The notes under the pieces: model-generated | Seen by the model: the letters and a program-made list of their open reading frames with translations, nothing else | What the model was told of the DNA's origin: nothing | Database searches by the model: none | Program-made: the position numbers and the translations under genes | Shown: positions 1-32,000 of the stretch, piece after piece | Layout of the letters: the number at the start of each line of letters is the position of its first letter | Numbering within the stretch: the stretch's first letter is position 1 | Source of the DNA: Candidatus Methylomirabilis oxygeniifera | GTDB lineage: Bacteria > Methylomirabilota > Methylomirabilia > Methylomirabilales > Methylomirabilaceae | Length of the DNA: 32,000 nt | Direction: 5' to 3' | Assembly: GCA_000091165.1 (NCBI GenBank) | Contig: FP565575.1 | Coordinates: 1,440,001-1,472,000, forward strand

Positions 1-545
1 ACAACGGACGCCATCTCCTGTTGCGTGGACTGCTGCTTCAGGCGCAGACCGCCTTGGCCGTCATCTTCGGCCATCTCCAGGAGGTACTTCGCCACACGGC
101 TGGTCACGCTGCGAAACGACAGGTCCTCGACCTTACGGGTAAAGTAGCGGAGCTTTCCCGTAAACGCCTTGAGAAAGCCGATCGCAATGGCAGGATGCTC
201 TTCGACCAGGCGCCGCATCGCATCTCGCCGGATACCCCACAGCGCCGCCGGCTCCGCAGCCTGAGCGTTGGCAGGGTTCGGCCCGCCGTCGAAGATCGGG
301 ACCTCATTGAAACAATCGCCGGCCTCCGCAACCCGAAGGACCTGCTCACGCCCGTCAGGGGACAGCTTAAAGATCTTGACCTTGCCGGATCGAACCACGT
401 ACATCGCCTCGGCCGGCTCCCCTTCTGTAAACAGGAGTTCTCCCTTCTGCAACTGCACCTCAAAGACGTTGGCCCGGATACCCTCCAACGCTCGCGCATC
501 GAGGTCCTGGAAATACGGAATCGCCTTCAACTGCTCTGACAGCAT
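1..545 (-). CDS. Crp/Fnr family transcriptional regulator (cNMP-binding domain plus start of HTH); C-terminus cut by window edge
   Basis: Absent from the ORF track because it runs off the edge. My reverse-strand translation from ATG at 545 reads MLSEQLKAIPYFQDLDARALEGIRANVFEVQLQKGELLFTEGEPAEAMYVVRSGKVKIFKLSPDGREQVLRVAEAGDCFNEVPIFDGGPNPANAQA...FRSVTSRVAKYLLEMA. This is a typical cNMP-binding beta-roll followed by the dimerisation helix. The 21..539 + ORF is its antisense shadow. Confidence 0.8.
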   Translation of the reverse strand, partial: MLSEQLKAIPYFQDLDARALEGIRANVFEVQLQKGELLFTEGEPAEAMYVVRSGKVKIFKLSPDGREQVLRVAEAGDCFNEVPIFDGGPNPANAQAAEPAALWGIRRDAMRRLVEEHPAIAIGFLKAFTGKLRYFTRKVEDLSFRSVTSRVAKYLLEMAEDDGQGGLRLKQQSTQQEMASV

Positions 546-729
546 GGCCACCCCTGGATGACACAACGAGGGATATCCCAACCACCCGGTATCATTGTAG
601 AAGGACGAACAGCGCAGGTCAATCGTTCTCCCGATTTGACCTGGAGAGGGTTTTCCGGTAGTTTCGATCCCAACAAAACCATAAGGGAAAAGGGTGGCGG
701 TCTAAGGAAAAGAACCGAACCTCTCGAAC

Positions 730-960
730 TCAAAAGGTCCCTTCACCTTCAAGGCTTTGACATTGCCACCGAAAAGTAAACGCGATATCAAGCAACTCAC
801 CCCCCATGACCATTGCCAATCGCATTCCCCGCATCGCTCTCCGGTCGTAGAGTTTCATCGTGTGCGGGCTTTCATGGGCCGCAATGGCCTGTGCACCTTC
901 AATCGCTCCGGCGTTTAGCAATAAGCCCATAGCTACGGCAAACACCAACGGAAAAAACAT
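730..960 (-). pseudogene. Probable C-terminal remnant of a tyrosine recombinase (phage-integrase family)
   Basis: GLLLNAGAIEGAQAIAAHESPHTMKLYDRR resembles the extreme C-terminal box of tyrosine recombinases (..GG.le.Aq.iA.H.S..TT.LYDRR, where the Tyr is the nucleophile). An in-frame stop lies immediately upstream of the ATG, and no intact catalytic domain is present in 961-1100. Confidence 0.35.
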
Positions 961-1085
961 CTAGCGCAGCGCATCTAACGCTTTTTTACATGTTCCGTTC
1001 GCCGTGAGCATGTCGAAAAGCTGCGAGAACGCCTCGATCATCCCATCGCGCCGATCATTGTCATCCGTGGGCCGTTTGCTTATCC

Positions 1086-1114
1086 TTGACGTAACGCATA
1101 CTTTACGCTACGTT
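1086..1114 (+). promoter_or_regulatory. Putative sigma-70 promoter of higBA, probably giving a leaderless transcript
   Basis: TTGACG (1086-1091), a 17-nt spacer, then TACGTT (1109-1114). The higB ATG at 1120 lies only 6 nt past the -10 box. An imperfect inverted repeat GTAACG-N9-CGCTAC sits in the spacer and may be a HigA operator. Confidence 0.3.
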
Positions 1115-1119
1115 GAGTA

Positions 1120-1404
1120 ATGATCGTCAGCTATCGGGACAAGCGCAGCAGAGACTTCGCGGCCGGCAAACGAGTCAAACCCTTCACCGGCTTCGAGCGC
1201 GCGGCGCGCCTGAAGCTCGACCGTCTCGATGTGGCCCTGTCGCTTCAAGACCTTGCCGCTCTGCCCGGTAACCATTTTGAGGCGCTGATGGGCGACCGTC
1301 GAGGCCAATATAGCATCCGCATCAACGACCAATGGCGAATATGCTTCGAATGGCCAGAACGCTCGCCGGGTCCCGTGAACGTAGAAATTGTGGACTACCA
1401 CTAG
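1120..1404 (+). CDS. higB: HigB-type toxin (RelE/ParE superfamily, plasmid maintenance system killer)
   Basis: 94 aa. MIVSYRDKRSRDFAAGKRVKPF...ALPGNHFEALMGDRRGQYSIRINDQWRICFEW is the HigB signature. It is followed 12 nt later by an XRE-HTH antitoxin, which is the reversed toxin-first order typical of HigBA. Confidence 0.85.
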   Translation: MIVSYRDKRSRDFAAGKRVKPFTGFERAARLKLDRLDVALSLQDLAALPGNHFEALMGDRRGQYSIRINDQWRICFEWPERSPGPVNVEIVDYH

Positions 1405-1416
1405 GAGGCTTTGAAC

Positions 1417-1743
1417 ATGCCGCGCATCCCCATCCATCCCGGTGAGCATCTCGCCGAAGAACTGACAGCGCTCAACATGAGCGCCGCCGAGCTTGCGCGC
1501 CACCTCAGCGTCCCGACCAACCGCATCACCGAGATACTCAACAGCCAGCGCGCTATCACGGGGGACACTGCCCTGCGTCTCGCACATTTCTTTGGGACCA
1601 GCGCGCAGTTTTGGCTGAACCTTCAGGGTCTCTACGAGTTGCGTCTCGCCGAGCAGAAGGTCGGAAAACAGATCAAGGCTCTTCCGACTCTCAAGCACCG
1701 CAAGACCAGGATCGGACCGCTCCACCAACCTGCCCATCTCTGA
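1417..1743 (+). CDS. higA: HigA antitoxin (XRE-family HTH)
   Basis: MPRIPIHPGEHLAEELTALNMSAAELARHLSVPTNRITEILNSQRAITGDTALRLAHFFGTSAQFWLNLQ matches the HigA/VapI HTH pattern. ATG at 1417 is preferred; the track starts at TTG 1411. Confidence 0.85.
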   Translation: MPRIPIHPGEHLAEELTALNMSAAELARHLSVPTNRITEILNSQRAITGDTALRLAHFFGTSAQFWLNLQGLYELRLAEQKVGKQIKALPTLKHRKTRIGPLHQPAHL

Positions 1744-2137
1744 CCCTACAGTGTCCGTACCCGTTCTAAACCCTCCTCGCATCATGCAGGCTTATTGCAT
1801 CCGGCCGCTACCCGATTTGTATATCTTGTATTTTTGAACCTAAGGTGCAAAACTGCACGGTATGAGATATCTCCAACAGCAACAGGCTGATCGTCTTCGG
1901 CTCCTCATCCGGTCATTCCCAGCCGTGCCCTTCGTCGGCTCCCAACGAGTACGGAAAGAGCGCGCTCATCGGTGAACTCGATCTGTTCTGAGGTTATTAC
2001 ATAGCCTTCTCAATCCGTTGATACCATGAATACTCGGATGGACATTCCGACTATTCATGGAGGTTGTAATACTTGGGAAGCTTGTGAGATAAACTCGACT
2101 TGAAACGTGCAACAAATATTCCATGCAGCCGCGCGGT

Positions 2138-2169
2138 GTCGGGTTGCGCTGCGCTAACCCGACCTACGG
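2138..2169. repeat. REP-like palindromic intergenic repeat, copy 1 (GTCGGGTTGCGCTGCGCTAACCCGACCTACGG)
   Basis: A 32-nt element with internal hairpin TCGGGTT...AACCCGA. A second copy with one mismatch lies at 12579-12610 in the same orientation. Both copies are intergenic. Confidence 0.6.
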
Positions 2170-2208
2170 CTGAGGGCTGACTGCTATTTTCTGAGAAAGG
2201 ACCGGAAT

Positions 2209-2751
2209 ATGGGACGCCATCTTTTCGGTTTGCGATCCGCGATAGTTGTCATTCTCATCATTTTTGAATTAGTGATAGGTGGCACATCCGACGGAGCCGA
2301 CCTGTGGGCGGCTGATGTGCAAGCCGAGGTCGGCCACCTCGCGCCTGACTTTACACTGAAGACGTTTGAGGGCAGCACTGTTCGGCTCTCGGATTTTCGC
2401 GGCAAGAAGGTGGTGTTGATTAATTTCTGGGCTACCTGGTGTCCCCCTTGCCGGTTGGAGATGCCGACAATGCAACAGATCTACGCTGAGTATAAGGACA
2501 GAGGGTTCGAGATTCTCGCAGTCAACATCGAGTCCGACGCCAAACAAGAGGTCAGTGACTTCGTGAAGGAGCTTCGCCTGACCTTTCCCATTCTATCGGA
2601 CCCTGATATGAAGATCACTCGTAAGTTCCGGGTCATCGGGCTTCCCGTCTCCGTCTTGATCGATCGTCAAGGGATCGTTCGCGCGAAGGAGATCGGATAC
2701 CATGACTGGACCAGCCGGGTTTCTCGAAAGCTGGTCGAGGGTCTTCTGTAG
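2209..2751 (+). CDS. TlpA/ResA-family thiol-disulfide oxidoreductase (thioredoxin fold, membrane-anchored or periplasmic)
   Basis: 180 aa with an N-terminal hydrophobic anchor. Motifs: APDFTLKTFEGSTVRLSDFRGKKVVLINFWATWCPPCRLEMP with the WCPPC active site. RBS GAAAGGA lies upstream. Confidence 0.85.
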   Translation: MGRHLFGLRSAIVVILIIFELVIGGTSDGADLWAADVQAEVGHLAPDFTLKTFEGSTVRLSDFRGKKVVLINFWATWCPPCRLEMPTMQQIYAEYKDRGFEILAVNIESDAKQEVSDFVKELRLTFPILSDPDMKITRKFRVIGLPVSVLIDRQGIVRAKEIGYHDWTSRVSRKLVEGLL

Positions 2752-3097
2752 GGGCGGACGGCAATCGACTCCGCTTAATCTCGCCGTACATCCCTGTACG
2801 GCTCGAATCGTCGCTGGCAGACTGCGCTGTCCGTGCTTCGCCTGCCGGCGACGACGCTTCGCCAACCGCCGTCCAGCCCATGGCTCATATAGCCCGCACT
2901 TCTCTTAAGCATCGCCCTCATTGCGCTGCCTAGAAGATAATCAATTCTTGTTGGTGGTCCTCCCCTTCATGTAGACAATAGCCATACTGTTGCCTTCATG
3001 CCTGGTGGGATAACATCGCGTGTTTTCGATGCTTTTCTCCAGTTCCTGCTACGCTTTGCATCGGTGGCTCGACCGGTAATTCGCTATGACGGGAGGC

Positions 3098-3112
3098 TGG
3101 CGCGCTTCTTGC
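3098..3112 (+). promoter_or_regulatory. Sigma-54 (RpoN) type -24/-12 promoter upstream of the porin-amt genes
   Basis: TGGCGCGCTTCTTGC compared with consensus TGGCACG-N4-TTGC has one mismatch and the exact GG-N10-GC spacing. It lies about 70 nt upstream of the porin ATG at 3182. Confidence 0.4.
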
Positions 3113-3181
3113 GAGCGCATCAATTCGACTCGGTCAACGGGGACTTCCTAAGCAGTCACACCCAAAGAGGGGGAGGGATTC

Positions 3182-4558
3182 ATGAGAATGAAGTTGAAAC
3201 GGCTTACGGCAACCGGACTGGCAGTAACTGGGGCGCTTCTCCTAACCGCCGCAATCGCGGCGCCCGCGGCATGGGCTCAGGACGCCAAGGAACGAGAGAT
3301 CAAAGAGCTGCGGGCGCTGGTAGAAAAGCTGGGACAGCGTCTGAACCAGCTTGAAAATCAGGTTGGCTCCAAGAAGGACGTAGCCGCCGCGGCCGCGCCT
3401 GGAGCGCCCGGTGAGGCCGCTCAAAGCCTGGGCGATCGGATCAAGAATCTGGAAGAGGCGCTCAAGACGACCCCGATTTTGAACACCATGAAGGACTGGC
3501 AACTCGGGGGGCATGTTGCCGTCTCCTATAACTATAACTTCAGAGATCCGAAATCTCAGAACAATGGTCTCAGACTCTTCGATGACAAGGCCAACCAGTT
3601 TGACATCAACCAGGCCGAGTTTTACGTCGAAAAGCCGACCAGCGAGGCGTCGCCCGCCGGCTTTGGCTTTGACGTCGTCCTCGGGAGGGATGCGAAGAAG
3701 ATTCATTCAACAGGGCTTGGCGAAACCAATCAGCCGTTTGACCTGACGCAGGCCTATGTCACCTACAAGGTGCCCATCGGCAGGGGCCTGGATCTCAAAG
3801 GCGGAAAGTTCGTGACGCTGCATGGCGCCGAGGTGATCCGGCGAACCGGTAACTTTAACATCTCGCGGTCGATGGCCTTCTCCTACGCCATCCCCTTCAC
3901 CCACACGGGTGTGATGGCAACCTATCCTGTCACCGACTGGCTCTCGACAACCCTTGGTATTGTGAACGGCTGGGATAATACGGATGACAACAATAGGGGT
4001 AAGTCGTTCCATGGTGCAGCCACTGTTACCCCACCCTTCATCAAGGATCTGACACTGACCCTTGGCGGGTCATGGGGGGCCGAAACAGTCTCCGCTGCGC
4101 TCGACCCTGCTCGCGACGTGAATCGCAACGGTCCGAAGCGCGGCCTCATCGATTTCATCGCCACCTATAAGCCGATCGCGCCGCTCACCCTTACCCTGAA
4201 CTACGACTACGGGAGGCAGGAGGAAGCCTTCTTTGATGACGGCGATACGGCGGTCTGGCACGCGGTGGCAGCCTATGCCATGTACGATATTACCGACAGG
4301 CTCACCGTCGGCGTACGGGGCGAGTACTTCAAGGACCAGGATGGTTTTCGGCTCCCTGGTGCAACAGCGGGTAAAAATCTGTCGGTCTGGGGAACGACGC
4401 TTACCGGTCGATACAAGCTGTTCGATCACCTGTTCGCCAATCTTGAGTATCGGCACGATCAGGCCAGACACGGCCAAGAGATCTTTGACAGAGACAAAGG
4501 CGACGGAAAGGTCAAGTCGCAAAATACGGTTCAAGGTGAGTTGATCTACCAGTTCTGA
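3182..4558 (+). CDS. Outer-membrane beta-barrel porin with N-terminal signal peptide and coiled-coil segment
   Basis: 458 aa. Signal peptide MRMKLKRLTATGLAVTGALLLTAAIAAPAAWAQ, then a coiled-coil stretch, then alternating beta-strand pattern with aromatic girdle residues. The C-terminal ELIYQF ends in Phe, the OMP signature. Strong RBS GAGGGGGAGGG. It sits immediately upstream of amt. Confidence 0.7.
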   Translation: MRMKLKRLTATGLAVTGALLLTAAIAAPAAWAQDAKEREIKELRALVEKLGQRLNQLENQVGSKKDVAAAAAPGAPGEAAQSLGDRIKNLEEALKTTPILNTMKDWQLGGHVAVSYNYNFRDPKSQNNGLRLFDDKANQFDINQAEFYVEKPTSEASPAGFGFDVVLGRDAKKIHSTGLGETNQPFDLTQAYVTYKVPIGRGLDLKGGKFVTLHGAEVIRRTGNFNISRSMAFSYAIPFTHTGVMATYPVTDWLSTTLGIVNGWDNTDDNNRGKSFHGAATVTPPFIKDLTLTLGGSWGAETVSAALDPARDVNRNGPKRGLIDFIATYKPIAPLTLTLNYDYGRQEEAFFDDGDTAVWHAVAAYAMYDITDRLTVGVRGEYFKDQDGFRLPGATAGKNLSVWGTTLTGRYKLFDHLFANLEYRHDQARHGQEIFDRDKGDGKVKSQNTVQGELIYQF

Positions 4559-4572
4559 GTGTAACGGGCGAC

Positions 4573-4602
4573 GGCGACTGCCTCGAAGGTGAGGCAGTCG
4601 CC
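4573..4602 (+). promoter_or_regulatory. Perfect 12-bp stem / hexaloop hairpin between porin and amt
   Basis: GGCGACTGCCTC-GAAGGT-GAGGCAGTCGCC starts 15 nt after the porin stop. No U-tract follows it. It could be a partial terminator, an mRNA processing or stability element, or a protein-binding stem-loop. Confidence 0.45.
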
Positions 4603-4655
4603 CGAATCTCACAGCGGCGTGTGGACGCGCGTTGAAGCAAGTGAGGAGGACAGAG

Positions 4656-6200
4656 ATGTTCACACAATTGAGGCGACAAGCGGTTCTGGTGGCGGTCTTT
4701 ATGGCCGTCATGTCCGTCGGTTTGACGTCCACCCTTTGGGCTCAGGAGGCGCCCGCACCGGCAGCCACAGCGGTCACCGAAACCGTCACCTTCACCAAGG
4801 AGATGGCTGACGCCATTAAGGATTACAAAATCGCAGTTGATACCCTCTGGGTCATGATTGCGGCATTCCTGGTCTTCTTCATGAATCTCGGATTCGCCAT
4901 GGTAGAATCCGGACTCTGCCGCGCTAAGAACACCGTCAATATCCTCTCTAAGAACTTCATTGTCTTTGCTATCTCCTCGCTTGCCTTCTATATCCTTGGA
5001 TGGGGACTCATGTTCGGCGACGGCAATGCCTTCGTGGGCCTGAAGGGACTGTGGTTCGCAAGCGGGGCCGACAACAGTCCGGCCATGGGCGACGCCTACC
5101 AGGGGGCCTATAGCGCCATCAACTGGACCGGTGTCCCGTTCTGGGCCAAATTCTTCTTTCAGCTTGTCTTCGCCGGGACGGCGGCGACCATCGTATCCGG
5201 CGCAGTGGCCGAACGGATCAAGTTTCATGCGTTCATTGTCTTCACATTCGTCATCGTCGGCGTCATCTACCCGGTTGTCGGTCACTGGGTCTGGGGCGGA
5301 GGGTGGCTGCAGAAGCTCGGCATGTGGGACTTCGCCGGCTCAACGGTTGTCCATTCGGTTGGAGGATGGGCGGCACTGGCCGGCATTCTGGTCCTGGGCC
5401 CCAGAATCGGGAAGTATGCGAAAGACGGCAAAGTCAATCCGATACCGGGCCACAGCATGACAGCCGCCACAATGGGCGCCCTCGTCCTGTGGTTCGGGTG
5501 GTTTGGCTTTAATCCGGGAAGTACGATGGCCGCGTCCTGGAACGATATCTCCCGCATTGCGGTGACCACGAACAGCGCGGCGGCGGCGGCGGCCTTCAGC
5601 GCCACCCTTGCTGCGTGGCTCCTCATCGGTAAACCCGATCTGTCGATGACCCTGAACGGAGCCTTGGCCGGACTCGTCGCCATTACGGCTCCCTGTGCGT
5701 ATGTGAGTGTCGGCAGTTCGGTCATTATCGGTCTCATTGCAGGGGTCGTGGTGGTCGCGGCAGTCCTGATGTTCGACAATGTGAAGATCGATGATCCCGT
5801 CGGCGCGACCTCCGTCCACCTGGTGTGCGGGATCATGGGCACCCTGTTCGTCGGTCTGTTCGCTCAGGACAGTATCATGCCCAAGACGACCGGCAACGGG
5901 CTCTTCTTCGGAGGTGGGTTGACGCTCCTGAAGGCTCAGGCGATCGCGGTCCTTGGCGTCGGTCTATTTTCCTTCACGATCTCACTGGCAGCCTGGGCCG
6001 TCATCAAGATGGTGATGGGGATACGCGTCAGTCCGGAAGAGGAAATGGAAGGGCTCGACTACGGCGAGCACGGGATGCTGGCGTATCCGGACTTTCAGTC
6101 GGTGACCCACTCCATAGGGACACCAGGATCAATTACGACGTCCGGATATCATGAGGTGAGCCCGGTCGCGATCCCAAAAAGGGCTCCGGCGCACCAATAG
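4656..6200 (+). CDS. amt: Ammonium transporter (Amt/AmtB family)
   Basis: Amt family motifs: DTLWVMIAAFLVFFMNLGFAMVESG, FQLVFAGTAATIVSGAVAER, GSTVVHSVGGWAALAG, LVLWFGWFGFNPGS, VHLVCGIMGTLFVGLF. ATG at 4656 is preceded by GAGGAGGA; the track start TTG 4632 is less likely. It has an N-terminal signal peptide and a roughly 60-aa C-terminal tail. Confidence 0.95.
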   Translation: MFTQLRRQAVLVAVFMAVMSVGLTSTLWAQEAPAPAATAVTETVTFTKEMADAIKDYKIAVDTLWVMIAAFLVFFMNLGFAMVESGLCRAKNTVNILSKNFIVFAISSLAFYILGWGLMFGDGNAFVGLKGLWFASGADNSPAMGDAYQGAYSAINWTGVPFWAKFFFQLVFAGTAATIVSGAVAERIKFHAFIVFTFVIVGVIYPVVGHWVWGGGWLQKLGMWDFAGSTVVHSVGGWAALAGILVLGPRIGKYAKDGKVNPIPGHSMTAATMGALVLWFGWFGFNPGSTMAASWNDISRIAVTTNSAAAAAAFSATLAAWLLIGKPDLSMTLNGALAGLVAITAPCAYVSVGSSVIIGLIAGVVVVAAVLMFDNVKIDDPVGATSVHLVCGIMGTLFVGLFAQDSIMPKTTGNGLFFGGGLTLLKAQAIAVLGVGLFSFTISLAAWAVIKMVMGIRVSPEEEMEGLDYGEHGMLAYPDFQSVTHSIGTPGSITTSGYHEVSPVAIPKRAPAHQ

Positions 6201-6224
6201 CATTGCATTCTCCCCTCTACTACC

Positions 6225-6812
6225 ATGCGAAAAACGGTAGTGATCATCGACGATAGCCCTAGATCGCGGGGACCATTGGGCAATGTACTCACACGGCTTG
6301 GGTTCGAGGTGGTCGCAGAGGGAGCAAACGGAGCTGAAGCTCAACGCCTCGCCCAAATGCTGAAACCTGATGTGCTATTTCTGGCGGTGAGTCTCCCGGA
6401 TATGGATGGCCTGACAGTGGCTGCTCATATCCTGGAGACCGTACCGCTTCCGATTCTGATCCTGAGCAACCACCTCGACGAGGGGTTGATCCGCCGAGCC
6501 AAGAAGGTCGGAGTGATGGCGCACCTGCTGAAACCGCTGCGTGAGGAGGAGTTGCTGCCGGCTATCGAACTGGCGATCTCCCGGTTCGAAGAGTGCAACA
6601 CCCTCCGAAAAGAGAACGCAGACCTCAAGCGAAACCTTGAGGATCGGAAGTTGATCGAGCGCGCAAAGGGGATTCTGATGGAACGGGAACGGATCTCCGA
6701 ACAGCAGGCGTTTGCGCGGATCCAAAAAACCAGCATGAACACGCGGCGATCAATGGCCGAGATTGCGCAGGCTATCCTGCTGAGCGAAGCGGTCATCGGT
6801 AGGGCGTGTTAG
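6225..6812 (+). CDS. ANTAR-domain RNA-binding regulator with a receiver-like (pseudo-receiver) N-terminal domain
   Basis: REC-like fold (VVIIDDS..., ILILSNH, LLKP) followed by a coiled coil and an ANTAR core LEDRKLIERAKGILMERERISEQQAFARIQKTSMNTRRSMAEIAQAIL. The phospho-acceptor position reads PDVLFLAVSLPDMDG, i.e. Ala where Asp is expected. Confidence 0.85.
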   Translation: MRKTVVIIDDSPRSRGPLGNVLTRLGFEVVAEGANGAEAQRLAQMLKPDVLFLAVSLPDMDGLTVAAHILETVPLPILILSNHLDEGLIRRAKKVGVMAHLLKPLREEELLPAIELAISRFEECNTLRKENADLKRNLEDRKLIERAKGILMERERISEQQAFARIQKTSMNTRRSMAEIAQAILLSEAVIGRAC

Positions 6813-6932
6813 ATGAAGGGGCCATTGCGGTCAACCGCAGCGCCGTTGCTGCGTGGGACGACGATATATACGATCAACGGTGATCGTCGGACATGTGATA
6901 CATGATGATGGGATAGCGTAAGGATACCTACA

Positions 6933-7394
6933 ATGTCAGGGGTTCTCCACCCTCTCTCCGTACATTTGCCTATCGCCATGCTGTTCATGGCGTTTATGAC
7001 GATGTGTTATTGGCTGGTCAGGGGGTTGGCCACGTCGGTCTTTGAGAATCGGATCTACAGCCTGACGCGCTTTAATACCGCTGCCGGGTTGGTGTTCGTC
7101 CTCCTTTCCATGGCCACAGGATTCCGGGATGTCCTCGCCGGTTATTGGATCGCGTTCAATTCGCCTCTAGGAAAGTGGTTGTATGTCAAAGTCGTCCTGG
7201 CGCTGCTGATCGTCATCACGTACAGCGCCTTCCTCTGGCAGAGCCGCAAGAAGCCCCAGTACCTTCAAGAAGATCCAAAGATCATGACCTGGTGTCTCAC
7301 CACTCAACTGGTGGGCTTCCTGCTGGTGTTGACCGTCACCGCGCTCGGAACCATGCTGGTGTTCTATCCCCATCTCCTGGCGTACAGCGGATAA
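6933..7394 (+). CDS. Small integral membrane protein, DUF2231-like (4 predicted TM helices)
   Basis: 153 aa. The N-terminal HPLSVHLPIAMLF motif and four hydrophobic segments resemble DUF2231 proteins. The assignment is tentative. Confidence 0.5.
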   Translation: MSGVLHPLSVHLPIAMLFMAFMTMCYWLVRGLATSVFENRIYSLTRFNTAAGLVFVLLSMATGFRDVLAGYWIAFNSPLGKWLYVKVVLALLIVITYSAFLWQSRKKPQYLQEDPKIMTWCLTTQLVGFLLVLTVTALGTMLVFYPHLLAYSG

Positions 7395-7475
7395 GATGAT
7401 CGGACGACATGGCGCGCATCCGGCGTTTCTCATATCACGGACTTGGGCGACTCAACGGATGAAAGGAATAATCGC

Positions 7476-8804
7476 ATGAACCGAAAGCCCGCGCAGATCG
7501 TGGTATTAGGAGGAGGGTTCGGCGGCCTGTACGCCGCCATGACGCTTCAGCGAGAACTGGCCGGGTCCGACCTGGCTCAGGTGACGCTTGTGGATCGGCG
7601 TAACTATTTCACCTTTACGCCGTTCCTGCCGGAGGTGGCGGCAGGAACCCTCGGTCGGGCGCATGTCACCTACCCCTTGCGGTTCCTGGCTCAGAAAGGC
7701 GAGTTTCGCTTCATTCAGGGAACCGTTCAGGCCTTTAACCTGGTCAAGCGTACGATCCGAACGGAGACCACAACCATCCCCTACGATTATCTGATTGTGT
7801 CGCTGGGGGGCGTACCCTCGTTCTTCGGCAACCCCCAGATCGAGGCCCATGCGCTGACGCTCAACTCGGTTGATGATGCGCTTGGCATTCGAAACCATGT
7901 GATCAGGCTCTTTGAACAGGCCGTAGTCGAGCCGGATCCGATCCGGCGGCGCCAGCTCTTGACCTTTGTCGTGGCCGGAGCCGGGCCCTGTGGCGTTGAG
8001 CTGGCCGCTGAGTTGCACCACCTGATCCGGACCGCCCTCCTCAAGTTCTATCCGGTCGATCCATCCGAGATCAGAATCGTGTTAGTGTCCAAGGGCGAAC
8101 GGATTCTCCCTGACTTCGCCGGCAAGCTGGCGGACACCGGACAGCAGGCGCTGATCAAACGAGGGATTGATGTCAAGTCGAACACTCGGGTGACCGGGGC
8201 AAGTGCGGAATATGTGGAGCTAAACGATCGCGAGATCATCCCCACCCGTACTACCATCTGGGCGGCCGGGGTTACTCCGAATCCCGTCCTGGCCCTGTTG
8301 CCGGCCACAAAGAGCCCGCAGGGAGGTATTGTCGTCGATGAGTTCCTCAAGATCCCTGAATTCCCGGAGGTGTATGTCATCGGGGATGGCGCATCCGTCA
8401 TGGACCGACGCCAGGGGCGACCGTATCCGGCCCTGGCGCCGGTAGCCATTCGTCAAGGGATTCGGGCCGCCGGCAATATCATGAATACCCTCCAGGGAAG
8501 AGCCAGGGAGCCGTTTCGATTCGACTTTACCGGTAATATCGTGGGGCTCGGTTGCGGGATGGCGCTTGTGAATCTACTGGGCATCAAGTTCCATGGCCGA
8601 CTGGGGTGGTGGCTCTACCGGATGGCCCACCTGCAGCGACTGGTCAGCTTCAGGAACAAGGCGTCACTCGCCCTGACCCTGGCGCTCAATACGATCTTTG
8701 ATCGGGACATCTCCTGCGAAACCTGGCCGGAGACCGACCAACGCATGAACAGCACGAGGGCATCATCGACCCTCCCGAATTCAGGCGCACCGGTCGCCTC
8801 CTGA
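7476..8804 (+). CDS. ndh: Type II NADH dehydrogenase / NAD(P)/FAD-dependent oxidoreductase (NDH-2)
   Basis: Two Rossmann motifs, IVVLGGGFGGLYAA and FVVAGAGPCGVELAAEL, plus WAAGV and VYVIGDGA near the C-terminal part. ATG at 7476 is preceded by GAAAGGA; the track start TTG 7443 is less likely. Confidence 0.85.
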   Translation: MNRKPAQIVVLGGGFGGLYAAMTLQRELAGSDLAQVTLVDRRNYFTFTPFLPEVAAGTLGRAHVTYPLRFLAQKGEFRFIQGTVQAFNLVKRTIRTETTTIPYDYLIVSLGGVPSFFGNPQIEAHALTLNSVDDALGIRNHVIRLFEQAVVEPDPIRRRQLLTFVVAGAGPCGVELAAELHHLIRTALLKFYPVDPSEIRIVLVSKGERILPDFAGKLADTGQQALIKRGIDVKSNTRVTGASAEYVELNDREIIPTRTTIWAAGVTPNPVLALLPATKSPQGGIVVDEFLKIPEFPEVYVIGDGASVMDRRQGRPYPALAPVAIRQGIRAAGNIMNTLQGRAREPFRFDFTGNIVGLGCGMALVNLLGIKFHGRLGWWLYRMAHLQRLVSFRNKASLALTLALNTIFDRDISCETWPETDQRMNSTRASSTLPNSGAPVAS

Positions 8805-9011
8805 ATCAACTGTCAGAACACACCTCCGACCTGACCGAATTCGGCTGACTTATCGAGAACGTCATCGACCCCGGCCTCGCCCCTCTTCCGCTTGACCACA
8901 ACAAGGAATCCCCGTATCTTCATTATTGCTGGCTGATGTCCCGAAAGGCTGTTCTGTTGTCCAAACAAGGGGCCGCGGTCTGCGCCTGGTTGCGGGGGAG
9001 AAATCACACAG

Positions 9012-9947
9012 ATGACACAGCATTCGAAATGGATTGATCGCTCGAGTCTCCGGCGGATGAGGCGCCGCGGCCTGTGGCTGGCGATACTGGTTCTGATCGG
9101 AACGCTGTCCTGTACTTCCTGTATTGGCGGCGCTGAAAGACCTGCGCATGGTGAGACCTTTGCCGCCTCCACCGCTCCAGTCGCCGCCGAGGAACTGGTC
9201 CGGGTCAAACGAGTCTACGACGGAGATACCGTCCTGCTCGAAGATGGCCGGACGGTTCGGTATCTGGGCATCAACACACCCGAATATCAGGAGCCATTCT
9301 ATTTAAAAGCCAAACAGCTCAACGAGTCGCTCGTCATGGGGAAAGAGATTCGATTGGAGTTCGATCAGGAGAAGACGGATAGTCGTGATCGGCTCCTGGC
9401 CTATGTCTATGCGGGAGGCGAGATGGTCAATGCCAGGTTGATTCAGGAGGGCCTGGCGCACGCCTTCTTTATCGGGCCGAATCGGAAGCATAACGCCCTG
9501 CTCCTTCGACTTCAGGCTGAGGCCAAACAACGCAAGGTCGGTATCTGGTCTTCCAGGGGTCGCGTGAAAGATCTGAAGATTACCACCGTTCACCCTACCG
9601 ATCCGACGAAAGACGACCGATATCCTGCCTACGTCCGGATCGCTAGTCTTAGCAACGCCACAATCAGGTTGGCAGACTATGTGCTGTCGAATGAAGGAGA
9701 CCAACGATGCCGCTTCCCTGACGTGAGCCTAGAGCCGGGTTACACGGTGATCGCATCCAGCGGGAGTGGATCGGATGGCGTTGACAGTAGGGGACAACTG
9801 GTCGTCTACTGTTCTGGGCTGGTATGGGACGAAAGAGAGGATACCGCCTTTCTCAAGGATCCGGCTGGGAACCTTGTGGATACCTTCCATTACAAGGGCA
9901 AGCGGGTCAGACGATCGAGTTCACACCCCAAAGGCAAGGCTCCCTAA
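9012..9947 (+). CDS. Secreted thermonuclease (SNase-like) fused to a lamin-tail-like C-terminal domain
   Basis: Signal or lipoprotein-like N-terminus (LAILVLIGTLSCTSC). SNase motifs VKRVYDGDTVLLEDGRTVRYLGINTPE and RLLAYVY...VNARLIQEGLAH. The C-terminal beta-rich segment (YVRIASLSNATIRLADYVLSNEG...FLKDPAGNLVDTFHY) resembles a lamin tail domain. Confidence 0.75.
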   Translation: MTQHSKWIDRSSLRRMRRRGLWLAILVLIGTLSCTSCIGGAERPAHGETFAASTAPVAAEELVRVKRVYDGDTVLLEDGRTVRYLGINTPEYQEPFYLKAKQLNESLVMGKEIRLEFDQEKTDSRDRLLAYVYAGGEMVNARLIQEGLAHAFFIGPNRKHNALLLRLQAEAKQRKVGIWSSRGRVKDLKITTVHPTDPTKDDRYPAYVRIASLSNATIRLADYVLSNEGDQRCRFPDVSLEPGYTVIASSGSGSDGVDSRGQLVVYCSGLVWDEREDTAFLKDPAGNLVDTFHYKGKRVRRSSSHPKGKAP

Positions 9948-10054
9948 ATCGGGATACGGGAGAGCAATCCAAGTCTGAAAATCCAAGCGGCACAATCCTT
10001 CATTGATGAGCACTGCAATGAAAGCCGCAACGCTTGGTACGGGCGCTGCGGGTC

Positions 10055-10092
10055 TTGTCTTATACACCTGATACTGCTATATTGTGTGTATA
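10055..10092 (+). promoter_or_regulatory. Putative vapBC promoter with overlapping operator
   Basis: TTGTCT (10055-10060), 17 nt, then TATATT (10078-10083). A 7-bp inverted repeat TATACAC (10061-10067) / GTGTATA (10086-10092) brackets the -10 box. Confidence 0.35.
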
Positions 10093-10111
10093 GCATAAAG
10101 GAGGTATGTCG

Positions 10112-10312
10112 ATGCTCAGAACCAATATCGAACTTGACGAAGAACTCGTGAACGAGGCGATGAAGCTTACTCATCTGAAGACTAAGAAGGAACTTGTCAA
10201 CTACGCCCTCAAAGAACTTGTGCGCAAAGTCAAGCGAAGGGATCTTCTCTCTTTCGAGGGTAAGGTGAAATGGGAAGGCAACCTCTATGAGATGAGGAAA
10301 AGCAGAGCGTGA
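10112..10312 (+). CDS. vapB: VapB-type antitoxin
   Basis: MLRTNIELDEELVNEAMKLTHLKTKKELVNYALKELVRK is the typical VapB N-terminus. ATG 10112 has better spacing to AAGGAGG than the track start 10106. Its stop overlaps the vapC GTG (GTGA). Confidence 0.75.
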   Translation: MLRTNIELDEELVNEAMKLTHLKTKKELVNYALKELVRKVKRRDLLSFEGKVKWEGNLYEMRKSRA

Positions 10313-10707
10313 TCCTCGTGGATACCAGTGTATGGGTGGACTTCCTGAGGGGCGAGGACTCCTCCCAACGCTGGGTGCTCCACAGACTCATCGAGGACGA
10401 AGCAGATATCTCGATTACTGAGATTATCTTTACGGAAATTCTCCAGGGGATCAAGCACGACGGAGAATTTCAGGCAATAAGGGACTATCTCCTCGAGTTT
10501 CCAATCTATAGGCCGAAAGACATCGAGACCTACCTTCATGCGGCCAGGATTTACAGGGACTGTCGAAAAAAAGGCAAGACAGTGAGGAAGACGGTTGACT
10601 GCATCATCGCCGCCATTTGCATTGAAAACGATCTTACCCTCCTTCATAAAGACAGCGACTTCGACCTCATTCAGGCGTGTACGGGGCTTCAGGCGGTCGA
10701 GGTGTAG
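10309..10707 (+). CDS. vapC: VapC PIN-domain ribonuclease toxin
   Basis: ILVDTSVWVDFLRG (first acidic PIN residue), ...TEIIFTEILQG, ...VDCIIAAICIENDLTLLHKDSDFD. There is a 4-nt overlap with vapB. Confidence 0.85.
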   Translation: MILVDTSVWVDFLRGEDSSQRWVLHRLIEDEADISITEIIFTEILQGIKHDGEFQAIRDYLLEFPIYRPKDIETYLHAARIYRDCRKKGKTVRKTVDCIIAAICIENDLTLLHKDSDFDLIQACTGLQAVEV

Positions 10708-10828
10708 GCATACGATGCAACGGACAGGGAAAACGCTTCCTGCCTGAACCAACGGGTTGTCAACCCTCTTGCCCGTAGGACAGCGAAGACGAACGCTCGC
10801 TCGACGTGATACTGCTGGCGGAGCCACA

Positions 10829-11164
10829 ATGAAGGCGATGCGAACACGGAATGTGGGCAAGTTGATCGAACAGATGGTTCGGGTAATCATCCGGAAGTTT
10901 AACCCGGAGCGCATCATCTTATTCGGATCTCATGCTCGTGGCGAGGCCGGACCGGATAGCGACGTAGATCTCCTCATCGTGATGCCAGTAGAAGGTTCGA
11001 GAAGGCAAAAGGCAGTCGAGATCGGGGTGGCGCTGCACGATATACGCCTACCCAAAGACATCATCGTGACGACTCCTGAGGACTTCGAGTGGCGCAAGGA
11101 GATCGTAGGCACGATCGAACGGCCTGCGGTACGGGAAGGAAGAGTCCTCTATGCCCGCATATGA
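10829..11164 (+). CDS. Nucleotidyltransferase-domain protein (MNT-type antitoxin of an MNT/HEPN pair)
   Basis: ILFGSHARGEAGPDSDVDLLIV is the GS-X9-DxD nucleotidyltransferase motif. ATG at 10829 is preferred over the track start 10757. It overlaps the downstream HEPN gene. Confidence 0.8.
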   Translation: MKAMRTRNVGKLIEQMVRVIIRKFNPERIILFGSHARGEAGPDSDVDLLIVMPVEGSRRQKAVEIGVALHDIRLPKDIIVTTPEDFEWRKEIVGTIERPAVREGRVLYARI

Positions 11165-11576
11165 ACGGGCCCTCGCCGTCGTTCGCGGGTGGGTCGAGAA
11201 GGCAGAGAGCGACCTGGCAAATGCGACTCTCGCCCTGGGAGCAGGCAAGACGTGCCCGGCCGATACGGTCGCTTTCCACGCCCAGCAGTGTGCGGAGAAG
11301 TACCTGAAGGCCTTTCTGGCCTTCAGGGGACTGGACTTTCCGAGGACCCACGATATCGGGGAATTGGTCGCATTGATAGGTACAGGTGTGCGCGTTCAGT
11401 TGTCAGTCCAGGAACAACGCCAACTGACGTCGTATGGGACGGTGACGCGGTATCCGGGAGACTACGAGCCGATTACGGTTACAGAGGCTCGCCGGGCCGT
11501 CGCGCTGGCGCGTCGCGTCCGCGCTGCGGTCAGGAAGCTCCCGCCGAAAGACACGCTTCCGAAGGAGAGGAAGTAG
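11151..11576 (+). CDS. HEPN-domain protein (toxin partner of MNT)
   Basis: All-helical, AFHAQQCAEKYLKAFLAFRGLDFPRTHDIGELV with the R-x4-H HEPN motif. There is a 14-nt overlap with the MNT gene. Confidence 0.8.
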   Translation: MPAYERALAVVRGWVEKAESDLANATLALGAGKTCPADTVAFHAQQCAEKYLKAFLAFRGLDFPRTHDIGELVALIGTGVRVQLSVQEQRQLTSYGTVTRYPGDYEPITVTEARRAVALARRVRAAVRKLPPKDTLPKERK

Positions 11577-11690
11577 CCGATGGAACCGTGGTGCAGGCTG
11601 ATCAGATTTATACCGGGACAGGCGTGGTTCTATCCAATTCGCCATGGCGCAAACGCCTTGCACTGCCGTTAGACGGAGCTAGGGCATCGT

Positions 11691-12571
11691 ATGGCAACTC
11701 AGATCGAAGAAGATGCAGGTTTGCTGCTTGGGGCGCTTGCCGAAGAGCCGCGGGATAGCTATGTCAGTGGCGGCCATCTCCAGCAGAAGACCGGCCTCGA
11801 TCCAGGACGAATCAACGATGCGATAGCCATTCTCGTCGACTCCGGACTGGCTGAGTGGCTACAGGTTATGGGCACAGCGCCGTTTGATTTCGGTAAGGCA
11901 GCTATTACCCCACGTGGTCGATACGAGTATCAACGAGCCATCGAAGAGAAGAAGATAGCAGCAGAGAGACAGCCGCCGGGCGGTATGCCTCGGACAACAA
12001 TTGCGGCAGTCGCTGGCGCGATCCGTCCTCCGGTACCTGTGGGTTTTCACCGTATGGGTTTACCGACGAGGACTGGGAGATCGTTGCCGATCGCAAGGCA
12101 AAACAAGAGCAGCTTCGGGTTGTCTTGGGCTACCAGTTCGAGTCGGAACACTACGACTCAACCAGGCTCAAACAGAACATCGAGACCTCGTTTAAAAATG
12201 CCGTCACCGAATACAACAAACGCCCGTTCGATCCTTGCGTGTCATTGGAGTTCAAGCCTCTTGCGGCTGGCTATGGGGAGCATCTCTTCAATGAGATCGC
12301 CCGTGACATCATAAGCGCAGACATCGCGGTCTTCGAAGCGCCTGACCTGAACTCAAACGTCATGGTCGAGATGGGCGTGGCTCTCACCTGGGGCGTTCGT
12401 GTCCTGCCCATTAAGGCGGCTGGTAGACCGAAGCCTCCGTCTGATGTGTCCGGTCACACTTGGGCAGATTACGAGGACAGTGCTTCGAGATTTTGCGACC
12501 CTGACCATCAGTCGAAAGTCGTTCACATGATCCAGAGAGCGATTCGTAAGAAGGGGAAGAGCTCCGTCTAG
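11691..12571 (+). pseudogene. Split gene: winged-helix-like N-terminal domain (frame of 11691) joined to an NDT/TIR-superfamily-like C-terminal domain (frame of 12125) via a -1 shift near 12041-12047
   Basis: The frame of 11691 looks coding up to about 12045 (...ITPRGRYEYQRAIEEKKIAAERQPPGG...PVPVGF) and then turns to low-complexity junk. The -1 frame is open from 11897 and looks coding from 12047 (SPYGFTDEDWEIVADRKAKQEQLRVVLGYQFESEHYDS...ADIAVFEAPDLNSNVMVEMGVALTWGVRVLPI). That frame has no canonical start before 12125. This could be a pseudogene, a sequencing error or programmed frameshifting. Confidence 0.5.
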
Positions 12572-12578
12572 CCGAGTT

Positions 12579-12610
12579 GTCGGGTTACGCTGCGCTAACC
12601 CGACCTACGG
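12579..12610. repeat. REP-like palindromic intergenic repeat, copy 2 (GTCGGGTTACGCTGCGCTAACCCGACCTACGG)
   Basis: 31/32 identical to 2138-2169. It lies between convergent genes (ends at 12571 and 12630), where its hairpin could act as a bidirectional terminator. The 12577..12789 ORF (MSGYAALTRPT...) is a spurious translation of it. Confidence 0.6.
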
Positions 12611-12629
12611 ATGCAATACCCAACAACCG

Positions 12630-13646
12630 TCACTTTAGGGCCTTTTCCAGAATCTTGCGGAGCTCGGTGCTGGGTTTCGCGAAGCCGAATCGATCATTGG
12701 GAGAGACCCCGTACAGCATCCCCACCACCTCACGCTTCAGATTGAGCAGTGGCGCCCCGCTGCAGCCTTGTTGGATCCCGTCGGACTGAAAATCGGCGCT
12801 GAACGCCTGGCCGCCGTTCAGCGACTTTTCGAAAATTCCGACCCGTCCCCGGATGTCCCCAATCGGCCCACACACGGTGCCGATCACTGTTTCGTTCTGG
12901 AGAAGTTCAGGCCGATCCGGTAGGGCGGCAGCCGGAAGTGGTCGAGTAACTCTCTGCAGTCGGAGCAGCAGGATGTCTGAACTCCCCAGGCGCCTTGCAA
13001 TGTCGGCAGCATATTCCTTGCTCAGGTGCATGACTCGGATGCTGCCCCCCCTGTCCAGATGCGCGTTGGTCAGTACATACCCTCGAGCGTCCGCGATAAA
13101 TCCGTGCGCAAAGCTTTTGACGCTCCCTTCGCCATCGACATTCTCAACGGTCACGAGGAACGGCGGCGCCTGCTCCAGCGTCCGCCGCATCTCTTCTTCC
13201 TCAGGGCGCACGAGGTTGATACTCTCTTTCTCCGCCTCTTTTTGAATCTTCTCGATAGCCTGAATGGCATTGACGCGCTGATTGAGATCCTCGATGCTTC
13301 TGGCGATCCGAATCGCCTCCTCAATTTCACCGCATTCCCCTGCAAGCGAGACAGCAATCCAGTACTGCTGCATGGAACGCGCTAACGGTGAGGCAATGAC
13401 TCGTGACAGCGTTAAGGCCTCCTGAAGTACTCGGATTCCAGGCTCTTTGGGAAACGACTGACACATCATCTTGCCGATACCGGACACCGATTGCGTCTGC
13501 TCCTCCTTGTCACGTATCGACCGAGCCTGCTCCAGCAGAGCGGAAAATCTTTTCTCGATTGCCGTCTGAGCCTCACCCCAACTCAATCCGGGCATGCTCA
13601 GTGCAAGGCCCACGAGTACGGCGATCCGTGTCATCCGACGTTGCAT
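12630..13646 (-). CDS. Secreted trypsin-like serine protease (S1 family) with an N-terminal helical-repeat region
   Basis: Signal peptide MQRRMTRIAVLVGLALSMPGLSWGEAQ and a roughly 150-aa helical N-terminal part. Catalytic triad candidates are YVLTNAHL (His), SDILLLRL (Asp) and IQQGCSGAPLL (Ser in GxSGxP). Confidence 0.75.
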   Translation of the reverse strand: MQRRMTRIAVLVGLALSMPGLSWGEAQTAIEKRFSALLEQARSIRDKEEQTQSVSGIGKMMCQSFPKEPGIRVLQEALTLSRVIASPLARSMQQYWIAVSLAGECGEIEEAIRIARSIEDLNQRVNAIQAIEKIQKEAEKESINLVRPEEEEMRRTLEQAPPFLVTVENVDGEGSVKSFAHGFIADARGYVLTNAHLDRGGSIRVMHLSKEYAADIARRLGSSDILLLRLQRVTRPLPAAALPDRPELLQNETVIGTVCGPIGDIRGRVGIFEKSLNGGQAFSADFQSDGIQQGCSGAPLLNLKREVVGMLYGVSPNDRFGFAKPSTELRKILEKALK

Positions 13647-13892
13647 CTACCCTATCTCCTCATTTCACCTTGAAGTCCTCGCGCTCGTTCTATGGCGCCG
13701 GTGCGCGGCTCTTTCACGCGATAGAATTACCAAAGGATATCAAAAAAGGAGGTGAAACGAAAGGACGCCAGCGACCTGTGGGCTCCCGATCTTGTCGAGA
13801 TACGCACATTACGATCATCGTCACGGATGGCTACCGCACCGGAGCCACACTACGGCTACTCCCGATCGACGGCAGTTACATCTTAAAAGGTA

Positions 13893-14336
13893 TTATGGGG
13901 TTCGGGCGATTTCGACGTGGAGAATGTTCAGGTCTTCAGCTTCGGCTGCTCGAAGTAAACGCTCGTCGGCCGCGGCAAACGTGATGTCTTCACCGAGTGC
14001 GTTCTTGAGGCTGATGGCGGAGGCCAGATGAACGGCATCGAAACCTTTGAGGGGATGCTGCCGGATCAGATCGCGTGCAAGAAATAGGATGTCGTCGTGC
14101 AGTTCTACTCGGATGTAGGCCTGCCAATCGGCTTCAAATTGCCGGTAGGCGAGGCCATACTGGACATCGGAGAGGTGGCCTTCGCGGAGTTTACGGGTAA
14201 GGCCGGCATAGACTTCGGCATACGCAATCTTGGCCGTTGCGATGGGCCCCTCTCGTTTCACGAGGCTCTGCACCAGCGGCGAACCCTTTTCGGCGACAAA
14301 CCGCTTGATAAGGGCGCTGGTGTCCAGGTAGTTCAT
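13893..14336 (-). CDS. vapC: VapC-like PIN-domain toxin
   Basis: MNYLDTSALIKRFVAEKGS... with ...FDAVHLASAI and ...FAAADERLLRAAEAE, the PIN acidic residues. There is a 4-nt overlap with the upstream antitoxin. Confidence 0.85.
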   Translation of the reverse strand: MNYLDTSALIKRFVAEKGSPLVQSLVKREGPIATAKIAYAEVYAGLTRKLREGHLSDVQYGLAYRQFEADWQAYIRVELHDDILFLARDLIRQHPLKGFDAVHLASAISLKNALGEDITFAAADERLLRAAEAEDLNILHVEIARTP

Positions 14337-14614
14337 CGCCGATCTTCGAGGATGGTTTTTGAAATCGGAGTTCCGGTGACTTTGGCCAGGTGGACTTTCT
14401 TTACGGGTTTTTCGGTTGGCAACGTAATCATGCCTTGAGCTGCCAGCTTGGCCAGCTTGGCCTCCCGGCTTACGACGTGCTCTGCGGACTTGATGGATTG
14501 GATCAGAGCGATCGGTTTGCCCCGTTCTGTCACGATCACTTCCTCGCCTTTTTTCGTCCGCTGGAGATATTGCGTAAGCCGATTTTTGAGTTCCTTGACG
14601 CCAACGCTGCTCAT
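14333..14614 (-). CDS. Phd/YefM-family antitoxin
   Basis: MSSVGVKELKNRLTQYLQRTKKGEEVIVTERGKPIALIQS is the Phd/YefM N-terminal fold signature. ATG 14614 has the best spacing to GAGG; the track start is GTG 14623. Confidence 0.8.
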   Translation of the reverse strand: MSSVGVKELKNRLTQYLQRTKKGEEVIVTERGKPIALIQSIKSAEHVVSREAKLAKLAAQGMITLPTEKPVKKVHLAKVTGTPISKTILEDRR

Positions 14615-14629
14615 AGACATCACCTCTCT

Positions 14630-14665
14630 AGTAGCTAGAGTAGCTACTTATAACAAGACTGTCAA
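14630..14665 (-). promoter_or_regulatory. Putative promoter and operator of the phd-vapC pair
   Basis: A perfect minus-strand TTGACA (plus coordinates 14660-14665), 17 nt, then TACTCT. A perfect 8-bp inverted repeat AGTAGCTA-GAG-TAGCTACT (14630-14648) overlaps the -10 region. Confidence 0.4.
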
Positions 14666-14759
14666 TGTTTATCGTGTCTGACTGACGGCAAGGATTGCAA
14701 GTCGGTCGAGAGCTAAGGAAGCGCATCCCGCGGCACCTCTCGATCTTCACTTCAAGAAG

Positions 14760-15081
14760 TTTTCAAGAATTTTGCGGAGCTCGGTGCCTGGAAGTCGTTC
14801 AGGCGCTGACGGAGAAGCTTCCCGGCGTACGGCCGATTACCGTCCACTGGTCCGGATGCCCAGCCGGATGCGGCAATCATCAGGGCGCCAACATCGGCCT
14901 GCAAGGCACGAAGATCAGAATCAACGGCAAAACGGTCGAGGCGGTCCACATCTACGTAGGTGAACGATCCGGGCCAAAGCCCCAGATCGGTCAGATGATC
15001 ATGGCAGATGTCCCGTACAGCGAGCTGTCCCACGTCATGGAAGGGCTCGTACAGTTCTATCCCCGGAAGAGACCCACGTAG
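14760..15081 (+). pseudogene. C-terminal fragment of a ferredoxin-dependent nitrite/sulfite reductase (NirA/Sir family)
   Basis: PITVHWSGCPAGCGNHQGANIGLQGTKIRINGKTVEAVHIYVGERSG...ELSHVMEGLVQFY matches the last ~105 aa of NirA-type enzymes (..HWTGCPNSCGQ.Q.ADIGL.GTK....GK.VEGV.IY.GG..G). The preceding ~450 aa of the enzyme are absent. The TTG at 14695 is unlikely to be a real start. Confidence 0.6.
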
Positions 15082-15229
15082 TAGAAGACGTCCCCGCCGT
15101 CTACCACGACTTCCCCTGTGAGCCTCCGGCCGCGACACACCCTCCCGATAGAAGAAGTCCGAGATAAACCGCTGGGCTTCTGCTATAGTAATATGGACTT
15201 GAACCTGGCGCATTTGGAGTGCATAGCTC

Positions 15230-15946
15230 ATGCGTAGTTCTATCGGATCCGACGCACTTACCGCCGAACGACCGTGGAAGCGGATGCGTGCGCCCAGCCT
15301 TGTCACAATCGGCTTTACGCTGTGGTTTCTTGCAGACCTCGTAACCCTCACAGGGTTGCTGCCACCAGGATCCCGCCCGTCGGATGCAAGCGCCGCAATC
15401 AGGATAGCCGCTGCTGCCCGGTCTACCACTCTCGTCGGTCAGCTTCTGGTCGCCAGGGATGAGCTTCGAGATCCGCGATTTGTCCACTCCGTCATCTATG
15501 TCGTGCACCACGATGCGGGAGGAGCGATGGGTCTCATCGTGAACAGACCGATCGGAGAGGTATCTCTATCCGAACTACTGGAACAAGCCGGGCTGGAACA
15601 TACGGGGATCAAGGGGAAGATCCGCGTTCACTTTGGAGGGCCCGTCGAACCGGGACAGGGATTCGTCCTGCATACGGCGGACTACACAATCGAGGGCACC
15701 GAGGTGATAGAGGGCGGCATCGCCGTCACAGCGAGATCCGAGATCCTCCGCGCCATAGCCACGGGAACCGGCCCGCGTCAGAGTCTCTTTGCGCTGGGCT
15801 ATGCGGGTTGGGCGCCAGGCCAGCTCGATGCCGAGATCAAAGCCGGGGCCTGGGAAATCGTTCCAGCCGATAAGATGCTCGTGTTCGACGAGAACGCCGA
15901 CACCAAATGGGAGCGCGCCATGGCCAGACGCACACTTTACCTCTGA
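15230..15946 (+). CDS. YqgE/AlgH family protein (UPF0301) with a hydrophobic N-terminal extension
   Basis: GQLLVARDELRDPRFVHSVIYVVHHDAGGAMGLIVNRP...VHFGGPVEPGQGFVLH...GYAGWAPGQLDAEIKAGAWEIVPAD is the family signature. The start is uncertain, either 15230 or ATG 15284. Confidence 0.8.
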   Translation: MRSSIGSDALTAERPWKRMRAPSLVTIGFTLWFLADLVTLTGLLPPGSRPSDASAAIRIAAAARSTTLVGQLLVARDELRDPRFVHSVIYVVHHDAGGAMGLIVNRPIGEVSLSELLEQAGLEHTGIKGKIRVHFGGPVEPGQGFVLHTADYTIEGTEVIEGGIAVTARSEILRAIATGTGPRQSLFALGYAGWAPGQLDAEIKAGAWEIVPADKMLVFDENADTKWERAMARRTLYL

Positions 15947-16084
15947 TCGCCACGCGTTGTGCCGCTCTATAAAGTTGTATTCACAACCCGCCGATATATA
16001 CGTAGACCCCATTGAGGCACTCGACGCGCCGACTCGTCGCGCGCTTACTGCAGTGATGGCCCACACGGAAGGAGCCTTGTAGTC

Positions 16085-17647
16085 GTGTCCATTGATCCGA
16101 CGCTGGTCGCGCGCATCTCTGCGCTGACTGTGCCCCTGAACGGGACGATCGCCCCGCTCCGGCGATTCGATCCGGGTCAGGTGCTCCAGGGGCGGGTGCT
16201 TGCCGTGCGGGGCAGCCAGGTGCTGATCTCCCTTTTTGGAGAGCAGATCGCGGCCGAAAGCGTCTTGTCGCTCCGTGTCGGACAAGTCCTGGACCTGATC
16301 GTACGCGAGGCCAGACCGGATCGAATCACGTTACGGATCGCCACGGATGTCGAAGGAAAGGCGCCTGTTCTTCAACCCTTTACGGACCAGGACGTCAGCG
16401 AACTGTTGATCGGGCAACATCTGCCCACCGATCCCGCCAACATGCTGATCGTCCGCTCGCTGATCCGCAACATGCTTCCCATCACCAATGCGAACGTGTC
16501 GGCCGTTCGTCACGCGCTCTCATTTATTACGACGCCCGCAGCCGAGGATGTTGATGCCGCGCTCTTTCTCATAGCCAGGGAGTTGCCCGTCACACCGCAG
16601 AGTCTGGAGCTGGCGAAGAGCGCGCTGCTGCAACCGCACAGCCTTGGCACCCGCGTGCAGGCGCTCGCGACACAGTTGGTGGAACTATTTTCGCGGTCCG
16701 CATTCGAGGATGCGGCCGCTGAGTTGCCGCGACCCCTACTCGCTCTGGCACAACAGGTTCTACGGGATCTGCCCATGCTCTTGCCAGACCAAGCCCAGGG
16801 CCGGACGCTTACCGCACTGATTCGACAGGTGTTGGATCAGATTGCGACGCCGACGGAAGCGCGCCTCACGCACGTTCTCCAAGAACCGCGCCTCCCTCCT
16901 GCACACCCCGACCTACCCGCCGGTCGGACAGCGGCGCAGTCGCCTCATACTAAAACCGCACATACTGTCATGATCGAGCCGTCGCCCCCTTCAGACGGAT
17001 ACACGGATGTCCCGTACGCGGACGGATCACACACACCCCCGGCGCCGCTACAACGCCGCGTTCAAGAAGCAGCACATGACTTCCGCCAGCAACTTGCCCG
17101 CCTCGACGATGCACTGACTCATACCGTCGCCGACTTGCCGCGCCGTCATGAGGTTGCGTCTACGCTCCATACACTCCAGACGACGATCCGCGAACTCATC
17201 TCGGCGATAGAGGCGGATCAACTCACCAATGCCGGTGCACCTCCACCCACCGAGGCCCAGGGGTACTACCTATTCCATCTACCGATCGCCACGGTGGGGC
17301 AGGATGCGACCGACACGGCAGAGGTACGAATCTACTATCAGCGGCGAGACCGCACCAAACAGGTCGATCCCGAGAATGCACATCTGGCGTTTCTGCTGCA
17401 GATGAGCCGGCTGGGTCCGGTCGATATCCATGTGGATTTATATCAGACACATTTGCGGTGCCGGATCGAATGCTCGCGCCAGGACGCGACGAACCTGTTC
17501 CAGGGGTCGTCACATGAGCTAAAAGAGCGCCTGCAGGATATCGGCTACATCGTGGACGCGATTCGCAGCACGACCGTCCGCTCACCCGACGCGCACTCGG
17601 AGCAACCCGCGGCCTTCAATCTATTGAGGATCGACGTACAGGCATAG
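16085..17647 (+). CDS. FliK-like (flagellar hook-length control family) protein
   Basis: 520 aa. The N-terminal part has GQVLQGRVLAVRGSQVLISLFGEQIAAESVLSLRVGQVLDL, followed by a long Pro/Ala/Gln-rich linker. The C-terminal part (YYLFHLPIAT...VRIYYQRRD...AHLAFLLQMSRLGPVDIHVDLYQTHLRCRIECSRQDATNLFQGSSHELKERLQDIGY) resembles the Flg_hook domain. Confidence 0.6.
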   Translation: MSIDPTLVARISALTVPLNGTIAPLRRFDPGQVLQGRVLAVRGSQVLISLFGEQIAAESVLSLRVGQVLDLIVREARPDRITLRIATDVEGKAPVLQPFTDQDVSELLIGQHLPTDPANMLIVRSLIRNMLPITNANVSAVRHALSFITTPAAEDVDAALFLIARELPVTPQSLELAKSALLQPHSLGTRVQALATQLVELFSRSAFEDAAAELPRPLLALAQQVLRDLPMLLPDQAQGRTLTALIRQVLDQIATPTEARLTHVLQEPRLPPAHPDLPAGRTAAQSPHTKTAHTVMIEPSPPSDGYTDVPYADGSHTPPAPLQRRVQEAAHDFRQQLARLDDALTHTVADLPRRHEVASTLHTLQTTIRELISAIEADQLTNAGAPPPTEAQGYYLFHLPIATVGQDATDTAEVRIYYQRRDRTKQVDPENAHLAFLLQMSRLGPVDIHVDLYQTHLRCRIECSRQDATNLFQGSSHELKERLQDIGYIVDAIRSTTVRSPDAHSEQPAAFNLLRIDVQA

Positions 17648-17657
17648 CGAGTTGAAT

Positions 17658-17754
17658 GTCATTGCAGGGAGCACAGCGACGAAGCAATCCCACCGTTCTT
17701 TGCAATCTCAACAATACCGAGATTGCCGCGCTCCCGTTGGTCGCTCGCAATGAC
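17658..17754. repeat. REP/MITE-like imperfect palindromic element
   Basis: Outer arms GTCATTGC (17658) and GCAATGAC (17747-17754). The inner perfect hairpin is GCAATCTC-AACAATACC-GAGATTGC (17702-17726). The left arm GTCATTGCAGGGAGCACAGCGACGAAGCAATC belongs to a repeat type I recognise from spurious ORFs in many environmental genomes. It lies between fliK-like and the next gene. Confidence 0.45.
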
Positions 17755-17791
17755 AAGCGACACGGGAACCCTTGCGGAGGAGGAATGAGAG

Positions 17792-18106
17792 GTGGCCACA
17801 CGTCGTCGCTCGTCACCTGAGATACAGCAGGCCGTAGCCCTGAAGTACGAGGCCGGCGAGAACGGGGCACCCGAGGTGGTCGCCTCGGGCCGCGGGCGTA
17901 TCGCTGAGCAGATCATTGCGCTCGCCAAGGCGCACGGCATCTACGTCAAGCAGGATCCTGAGTTGGTCGAGGTCCTCTCCAGACTCGACATCGGCGACGC
18001 GATCCCGCCGGAACTGTACGCGGTCGTCGCCGAGATCCTGGCCTTTGTCTACCGGGTCAACGCGAAGCGAGACCTGCACAATAGCCTACCCCCCTCATCC
18101 CGCTGA
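17792..18106 (+). CDS. FlhB C-terminal-domain-like protein (EscU/YscU/HrcU family switch-domain paralog, YlqH-like)
   Basis: QQAVALKYEAGENGAPEVVASGRGRIAEQIIALAKAHGIYVKQDPELVEVLSRLDIGDAIPPELYAVVAEILAFVYRV aligns with the FlhB-CC subdomain. It has no transmembrane region and no NPTH autocleavage motif. GTG start follows GGAGGAGG. Confidence 0.8.
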   Translation: MATRRRSSPEIQQAVALKYEAGENGAPEVVASGRGRIAEQIIALAKAHGIYVKQDPELVEVLSRLDIGDAIPPELYAVVAEILAFVYRVNAKRDLHNSLPPSSR

Positions 18107-18135
18107 GATATGAAGACGAGCGCTCAATAGATCGC

Positions 18136-18858
18136 TCAGATAATCTCACCGGCTCGTACAATGATGTGAGCCACCTCCGCCAGCTTGATGTTGCGATGTT
18201 GACTCTCTTGCTGCAATTTTTGCATGGCCTCCGGCTCGGAGAGCTTTAGTCGCTCCACGAGGATTCTTTTCGCCTTCTCGATCAGCTTTCGCTCCCCCAA
18301 AACTGTCTCTAACTTTTTCGTCCGTTGCTCCAGGAGATGTACCTTTGTCTTGAGTCGTGGAATGGTTTCTTCTGAGACGTGCTTCGTATTGCCTTTTGGG
18401 GTGGAGCGGAGATGGGTAGCGGAGAGAGGGGCAGCGTGTTGTTCGACACACGTCTCGGTCTCGGTGGCGTGTTTCACGAATATCTTGAAATCACAATGCT
18501 GCTGCCCCGCAGCGATTCGCCGCTTGAAGATAACTTGTCCGTAGCCAAAGAGATCAACCGCAATCCGCCCGAGACTTTCGCACCAGAGGTGACAGAAACT
18601 CTCCTGTTCCGCAACTCCTTCGCCGGCAAGGCAGTTGGTGCTGGTGAAGCGGATATGATCGCTCGCAAGCCGGTAGCGTAGATCCCAGGTCAACTGGTTC
18701 GCCAGCCAGACGACGGCCTCAGCGTATTCGGCTGGAGTAAAGACCCCTCGGTGCTTACTTCGCGCCTCCCCGGTTAAGCCGCTCAAGCTGCAGGCGACGG
18801 TGCGCAGGACTCGCTGTGTGGTTGGTAGATCGTTCTGCTTACCCAGCATCGCGGCCAA
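18136..18858 (-). CDS. Receiver-less ANTAR-domain protein, paralog 1 (Cys-containing V4R-like N-terminal domain + coiled coil + ANTAR)
   Basis: C-terminal ANTAR: GERKLIEKAKRILVERLKLSEPEAMQKLQQESQHRNIKLAEVAHIIV. N-terminal: DHIRFTSTNCLAGEG...FCHLWCESLGRIAVDLFGYGQVIF...HCDFKIFV. Homology to paralog 2 continues about 25 codons upstream of the first canonical start, so the start is uncertain. Confidence 0.8.
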   Translation of the reverse strand: MAAMLGKQNDLPTTQRVLRTVACSLSGLTGEARSKHRGVFTPAEYAEAVVWLANQLTWDLRYRLASDHIRFTSTNCLAGEGVAEQESFCHLWCESLGRIAVDLFGYGQVIFKRRIAAGQQHCDFKIFVKHATETETCVEQHAAPLSATHLRSTPKGNTKHVSEETIPRLKTKVHLLEQRTKKLETVLGERKLIEKAKRILVERLKLSEPEAMQKLQQESQHRNIKLAEVAHIIVRAGEII

Positions 18859-19594
18859 GTATCCGACAAGGTCTCGTATGATGAAACTGCGAGCTAACTC
18901 AGCGCGAGCGTCAAGCGCGGAACCGGTCGGTCTTTAGCGCTTGAACAACAGACTACTCTGTCTTAGCATGGGTCGTTCCCTTGACTTGATCTGAGTCTGG
19001 CGACCTGACGAGGGTTCGCGACATCGCGGTTGGCCGATTGACGTGTGCCTGCACGTCACCCGGCACGAATCGGGTTAAGGGGAACGCGACCATAGCCGAT
19101 AGCAAAACCGTAGGAACACTCAGGTGTTGTGGCGGTGATCGGTGTTCGGTCACTGCCAGGCGGAACGAATGACCGCCCTGCGGAGAGGCTTCGCCGACCG
19201 GATAGCCGGTGAACGAAGCGAGACCATAGATCGTCGTGCGCAAGACGCAGGACCGCACTGTCGCGGAGTCTGCTGAGCGCGGAGTCTGAATTCCTCGAGC
19301 GCTGATGGGGGCGCCATGGGGAGGGTGATGATGCCCGCACATGCCGACGTATGCCTCCGAACTCAATCACGTAGCAGTCCGGTTCCTTCTCCCCCTGAAG
19401 TCCAGCTCTTCAACGCGCGAGCATCACGCCATCCTCGTCTGGTCCGTGAGGCCATGGACCGCTTCGTCTCCGGCTTGCCACGAAGAGGCCGCTCCTCGCC
19501 AAAACACCACGAGAGATGGCCCGTCTACGGGCTGAAGTACCTCATAGGCTGCCCCACGCGACTTAACACTTTAACACCGGAGGGAGGAAGGACA

Positions 19595-21316
19595 ATGACC
19601 ATGCAATGGTTCAAGAATCTCAAGACGATGACCAAGTTGATGCTGGGATTCGCCGTAGTGGGCGTGATCGCGGGCGGAGTGGGCTACCTCGGCATCAGTA
19701 ACATGGGGAGTATCAATGCTAATGTAGGGGACGTGTACCAACACCAGCTCCTCCCCATCAAGATCATGGCCGAGGCCCGGGGGCAAACCCACCGGATGCG
19801 GGGTTTCGTGATCCAGCACATGCTGGAGCGCGACAAAGGCGCAATGGACAAGATTGCTGCCACTATCCAGGAATCCCAAGGACAGGTGGAAGAGCGGATT
19901 GGCCGCCTCGAGAAGATGGGTTTGACCCTTGAGGAGCGGGAGGCGCTGGGAACGTTCAAGGCGGCTTTCGCTGCATATAACAAGACGCGAGACGACAAGG
20001 TTCTGGCCTTCAGCAGTCAGGGCAAGAAGGAGGAGGCCTACGCCGCGGCCAAGACAGAGGGTGCGGAGCGATACCAGGCGGTCGTGGCCCGCATCAATGC
20101 CCTCATCGACCTCAAGGATAAAGCCGCCAAAGGTCGCTACGACGAAAGCCAGGCCACCTATAGCCGCTCCCGGACCATGATGATTGGGTTCGCTGTGGGG
20201 GGTCTGTTGACGGGCCTCGTATTCGGGTATTTTATTGCGATCCTGATCACCGGTCCGTTGAGCCAAACCGTGGCGGTCCTCAAGGACATCGCGGAGGGCG
20301 AGGGCGACTTGACGAAGCGACTGACAGTCCACAGTCGCGATGAGGCCGGCGAACTGGCTCGCTGGTTCAACACGTTCATGGACAAACTCCACGAGATCAT
20401 CGGGCAGGTGCGCATGGCCGCGGCGCAAAACGCCTCCACCTCACAACAACTCGCCGCCGGCAGCGAAGAACTGTCCAGTGGTACCCAGGAGCAAGCTGCC
20501 TCAATCGAGGAGACGGCGGCCTCCCTGGAGCAAATGACCTCCACTGTGAAGCAGAATGCGGACAACGCCCGCGAGGCGAACCAGATGGCGGTGTCGGCCC
20601 GATCGACGGCCGAGCAAGGCGGAGCCGTAGTCCAGACGGCTGTCACCTCGATGGAGGCGATCCGTGAGTCCTCCAAGCAGATCGCCGCGATCATCACGAC
20701 GATCGATGAAATCGCCTTTCAAACGAACCTTCTGGCGCTCAACGCCGCGGTCGAAGCCGCCAGAGCGGGGGAGCAGGGTCGGGGCTTTGCGGTGGTCGCC
20801 AGTGAGGTTCGGGCGCTTGCTCAGCGCTCGGCGGTCGCCTCCAAGGAGATCAAGACGCTGATCACTGACTCGGTAACCAAGGTGGAGGAGGGGGCGCAAC
20901 TGGTCAATCAGTCCGGGAAGACCCTGACCGAGATCATGGCCGGTGTGAAGAAGGTCGCCGATCTCATCGCCGAGATCTCCGCCGCCTCTCAGGAGCAGGC
21001 TCAAGGGATCGAGCAGATCAACAAAGCGATAACCCAGATGGACTCGGTCACTCAGCAAAATGCCGGCCAGACTGAGGAGTTCAGTGCCACAGCTCAATCC
21101 ATGGCAGCGCAGGCGGAGGAGCTCTCGGCGCTGGTGGCGAAGTTCAAGCTGGCGCGAGAGGCTGCGATCAGCCGTCAGCCGTCAGCGATCAGCTCTGAAT
21201 CGTCTCGGAAGGTGGTCCCCCTAAAAGGGAAGGCGCGTGGTAAATTCGCGGCGCCTAAGGCAGTGGCGGCGGCCACCGGGACCGATACGGCGTTTGGAAC
21301 ATTCGAGGAATTCTAG
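19595..21316 (+). CDS. Methyl-accepting chemotaxis protein (4-helix-bundle sensor, HAMP, MA signalling domain)
   Basis: ATG 19595 follows [41 protein letters not shown] (TM1), a second TM, a HAMP domain, and the highly conserved hairpin [43 protein letters not shown]. The track ORF start at 19316 adds about 90 aa of non-protein-like sequence. Confidence 0.9.
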
Positions 21317-21445
21317 TCCCCCCTTTCTCTTGTCCTTATCCGATGGGGAAGGGAGGAGCATGCAAAGAGGGGTCACGCATATGAGCGAATCAACGATCGA
21401 TCAGATGAGCTACACCAACGATACGCACCAGATGGGGGCGAGGGC

Positions 21446-24400
21446 GTGATAAAGAGACTGATGGAGGGTTCCATATTCAGGCGGTTTACCTTCCTATCCG
21501 TTCTGATCGCCTTCGTGGTTCTGATCCCTTTAGTTATTTTTGGCTTCTCGGCGATTCAGGTCGCATCGGACCAACTCCTGCAACATGAGTTGGACGAATC
21601 AAAACAGGAGGTACTAACCAATGCGGATCAACTGAAGCGCGTCTTCGACATGGCTCAGGCCGACCTCACTATGCTGCGTGAACTGACGATTCGTAAGCTG
21701 AGGCGAGTTCGAGCCGCCGGCAATGAGGCCGAGATGGCGCGCTGGTATGATGCAATAGGGCAAGCCTTCCTGACTGTTGCAGATAGCCGACGGATCTACA
21801 ACCAAATCCGCTACCTCAATGAGTACGGCCGCGAGGTGATCCGGGTGGACTATGACGGCATTCATCCTCCGCAGCTCATCCCGCCTGCGCGCTTGCAGGA
21901 TAAGCGGCAGCGCGACTACTTCTCGGAAACCATGAAACTCGCGCCGGGCCAAGTCTACGTGTCTCGGCTCGATCTCAACCAGGAGCACGGTCAGATCGAG
22001 GTCCCGTACCGTCCCGTTATCCGCTACGCCATGCCCCTCTTCGATGACGCGGGCCACCGAAGCGGGATCGTCATCGTCAACCTCCAGATGGAGCCATTGC
22101 TCGATACCCTGTACCAGAAAGGAAAAGCCGCTCAGAGGGAAGTGCGAGTCGTCGATCAGGAGGGATTTTACCTCCTACACTCTAATCCGAATAAACAGTG
22201 GGGCGGCCCACATGAACTGAACACGGGGGAACGGATCCAGCGGGACCTTCCTGACCTTGCCGGCCGGCTCCTCTCTCAACAGGCTGTCGCAAGAGTCATG
22301 GCGGAGCAGGTCGTAGCCGCCCAGCCACTCCTGCTCAGCACGAATAACGCAGGCCCGTTCATTGTGGTCGTGGAACTGATGCCCACCCATGTTGCCCTGG
22401 CACCGATTACGGATCTTCACCTCTATTTGCTGATTCTACTCGTGGGTACGAGTATCCTCGCGATAGGGTGCGCCGCATTGTTAGGGGACAAACTCACTCG
22501 GCCCATCGTCGCCTTGCAGCAGGCGGCTCATCAGATCCGACATGGTAACCTGAATACCGCAGTAGAGACTCGTGGGCCGCGTGAGATCGCGGCGCTGAGT
22601 GAGGCGTTCAATGCCATGGCGGGGGGGCTGGCCCAGGCTCAGGTTCGAATCGACCGACACCTGGCCAGATTACACGCCATCAATCAGATCTGGACGGCTG
22701 CCGGTAACCCTCTTTCGCTCCACGAGGTCATCGATCACGCTCTAGATGCGACGTTACTCTGTCTGGGCGTCGAAGCGGCTGAGATCTTTCTATTGAACGA
22801 AGAACGGACCGAGGTCGTCCTGGTCGGACACCGGGGGGCGGCCCAGGAGGCCTTCCGAGAGACTACCCATTTCAAGTTGCAGGAAGGATTCCCCGGACTG
22901 GCAACCTTCTCGGCCGAGGTCGTACTGACAACCGATCTGCCGAACGATCCACGCTTTCTCCGGAAGCAGGTCATCGAAGCCGGCTTTAAGACCTTCGCGG
23001 CGATCCCTCTGAAGGTAACCGGACAGGTGATCGGCGCCATGAACGTGGCGACCCGCACCAGTTGCACCATCATCAAAGACGACCTCCCGATTTTGACCGC
23101 CATCGGGTCCACGATCGGGATGGTCGTGGCCAACGCACGCCTTTTTGAAGCGCAGCGTGACGGCGCACAACAGCTTGCCGAGAAAGTCGAGGAGTTGGAC
23201 GGCAAGATCGATGAGTTGGAGCGGATGCAGGCTCGTCTCATCGAAGCTGAGCGGCTCCGCGCCATGGGACAGATGGCCGCCGGGGTCGCTCACGACTTCA
23301 ATAACGCGCTGATGGCGGTTCTTGGACAGGCGCAACTCATACGGCTCTTCCTTGAACGAGGGCATATAGCGGCCGTCATGCAGAACGTGGCGGAGTATGT
23401 GGAGGTGCTGGAGCGCCTCGCATGGCAGGAGCAGGCCATACTCGATGCCGCGAACATTGTGCGAAAGATCCGTGAGGCCACCCGATCGCACGGCGAGGAG
23501 CCCTTTGCCTTGGTGTCGCTGAACGAGATCGTCGAGCAGGTCCTCGAGACCACCCGGCCCCGGTGGAAGGATCAGGCTGAGGCAAAGGGACTCTCGGTCA
23601 CGATAGCGCTGCAGTTGGGCGATGTACCGCCGGTCCTCGGGAATGCAGCGGAGTTGCGGGAAGCGCTCATTAACGTCCTCTTCAACGCGCTCGACGCCAT
23701 GCCGCATGGCGGCACCATCACGATCGCCACGAGACGAGCACCGCGTACCGAAACCGGTGAGACGCTCTCGACTACCCACACCCCCCGATCGCTGTTCCAG
23801 GAACCGCCGGCCGGACGGACGTGGGTCGTACTCTCTGTTACCGACACCGGCATCGGGATGTCTCAGGACGTCAAGGCGCGGCTCTTTGAGCCGTTCTTTA
23901 CCACAAAAGGGAGCCATGGAACCGGCCTCGGGCTCAATATGGTCCAAGGCATCGTCCATCGCCACGAGGGCGAGATTCACATTACGAGCGCAGAGGGATG
24001 GGGGACCAGCATCAGCATCCATCTGCCGGCGGCGCAGGAGGATCGACCGGAACCATCCACTCCCGCCCCGCCTCCGCCGTTGCCAGGCCGGCTGCGTCTG
24101 CTCGTGATCGACGACGAACCGCTGCTTGGCGAGACCCTGGTCGACCTGTTGGGACTCCTCGGGCATGAGGCGGTCGCAGTAACCAGCGGCGAGGCGGGCA
24201 TTGCACGCCTGCAGGCCGAGCGCTTCGATCTGGTGATGACCGACATCGGGATGGCGGGAATGTCGGGGTGGGACGTCGCTCGGGCGGTCAAGGCCGATTG
24301 GTCCCAACTTCCCGTGATCCTGGTCAGCGGCTGGGCCGGTATGATGGAGCGCGACCAGATCGAGGGAGCGGGGATTGACGCAGTCCTGGCCAAGCCGTAC

Positions 24401-24487
24401 ACGATAACGCAACTCGAGCACGCCCTCAGCCGAGTTGTCGCCTCGACTCGGCGAGACGCGGGGAGCGACCCATTGGGTACGGCGTGA
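21446..24487 (+). CDS. Hybrid sensor histidine kinase 1 (TM - Cache/PDC-like extracytoplasmic domain - TM - HAMP - GAF - HisKA - HATPase_c - REC)
   Basis: H-box MAAGVAHDFNNALMAVLGQAQL. N, G1 and G2 boxes: LINVLFNALDAMPHGG, DTGIGM, GTGLGL. REC: RLLVIDDEP...DLVMTDIGMAGMSGWDV...AKP. The GAF segment is homologous to the three small GAF proteins. The sensor segment (IRYLNEYGREVIRVDYDG...YFSETMKL...VSRLDLNQEHGQIEVPYRPVIRYAMPLFD) is paralogous to kinase 2. Confidence 0.9.
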   Translation: MIKRLMEGSIFRRFTFLSVLIAFVVLIPLVIFGFSAIQVASDQLLQHELDESKQEVLTNADQLKRVFDMAQADLTMLRELTIRKLRRVRAAGNEAEMARWYDAIGQAFLTVADSRRIYNQIRYLNEYGREVIRVDYDGIHPPQLIPPARLQDKRQRDYFSETMKLAPGQVYVSRLDLNQEHGQIEVPYRPVIRYAMPLFDDAGHRSGIVIVNLQMEPLLDTLYQKGKAAQREVRVVDQEGFYLLHSNPNKQWGGPHELNTGERIQRDLPDLAGRLLSQQAVARVMAEQVVAAQPLLLSTNNAGPFIVVVELMPTHVALAPITDLHLYLLILLVGTSILAIGCAALLGDKLTRPIVALQQAAHQIRHGNLNTAVETRGPREIAALSEAFNAMAGGLAQAQVRIDRHLARLHAINQIWTAAGNPLSLHEVIDHALDATLLCLGVEAAEIFLLNEERTEVVLVGHRGAAQEAFRETTHFKLQEGFPGLATFSAEVVLTTDLPNDPRFLRKQVIEAGFKTFAAIPLKVTGQVIGAMNVATRTSCTIIKDDLPILTAIGSTIGMVVANARLFEAQRDGAQQLAEKVEELDGKIDELERMQARLIEAERLRAMGQMAAGVAHDFNNALMAVLGQAQLIRLFLERGHIAAVMQNVAEYVEVLERLAWQEQAILDAANIVRKIREATRSHGEEPFALVSLNEIVEQVLETTRPRWKDQAEAKGLSVTIALQLGDVPPVLGNAAELREALINVLFNALDAMPHGGTITIATRRAPRTETGETLSTTHTPRSLFQEPPAGRTWVVLSVTDTGIGMSQDVKARLFEPFFTTKGSHGTGLGLNMVQGIVHRHEGEIHITSAEGWGTSISIHLPAAQEDRPEPSTPAPPPPLPGRLRLLVIDDEPLLGETLVDLLGLLGHEAVAVTSGEAGIARLQAERFDLVMTDIGMAGMSGWDVARAVKADWSQLPVILVSGWAGMMERDQIEGAGIDAVLAKPYTITQLEHALSRVVASTRRDAGSDPLGTA

Positions 24488-24536
24488 CAACCTGTTCGCA
24501 GCGTGTCCACATTGGAACCGCTTCAGCCCGTACGCC

Positions 24537-25403
24537 TCACGGCTGCGCAGCCTCACGGAGGCGCCGGATCGTCCGAGTCGCGTCCGCTATCAGCCGTTCC
24601 TGCAGGCTGAGGCAACCGGATAAGTGGTCTTTCGAGAATGTGCCCCTCGCAATCGTAAGCTGCATCAGTTGTGTCTGCCCCAGAACACCCATCAACGCAT
24701 TATTTAAGTCGTGCGCAACGCCGGCCGCCAACTCGCCCATCGCCCGAAGTCGCTCGGCGGCCACCAACTGATTCTGGCTGCGCCGCAGCTCTTCCAGACT
24801 CGCCTCCAGTCGCTTGGTCGTAAGCCGGAGATCCTCGTAGATGCGGGCATTGATCACCGCCATGCCCACCGCAGCCCCGATGGCGGTGACGAGTTTCGTG
24901 TCGTCCTCCGTAAAGACGCGCATCCGCCGCGTGGCGATATCGAGCACACCGATGACCTCCCCTTTAGCCCTGAGAGGGAAGGCCGCGAAGGTCTTAAAGC
25001 CGGCCGCGACCACCTTGTACCGGAGAAAGCGCGGGTCCGCCGCCAGGTCTGGGATCACGACAACCTCCCCGGTCTGCGCCACGCGCCCGGGAATCCCTTC
25101 CCCCAGCGCGAACCGGGTGCGTTCGCCGAAGGCCTCCGGTTCCAGGCCGAGCTGTCTGGTGAGGCAGACCGCTTGTGTCGCCGTATCGAGAAGCCAGATC
25201 TCTCCGGCCTCCATACCCATAACCTTTAAGGTGGCATCGAGGGTCTGATCGAGGACATCCGGAAGCGCGAGCACACCACCAATGATCCTCCCTACCGTTC
25301 CAATGGCCTCCAGATGTCTGTTGCGGCAGGCGTATTGCTTCACCTGCTCCTCTAACACGGCGTAGATTCGAGCCTGCTCGATCGCCACCCCCTCGTCCAT
25401 CAT
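24537..25403 (-). CDS. Stand-alone GAF + DHp (HisKA) protein lacking a catalytic ATPase domain
   Basis: 288 aa. GAF core: GEGIPGRVAQTGEVVVIPDLAADPRFLRYKVVAAGFKTFAAFPLRAKGEVIGVLDIA. A coiled coil follows, then an intact H-box, AAERLRAMGELAAGVAHDLNNALMGVLGQTQLMQL. The protein ends about 45 aa later with no N, G1 or G2 boxes. Confidence 0.8.
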   Translation of the reverse strand: MMDEGVAIEQARIYAVLEEQVKQYACRNRHLEAIGTVGRIIGGVLALPDVLDQTLDATLKVMGMEAGEIWLLDTATQAVCLTRQLGLEPEAFGERTRFALGEGIPGRVAQTGEVVVIPDLAADPRFLRYKVVAAGFKTFAAFPLRAKGEVIGVLDIATRRMRVFTEDDTKLVTAIGAAVGMAVINARIYEDLRLTTKRLEASLEELRRSQNQLVAAERLRAMGELAAGVAHDLNNALMGVLGQTQLMQLTIARGTFSKDHLSGCLSLQERLIADATRTIRRLREAAQP

Positions 25404-25466
25404 TGCTCACCTCCCTCCGGTCATACCAATGAAGCCTCCCCGCGGCAGGCCGCGGGCTATCGTCTT

Positions 25467-28379
25467 CTATTCCGGCTCGTCATTCCGTGCATGACAAGCC
25501 TGCCCCGTACTTGATACGGGGGAATCCAGTCGGGTCCCACCGCTCCGCCGGATGATGGCGACAGCCTCGGCGAGGGCGTCCTGAAGCTGTGCCATCGTGT
25601 ATGGTTTGGCCAGCACGAGGTCCACCCCCGTCCCCTCGAGCCGGTCAGACTCCAGCGCGTCGCCCCACCCTGTGACCAGGATGACGGGACAGGTGGGCCA
25701 GCGAGCCTTGACCGCCTTGGCGACCTCCCACCCCGACATCTCCGCCATCCCAAGGTCGGTAAGAACCAGGTCGAAGCGTTCAGTCGTAAGGCGCGTGAGC
25801 CCTTCCTTGCCGCTGGTTGCGACGGTCGCCTCGTGGCCCAGGAGGCGTAGGGACACAGAGAGGGTCTCGGCAAGGAGCGGATCGTCGTCGATGACCAGCA
25901 GTGTAAGCGGGCCGGTGAGGGGGGAGCGGCGCGGCGCGTCCGGCAGCGATACCATTTCAGTGCCCCGCTCTCCGGCAGCCTCTACCTCGGCGACCGGCAC
26001 GCGTACGGTGATGGTCGTCCCCTGTCCTTCTACGCTCCGGACGCTGATCTCGCCGCCGTGGCGCTCGATAATACCGTAAACCATGCTGAGGCCGAGCCCG
26101 GTTCCGCGTACCCCCTTCGTGGTGAAGAACGGCTCGAAGAGACGAGTCTGCACGACCTGCGACATCCCGGTTCCGGTGTCGGCTACGGCAAGCTCGACCC
26201 AACCCTGTCCTTCGCGTTCCGCCTCTCGTACTCCAAATCCCCCCGCGCCCCCCTTTTGTAAAGGGGGGGTGGGGGGATTTTGCACCTCGGACTCCGTACT
26301 GCGCGCATGGATCGTGCTGACCGTAATCGTTCCGCCATTCGGCATGGCGTCGAGCGCGTTGAAAAGTAGATTGGTGAGCGCCTCGCGCAGCTCGGCGGCG
26401 TTGCCCTGGACCGGCGGGGTATCGGCCAGCGCTGTCTGCACAGCAATGTGTACCCCTGCCGCCTCGGCCTGGTCCTTCCAGCGGGGTCGGGTAATCGCGA
26501 GGACCTGCTCGACGATCCGGTTGAGAGCCACCGGCCCGAACGCCTCCGCGCCCCTTGGGCGGGTCGCTTCCCGGATCTTCCGGATCGTCTCGGCCGCGTC
26601 GAGCGCCACCTGCTCCTGTCGCGAAAGGCGCTCCAGGAGTGTTGTGTAGACCTCTACGCTCCGCAGGTCCGCCGCAACCGACCCCTGTTCGAGAGAGAGC
26701 CGCATGAGCTGCGTCTGCCCAAGAACCCCCATCAGTGCATTATTGAAATCGTGAGCTACTCCGGCGGCCATGGTTCCCATGGTAGCCAGCTTCTCCGATT
26801 CGATGAGTTGGGCTTCGCGCTTTTTTCTTTCGGTGACATCCCGGATGATGGCGGTAAAGAATTCCGATCCATGCTGTTCAGCCACCGATAGGGAGATCTC
26901 CAGCGGAAACTCCTCGCCGCTTTTCCGAAGGCCGCTAAATTCGAGACTGCGCCCGATCACGCCGGCGTCACGGATCCGGAGGTAGCGATCGAAGCCCTGG
27001 CGGCAATCCTCTTGATAGCGATCCGGCATCAGCGAGCTGACGAACTGTCCAAGCATTTCTTGCTCGCAATAGCCGAAGATCTTCTCTGCTGCGCGATTCA
27101 CGAGGGTGATTCGACCATGGCGGTCCGCGATTACGACACCGTCCTGGGCCGTCTCGATCAGACTCCGAAACCTCTGCTCCGATTCCCTGGTCTCCTGAAG
27201 CGAGGTTACCACATTGTCCGCCATGTTATTGAACGCGTCGCCAAGCGCGGCGATCTCGGCGGACCCACCGACTTTAACCCTGGCGTCCAGATGACCCTGC
27301 TGGATCCGATGGGACGCCTGCTCCAAGGCGACGATGGGACGCGCGAATCTTCGGCCTATGACGACAGCCCCTACGACCGCAACGCTCCCCACCCCGGCCA
27401 GCAGGATCAGCAGATACCAGCGAAGGGCCGCGACAGGCGCCAGGACCATGCGTGTGGGCATTAGTTCGATAATGACTAGAGAGGGATCCGAAGCGCTTGG
27501 GCCGATGGCGAACGACTGAGCGGTAATAATCTGTTCCCCCAGGATGGCCGCGACGGGGTCCCCGGCGAGGAGCCGTCCGGCAAGGTCCGGGAAGTCCTGT
27601 TGCAGGCGCCGGCCTGTGTTCAGGTCGCGGGGACTGCCCCACCGCTTGGCCGGATCGGGGTGTAACAGGTAGAACCCCTCCCGGTCGACAACATACACGA
27701 CCTTCCCGACAGCTTTGCCCTCTTGATGCAGCGCCTCGAGAAGCGGGCCTATCAGCAGGTTGATGATCACGATCCCGCGCCGGTTGCCCTCGTCGTCAAA
27801 GAGGGGCGTCGCGTAGCGGATGACGGGGCGGTACGGGACTTCGATCCGTCCATGTTCCTGGTTGAATTCCGGCTGGGAGGTGAACAGTTGCCCCGGCCCG
27901 AGCTTCATCGTCTCCGAGAAATAGTATCGCTGCCGTTGATTCTGAAGTCGGTCGCGGGGGATGATTCGTGGCGGATTCACACCGTCGTTGTCGACCCGAA
28001 CCAACTCCTGTCCGTTTTCGTCCAGGTAGCGGATCTGGTTGTATACCGTCCGATTTGCCGAGAAGGAGAGGAAGACCTGCTCCAGCGCCTTTCGCCATTG
28101 CTCGATCCCGGTCAGGTCGAGAAGAGTTCGGGCTTGGATCAACTCCCGCATCGCAGCCACGTGACTAATGATGGGCACATCGCCTTGAGCCGACTCCACA
28201 CGATGTCGGATGTGGTGGGCATCGCTCAGCACATCCTCCTTCAATTCCCCTATGGTTTTGTGCACAAGGTGGTCCGAGACAACCCGAACAACAGCGAGAC
28301 CGAACACCGCCAGGGGCGCCAGACCAACCGCGGTCAACAACACGATCAGAACGGTAGTGAAGGTGAACCGCCTAAGCAT
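25467..28379 (-). CDS. Hybrid sensor histidine kinase 2 (TM - Cache/PDC-like domain - TM - HAMP - PAS - HisKA - HATPase_c - REC)
   Basis: 970 aa. PAS: FRSLIETAQDGVVIADRHGRITLVNRAAEKIFGY...IIRDVTERK. H-box: MAAGVAHDFNNALMGVLGQTQLMRL. HATPase: LLFNALDAMPNGG, DTGTGM, GTGLGL. REC: LLVIDDDP...DLVLTDLGMAEMSGWEV...AKP. Confidence 0.9.
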   Translation of the reverse strand: MLRRFTFTTVLIVLLTAVGLAPLAVFGLAVVRVVSDHLVHKTIGELKEDVLSDAHHIRHRVESAQGDVPIISHVAAMRELIQARTLLDLTGIEQWRKALEQVFLSFSANRTVYNQIRYLDENGQELVRVDNDGVNPPRIIPRDRLQNQRQRYYFSETMKLGPGQLFTSQPEFNQEHGRIEVPYRPVIRYATPLFDDEGNRRGIVIINLLIGPLLEALHQEGKAVGKVVYVVDREGFYLLHPDPAKRWGSPRDLNTGRRLQQDFPDLAGRLLAGDPVAAILGEQIITAQSFAIGPSASDPSLVIIELMPTRMVLAPVAALRWYLLILLAGVGSVAVVGAVVIGRRFARPIVALEQASHRIQQGHLDARVKVGGSAEIAALGDAFNNMADNVVTSLQETRESEQRFRSLIETAQDGVVIADRHGRITLVNRAAEKIFGYCEQEMLGQFVSSLMPDRYQEDCRQGFDRYLRIRDAGVIGRSLEFSGLRKSGEEFPLEISLSVAEQHGSEFFTAIIRDVTERKKREAQLIESEKLATMGTMAAGVAHDFNNALMGVLGQTQLMRLSLEQGSVAADLRSVEVYTTLLERLSRQEQVALDAAETIRKIREATRPRGAEAFGPVALNRIVEQVLAITRPRWKDQAEAAGVHIAVQTALADTPPVQGNAAELREALTNLLFNALDAMPNGGTITVSTIHARSTESEVQNPPTPPLQKGGAGGFGVREAEREGQGWVELAVADTGTGMSQVVQTRLFEPFFTTKGVRGTGLGLSMVYGIIERHGGEISVRSVEGQGTTITVRVPVAEVEAAGERGTEMVSLPDAPRRSPLTGPLTLLVIDDDPLLAETLSVSLRLLGHEATVATSGKEGLTRLTTERFDLVLTDLGMAEMSGWEVAKAVKARWPTCPVILVTGWGDALESDRLEGTGVDLVLAKPYTMAQLQDALAEAVAIIRRSGGTRLDSPVSSTGQACHARNDEPE
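26235..26280. repeat. G/C-homopolymer palindromic (REP-like) element embedded in-frame in the kinase 2 ATPase domain
   Basis: AAATCCCCCC-GCG-CCCCCCTTTTGTAAAGGGGGGG-T-GGGGGGATTT. Minus-strand translation is QNPPTPPLQKGGAGGF, a peptide type typical of translated intergenic palindromic repeats. It lies in a variable loop between the N box and G1 box. Confidence 0.5.
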
Positions 28380-28452
28380 AGGACCTCATCGTGTCGCGCT
28401 CAACCCGAACAGCGCCGTGAATCTCCCACGTCAGACTCTATTCCAGCGCCCG

Positions 28453-28962
28453 TCACAGCATCTCCCCGGCCTGCACAATGATCTGCGCAACCGCTGCCAG
28501 CCTGAGGTTGCGCGCCTGGCTCTCCCGCTGCAGTTTTCGCATCGCCTCGGCCTCAGATAGTCGCAGCCGCTCCATAAGGATCCCTTTCGCCTTCTCGACC
28601 AGCTTTCGCTCCTCGAGCGCCGTCTCCAGCTCCCGCGTCCGCTGTTCCAAATACCGGACCTTCGCCTGGAGCTGGCGCACCGTCGCCTCGGAGAAGCGCT
28701 CCGGTTGGCCGCCGGGCTCGGGGGCGGGGCCGCCCTGCGCCGGCCGGTCGACGGCGACGGCCCCCGTCTCGGCCTCCGCGGTGGGCTGCAGGTACAGCCG
28801 GACGTCGCAGCCCTCGCGCGCCGCCGTGTCCCGCGGCGCGACTACCACCTTGCCGTAGCCGAAGCGCTCCGCGGCTATCCGCCGGAGGCTCTCCCACCAC
28901 AGGTGGCAGAGGGGCGCCGTCTGTCCGCCCTCGTCGCGGCATATCGTACAGGTGAAGCGGAT
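28453..28962. repeat. Near-identical duplication, copy A (3-prime 510 nt of ANTAR paralog 2)
   Basis: By eye, 508/510 identical to 31491-32000 at offset 3038. Mismatches are at 28457 and 28495. Identity starts exactly at the stop codon and runs to the window edge. Confidence 0.9.
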
Positions 28963-29226
28963 ATGATCGGGCGCCACCCGGTACTGCATCGCGCCGCCCA
29001 GTTGCTGCGCCAGTCGGACGACGGCCTTGGCGTAGGTGTCCGGGGTGAGGGGTGACGGCGCGTCCTCGCACGGCGCCTCCGCCATACGCAGGAGGCGGGC
29101 GGCGGCGCGCAGGGCCTGCTGCCGTCCCTGCGAGTTGCCCCACTCGTCCAGCAGGCCCGCCGTGTGCCCGATGAAGTCGCGCACAAAACCGCTTGGGGCC
29201 GTCTCGCTGTGCCTGGGCTTGCTCAT
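28453..29226 (-). CDS. Receiver-less ANTAR-domain protein, paralog 2 (V4R-like N-terminal domain + coiled coil + ANTAR)
   Basis: ANTAR: EERKLVEKAKGILMERLRLSEAEAMRKLQRESQARNLRLAAVAQIIV. N-terminal: DHIRFTCTICRDEGGQTAPLCHLWWESLRRIAAERFGYGKVVV...GCDVRLYL. ATG 29226 is preceded by GGAAGGAGG. The track start 29259 abuts a terminator U-tract and is unlikely. It is followed 73 nt later by kinase 2. Confidence 0.8.
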   Translation of the reverse strand: MSKPRHSETAPSGFVRDFIGHTAGLLDEWGNSQGRQQALRAAARLLRMAEAPCEDAPSPLTPDTYAKAVVRLAQQLGGAMQYRVAPDHIRFTCTICRDEGGQTAPLCHLWWESLRRIAAERFGYGKVVVAPRDTAAREGCDVRLYLQPTAEAETGAVAVDRPAQGGPAPEPGGQPERFSEATVRQLQAKVRYLEQRTRELETALEERKLVEKAKGILMERLRLSEAEAMRKLQRESQARNLRLAAVAQIIVQAGEML

Positions 29227-29259
29227 CCGATTGCTCCGCCTCCTTCCGTCTGCGCCCAT

Positions 29260-29295
29260 AAAAAAAGCCTTTCATCGATATGCCGATGAAAGGCT
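29260..29295 (-). terminator. Intrinsic terminator-like hairpin (element A), immediately 5-prime of ANTAR paralog 2
   Basis: Minus strand: AGCCUUUCAUCG-GCAUAU-CGAUGAAAGGCU followed by UUUUUUU. The stem is a perfect 12 bp with a hexaloop. Confidence 0.6.
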
Positions 29296-29563
29296 CCCTC
29301 GCCTGTTCCCGCCCGGCCCTCGTCAGCCGGATGGGAGAATCCGCGCGTCCTGACGGCCATGCCGCCCTCAGGACGTCATCAACTTACTGACCGATCAACC
29401 GCGCGATCGGTAAACTGTTCCGCCTGGCAACAACCGTGCGTGGCGCAGCGACGGACCATCCTAGATCTATATACCGACAGATTCGGGTCTCCTCTTGAGG
29501 CCCATTCCTCCGGTCAACGAATCATCACGACGTCGGAGAAGCCGTAGGCGGCTCCGATGAGAG

Positions 29564-30256
29564 TCAGTCTGCCGTCCGTGTTCGCTCCATGGCGGTCAGT
29601 TGAGCCTGGGTCTGCTCCAGTTCGCTCAGCTTTGTCTCCAGTTGTCGAGTCGCGACCTCCAATTGCTGTGTCGCGACCCTGAGTCGCTCGTACAGGTGGG
29701 CGTTGGTCACCGCCATCCCCACCACCGCCCCGATAGCGCTCAAGAGTTGCACATCGTCCTCTGTGAGAACGCGCGTCCGACGCTCGGCGACATTGAGGCA
29801 CCCGGTAACCTCCCCCTTGCCCAGCAGGGGGAAGGCCACGAAGGTCTTAAAGCCGGCCGCGACCACGCTGTGCCGGAGAAAACGAGGCTCTTCCGCCAGA
29901 TCGGGAATGACCACAGATTCCCCGGTTTCCACCACCAGCCCGGGAATCCCTTCACCAGGACCAAACCGCTGACGCTCCCAGAAGGCCTCCGAATGCAGAC
30001 CACGATGTCTGGCCAGGCGCACCTCGCCCACAGCCGGATCGAGGAGCCAGATCTCCCCGGCCTCCATCTCTGTGACCGTCAAGGTGGCATCGAGGACCCG
30101 ATCGAGGACCTCGGTGAGGGCCAACGAGCTGCTGGCGGCTTGCCCAACCCTGCTGAGGGCCTCGAGTTGGTTCGTGCGTCGTCTGTATTGCTCGACCTGC
30201 GCCTGCAACGCGGCGTCGGATCGGGCTTGCTCCGCGGAGAACGTCTCTTCCGGCAT
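29564..30256 (-). CDS. Stand-alone GAF protein with C-terminal coiled coil, truncated just before the H-box
   Basis: 230 aa. GEGIPGLVVETGESVVIPDLAEEPRFLRHSVVAAGFKTFVAFPLLGKGEVTGCLNVA. It ends ...QAQLTAMERTRTAD, where paralogs read LVAAERLRAMGELAAGVAHD. Confidence 0.75.
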   Translation of the reverse strand: MPEETFSAEQARSDAALQAQVEQYRRRTNQLEALSRVGQAASSSLALTEVLDRVLDATLTVTEMEAGEIWLLDPAVGEVRLARHRGLHSEAFWERQRFGPGEGIPGLVVETGESVVIPDLAEEPRFLRHSVVAAGFKTFVAFPLLGKGEVTGCLNVAERRTRVLTEDDVQLLSAIGAVVGMAVTNAHLYERLRVATQQLEVATRQLETKLSELEQTQAQLTAMERTRTAD

Positions 30257-30465
30257 AACTATGCTCCACTCTCTCGACGGCGGACACCGTGGTCACAGAT
30301 CCGCCTACGTGTCAGTTCCCCTATCCTGGTTGCACAATCGGTCACTCCGACCGGTATCCCCATGGATGATCCGCCCGCGTACCGACGAACATGCAAAATC
30401 AACGCCACACTGCTTCTCTCCGATCCTCATGCTTGAGAGGCCCGACAGGTAACGGCTCGTGTGTA

Positions 30466-30510
30466 TCCGGAAACACAAAAGCCTTTCATCGAAGATCCGA
30501 TGAAAGGCTT
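30466..30510 (-). terminator. Intrinsic terminator-like hairpin (element B), same stem as element A
   Basis: Minus strand: AAGCCUUUCAUCG-GAUCUU-CGAUGAAAGGCUU followed by UUGUGUUUCC. The stem is 13 bp with a hexaloop. The 12-bp core stem is identical to 29266-29295. Confidence 0.55.
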
Positions 30511-30714
30511 CATCGCCCTCTCTCACGACACCGCCATCAGCACCGTTGGCAAGAGATCCACGCCCTGAGAGTGGTATCACCCTCAGGCCTCGATTGCCTG
30601 AGAGCCGTCAACTACGAGTGTGCACAACTCGACCGCTTTGTCACCAACCTCGCGTCGAGTTGAACGACAGTATAGATGACATCGTGCGCGACTGTCAAGT
30701 TCCCGTCGCGCCGC

Positions 30715-31461
30715 CTAATTCACATTATAAGAGCTGAGCATCTGCAGCGCCCTTAACGCGTTGTGGCAGTCGCGGGCGATGCCGGTCTCCGGCTCGTCCG
30801 TCGCCCGCAGTCGCGCTGTGGCGACTAACTGATTCTGGGTGCACTGCACCTGTTCAATCTTTGCCGTAAGCTGCTCGATAGAACGCCTGAGTTCCTCGTA
30901 CAGGCAGGCGTCCGCCGCAACCATTCCCACGGCTGCTCCGATCGTGATCAGGAGGCGTAGATCTGCCTCTGTGAACGAGCGCGCCCGACACGCGGCGATA
31001 TCGAGGGAACCGATGACCTCCCCTTTGGCCCGCAGCGGGACGGCCACGAAGGTCTTGAAGCCGGCCGTGACCACGCTGCGCCGGAGAAAGCGAGGCTCTT
31101 CCGCCAGATCGGTAATGACCACGGGCTCCCCGGTCTCCACCACCAGCCCGGGAATCCCTTCACCGACGGCAAACCGCGTGCGTTCCAGGAAGGCCTCCTC
31201 GATAAGGCCGTAATGCCGCTCGACGCACACCTCTCCTCGGATCCTATCGAGCAGACAGATCTCCCCGGCCTCCATCTCCAGAATCGTCACGGTCACGTCG
31301 AGGATCCGCTCGAGAATTTGATGGATCGGCAGCGAACCGGTGATGATCTGGCCGACAATGCGAAGAGCCTCCAGGTGTCTGGTGTGGTAGAGGTGCTGTC
31401 TTACCATGGTCTCTACGTCAGCATACAACTTAGTCCCCTTCACCGTCGCCCCCTCCTCCAT
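30715..31461 (-). CDS. Stand-alone GAF protein with a degenerate, His-less DHp remnant
   Basis: GEGIPGLVVETGEPVVITDLAEEPRFLRRSVVTAGFKTFVAVPLRAKGEVIGSLDIA. The C-terminus LVATARLRATDEPETGIARDCHNALRAL aligns to the H-box with His replaced by Arg. ATG 31461 follows GGAAGGAGG, and its N-terminus MEEGATV.. matches the paralog N-termini MMDEGVA.. and MPEETFS... Confidence 0.75.
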   Translation of the reverse strand: MEEGATVKGTKLYADVETMVRQHLYHTRHLEALRIVGQIITGSLPIHQILERILDVTVTILEMEAGEICLLDRIRGEVCVERHYGLIEEAFLERTRFAVGEGIPGLVVETGEPVVITDLAEEPRFLRRSVVTAGFKTFVAVPLRAKGEVIGSLDIAACRARSFTEADLRLLITIGAAVGMVAADACLYEELRRSIEQLTAKIEQVQCTQNQLVATARLRATDEPETGIARDCHNALRALQMLSSYNVN

Positions 31462-31490
31462 CACGGCCCGCCTCCTTCCGGGGTATCCAT

Positions 31491-32000
31491 TCACGGCATC
31501 TCCCCGGCCTGCACAATGATCTGCGCAACCGCCGCCAGCCTGAGGTTGCGCGCCTGGCTCTCCCGCTGCAGTTTTCGCATCGCCTCGGCCTCAGATAGTC
31601 GCAGCCGCTCCATAAGGATCCCTTTCGCCTTCTCGACCAGCTTTCGCTCCTCGAGCGCCGTCTCCAGCTCCCGCGTCCGCTGTTCCAAATACCGGACCTT
31701 CGCCTGGAGCTGGCGCACCGTCGCCTCGGAGAAGCGCTCCGGTTGGCCGCCGGGCTCGGGGGCGGGGCCGCCCTGCGCCGGCCGGTCGACGGCGACGGCC
31801 CCCGTCTCGGCCTCCGCGGTGGGCTGCAGGTACAGCCGGACGTCGCAGCCCTCGCGCGCCGCCGTGTCCCGCGGCGCGACTACCACCTTGCCGTAGCCGA
31901 AGCGCTCCGCGGCTATCCGCCGGAGGCTCTCCCACCACAGGTGGCAGAGGGGCGCCGTCTGTCCGCCCTCGTCGCGGCATATCGTACAGGTGAAGCGGAT
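31491..32000 (-). CDS. Receiver-less ANTAR-domain protein, paralog 3 (N-terminus beyond the window edge)
   Basis: Its translation is identical to paralog 2 except for the last residue (GEMP versus GEML). The 31491..31886 track ORF is the in-window part, and the frame stays open to position 32000. Confidence 0.8.
   Translation of the reverse strand: MRFTCTICRDEGGQTAPLCHLWWESLRRIAAERFGYGKVVVAPRDTAAREGCDVRLYLQPTAEAETGAVAVDRPAQGGPAPEPGGQPERFSEATVRQLQAKVRYLEQRTRELETALEERKLVEKAKGILMERLRLSEAEAMRKLQRESQARNLRLAAVAQIIVQAGEMP
31491..32000. repeat. Near-identical duplication, copy B
   Basis: See 28453-28962. Direct orientation, 3038 nt apart. Confidence 0.9.

Follow-up and report, generated by a model that had tools for sequence, protein, structure and literature searches.

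A candidate ANTAR antitermination regulon with signalling genes as targets in Methylomirabilota

Receiver-less ANTAR proteins and their counterparts

Control of transcription by ANTAR antitermination is already known, and the closest precedents for the locus described here are NasR of Klebsiella oxytoca, a one-component, autoinhibited NIT-ANTAR protein, and EutV with its multi-terminator eut regulon (PMC7496416, PMC3369931). NasR is a dimer without a receiver, in which an N-terminal signal domain is joined by a connecting helix to a C-terminal ANTAR domain; its target leader, in the nitrate-assimilation operon, carries two hexaloop hairpins, with P2 competing with an intrinsic terminator (PMC3369931, PMC7496416). 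In the EutV/EutW system of Enterococcus faecalis, several copies of a dual hairpin plus terminator occur in one locus, the unit under control includes the regulator genes, and the ANTAR dimer reads two similar loops (PMC3369931). In AmiR/AmiC of Pseudomonas aeruginosa and in NasT/NasS, control is independent of phosphorylation and comes from an adjacent sensor that sequesters the regulator (PMC12591593).

The window analysed here, a stretch of 32,000 nucleotides from Candidatus Methylomirabilis oxygeniifera, encodes three ANTAR paralogues, all on the (-) strand: ANTAR1 (18136..18858), ANTAR2 (28453..29226, with a 268-aa form starting at 29259) and ANTAR3 (31491..32000), of which the window holds only the C-terminal 169 residues, the start lying beyond it. 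The 268-aa form of ANTAR2 matches CBE68779.1 of Ca. Methylomirabilis oxyfera at 100% identity; that entry is annotated as "protein of unknown function". Pfam found the ANTAR domain in all three, covering the full model at 60–68 bits (E 1e-16 to 1e-19; 60 bits in ANTAR1), and a REC domain in none of them. Both the coordinates and the Pfam domains agree with the original prediction of three paralogues with a Cys-containing N-terminal domain and no receiver. A fourth ANTAR gene in the window, also predicted, encodes a REC-ANTAR protein (6225-6812).

The N-terminal domain, which the prediction had left as an unnamed sensor-like domain, is instead Pfam MetOD1 (PF18546), a V4R/H-NOX-like domain with three conserved cysteines (C96, C107 and C140 in ANTAR2). 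It was matched by 12 of the 22 family members and by 93 of their 100 nearest non-ANTAR relatives. Close relatives scored 43–45 bits. ANTAR1, at 23.6 bits, fell 0.2 short of the cutoff (23.8), and ANTAR2 taken alone reached no MetOD1 score; both results count against the reading we prefer. Fold support from structure search was weak, with matches to H-NOX, sGC and Bet3 at E ~1e-2 and TM 0.35–0.47. Among the non-ANTAR relatives, MetOD1 was fused to HATPase/HisKA (23), Sigma54_activat (12), GerE (5) and HTH_8 (6). With kinase, sigma-54 activator and HTH proteins all carrying it, MetOD1 is a modular domain on the input side. The V4R sensors of MopR, PoxR and DmpR and the methanogen MetOD1 belong to the same superfamily, share the three-Cys cluster and are likewise modules on different signalling outputs (PMC5847659). 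Unlike in the present proteins, their output is via sigma-54 AAA+, or, in archaea, the domain follows REC on its C-terminal side. Among the V4R/MetOD1 architectures reported in the sources compared, none had an ANTAR output, no paper in the literature searched links ANTAR with V4R, and MetOD1 is absent from the ANTAR partner domains given in a 2025 review.

With moderate confidence, we regard the three paralogues as receiver-less one-component regulators in which an N-terminal MetOD1 is joined through a dimerising coiled coil to the RNA-binding ANTAR domain. MetOD1 would be the direct signal input, and the signal at its Cys cluster might be a metal, redox state or a small-molecule ligand. The architecture is that of NasR, but the sensor is an alpha/beta domain with a Cys cluster where NasR has the all-helical NIT. 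EutV, in contrast, is a REC-ANTAR protein phosphorylated by EutW; the proteins here lack REC, which is found instead within the adjacent kinases.

ANTAR1 and ANTAR2 share 48% identity, whereas at the DNA level identity between ANTAR2 and ANTAR3 reaches 99%. In the related genome L001, dS was 0.03 between its two ANTAR copies, compared with 0.085 for ANTAR2 against the window orthologue; copies that are closer to each other than to their orthologue imply gene conversion. The ANTAR3 orthologue in L001 has 259 aa and its own leader (50 bits). Comparison with L001 also indicated that the ancestral ATG of ANTAR1 is gone, and the start has probably shifted some 20 residues downstream, to TTG 18858.

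A conserved leader RNA

The predicted terminator-containing leaders in front of the units turned out to be copies of one conserved RNA, with 22 strong copies on 10 contigs (50–120 bits by covariance model); seven copies, on three contigs, lay outside the training set of the model and scored 60–90 bits. All 22 point at the start of a co-oriented downstream gene. An ANTAR gene of this subtype adjoins the leader on every contig extending far enough. Two strong copies lie in the window on the (-) strand, each with P0, P1, P2 and a terminator. Copy 1 (29259..29373; 110 bits; fold z-score -3.3) has the P1 loop GACGAG and the P2 hairpin AGGC-GAGGGA-GCCU, the dual hairpin occupying 29331-29291 and the intrinsic terminator a stem at 29294-29267 with a U-tract. 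Copy 2 (30473..30588; 103.6 bits; z-score -4.2) has the P1 loop GAUGGC and P2 AGGGC-GAUGAA-GCCUU (dual hairpin 30546-30503), and a terminator scan placed its terminator at 30511-30478. Ahead of copy 2 is a sigma-70-type promoter-like site (30669..30698, (-) strand; TTGACA-18-TATACT, 11/12 matches), and an analogous site (TTGACG-17-TATAGT) precedes the ANTAR-gene leader in L002.

A degenerate copy on the (+) strand (19254..19356; 15.7 bits) lies upstream of the MCP and HK2 genes, with P1 GCGCU-GAUGGG-GGCGC and P2 GGGU-GAUGAU-GCCC at 19299-19336. It has no recognisable canonical terminator, and the covariance model found no leader on the ANTAR1 strand, leaving ANTAR1 without one of its own; both results count against our preferred reading. 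L001 has a corresponding weak match upstream of HK2, and in L001 and L013 an MCP gene has a canonical leader in front. Counting the degenerate copy, the window holds three dual GA.G.. hairpins, against 0.16 in shuffled sequences.

In P1, 8 of the 11 pairs showed changes on both sides, a covariation reached by none of 500 shuffles, although the alignment had been fitted to the model, which biases it towards the structure counted. P1 pairing was 83% in register and 32–52% in shifted registers. Both loops follow GANGRN, with A2 and G4 kept in 21–22 of the 22 copies. P2 and the terminator share nucleotides, and column 112 co-varies with both its partners. Energy calculation favoured the terminator fold by 9–12 kcal/mol; in copy 1 it beat the P2-enforced fold by 11.7 kcal/mol. 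The element had no Rfam match, and pattern scans of two large collections gave only four contigs, all of Methylomirabilota type. The leader is probably a conserved, previously uncatalogued RNA switch and, by its geometry, a candidate ANTAR target. The claim of an RNA-level system without prior description has so far held.

The absence from Rfam would also fit a cis-acting attenuator that responds to something other than these ANTAR proteins, for example a riboswitch ligand or another RNA-binding protein, and merely shares the locus with the ANTAR genes. Loop position 1 is G in place of the canonical A, whose importance in the targets of EutV and NasR has been shown by mutagenesis (PMC3369931); NasR-type loops are ANNGNN. 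This departure counts against our reading, as does a terminator stem whose sequence hardly varies, a feature that, like the conserved P0, the canonical ANTAR model does not need. Conservation is, however, focused on two near-identical hairpin loops, as expected where a protein dimer binds and unlike the pattern of a ligand pocket. The element has the hexaloops, 2–25 nt linker, G4 and P2-terminator overlap published for ANTAR targets (PMC8164766, PMC3369931). It also stays with the ANTAR subtype when PAS-PAS replaces the sensor domain: the coiled-coil and ANTAR module of a PAS-PAS-ANTAR protein beside a leader is ~70% identical, compared with 44% for the REC-ANTAR protein of the window. We consider such an attenuator improbable.

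We prefer, as somewhat the better bet overall, an ANTAR antitermination regulon that is specific to the Methylomirabilota lineage, NasR-like and one-component, with signalling genes as targets. Its probable target would be a leader consisting of P0, a long P1 and a short P2, the latter two each capped by a GANGRN hexaloop, and then a strong terminator, the basal 5′ nucleotides of which double as the 3′ side of P2. In the default state the terminator would form and halt transcription. An activated ANTAR dimer may clamp both loops and stabilise P1 and P2, which would open the base of the terminator and allow read-through; antitermination by binding of ANTAR to the leader is what we infer from these features and from the likeness to the NasR leader. 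Leaders before the ANTAR genes themselves would give positive autoregulation. As in the eut system, several dual-hairpin-plus-terminator copies lie in one locus, regulator genes are inside the regulated unit, and a dimer would read two similar loops. Where NasR acts on a nitrate-assimilation operon, the proteins here would act on signalling genes and on their own genes.

Hybrid kinases, GAF proteins and their linkage to ANTAR genes

The order of the ANTAR2 unit was found as predicted: ANTAR2, the hybrid kinase HK (25467..28379, (-); dCache-HAMP-PAS-HisKA-HATPase-REC) and GAF-DHp (24537..25403, (-)), separated by spacers of 73 and 63 nt with GAGG/GGAGG ribosome-binding sites. GAF3 (30715..31461, (-)) follows ANTAR3 after 29 nt, and GAF2 (29564..30256, (-)) lies between the two units. 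Next door are the MCP gene (19596..21316, (+); 4HB_MCP-HAMP-MCPsignal) and the GAF-bearing kinase HK2 (21446..24487, (+); dCache-HAMP-GAF-HisKA-HATPase-REC); by Pfam, both kinases end in REC, again as predicted. The MCP reading frame is open from 19316, its start being most likely ATG 19596, downstream of a GGAGGGAGG ribosome-binding site. Between 16 and 32 kb there is no gene for an Hpt protein or a DNA-binding response regulator, in agreement with the prediction. Conservation of the linkage in relatives, set beforehand as a test, holds down to 46% identity.

The prediction had treated the stand-alone GAF(-DHp) proteins as a separate class. They are, judging from alignments, truncated but maintained derivatives of a GAF-HisKA-HATPase-REC hybrid kinase, the conserved neighbour of the ANTAR gene elsewhere. 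Pfam found GAF in all three. In GAF-DHp the DHp is complete, including the phospho-acceptor His (AHDLNNAL), whereas CA and REC are absent; over its full length the protein is 55% identical to the first 285 residues of a 605-aa kinase of this type in L004, and it alone among the short proteins gave a HisKA match, below threshold (22.5 bits; cutoff 26.9). GAF2 comprises GAF and a signalling helix and stops just short of the H-box, while GAF3 continues into a truncated, degenerate DHp helix 1, whose H-box has Arg in place of His.

This truncation series, the lost start codon of ANTAR1, the near identity of ANTAR2 and ANTAR3 and the tandem repetition of a GAF-plus-hairpin unit with a period of ~1210 nt might suggest that the cluster is mostly debris of duplication and truncation, its ANTAR and GAF fragments non-functional and its hairpins REP- or MITE-like. 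All genes of the cluster are, however, under purifying selection. The short genes are all in intact frames with kinase-like dN/dS (0.22–0.35; GAF-DHp 0.27, GAF2 0.22–0.25, GAF3 0.33; HK2 against its L002 orthologue, to which it is 84% identical, 0.30), and the short GAF genes persist in genomes where identity of the ANTAR proteins has fallen to 61%. The stems carry compensatory changes, every strong RNA copy faces a gene start, and the few contigs recovered by the pattern scans do not resemble a dispersed repeat. Debris is a very improbable explanation.

In the original prediction, the kinases and GAF modules signalled to the ANTAR proteins as their output. The same leader, however, precedes ANTAR, GAF, hybrid-kinase and MCP genes (the HK orthologue in L002 has a 119.9-bit leader directly upstream), and MetOD1 holds the input position. 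Most simply, the kinases, GAF proteins and MCP are regulated targets rather than inputs, and the system would set the expression level of a sensory and chemotaxis block.

Physical contact of a kinase or GAF protein with the ANTAR protein is nevertheless possible. In every context examined, the gene after MetOD1-ANTAR encodes a GAF-HisKA-HATPase-REC kinase or the truncated GAF form of it, and the 29-nt ANTAR-to-GAF spacing recurs in L001, L002 and L016 and is common to four genomes. This constant adjacency suggests a link at the protein level, which the antitermination model has no use for and which counts against that model. The ANTAR proteins could be the terminal output of the kinases or GAF modules, controlled by protein-protein contact without a fused receiver. 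In one version the C-terminal REC of the kinase docks on MetOD1 in trans as a "split" REC-ANTAR regulator; methanogens have REC and MetOD1 fused in a single protein, a Rosetta-stone hint (PMC5847659). In another the GAF protein sequesters the ANTAR dimer, for which AmiC-AmiR is an established precedent (PMC12591593), and the conserved ANTAR-GAF pair could work in this way, although AmiC is built on a periplasmic-binding-protein fold instead of GAF and AmiR contains a pseudo-receiver. Between the window and L002, ANTAR (61% identity) and GAF3 (53%) have also diverged faster than the kinases (84%). On the other hand, GAF3, the partner of ANTAR3, is maintained in M. oxyfera after losing DHp, CA and REC, so phosphotransfer is not essential to this pair. 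Many kinases and activators carry MetOD1 at the N-terminus, where the input domain sits, and the ANTAR-type leaders of the kinase and GAF genes suffice to explain the linkage. We consider control by the kinases or GAF proteins unlikely, though less so than the other alternatives.

The cluster of sensory and chemotaxis genes adjoins flagellar genes.

The ANTAR paralogues and their N-terminal domain

Every gene listed in the original prediction was found where it had been placed, and the Pfam domain calls held. The three paralogues, ANTAR1 (18136-18858, - strand), ANTAR2 (28453-29226/29259, - strand) and ANTAR3 (31491 to beyond 32000, - strand), each carry a full-length C-terminal ANTAR domain and lack a receiver. 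The Pfam ANTAR family (PF03861) matched them at 60.1, 66.4 and 68.5 bits (cutoff 27.3), over positions 2-54 of the 54 in the model, and was matched by all 22 family members. In an AF2 model, which is of the monomer only, residues 175-256 formed one continuous helix with pLDDT 81-93 over most of its length; such a helix would fit a coiled coil ahead of the ANTAR domain that may support dimerisation.

On sequence grounds, the N-terminal domain of these proteins is probably MetOD1 (Pfam PF18546; V4R/HNOB/ATC-hydrolase superfamily). ANTAR1 scored 23.6 bits with PF18546 against a curated cutoff of 23.8, and ANTAR2 and ANTAR3 gave no match; 12 of the 22 full-length family members matched, and relatives reached 43-45 bits. 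When the domain alone was used in an exhaustive profile search against 1.84 billion representatives, 259 clusters were recovered at E up to 1e-3, and an ANTAR domain was also present in only 7 of the best 150. MetOD1 was matched by 93 of the next 100 hits. Partner domains in those 100 were histidine-kinase cores (23), sigma-54 AAA+ modules (12), HTH_8 (6), GerE HTH (5) and REC (3), and MetOD1 was N-terminal in every multidomain example inspected.

MetOD1 was defined in methanogen response regulators by Galperin and colleagues and is related to H-NOX, V4R and ATC-hydrolase domains via a Cys cluster (PMC5847659). The three-Cys hallmark is seen in ANTAR2 as C96, C107 and C140, which are conserved in the ANTAR family, kept in all three paralogues, and equivalent to C100, C113 and C146, which are invariant or nearly so in the wider set. 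The AF2 model of the N-terminal domain (pTM 0.71) has three helices followed by strand-strand-helix-strand-strand. With this N-terminal-only model, Foldseek gave weak hits (E ~1e-2) to H-NOX, soluble guanylate cyclase and Bet3/TRAPPC3, which are consistent with the H-NOX/V4R superfamily without being decisive; designed helical proteins dominated the hits of the full-length model. A PDB sequence search with the N-terminal profile returned nothing meaningful, and a protein pattern of this domain found no relatives in the genome collection, from which the M. oxyfera genome is seemingly absent or masked.

A degenerate receiver as the N-terminal domain was ruled out, because no REC domain was matched by Pfam in any of the three paralogues and the profile search returned MetOD1 proteins. 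The name "ANTAR domain-containing response regulator", given by NCBI to a homologue (P0012), is a misnomer for the same reasons. The ANTAR partner domains in a 2025 review are REC, GAF, PAS, NIT, AmiR_N, SpoIIE, STAS and PilJ, and MetOD1 is absent from that list (PMC12591593). MetOD1 would be a new sensor partner for the ANTAR family of antiterminators, and these proteins a first functional handle on a domain so far described by sequence analysis alone, in methanogens.

Only 20 full-length homologues came out of a word-indexed search of 5.8 billion proteins, and those with names were all from Methylomirabilis. A literature search for ANTAR together with Methylomirabilis returned no relevant paper (Antarctica papers only). 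ANTAR2 is 100% identical to CBE68779.1 of Candidatus Methylomirabilis oxyfera, annotated as a "protein of unknown function". This organism is the model nitrite-dependent methane oxidiser, and genes annotated in this way gain a testable function here.

The start codons of two of the genes deserve comment. CBE68779 (268 aa) is annotated from an ATG at 29259 (- strand), directly abutting the U-tract of a terminator, and a start at 29226 fits the homologues better. Upstream of ANTAR1 (18859-18930, - strand), the frame is open and homologous to the N-terminus of the orthologue in a related contig (L001), with the ancestral ATG lost. The first usable start is TTG at 18858, so ANTAR1 is about 20 residues shorter and is without most of the first MetOD1 helix. 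No leader of the kind described below was found upstream of ANTAR1 on its own strand. For both reasons, ANTAR1 may be drifting.

The leader RNA and its resemblance to ANTAR targets

The original prediction also placed terminator-containing structured RNAs in front of two gene units. The terminator hairpins, at 29294-29267 and 30508-30481 (both - strand), are near-identical and recur in related loci, with the same architecture upstream of each. The whole leader consists of a hairpin P0, a long hairpin P1 with an invariant U·G closing pair, a short linker, a hairpin P2 of 4-5 bp, and the terminator with its U-tract. The 3' strand of P2 (GCCUU) is at the same time the base of the terminator 5' strand.

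A covariance model built from 13 copies found 22 copies of the leader on 10 contigs, at 50-120 bits; 7 of these, on three contigs outside the training set, scored 60-90 bits. The structure is conserved as pairing. In the 22-copy alignment fitted to the model, changes on both sides were seen in 8 of 11 P1 pairs and 10 of 10 P0 pairs, the observed covariation was reached in none of 500 shuffles, and a shift of register lowered pairing from 83% to 32-52%. The terminator was 99.7% paired, with compensatory changes of its own. Columns 109-113 form pairs in P2 as well as in the terminator, and column 112 changes together with both its partners. As a caveat, the 22 copies were aligned by fitting to the model; a MAFFT alignment of the 13 copies gave the same picture. 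When folded, the RNA favoured the terminator by 9-12 kcal/mol over a fold with P2 enforced, which suggests that its default state would be off. Pairing of the P2 loop with the terminator 5' strand was ruled out, as position 3 of that loop does not covary with A116.

Two leaders have a promoter-like site immediately before them, one at 30698-30669 in the window (TTGACA-18-TATACT) and one in contig L002 (TTGACG-17-TATAGT). The stem of the terminator (GCCUUUCAUCG / CGAUGAAAGGC; 29267-29294 and 30481-30508 in the window) is almost invariant in sequence among the 22 copies, beyond what pairing requires. This near-invariance holds between genomes with protein identities of only 46-61%, while the terminator loop varies freely. 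The 3' strand of the stem carries a third GAUGAA loop motif.

The published ANTAR target consists of two hexaloop hairpins separated by a linker of 2-25 nt, with A at position 1 and G at position 4 of the loops, and with P2 competing with a terminator (PMC3369931, PMC8164766). The leader shares all of these features except A1. Its stems (11 pairs in P1, 4-5 in P2) exceed the 3 bp minimum, the linker has 2-4 nt in the alignment or 4-8 nt under a stricter definition of the stems, and the P2 and terminator folds are mutually exclusive. Of the 22 copies, 19 have a P1 loop of 6 nt and 3 one of 7 nt, and the P2 loop is 6 nt in all. Both loops read G-A-N-G-R-N, with A2 and G4 in 21-22 of 22 copies and G4 in every copy of both. 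Position 1 is G in 19 copies of the P1 loop (A in 2) and in all 22 of the P2 loop; the invariant A is at position 2. A riboswitch, or a factor of another kind acting on the leader, is a rather improbable explanation, as it is disfavoured by this pattern of conservation in twin loops.

In a naive scan of the 32 kb window, the number of dual GA.G.. hairpins was exactly three, compared with 0.16 in shuffled sequences. Two belong to the leaders with terminators. The third is a degenerate copy at 19299-19336 (+ strand), upstream of the genes for a methyl-accepting chemotaxis protein (MCP) and a hybrid kinase (HK2); it has no recognisable terminator, and it may act otherwise than by intrinsic termination. 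No dual hairpin of the canonical A..G.. (A1/G4) type was present anywhere in the window. We therefore found no target for the fourth ANTAR gene, at 6225, which is present as originally predicted and is an ordinary REC-ANTAR gene placed after amtB.

No Rfam family matched the leader at E up to 1. The pattern matches seen in contigs of Bacillus, Bacteroidia and Firmicutes were chance hairpins that matched the terminator part only, at 31 bits or less. The leader would represent a variant RNA recognition code, G-A-N-G in place of the canonical A-N-N-G, and such a variant would escape Rfam and the motif searches that defined the ~1,600 known ANTAR targets.

Genes behind the leader and the short GAF proteins

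In all 22 cases, the leader was oriented towards the start of a co-oriented gene. In the window, leaders precede GAF2 (29564-30256) and the unit formed by ANTAR2, the Cache kinase (25467-28379; dCache-HAMP-PAS-HisKA-HATPase-REC) and GAF-DHp (24537-25403), and the degenerate copy precedes the MCP ORF (19316-21316) and HK2 (21446-24487; dCache-HAMP-GAF-HisKA-HATPase-REC). In L001 (94% identity), leaders are found at the same two places and also before the ANTAR3 orthologue and a divergent MCP gene. L002 (61% identity) has leaders before an ANTAR gene, a Cache kinase gene and a divergent gene. L013 (46% identity) has them before an ANTAR gene, then a GAF-HK-REC kinase gene, and before a divergent MCP gene, and L014 before an ANTAR gene, a GAF-HK-REC kinase gene and a divergent gene. 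A leader precedes a MetOD1-ANTAR gene in L011 and a GAF-HisKA-HATPase-REC kinase gene in L004. In L010, leaders precede a Cache-GAF-GAF hybrid kinase gene and, in the divergent direction, a GAF gene with a PAS-PAS-ANTAR gene behind it.

The PAS-PAS-ANTAR protein of L010 (10-1398, - strand, a metagenome contig) shares its leader RNA and ANTAR subtype with the window's paralogues, and therefore a conserved RNA-binding module has received another sensor domain. Its coiled-coil and ANTAR module is ~70% identical to that of ANTAR2, whereas that of the window's REC-ANTAR protein is only 44% identical. Thus the leader travels with one ANTAR subtype despite the differing sensor. Of the indirect evidence that these ANTAR proteins bind the leader, this co-occurrence is the strongest. 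In other genomes, a full-length GAF hybrid kinase gene comes immediately after MetOD1-ANTAR; the conserved core is therefore leader, ANTAR and GAF (kinase), and upstream of it lie a leader and gene in divergent orientation.

The spacer lengths predicted for ANTAR2-Cache kinase, Cache kinase-GAF-DHp and ANTAR3-GAF3 (30715-31461), 73, 63 and 29 nt, were confirmed, and the first two spacers contain visible ribosome-binding sites. All three short proteins have a GAF domain, and the alignment of GAF-DHp, GAF3 and GAF2 is a truncation series. End to end, GAF-DHp shares 55% identity with residues 1-285 of the GAF-HisKA-HATPase-REC kinase of L004 (605 aa), and its identity with the in-chain GAF-DHp region of HK2 is 44%. 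It keeps both DHp helices and the His (H-box AHDLNNAL; HisKA 22.5 bits, cutoff 26.9) and ends at the DHp/CA boundary; HATPase_c is absent from it, and it is thus not a histidine kinase by the pairing of DHp/HisKA with HATPase_c. GAF3 ends in DHp helix 1, where the window and L001 have Arg in place of the His and L002 has kept it, and GAF2 ends before the H-box.

The short GAF genes have intact frames and are under purifying selection, with dN/dS of 0.22-0.33 between orthologues, the same as the kinases (0.26-0.30). They are therefore maintained and not debris, and a pseudogene reading was ruled out by dN/dS. They provide a natural series for studying the reuse of kinase fragments. The dN/dS values, the consistent orientation of the leader copies and their covariation together make it very improbable that the locus is debris or that the leaders are REP-like repeats.

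In the original prediction, the signal ran from the kinases or GAF proteins to ANTAR. Such control at the protein level is suggested by the invariant adjacency of ANTAR and GAF genes and by REC-MetOD1 fusions in archaea, but the ANTAR3 partner is maintained although no phosphotransfer domain is left in it, and we consider such control unlikely. The observation behind that prediction is confirmed and its interpretation is partly supported. The locus points to a new sensor-ANTAR architecture with a variant, uncatalogued family of ANTAR-type leaders controlling signalling genes, so far confined to Methylomirabilota.

Proposed antitermination circuit and neighbouring genes

These genes probably form a NasR-like, one-component antitermination regulon whose several attenuators share one locus, like those of the eut system. 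MetOD1 would sense a signal and release the ANTAR dimer, for which the autoinhibition of NasR is a precedent (PMC7496416). By gripping the two GANGRN loops, the released dimer would stabilise the P1 and P2 hairpins, so that the terminator could not pair at its base and transcription would continue into the ANTAR, GAF, kinase and MCP genes. As ANTAR genes carry their own leader, the circuit would be positively autoregulated. The arrangement suggests that expression of chemotaxis and sensor-kinase genes is gated at transcription termination. What the analysis establishes is the domain make-up of the proteins, the existence and placement of the leader RNA, its association with one ANTAR subtype, and purifying selection; from these, RNA binding, antitermination and the input role of MetOD1 are inferred.

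As had been predicted, no Hpt protein and no DNA-binding response regulator is encoded between 16 and 32 kb. A split phosphorelay-to-RNA pathway appears improbable. There, the usual receiver of ANTAR would have moved to the kinase (GAF-HisKA-HATPase-REC), and phosphorylated REC or a truncated GAF protein would dock on MetOD1 in trans and switch RNA binding on or off. The archaeal REC-MetOD1 fusions would serve as a Rosetta stone for the contact between REC and MetOD1. If true, this would be a previously unknown wiring of Hpt-less hybrid kinases to an RNA-level output. The split pathway would be at work in an organism whose metabolism centres on NO and internally produced O2, and an H-NOX-like domain with a Cys cluster could plausibly also sense these.

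Several observations concern the genes themselves. The MCP ORF is over-extended at 19316-19595 (+ strand), as the 4HB_MCP domain starts at ORF residue 101. The ATG at 19596 is preceded by a strong ribosome-binding site (GGAGGGAGG), and a start there gives a 5' UTR of ~260 nt after the degenerate dual hairpin. The Cache kinase of the window has 970 aa, compared with 925-926 aa in L001 and L002, and its C-terminal tail beyond REC, encoded at the 3' end of the gene (25467-25600, - strand), differs from that in these two contigs.

The left flank of the ANTAR cluster is flagellar, with FliK and an ORF for an FlhB C-terminal domain. The latter (17792-18106, + strand) is a stand-alone ORF of 104 aa whose match is limited to that domain. 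It adjoins the ANTAR cluster in three genomes (the window; L001, 19513-19827; L014, 5260-5574), and in the window and L001 FliK lies beside it. Further to the left, 3182-6812 (+ strand) contains genes for an OmpL-like porin, the AmtB ammonium transporter and REC-ANTAR (NasT-like) in a row, which looks like a conventional nitrogen-related ANTAR unit. A HEPN-domain protein is encoded after a small overlapping ORF at 10757-11576 (+ strand), and the two probably form a toxin-antitoxin pair of the MNT/HEPN type; nearby (13893-14336, - strand) is a gene for a PIN-domain protein. An ORF at 9012-9947 (+ strand) encodes a staphylococcal-nuclease domain together with a lamin-tail domain.

Follow-up and report, generated by a model that had tools for sequence, protein, structure and literature searches.

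We characterized the protein encoded at 28453-29226 on the minus strand of the window (the whole 32,000 nt stretch of DNA analysed) as a receiver-less ANTAR protein that probably works as a one-component antiterminator; it has a divergent MetOD1 domain as its input and would act on leader RNA by means of a predicted metal- or cofactor-bearing sensor. We put the probability of this reading at about 0.6. The 'ligand-gated one-component antiterminator' of the first-pass annotation is a reasonable inference from the sequence.

Gene, domain architecture and neighbouring genes

The open reading frame at 28453..29259 (-) has 268 aa. Translation almost certainly begins with the ATG at 29226, giving 257 aa, because a Shine-Dalgarno sequence (GGAAGGAGG) precedes this codon, while the ATG at 29259 sits in the U-tract of a terminator hairpin and is missing from the ortholog; the start at 29226 also agrees with that of ortholog P0001 (MSKPR). 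The first-pass annotation had placed a gene at 28453-29226, which agrees with this real ORF and start, and the peptides it quoted occur verbatim in the protein (paralog 2) and in paralog 1 (18136-18858, -). Residue numbers below (C104, C107, C118, C151 etc.) are those of the 268-aa ORF; subtracting 11 gives the numbering of the 257-aa protein. The features of the gene and its surroundings are as follows.

28453..29226 (-): CDS of the MetOD1-like-ANTAR protein (257 aa; paralog 2, copy b), from the ORF, the Shine-Dalgarno sequence and the start of ortholog P0001
28789..29199 (-): MetOD1-like domain (V4R/H-NOX/Bet3 fold group), topology alpha-alpha-alpha-beta-beta-alpha-beta-beta, from hhalign, Pfam matches of homologs, AF2, Foldseek and the PDB profile match
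28696..28788 (-): Pro/Ala/Gly-rich low-complexity linker, predicted to be disordered (AF2 pLDDT)
28459..28695 (-): coiled-coil helix and ANTAR RNA-binding domain (PF03861; AF2 helix)
28474-28632 (-): Pfam PF03861 match within the ANTAR half
31491..32000 (-): copy a of the paralog 2 gene, cut by the window end (DNA identity and translation)
18136..18858 (-): paralog 1, closer to MetOD1, with ANTAR (PF03861 60.1 bits; PF18546 23.6 bits)
30715..31461 (-): stand-alone GAF protein 1 (GAF_2, E 9e-20), starting 29 nt past the stop of copy a, a start derived by comparing it with locus L001
29564..30256 (-): stand-alone GAF protein 2 (GAF_2, E 8.8e-21), a neighbour kept in L001, L002 and L006
25467..28379 (-): hybrid sensor kinase dCache-HAMP-PAS-HisKA-HATPase-REC, downstream of the ANTAR gene (Pfam domains)
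19316-21316 (+): divergent MCP (chemoreceptor) ORF
6225-6812: REC-ANTAR protein

An N-terminal alpha/beta domain of ~140 aa is common to paralog 2, paralog 1 and copy a. The DNA of copy a is 99.6% identical to 28453-28962; it is a third copy of the domain in the window, absent from the first-pass annotation. Conservation of the N-terminal block that had been noticed in the two ANTAR paralogs is far beyond chance; ten family members align across the whole domain. No NCBIfam model exists for the protein, and no relative turned up when GTDB representative genomes were scanned for peptide patterns specific to the family.

The ANTAR assignment is secure: PF03861 (cut-off 27.3 bits) matches paralog 2 at 66.4 bits (E 1.9e-18, profile positions 2-54 of 54) and paralog 1, in full length, at 60.1 bits. 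The AF2 full-length model has a continuous helix at residues 189-267 (pLDDT 77-94), so that in the model a coiled-coil segment precedes an intact ANTAR domain; linker residues 166-185 have pLDDT <50. The protein has ANTAR fused to the N-terminal domain without a receiver domain. ANTAR partners named in papers of 2012 and 2025 are REC, GAF, PAS, NIT, AmiR_N, SpoIIE, STAS and PilJ. The input had been described as lying outside the classical partners, and a MetOD1-type input is indeed absent from those discussed in the literature found; we found no link there between MetOD1 and ANTAR, and MetOD1 itself is seldom mentioned.

Among remote homologs the domain is N-terminal (~residues 10-165) in histidine kinases (13), sigma-54 activators (11), proteins with GerE-type (2) and with ANTAR (6) outputs. 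Given this N-terminal position in kinases, sigma-54 activators and LuxR-type HTH proteins, the domain behaves as an input.

The gene neighbourhood recurs as well. In L001 and L004 the order is a divergent MCP gene, the ANTAR gene, one or two GAF genes and a hybrid kinase; L002 has the same order with a divergent ORF that is a 29-aa stub, too short to identify, and so does L006, where the last ORF, at the kinase position, is cut. In L001, L002 and L004 the hybrid kinase comes after the GAF gene or genes; L004 and L005 have a single stand-alone GAF gene each.

It could also be the conserved GAF neighbours and hybrid kinases that do the actual sensing. The N-terminal domain would then be mainly a dimerization or docking scaffold with a structural metal, and the GAF proteins or hybrid kinases would sense the signal and sequester or release the antiterminator, as in AmiC-AmiR and NasS-NasT. 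Gene order is consistent with such an arrangement: a GAF-only gene lies ~30-95 nt after the ANTAR gene in every locus, and the hybrid kinase comes next in loci long enough to show it. So is the fact that the two N-terminal helices of Thor-TRAPPC3 form its dimer interface (PMC10933270), as ANTAR has to dimerize to bind RNA (PMC3369931). However, the more distant MetOD1-ANTAR locus L088 is without a GAF neighbour, and many kinases, sigma-54 activators and LuxR-type regulators lack a GAF partner domain and have this domain as their sole N-terminal sensor candidate. The invariance of Cys, His and Asp residues also points beyond a scaffold, and we consider such an arrangement rather unlikely.

Leader RNA element

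We observed a leader element of ~86 nt, with two GANGRN-hexaloop hairpins, upstream of ANTAR, GAF, hybrid kinase and chemoreceptor genes in every related locus examined. CM R1 detected 15 copies at E <1e-10 across five loci; copies outside the seed were found just upstream of three further MetOD1-ANTAR genes (L001 6846-6936, L087 315-401 and L088 1786-1874). The window contains the following elements.

29257..29342 (-): leader copy T1, directly upstream of the 28453-29226 CDS (CM R1 88.4 bits, E 2.9e-21)
29313-29330 (-): T1 P1 hairpin, hexaloop GACGAG
29289-29306 (-): T1 P2 mini-hairpin, hexaloop GAGGGA
29264-29297 (-): T1 intrinsic terminator with U7 (fold)
30471..30556 (-): leader copy T2, leader of the GAF gene 29564-30256 (CM R1 87.5 bits; terminator scan)
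30527-30544 (-): T2 P1
30503-30520 (-): T2 P2
30478-30511 (-): T2 terminator
30669..30698 (-): sigma-70-like promoter TTGACA-18-TATACT, 11/12 matches, the same in a related genome; its 3' end is 113 nt upstream of the first base of T2 (30556)
19286..19340 (+): degenerate leader copy at the 5' end of the MCP ORF 19316-21316, with P1 loop GAUGGG and P2 loop GAUGAU and without a terminator (CM R1 20.3 bits, E 1.4e-5, filters off)

T1 has a fold z-score of -6.4. In P1 and the terminator, 99% of cells are paired and seven pairs have compensatory changes, with a covariation score reached in none of 500 shuffles. P2 is the predicted fold of the nascent RNA; its inner four pairs are formed in all 15 copies, the outer two are often broken, and a compensatory change is seen at one pair only. 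The 3' arm of P2 is the 5' arm of the terminator in 15/15 copies. Both hexaloops follow G-A-N-G-R-N, with A at position 2 and G4 kept in every one of the 15 copies.

Known ANTAR targets have two small hexaloop hairpins, the second overlapping the 5' arm of an intrinsic terminator, and their canonical loops carry A1 and G4 (PMC3369931). The dual-hexaloop/terminator architecture is present in all 15 copies of this predicted target, with A1 found in neither hexaloop. A strict A1/G4 dual-hexaloop search of the window returned three unrelated sites only, and no Rfam family matched the leader at gathering score or E<=1. As a group, the leader elements look like targets of the MetOD1-like-ANTAR protein.

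Two other pairings were tried and rejected: an antiterminator GAUGA/UCAUC around the loop AGCCUU, whose stem has C or G at position 3 in 7 of the 12 copies, and base pairs between the P1 loop and the terminator arm, possible in some copies and inconsistent. Identity between the window and L001 is ~93-96% for both leader and coding DNA, and is uninformative.

Alternatively, the hairpins could be ordinary intrinsic terminators or a lineage-specific palindromic repeat, with the protein acting elsewhere or on translation. Both T1 and T2 have genes upstream of them and might do no more than end the transcripts of these, and the loops misfit the canonical A1/G4 rule cited above. Metagenomes scanned for the exact hairpin yielded 0 loci at first and 6 in later scans, with no relative encoded in any of them; the bare palindrome CCTTTCATCG-N6-CGATGAAAGG is found in six metagenome contigs that encode no MetOD1-ANTAR protein. 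Scores over the full 86-nt model separate the two situations, though, with 45-96 bits beside MetOD1-ANTAR genes versus 20-38 bits in unrelated contigs. P1 covaries strongly, and the element tracks the gene family down to ~24-34% identity of the N-terminal domain. The order sigma-70-like promoter, leader, terminator and gene is seen both at 30698-30256 of the window and at L001 6749-6960; in the latter the element lies between promoter and first gene with no same-strand upstream gene to terminate, and the same holds in the divergent intergenic regions of L002, L004 and L006. We regard a mere terminator or repeat as improbable. A different protein, e.g. the REC-ANTAR protein at 6225-6812, could also be the leader binder.

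The N-terminal domain and its cysteines

Profile comparisons place the N-terminal domain in Pfam MetOD1 (PF18546), as a divergent member. Aligned by hhalign with stand-alone bona fide MetOD1 proteins, the subfamily of the window reached 97.8% probability (E 9.2e-13), and the three Cys fell in the same columns. The family profile had 76 matches among 1.84e9 proteins, and 68 of the 75 scanned carried PF18546. Closer to the window, PF18546 (gathering score 23.8) is passed by P0012 (46.2 bits), P0045 (42.9) and P0011 (24.7), each with a C-terminal ANTAR; it also matches ortholog P0009, and paralog 1 falls 0.2 bits under the cut-off (23.6 bits, E 5.7e-5). For the 28453-29226 protein itself there was no match at E<=10, because its subfamily has replaced the hallmark CPFG and LCxMTSS by C-x and LCHLWWES. 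Stand-alone MetOD1 proteins bear the JGI label 'predicted ArsR family transcriptional regulator'.

MetOD1 and the domain are alike in length (~140 aa), in predicted secondary structure and in the positions of the three Cys. They differ in the two replaced motifs and in the subfamily's own invariant D98, H99, H119, W121 and E123; moreover, MetOD1 was described as a C-terminal output domain of response regulators from archaeal methanogens (PMC5847659), whereas here it is bacterial, N-terminal and placed before output domains.

Conservation of the three or four Cys residues had been proposed as a check. Three are indeed conserved: C107, C118 and C151 are invariant in the alignment of ten family members, together with D98, H99, H119, W121 and E123, and the three Cys remain so when remote homologs of 17-27% identity are added, in an alignment of 52 sequences. 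The fourth, C104, is Ser in paralog 1 and Gly in P0004. The codons of the invariant Cys, from the 52-sequence alignment, are these.

28939..28941 (-): Cys107 (Cys96 in the 257-aa protein), just after strand beta2
28906..28908 (-): Cys118 (Cys107 in the 257-aa protein), N-terminus of the long helix, in CHLW
28807..28809 (-): Cys151 (Cys140 in the 257-aa protein), start of the last strand

In the AF2 domain model (pTM 0.70; pLDDT 77, only 56-67 for the two N-terminal helices) the domain is predicted to have the two-layer alpha/beta fold of the V4R/Bet3/H-NOX group, with a four-stranded sheet and a long helix. Foldseek with this model gave weak matches (E 6e-4 to 1e-2, TM 0.38-0.47) to BcsD/CeSD, TRAPPC3/Bet3, H-NOX and sGC. 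Thor-TRAPPC3 has the same set of structural neighbours plus the PoxR V4R domain (PMC10933270). A domain profile matched the zinc-bound Thorarchaeota TRAPPC3 structure 7yh3 over the whole domain with the Cys aligned (E 0.0056), and the 7yh3 sequence in turn matches Pfam MetOD1 (E 8.9e-4). Sequence searches of the PDB with the domain or a 10-sequence profile returned only designed helical repeats and RhoGEF noise, and a profile of 25 stand-alone MetOD1 proteins found nothing there. Foldseek on the full-length model matched mostly helical and designed proteins, which is uninformative for the domain.

Haem-ligating His and the Y-x-S-x-R motif are hallmarks of H-NOX. No family member matched H-NOX/HNOB (PF07700) in Pfam, and Y-x-S-x-R is absent from the invariant columns.

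The first-pass annotation had recognized a V4R-like domain. What stands of this reading is a small, folded, Cys-bearing domain of the V4R/H-NOX/Bet3 (TRAPPC3) fold group, but the family is MetOD1: PF02830 (V4R) had no match at E<=10 in 10 family members, and of the 42 Pfam families found in 75 remote homologs (E<=1e-3) the 25 commonest do not include V4R. The model comparison likewise supports the fold group through TRAPPC3/Bet3 and H-NOX, but no V4R chain (PoxR, MopR or DmpR) appeared in the Foldseek top 50. In V4R domains of the MopR/PoxR type the zinc motif has a Cys in the helix, Glu-x2-Cys in the strand that follows it (beta3) and a last-strand Cys ~8 residues on. In the window protein the strand after the helix reads GKVVVAPRD, with neither Glu nor Cys, and an extra ligand position stands before the helix, as in MetOD1. 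Judged by the alignment, the Cys arrangement (before the helix, at the helix N-terminus and in the last strand) is different from that of V4R and does not support the V4R-type Cys pattern that had been proposed.

A true V4R domain with an aromatic or hydrophobic effector, of the kind found in XylR, DmpR, MopR and PoxR, would share the fold group. V4R holds the N-terminal position in XylR-type activators, the same place that MetOD1 has in sigma-54 activators. Galperin et al. (2018) noted that MetOD1 is similar to HNOB, V4R and ATC hydrolase and that a three-Cys cluster is common to MetOD1 and the V4R domains of PoxR and MopR (PMC5847659). Against this stand the missing Pfam and structure matches and the different ligand positions given above, and we regard a V4R domain proper as very improbable. 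A catalytic rather than sensory domain related to the C-S-bond-cleaving ATC hydrolase, a possibility that the same authors raised for MetOD1 (PMC5847659) and in favour of which 2 of the 75 remote homologs also match PF14196, has hardly any probability, since no ATC_hydrolase match occurs in the 10-member family and steady N-terminal fusion to signalling output domains fits a sensor.

Proposed mechanism and its meaning

In the one-component antiterminator that we favour, the Cys triad, probably with a fourth ligand, would hold a metal centre and tie the sheet to the long helix beside a cavity. Two kinds of centre are conceivable, a structural Zn such as PoxR and Thorarchaeota TRAPPC3 have or an Fe-S cluster of the ArnR kind. 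Binding of a ligand, a redox change or cluster damage at the site or cavity would alter dimerization or release autoinhibition of ANTAR; the ANTAR dimer would bind P1 and P2 of the nascent leader, and the bound P2 would hold GCCUUU out of the terminator stem and let RNA polymerase read through. Read-through of this kind would reach the GAF, hybrid-kinase and divergent MCP genes and also the ANTAR gene, whose product would then regulate its own synthesis.

Several known systems offer comparisons. V4R domains of PoxR, MopR and DmpR and archaeal V4R/TRAPPC3 (5fs0, 7yh2, 7yh3) share the two-layer alpha/beta fold and the N-terminal sensor role. In V4R/TRAPPC3 the sheet and the long helix are held together by a metal site built on Cys, beside a ligand cavity (PMC10933270); the comparable site proposed here is a prediction. 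Besides the PF02830 and ligand-position differences, V4R activators have an AAA+ ATPase output as against predicted RNA binding here, and an aromatic effector has no support in the 28453-29226 protein. NasR (NIT-ANTAR) and other one-component antiterminators are likewise receiver-less sensor-ANTAR proteins with a coiled-coil linker, but the NasR sensor fold differs from the MetOD1-like domain. EutV/AmiR target RNAs have the same arrangement of two small hexaloop hairpins with the second overlapping the terminator 5' arm (PMC3369931), while the loops here are G-A-N-G-R-N with U-G or C-G closing pairs instead of A1...G4. Unlike the catabolic or assimilatory operons of NasR, EutV and AmiR, the genes here are signalling genes (ANTAR, GAF, hybrid kinase, MCP).

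ArnR of Corynebacterium glutamicum combines a wHTH with a TRAPPC3-like sensory domain that holds a [4Fe-4S](Cys)3X cluster, and its authors link it to the 7YH2/7YH3 fold (PMC12343034). Compared by its published description, it resembles the window protein in three conserved Cys (spacing 14 and 30 in ArnR, 11 and 33 here, ~13 and 33 in typical MetOD1) and in a conserved His near them; it binds DNA and not RNA, and an Fe-S cluster in the window protein is pure conjecture. By this analogy one could speculate, though we think it quite unlikely, that the Cys3(+His) site of the MetOD1 subfamily carries an Fe-S cluster as in ArnR, making these proteins redox- or NO-responsive RNA-binding one-component switches. 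By way of the GANGRN dual hexaloops, a variant of the ANTAR RNA motif not described before, they would set the levels of the hybrid kinase, the two GAF proteins and the chemoreceptor. If true, the MetOD1 family would have its first function, and an antiterminator gated by Fe-S would be known for the first time.

On the favoured reading, a MetOD1 input of the V4R/H-NOX/Bet3 type would add to the ANTAR inputs REC, NIT, GAF, PAS and a few others. The leader would be a compact, covarying variant of the ANTAR target motif, absent from Rfam, that may serve as a direct read-out for the sensor, and its GANGRN loops would broaden the sequence rules used in searches for ANTAR targets. MetOD1 was named as an archaeal 'output' domain; its input position in bacterial proteins would reframe the family as a sensor, and the bacterial MetOD1 proteins may offer a tractable system for finding the signal of the domain.

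Identity and fold of the N-terminal domain

As the first-pass annotation had it, the protein encoded at 28453-29226 (-) carries a complete ANTAR domain (66.4 bits against a Pfam cut-off of 27.3), and both peptides quoted there were found in the translated window. The assignment of the N-terminal half to V4R was not borne out: a Pfam scan of this half returned neither V4R nor any other match. Paralog 1 (18136-18858, -), which has the same architecture, scored 23.6 bits (E 5.7e-5) against MetOD1 (PF18546; cut-off 23.8). The close family consists of only 8 clusters among 5.8e9 proteins, all with ANTAR. With the N-terminal-domain profile (A2) we obtained 76 matches at E<=1e-3 among 1.84e9 representatives; MetOD1 was matched by 68 of the 75 remote homologs scanned (best E 8.8e-21). 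Three relatives with the length and architecture of the target, ANTAR being C-terminal in each, exceeded the MetOD1 cut-off (P0012, 46.2 bits; P0045, 42.9; P0011, 24.7), and hhalign aligned the window subfamily to 25 stand-alone bacterial MetOD1 proteins with 97.8% probability (E 9.2e-13), the three cysteines included. These results identify the N-terminal domain, at the level of sequence, as a divergent MetOD1. The authors who defined MetOD1 describe it as resembling HNOB, V4R and ATC hydrolase, with secondary structure common to HNOB and a three-Cys cluster common to V4R of PoxR and MopR (Galperin et al. 2018, PMC5847659); as late as 2024 it was described as a domain without known function.

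The AF2 model built from a 52-sequence domain alignment (pLDDT 77, pTM 0.70) begins with three helices and a pair of strands, followed by a long helix and a second pair of strands. Foldseek matches in the PDB were weak (E 6e-4 to 1e-2, TM 0.38-0.47) and comprised BcsD/CeSD, TRAPPC3/Bet3, H-NOX and soluble guanylate cyclase, the set that the Thorarchaeota TRAPPC3 crystal structure resembles together with PoxR V4R (PMC10933270). Independently of Foldseek, the domain profile matched the sequence of that TRAPPC3 (7yh3; E 0.0056, residues 7-136) with the cysteines aligned, and the 7yh3 sequence matched Pfam MetOD1 (E 8.9e-4) alongside TRAPP. Because the weak Foldseek set coincides with the published one and a separate sequence match was found, the predicted place of the domain in the V4R/H-NOX/Bet3 fold group is well supported. 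The V4R-type fold proposed earlier thus holds as far as the fold group; membership of V4R proper is not supported.

C107, C118 and C151 (numbering of the 268-aa ORF; minus 11 for the 257-aa protein) do not vary across the 52-sequence alignment, whose identities go as low as 17%; C104 is common and not invariant. The AF2 model places C107 behind beta2, C118 where the long helix begins (its N-terminus) and C151 at the beginning of the final strand. Within the window subfamily D98, H99, H119, W121 and E123 are also invariant, and the MetOD1 hallmarks CPFG and LCxMTSS are replaced. The sensory domain of ArnR, tied by its authors to the same fold, has its three Cys at intervals of 14 and 30 residues and coordinates a [4Fe-4S](Cys)3X cluster that is sensitive to NO (PMC12343034). 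Possible signals are redox state or NO via an Fe-S cluster, or a small hydrophobic ligand bound in a cavity stabilised by Zn.

In remote homologs the domain is N-terminal (around residues 10-165) and is followed by HisKA (11)/HATPase (13), sigma-54 AAA+ (11), GerE HTH (2), ANTAR (6) or PAS/GAF-kinase combinations. V4R occupies the same N-terminal position in XylR/DmpR-type activators. Judged from these architectures, the MetOD1 domain here behaves as an input and not as an output. Many other remote homologs, from Nitrospira, planctomycetes and proteobacteria, stand alone at ~180 aa. Such proteins (P0084-P0147) are common in bacterial metagenomes and occur in Nitrospira moscoviensis, Maioricimonas, Roseibium and Parvularcula genomes; many bear the JGI label 'predicted ArsR family transcriptional regulator', though without an HTH match, which hints that the label derives from ArnR/Rv2621c-type proteins with the same sensory domain.

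Gene start, copies and neighbourhood

The longest ORF of the target is 28453..29259 (-), 268 aa. The start annotated at first pass, ATG 29226, is almost certainly the real one, with GGAAGGAGG just 5' of it. ATG 29259 lies inside the U-tract of the leader hairpin; the closest related genome has GTTGG there, and its orthologous protein begins MSKPR. The longest-ORF start is not conserved, and automatic annotation would append 11 spurious residues (29227-29259, -).

The window end truncates a third copy (31491-32000, -), which has 99.6% DNA identity to 28453-28962. ANTAR copies in the related locus L001 (GCA_040960765.1; 6960-7739 versus 10001-10783) are 97% identical, with differences confined to the first ~13 residues, whereas identity between genomes is 95%. 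The greater likeness of copies within a genome than of orthologs from different genomes suggests gene conversion or concerted evolution of the duplicated regulator. In paralog 1 the ATG of the ortholog P0009 (which begins MANKHARTELVRSF...) is absent from 18859-18905 (-); the homologous upstream codons are in frame and contain no ATG, GTG or TTG ahead of TTG 18858. Paralog 1 may have a shortened first helix, or its translation may begin at a non-canonical codon.

Gene order is conserved among the related loci: divergent MCP, MetOD1-like-ANTAR, GAF, GAF, hybrid kinase. L001 has the full order and also the extra ANTAR copy. L002 has the same order, but the contig ends within its divergent ORF region, leaving a stub of 29 aa that is not identifiable. 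The MCP was confirmed in L004 (with a single stand-alone GAF gene and a hybrid kinase that contains GAF) and in L006 (two GAF genes, with a last, unscanned ORF cut by the contig end).

Elsewhere in the window, the gene at 24537-25403 (-), a DNA paralog of the two stand-alone GAF genes (73-76% identity), encodes a 288-aa protein with GAF and a weak HisKA match, without an ATPase domain. A fourth ANTAR protein within 32 kb, the classical REC-ANTAR response regulator at 6225-6812 (+), lies 25 nt 3' of an ammonium transporter gene (4632-6200, +) preceded by a BBP2 porin (3182-4558), and is possibly a nitrogen-related antiterminator. The two units of a 33-nt direct repeat (2137-2169 and 12578-12610, +; 97% identity) are separated by ~10 kb and located within or close to intergenic DNA.

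A leader RNA element with two hexaloops and a terminator

Features of the leaders (window coordinates)
29264-29297 (-): terminator hairpin just 5' of the target CDS, GGAGCCUUUCAUCG-GCAUAU-CGAUGAAAGGCUUU then U7
30478-30511 (-): hairpin of near-identical sequence in the GAF gene leader
30698-30669 (-): sigma-70-like promoter (11/12 matches) upstream of the GAF-leader hairpin, its 3' end 113 nt from the element start

The order is thus promoter, leader, terminator, gene. Every related locus has two or three copies of the element, the U-tract always facing the downstream gene: ANTAR, GAF2 or kinase, or the divergent MCP. A covariance model (CM) of 86 positions found 15 copies at E below 1e-10. 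Three non-seed copies lie directly 5' of other MetOD1-ANTAR genes: L001 6846-6936 (56 bits), L087 315-401 (46.5) and L088 1786-1874 (45.3); the proteins downstream of the latter two have a typical MetOD1, ~24-34% identical to the target N-terminal domain. In hairpin P1 and the terminator 99% of cells are paired (35-56% in slid controls), seven pairs show compensatory changes, and covariation is 0.34 versus 0.16 in shuffles (0/500 attain 0.34). Nascent RNA folded without the terminator 3' arm forms the mini-hairpin P2 in most copies, its four inner pairs being formed in 15/15. The P2 3' arm, GCCUUU, is the terminator 5' arm; P2 and the terminator are mutually exclusive.

Both P1 and P2 loops are hexaloops, G-A-N-G-R-N. 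Known ANTAR targets consist of two hexaloop hairpins, the second overlapping a terminator (PMC3369931). The architecture here is the same, but the conserved A occupies the second loop position, not the first; no Rfam match was found.

The first ATG of the MCP ORF 19316-21316 falls within a degenerate copy of the element (19286-19340, +) that has P1 loop GAUGGG, P2 loop GAUGAU and no terminator; this copy may be a translational or terminator-less target variant. As the 4HB_MCP domain starts only at residue 101, the real MCP start may be further downstream. Weak CM matches in L001 lie 5' of a second hybrid kinase (17888-17966, -) and of the paralog-1 ortholog (18584-18653, +).

Proposed antitermination and its alternatives

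We propose that the MetOD1-like domain would hold a metal or cofactor centre beside a cavity and govern ANTAR dimerisation or autoinhibition. An active ANTAR dimer would bind P1 and P2 and suppress termination, so that the regulator's own gene, together with the GAF, kinase and MCP genes, would be expressed more strongly.

A serious alternative is an antiterminator controlled by a partner, the GAF proteins acting like AmiC or NasS; the GAF neighbour is indeed constant, but the same domain heads many regulators without GAF. The leader hairpins could also be plain terminators, given that the bare palindrome CCTTTCATCG-N6-CGATGAAAGG occurs in six unrelated metagenome contigs (L089-L094) without a MetOD1-ANTAR gene in the DNA fetched. 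Those contigs, however, reach only 20-38 bits, as against 45-96 bits over the full-length CM for copies beside MetOD1-ANTAR genes; moreover, P1 covaries and the element sits between promoter and first gene. A literal V4R sensor of aromatics is disfavoured, Pfam and motif tests having failed, and a catalytic role akin to ATC hydrolase has almost no support.

One-component ANTAR antiterminators with a dual-hexaloop/terminator target are a kind already known. MetOD1 together with ANTAR is not mentioned in the searchable literature; since Pfam detects the architecture in relatives, it may already be included in a 2025 count of 149 ANTAR architectures. What is new is the type of input domain, a MetOD1 in a divergent form missed by Pfam, an RNA motif with variant loops and, as predicted from the positions of the element, a regulated set made up of signalling genes.

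Follow-up and report, generated by a model that had tools for sequence, protein, structure and literature searches.

Dual-hexaloop leader RNAs in front of signalling genes of Candidatus Methylomirabilis oxygeniifera: a probable family of ANTAR-controlled attenuators in Methylomirabilota

The window analysed here comprises 32,000 nucleotides of the genome of Candidatus Methylomirabilis oxygeniifera (contig FP565575.1, positions 1,440,001 to 1,472,000), a nitrite-dependent methanotroph of an uncultured lineage, and its right-hand part carries a series of signalling genes. Read along the minus strand, these are the 3' part of ANTAR-1 (31491..32000), which is cut by the window end and is 99% identical to the 3' end of ANTAR-2, GAF-1 (30715..31461, 248 aa), GAF-2 (29564..30256), ANTAR-2 (28453..29226), a hybrid histidine kinase with the architecture dCache-HAMP-PAS-HATPase-REC (25467..28379), which lies 3' of ANTAR-2 in the same orientation, and GAF-3 (24537..25403), a GAF domain with a HisKA-like remnant, with which the putative operon ends. 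Three genes of the MetOD1-ANTAR type are present in the window or at its edge, the third being ANTAR-3 (18136..18858, minus strand; MetOD1 + ANTAR). It diverges from an RNA element designated copy E, 3' of which the plus strand encodes the chemoreceptor MCP-2 (19595-21316) and the hybrid kinase HK-1 (21446-24487; both within 19595..24487). The ANTAR-2 protein begins with a MetOD1-like N-terminal domain, in which Cys96, Cys107 and Cys140 are conserved, and continues with a coiled coil and the ANTAR domain (Pfam ANTAR, 1.9e-18); it is homologous to EutV, Rv1626 and NasR and has no receiver domain. Its AlphaFold model has a pLDDT of 73.6, and a Foldseek search of the N-terminal domain against the PDB returned no meaningful match (TM <= 0.28).

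GAF-2 is flanked by two similar RNA elements, element B upstream (30590-30468) and element A downstream (29375-29258), both on the minus strand, as checked in the window sequence. A sequence-only reading of this DNA had described such a look-alike pair, and the elements are indeed present in the same places. The identical terminator stem that it had reported, a 12-bp stem AGCCTTTCATCG/CGATGAAAGGCT, is found at two sites of the window only (29266-29295 and 30480-30509), with 0.00 matches expected by chance from dinucleotide shuffles, and the accompanying features were recovered as well: the differing terminator hexaloops, GCAUAU in A and GAUCUU in B, and the U-tract that follows the stem in both. 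Compared to shuffled sequences, both regions fold stably (z = -4.2 for region A, z = -4.2 for region B). Element A stops 31 nt 5' of the ANTAR-2 start codon (29226), i.e., at the ribosome-binding site region of the ANTAR-2 operon where it had been placed, and element B stops ~215 nt 5' of the GAF-2 start codon (30256), close to the ~210 nt given earlier. The pair goes back to a tandem duplication of a 1208-1214 nt unit, which consists of a GAF gene and the element 3' of it. The cores of A and B are 70% identical, and the four-fold sites of the flanking GAF paralogs 72%; there is overall no excess conservation of A vs B over the synonymous sites of these paralogs. A and B alone are therefore no proof of selection, which is instead provided by the copies in other species.

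The two leaders can be divided into corresponding parts, here given on the minus strand. Element B is preceded by a sigma-70-type promoter, TTGACA-18-TATACT (30669..30698; 11/12 consensus matches), the -35 box of which follows the GAF-1 stop codon by 17 nt and from which transcription is predicted to start near 30662; a promoter of this B type is also present in the related locus L007. The transcript would begin with a 5' hairpin, CAACUCGAC...GUCGAGUUG (30625..30662), which is part of the minimum-free-energy fold, specific to B copies and outside the family consensus. It is followed by an upstream hairpin Pa, CCUGAG...CUCAGG (30562..30588), identified from the sequence and from family covariation, by hairpin H1 with the hexaloop GAUGGC at 30538-30533 (30520..30555; matched by the dual-hairpin covariance model R2 at 30552-30501 with 58.1 bits), and by the mini-hairpin H2, GGGC[GAUGAA]GCCU (30505..30518), the predicted antiterminator, whose 3' strand GCCU is at the same time the base of the terminator 5' arm. 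The intrinsic terminator of B (30468..30511; terminator scan, exact stem) has a 15-bp stem, the loop GAUCUU, the tail UUUUGUGUUU and a stability of -21.3 kcal/mol. Element A is preceded by a degenerate sigma-28-like promoter, CAAG-N15-GUCGGUAU (29471..29497), clean versions of which, TAAAG-N16-GCCGATAT, are found at the equivalent position in L008 and L127; the assignment of these promoters to sigma-28 is our assumption from their consensus. Hairpin Pa of A is CGUCCUGA...UCAGGACG (29346..29375; sequence and fold), H1 carries the hexaloop GACGAG at 29324-29319 (29308..29335; R2 match at 29338-29287, 55.3 bits), H2 has the sequence AGGC[GAGGGA]GCCU (29291..29304; nascent-RNA fold) and overlaps the terminator 5' arm, and the terminator (29258..29297; exact stem, -20.7 kcal/mol) has the loop GCAUAU followed by U7. 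Both A and B combine a stable, GC-containing stem-loop with a U-tract, as is expected of Rho-independent terminators, and B was caught by the terminator scan.

The upstream hairpins noticed from the sequence alone were found at 29375-29346 (A) and 30588-30562 (B), and the alternative pairing proposed for B exists, in that CUCAGG (30602-30597) is able to pair with CCUGAG (30587-30582). In the nascent-RNA fold of element A, H1 and H2 both form, the latter at -5.2 kcal/mol. In element B, H1 contains many wobble pairs, and the nascent-RNA fold prefers another hairpin, GAUGAA/UUCAUC, over H2. This hairpin was considered as an antiterminator and rejected, because its central pair is C.A, G.A or A.A in many copies, which leaves H2 as the better-conserved antiterminator.

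Using a covariance model of the entire leader (R1), 32 full-length copies were found in 14 related Methylomirabilota loci, with scores of 52.8-120.3 bits. Two more copies of the elements are located immediately outside the window end, namely copy C, the leader of an MCP gene (L001 7450-7566, minus strand), and copy D, the leader of ANTAR-1 (L001 7850-7971, plus strand); R1 matches these two L001 leaders with 75.5 and 114.8 bits. The two diverge from each other within one intergenic region, and neither has a co-oriented gene upstream. Copy E (19290..19339, plus strand; R2 36.4 bits, E = 9e-7, filters off) has the dual hexaloop GCGCU[GAUGGG]GGCGC ... GGGU[GAUGAU]GCCC, lacks the conserved terminator and is located ~255 nt 5' of MCP-2; it is kept in L007, and both of its hairpins are part of the minimum-free-energy fold. 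All copies are placed 19-257 nt 5' of a gene for an MCP, ANTAR, kinase, GAF-kinase, GAF or GAF-GAF-ANTAR protein, most of them ending 19-80 nt 5' of a start codon with a ribosome-binding site. With MCP genes added to the ANTAR, GAF and kinase genes named earlier, placement 5' of such genes holds for every copy in the 14 loci. Four of the loci came from a search by DNA pattern only: L018 and, each with an ANTAR gene directly behind a copy, L010, L040 and L120. The copy-bearing loci encode an ANTAR protein, with identities down to 43%, except for L018, where no ANTAR gene is recognisable and the ORFs 3' of the minus-strand copy have no similarity to ANTAR-2; L018 still carries the usual GAF and kinase partners. 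As for promoters, sigma-70 matches of 10-11/12 precede B and most leaders of ANTAR genes, and TAAG-N15-GCCGATAT precedes the MCP leaders.

The full-length copies share a common layout, in which the covarying Pa hairpin is followed by a long H1 with the loop G-A-U-G-R-N, the mini-hairpin H2 with the consensus GGY[GANGRA]GCC, and the terminator; the linker between Pa and H1 is conserved as GCGG.AUC.UCCC. The stems covary throughout the family: 24/33 pairs have changed on both sides, pairing extends to 88.4% of cells across the 32 copies, and 0/500 shuffles equal the observed structure values. When the 3' partner is slid by 1-3 columns, pairing falls to 32-52%. Both-side changes are seen in 9/9 pairs of Pa and in 10/11 pairs of the H1 stem (88.8% of cells paired), and RNAalifold on plain MAFFT alignments independently recovers H1 with its hexaloop and also H2. 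The H2 stem of 4-6 bp is paired in 89% of cells and hardly covaries (in a control restricted to H2, 36/500 shuffles match the observed covariation score), since the terminator leaves its 3' strand no freedom to change. Pairing in the terminator stem reaches 99.7%, and 4-6 U follow among the next 7 nt across the family. The dual-hairpin model R2 is specific, with no matches in ~590 kb of unrelated loci that contain a similar palindrome.

The two hexaloops are nearly alike. In the H1 loop, G1 is found in 28/32 copies, A2 in 31/32, U3 in 27/32, G4 in 32/32 and a purine at position 5 in 30/32; in the H2 loop, the counts are 31/32 for G1, 32/32 each for A2, G4 and purine 5, and 24/32 for A6. An A occupies position 1 in only three H1 and one H2 loops of 32, the purine being kept, so neither loop has the A1 consensus of ANTAR-target RNAs and both have the G4. 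The H2 loop always comprises 6 nt (32/32), the H1 loop 6 nt in 25/32 and 7 nt in 7/32 copies. The loop-closing pairs are likewise similar (U.G 28 and C-G 4 in H1, U.G 25 and C-G 7 in H2), and the geometry is tightly constrained, with a loop-to-loop spacing of 24-26 nt in 30/32 copies and linkers to H2 of 7 nt from the inner H1 stem (28/32) and 3 nt from the outer one (31/32). The terminator loops, by contrast, show no conservation across the 32 copies, and were therefore rejected as ANTAR loops. It was on these variable and irrelevant loops that the sequence-only reading had based its statement that the loops do not fit the A1/G4 consensus, which is also why it missed H1 and H2; these keep G4 and have G1.

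H2 and the terminator share a strand. Except in copy E, which has no terminator, the stem of the terminator starts, at its bottom beside the U-tract, with base pairs made by the 3' strand GCC(U) of H2, so the two structures are mutually exclusive. Moreover, in the 9/9 copies in which column 108 is C, its partners in H2 (column 95) and in the terminator (column 132) are both G. The near-invariance of the terminator stem is explained by the same overlap: its 5' arm must fit two alternative structures, with its first bases serving as the 3' strand of H2 and its full length pairing with the 3' arm of the terminator.

Most known cases of ANTAR-mediated antitermination concern catabolic and nitrogen operons, where regulators with receiver domains act on A1/G4 loops. 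The published target consists of two hairpins of at least 3 bp with A1/G4 hexaloops, the second of which (P2) overlaps the terminator base; the 13-mer consensus of the eut targets is AGC[AANGRR]GCUY, and mutagenesis showed A1 to be important for both EutV and NasR (PMC3369931). In the EutV-RNA crystal structure, G4 is the sole base-specific contact (PMC8934654). The hairpins are separated by 5-12 nt in eut and by 2-25 nt in actinobacteria, for which a target is defined by at least 3 bp per stem, hexaloops and a 2-25-nt linker, with A1 and G4 conserved in just over 50% (PMC8164766). The leaders described here resemble Enterococcus faecalis eutP/eutG/eutS/eutA (EutV), Klebsiella nasF (NasR) and Pseudomonas amiE (AmiR) in their dual similar hexaloops, G4, the short constrained linker, the second hairpin on the terminator 5' base and the ANTAR protein encoded in the locus (PMC3369931, PMC8934654), and loop positions 2, 5 and 6 agree with the eut AANGRR. 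In contrast to those systems, the loops begin with G and not with A, the stem of H1 is long and consists of two parts, an extra conserved Pa hairpin lies upstream, and the sequence of the terminator stem is almost invariant. The proteins differ as well: the partners here have a MetOD1-like N-terminal domain, whereas those of eut, nasF and amiE have receiver, NIT or AmiR_N domains, and at the EutV RNA-contact positions they show Met172 -> Gln (the "plug" position; Gln237 in the protein), Tyr164 -> Met and Arg168 -> Gln. Furthermore, the target genes code for chemoreceptors, kinases, GAF and ANTAR proteins rather than for catabolic or nitrogen functions, and at least five copies lie within one locus of ~14 kb. 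The actinobacterial and mycobacterial ANTAR-target RNAs (Mehta and Ramesh, 2021; PMC8164766) are similar in having dual stem-loops in a high-GC genome, but the copies described here, E excepted, are classical terminator/antiterminator switches of far higher sequence conservation.

Taken together, A and B are probably members of a family of 5'-leader attenuators that is specific to Methylomirabilota, is controlled by ANTAR proteins and includes positive autoregulation. Each leader would be transcribed from its own promoter, with read-through from the upstream GAF gene as a probable second source of transcripts for A and B. The default outcome would be a stop at the strong intrinsic terminator (~-21 kcal/mol). 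The two near-identical hexaloop hairpins directly upstream, H1 with ...CU[GAUGRN]GG... and H2 with RGGY[GANGRA]GCCU, may act as the binding site, H2 being weak on its own (~-5 kcal/mol by prediction). Upon an activating signal, a dimer of a locus-encoded MetOD1-ANTAR protein (ANTAR-1, -2 or -3) might bind the hexaloops of the nascent RNA and stabilise H2, which would block the terminator and allow RNA polymerase to proceed into the downstream gene. The genes presumably controlled are MCP, GAF-2, ANTAR-1 + GAF-1, and ANTAR-2 + kinase + GAF-3; as ANTAR genes lie behind the same leader, the circuit would be positively autoregulated. The earlier suggestion of cis-acting ANTAR targets that compete with terminators 5' of signalling genes thereby gains comparative backing, although on grounds other than those given at the time, i.e., the H1 and H2 loops of 32 copies.

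Alternatively, A and B might merely be homologous elements that terminate the duplicated GAF genes or form their 3' UTRs, alike by descent and without a regulatory role, which the sequence-only reading had considered more parsimonious. Both elements do lie 3' of a GAF gene within the tandemly duplicated 1208-1214 nt unit, their core identity does not exceed that of the GAF four-fold sites, and, as the stretch between the GAF-1 stop codon and B contains no terminator, B probably ends the GAF-1 transcripts. However, neither C nor D could terminate an upstream gene in their divergent region, MCP, ANTAR and kinase genes follow the copies in L008, L125, L127, L128, L129 and L130, B has a promoter of its own with 11/12 consensus matches, and ~90 nt 5' of the terminator are conserved and covarying and contain two hexaloops with invariant G4, a stretch that a plain terminator does not require. 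As the sole explanation, this reading is therefore very unlikely; in part it stands, in that A and B probably also stop read-through from the GAF genes. Even less credible, to the point of being nearly dismissible, is the notion that the 12-bp inverted repeat is a DNA operator of a dimeric transcription factor. Two conserved arms around a variable 6-bp spacer would suit such a site, but pairing is kept through G.U wobbles (pair 108-132 is UA in 17, CG in 9 and UG in 5 copies, pair 103-137 AU in 19 and GU in 12), which implies an RNA structure, since G.U pairs exist only in RNA and on one strand. In addition, the U-tract is invariably found after the repeat on the strand that carries the downstream gene, and the repeat is located downstream of the promoters rather than over them.

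Two further possibilities concern the ligand and the mode of action. The leaders could be sensed by a small molecule, as riboswitches, or by another RNA-binding protein, the link to ANTAR being regulon membership only. The departure of loop position 1 from the ANTAR consensus, the altered contact residues of the proteins, and the Pa hairpin and Pa-H1 linker, which have no role in the ANTAR model, would fit this idea. It is nevertheless quite improbable: conservation is concentrated in two near-identical hexaloops at fixed spacing on simple stems, as in a repeated protein-binding unit and not in a junction-built ligand pocket, no Rfam family was matched even at E <= 10, and copies were found only in loci with an ANTAR protein or, in L018, with its usual GAF and kinase partners. 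As to the mode of action, EutX/Rli55 is an sRNA of the Enterococcus and Listeria eut systems whose ANTAR site sequesters EutV, the site in EutX being coupled to an AdoCbl riboswitch. With this precedent from the eut literature, some copies, chiefly B and E, might be stand-alone decoys that titrate ANTAR proteins: B would yield a discrete RNA of ~195 nt, given its strong promoter, its strong terminator and the 215 nt to the next gene, whereas in E, which lacks a terminator, the two hexaloop hairpins form constitutively. Both are possible analogues of EutX/Rli55 as independently transcribed dual-hexaloop RNAs, but unlike EutX, no riboswitch was detected here by the Rfam search. Most copies, moreover, have the geometry of cis-attenuators, 19-80 nt from a start codon with a ribosome-binding site, and B is a recent paralog of an A-type leader. 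A decoy role is hence unlikely, while decoy and cis-attenuator are not mutually exclusive.

If the leaders are ANTAR-controlled attenuators, one switch design has been reused at least five times in a single locus, for chemoreceptors, sensor kinases and GAF proteins as well as for the very ANTAR regulators. Both the loop consensus and the RNA-contact residues of the protein are altered here, and the 32 aligned leaders, together with the two covariance models, constitute a natural test set for ANTAR-RNA specificity and paralog cross-talk. More tentatively, the genome might use two orthogonal ANTAR codes, one in which a REC-ANTAR protein reads A1/G4 loops, and one in which the Methylomirabilota-specific MetOD1-ANTAR paralogs read G1-A2-N-G4 in a self-amplifying antitermination circuit that gates chemoreceptor, kinase and GAF genes driven by sigma-28 and sigma-70, with B or E perhaps serving as RNA decoys. 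In that case, loop position 1 and the plug residue would determine specificity and keep the two systems apart.

This family escapes the existing ANTAR-RNA models and Rfam, which calls for caution in annotation. At gathering score, no Rfam covariance model matched anywhere in the window, and a search of 29100-30800 at E <= 10 gave only chance-level matches to miRNA, snoRNA and sRNA families. A hammerhead ribozyme, brought to mind by CUGAUGA in the H1 loop and a GAA, was discarded, as there is neither a helix II/III arrangement nor an Rfam match. A literature search for ANTAR and Methylomirabilis matched only the word "Antarctic". Scanning 185,579 species genomes for the exact stem retrieved one Methylomirabilota MAG, along with palindromes of Mesorhizobium and Roseburia that lack the dual hairpin; Methylomirabilis reference genomes were not among these matches, and the family count accordingly refers to the 14 loci and not to whole genomes. 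In a scan of JGI metagenomes with a degenerate stem, 3/108 matches were true relatives. Elsewhere in the window, a REC-ANTAR response regulator at 6225-6812 retains the EutV-like contact motif F..SMN.R; its gene stands at the end of an operon of porin, Amt and ANTAR genes, upstream of which a candidate dual hairpin with A1/G4 loops is found at 3132-3172.

In the window, a row of signalling genes on the minus strand starts with ANTAR-1, which is cut by the window end, and continues with GAF-1 (31461-30715), element B (30590-30468), GAF-2 (30256-29564), element A (29375-29258) and, directly after it, ANTAR-2 (29226-28453), followed by a hybrid histidine kinase (28379-25467) and finally GAF-3 (25403-24537). 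The sequence-only reading had described A and B as a homologous pair with one shared terminator stem. Indeed, the window contains exactly two occurrences of the stem AGCCTTTCATCG/CGATGAAAGGCT, compared with 0.00 expected from shuffles; both copies have U-tracts 3' of them and loops unlike each other, and each region folds better than its shuffles (z = -4.2). The hairpins further upstream, and B's additional alternative pairing, were found where they had been placed, and the observation is thus confirmed. Both elements originated, together with their GAF genes, in a tandem duplication of ~1.21 kb. Over their final 300 nt (28453-28752 and 31491-31790, minus strand) the two ANTAR genes share 99% identity (proteins 95%), and they differ in N-termini, leaders and downstream genes, which points, at sequence level, to recent duplication or gene conversion; the GAF paralogs of this locus share only 55% identity. 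The three stand-alone GAF proteins each carry a C-terminal coiled coil, and GAF-3 has a weak HisKA match. They resemble truncated kinase sensor modules, since the counterpart gene in three related loci (L125, L128, L010) encodes a full GAF-HisKA-HATPase-REC kinase, and they may be partners of kinases or of the ANTAR coiled coil.

Related loci were collected via contigs encoding ANTAR-2 homologs and via DNA-pattern scans of genome and metagenome collections. A full-length covariance model built from 14 copies (R1) retrieved 32 full-length copies in 14 loci (52.8-120.3 bits). The covariance-model search proposed in the sequence-only reading, run on these 14 related loci, came out in favour of a regulatory element: the stems covary, and the 32 copies all lie 5' of genes. 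The leader element is rare: the genome scan returned a single Methylomirabilota MAG, the rest being chance palindromes in Mesorhizobium and Roseburia, relatives made up only 3 of 108 metagenome matches, and a model restricted to the dual hairpin (R2) gave zero matches when run on unrelated loci with palindromes, ~590 kb in all. A search of 5.8 billion sequences places the partner proteins in a family that is likewise small, with 20 clusters at E <= 1e-10, and no description of the leader family was found in Rfam or in literature searches.

All copies share one layout from 5' to 3': a hairpin of ~9 bp with a variable loop (Pa); the linker GCGG.AUC.UCCC; a long two-part hairpin (H1), closed by C-G then U.G, with the loop G-A-U-G-R-N; three unpaired bases; a second hairpin (H2), R-G-G-Y[G-A-N-G-R-A]G-C-C-U; and the remainder of the terminator, in which UUCAUCG completes the 5' arm and is followed by a variable loop of 6 nt, the 3' arm and a U-tract. 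In the 32-sequence alignment, which was fitted to the model, two-sided changes were counted at 9/9 pairs of Pa, 10/11 of H1 and 4/12 of the terminator, and paired cells amounted to 88.4% versus 78.1% in shuffles. None of 500 shuffles reached the observed value on any of five measures, and sliding the 3' partner reduced pairing to 32-52%. Because of this fitting, plain MAFFT alignments were also checked: RNAalifold independently predicted H1 with its hexaloop, and H2 too when the terminator 3' arm was left out.

Two more copies, C and D, are found where the same locus reaches beyond the window end (L001, NCBI assembly GCA_009026205.1). Copy D has a TTGACC-17-TATACT promoter 5' of it, stops 24 nt short of the ANTAR-1 start codon and carries a compensatory change in its terminator, UUGC/GCGA replacing UUUC/GAAA. 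Copy C is on the opposite strand and carries the 12-bp stem unchanged; 79 nt separate its end from the chemoreceptor (MCP) gene downstream. A fifth copy, E (19290-19339, plus strand; 17913-17962, minus strand, in L007), consists of GCGCU[GAUGGG]GGCGC ... GGGU[GAUGAU]GCCC (R2 36.4 bits, E = 9e-7). It is without the conserved terminator, shows both hairpins in its minimum-free-energy fold, and lies ~255 nt 5' of MCP-2 (19595) and the kinase HK-1, divergent from a third MetOD1-ANTAR gene (18136-18858, minus strand). E could act as a decoy or in translational control, or may have lost its terminator. The locus is situated among flagellar genes (FliK-like, 16085-17647; FlhB-like in L007).

All copies are located 19-257 nt 5' of a gene: MCP genes (9 copies), MetOD1-ANTAR genes (~14), hybrid kinases or GAF-kinases (4) and GAF-2 (2). 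Copies also precede genes for a 93-aa ANTAR-only protein (L010, 724-1005, plus strand) and a 460-aa GAF-GAF-ANTAR protein (L131, 229-1611, plus strand), which implies that the leader tracks the ANTAR output domain and not the MetOD1 sensor domain. DNA pattern alone led to four loci; in three of them (L010, L040, L120) an ANTAR gene comes immediately after a copy. The fourth, L018, holds two copies, adjoining a kinase and near a GAF gene, and is the only locus with no recognisable ANTAR gene behind or beside a copy; the ORFs after its full-length copy (3336-3456, minus strand, 57.5 bits) match no Pfam family and show no resemblance to ANTAR-2, and the gene there is possibly frameshifted or novel. 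B and most ANTAR-gene leaders lie behind sigma-70-like promoters that agree with the consensus at 10-11 of 12 positions. Upstream of MCP-type leaders, TAAG-N15-GCCGATAT is conserved in 6/9 lineages, kinase-type leaders in L008 and L127 have TAAAG-N16-GCCGATAT, and element A has a degenerate promoter of the latter type (29471-29497, minus strand). These MCP and kinase promoters (L001 7660-7700, minus strand; L008, L120, L125, L127) resemble the sigma-28 (FliA) consensus, TAAA-N15-GCCGATAA.

Position and promoters identify the elements as leaders. The sequence-only reading had considered it more parsimonious that A and B are plain 3'-UTR terminators of the duplicated GAF genes. As a sole role this is rejected: C and D stand back to back between divergently oriented genes, which excludes for both of them a role as 3' UTR of a preceding gene, and the promoters and the conserved dual hairpin speak against it as well. 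As a second role it survives, since no other terminator intervenes and A and B probably also stop transcripts from the upstream GAF gene.

An ANTAR target, as defined by Ramesh et al. (PMC3369931), has two mini-hairpins with stems of 3 bp or more, whose hexaloops carry A1 and G4; the linker is sensitive to length, and the second hairpin overlaps a terminator at its 5' base. In eut, the sequence is the 13-mer AGC[AANGRR]GCUY. The leaders share the dual hexaloop hairpins, G4, the constrained linker and the position of H2 on the terminator base. In H1 and H2, respectively, G4 is invariant (32/32, 32/32), A2 is present in 31/32 and 32/32 and a purine at position 5 in 30/32 and 32/32; the closing pair is of the same type in both (U.G or C-G), the loops are 24-26 nt apart in 30/32 copies, and 7 nt link the inner H1 stem to H2. 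The bottom pairs of the terminator stem involve GCC(U), the 3' strand of H2, and where alignment column 108 changes from U to C, the columns that pair with it in H2 (95) and in the terminator (132) both have G in 9/9 copies, indicating double use of the same bases. This double duty of the 5' arm would account for the near-invariant terminator stem. Loops off the ANTAR consensus had been noted before, but these were terminator loops, which are unconserved across copies. In the hexaloops, the single defining feature not found is A at position 1, which is G here (28/32 in H1, 31/32 in H2). This mismatch is softened by the EutV-RNA crystal structure, in which the flipped-out G4 is the only base-specific contact (PMC8934654), and by the actinobacterial target definition, which allows variation at positions 1 and 4 (PMC8164766). 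With a predicted stability of ~ -21 kcal/mol for the terminator and ~ -5 kcal/mol for H2, the energetics fit ANTAR systems, where the weaker structure needs stabilising by protein. In the folded nascent A transcript, H1 and H2 form before the terminator 3' arm is made.

ANTAR-1 (256 aa), ANTAR-2 (long ORF, 268 aa) and ANTAR-3 consist of an N-terminal domain, a long coiled coil and an ANTAR domain homologous to those of EutV, Rv1626 and NasR; none of them contains a receiver domain. The N-terminal domain (~150 aa) has weak MetOD1 matches and conserved cysteines. Its MetOD1 match is strong in L040 (1.7e-11), and nothing informative in the PDB matched the fold of the ANTAR-2 domain. Aligned to EutV, the three proteins have Gln at the Met172 'plug', Met at Tyr164 and Gln at Arg168.

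The cis-acting ANTAR-target reading therefore holds with its anatomy corrected to the conserved, covarying dual hexaloop and the H2/terminator overlap, and, as far as sequence can tell, the leaders are a new lineage-specific variant of the ANTAR antiterminator RNA class. The class is already known; new are the altered loop consensus, the unusual partner proteins and the unusual signalling regulon. By default, transcription would terminate in each leader. An activated MetOD1-ANTAR dimer would relieve this by binding the hexaloops as the RNA emerges and keeping H2 in place, which would prevent formation of the terminator base. Chemoreceptor, kinase and GAF genes would thereby be co-regulated by the MetOD1-ANTAR system, which might feed back positively on itself, as the ANTAR genes carry the same leader. 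Trans-acting decoy sRNAs are possible for B and E and compatible with cis attenuation. Since the two simple hexaloops are identical and Rfam has no match, recognition by a riboswitch ligand or another protein is unlikely. The G.U wobbles, and U-tracts that are specific to one strand, contradict a DNA operator.

At 3132-3172 (plus strand) lies GGUC[AACGGG]GACU, 15 nt, CCC[AAAGAG]GGG, a candidate ANTAR site of the canonical kind, its loops having A1 and G4. It could be due to chance, as a loose motif scan expects 0.6 such sites in the window and its fold is no better than shuffles (z = 0.47). Its second hairpin overlaps the porin gene ribosome-binding site of the operon that follows (3182-6812, plus strand), which encodes a BBP2 porin (3182-4558), an Amt ammonium transporter (4632-6200) and a classical REC-ANTAR response regulator (6225-6812) that keeps F..SMN.R.
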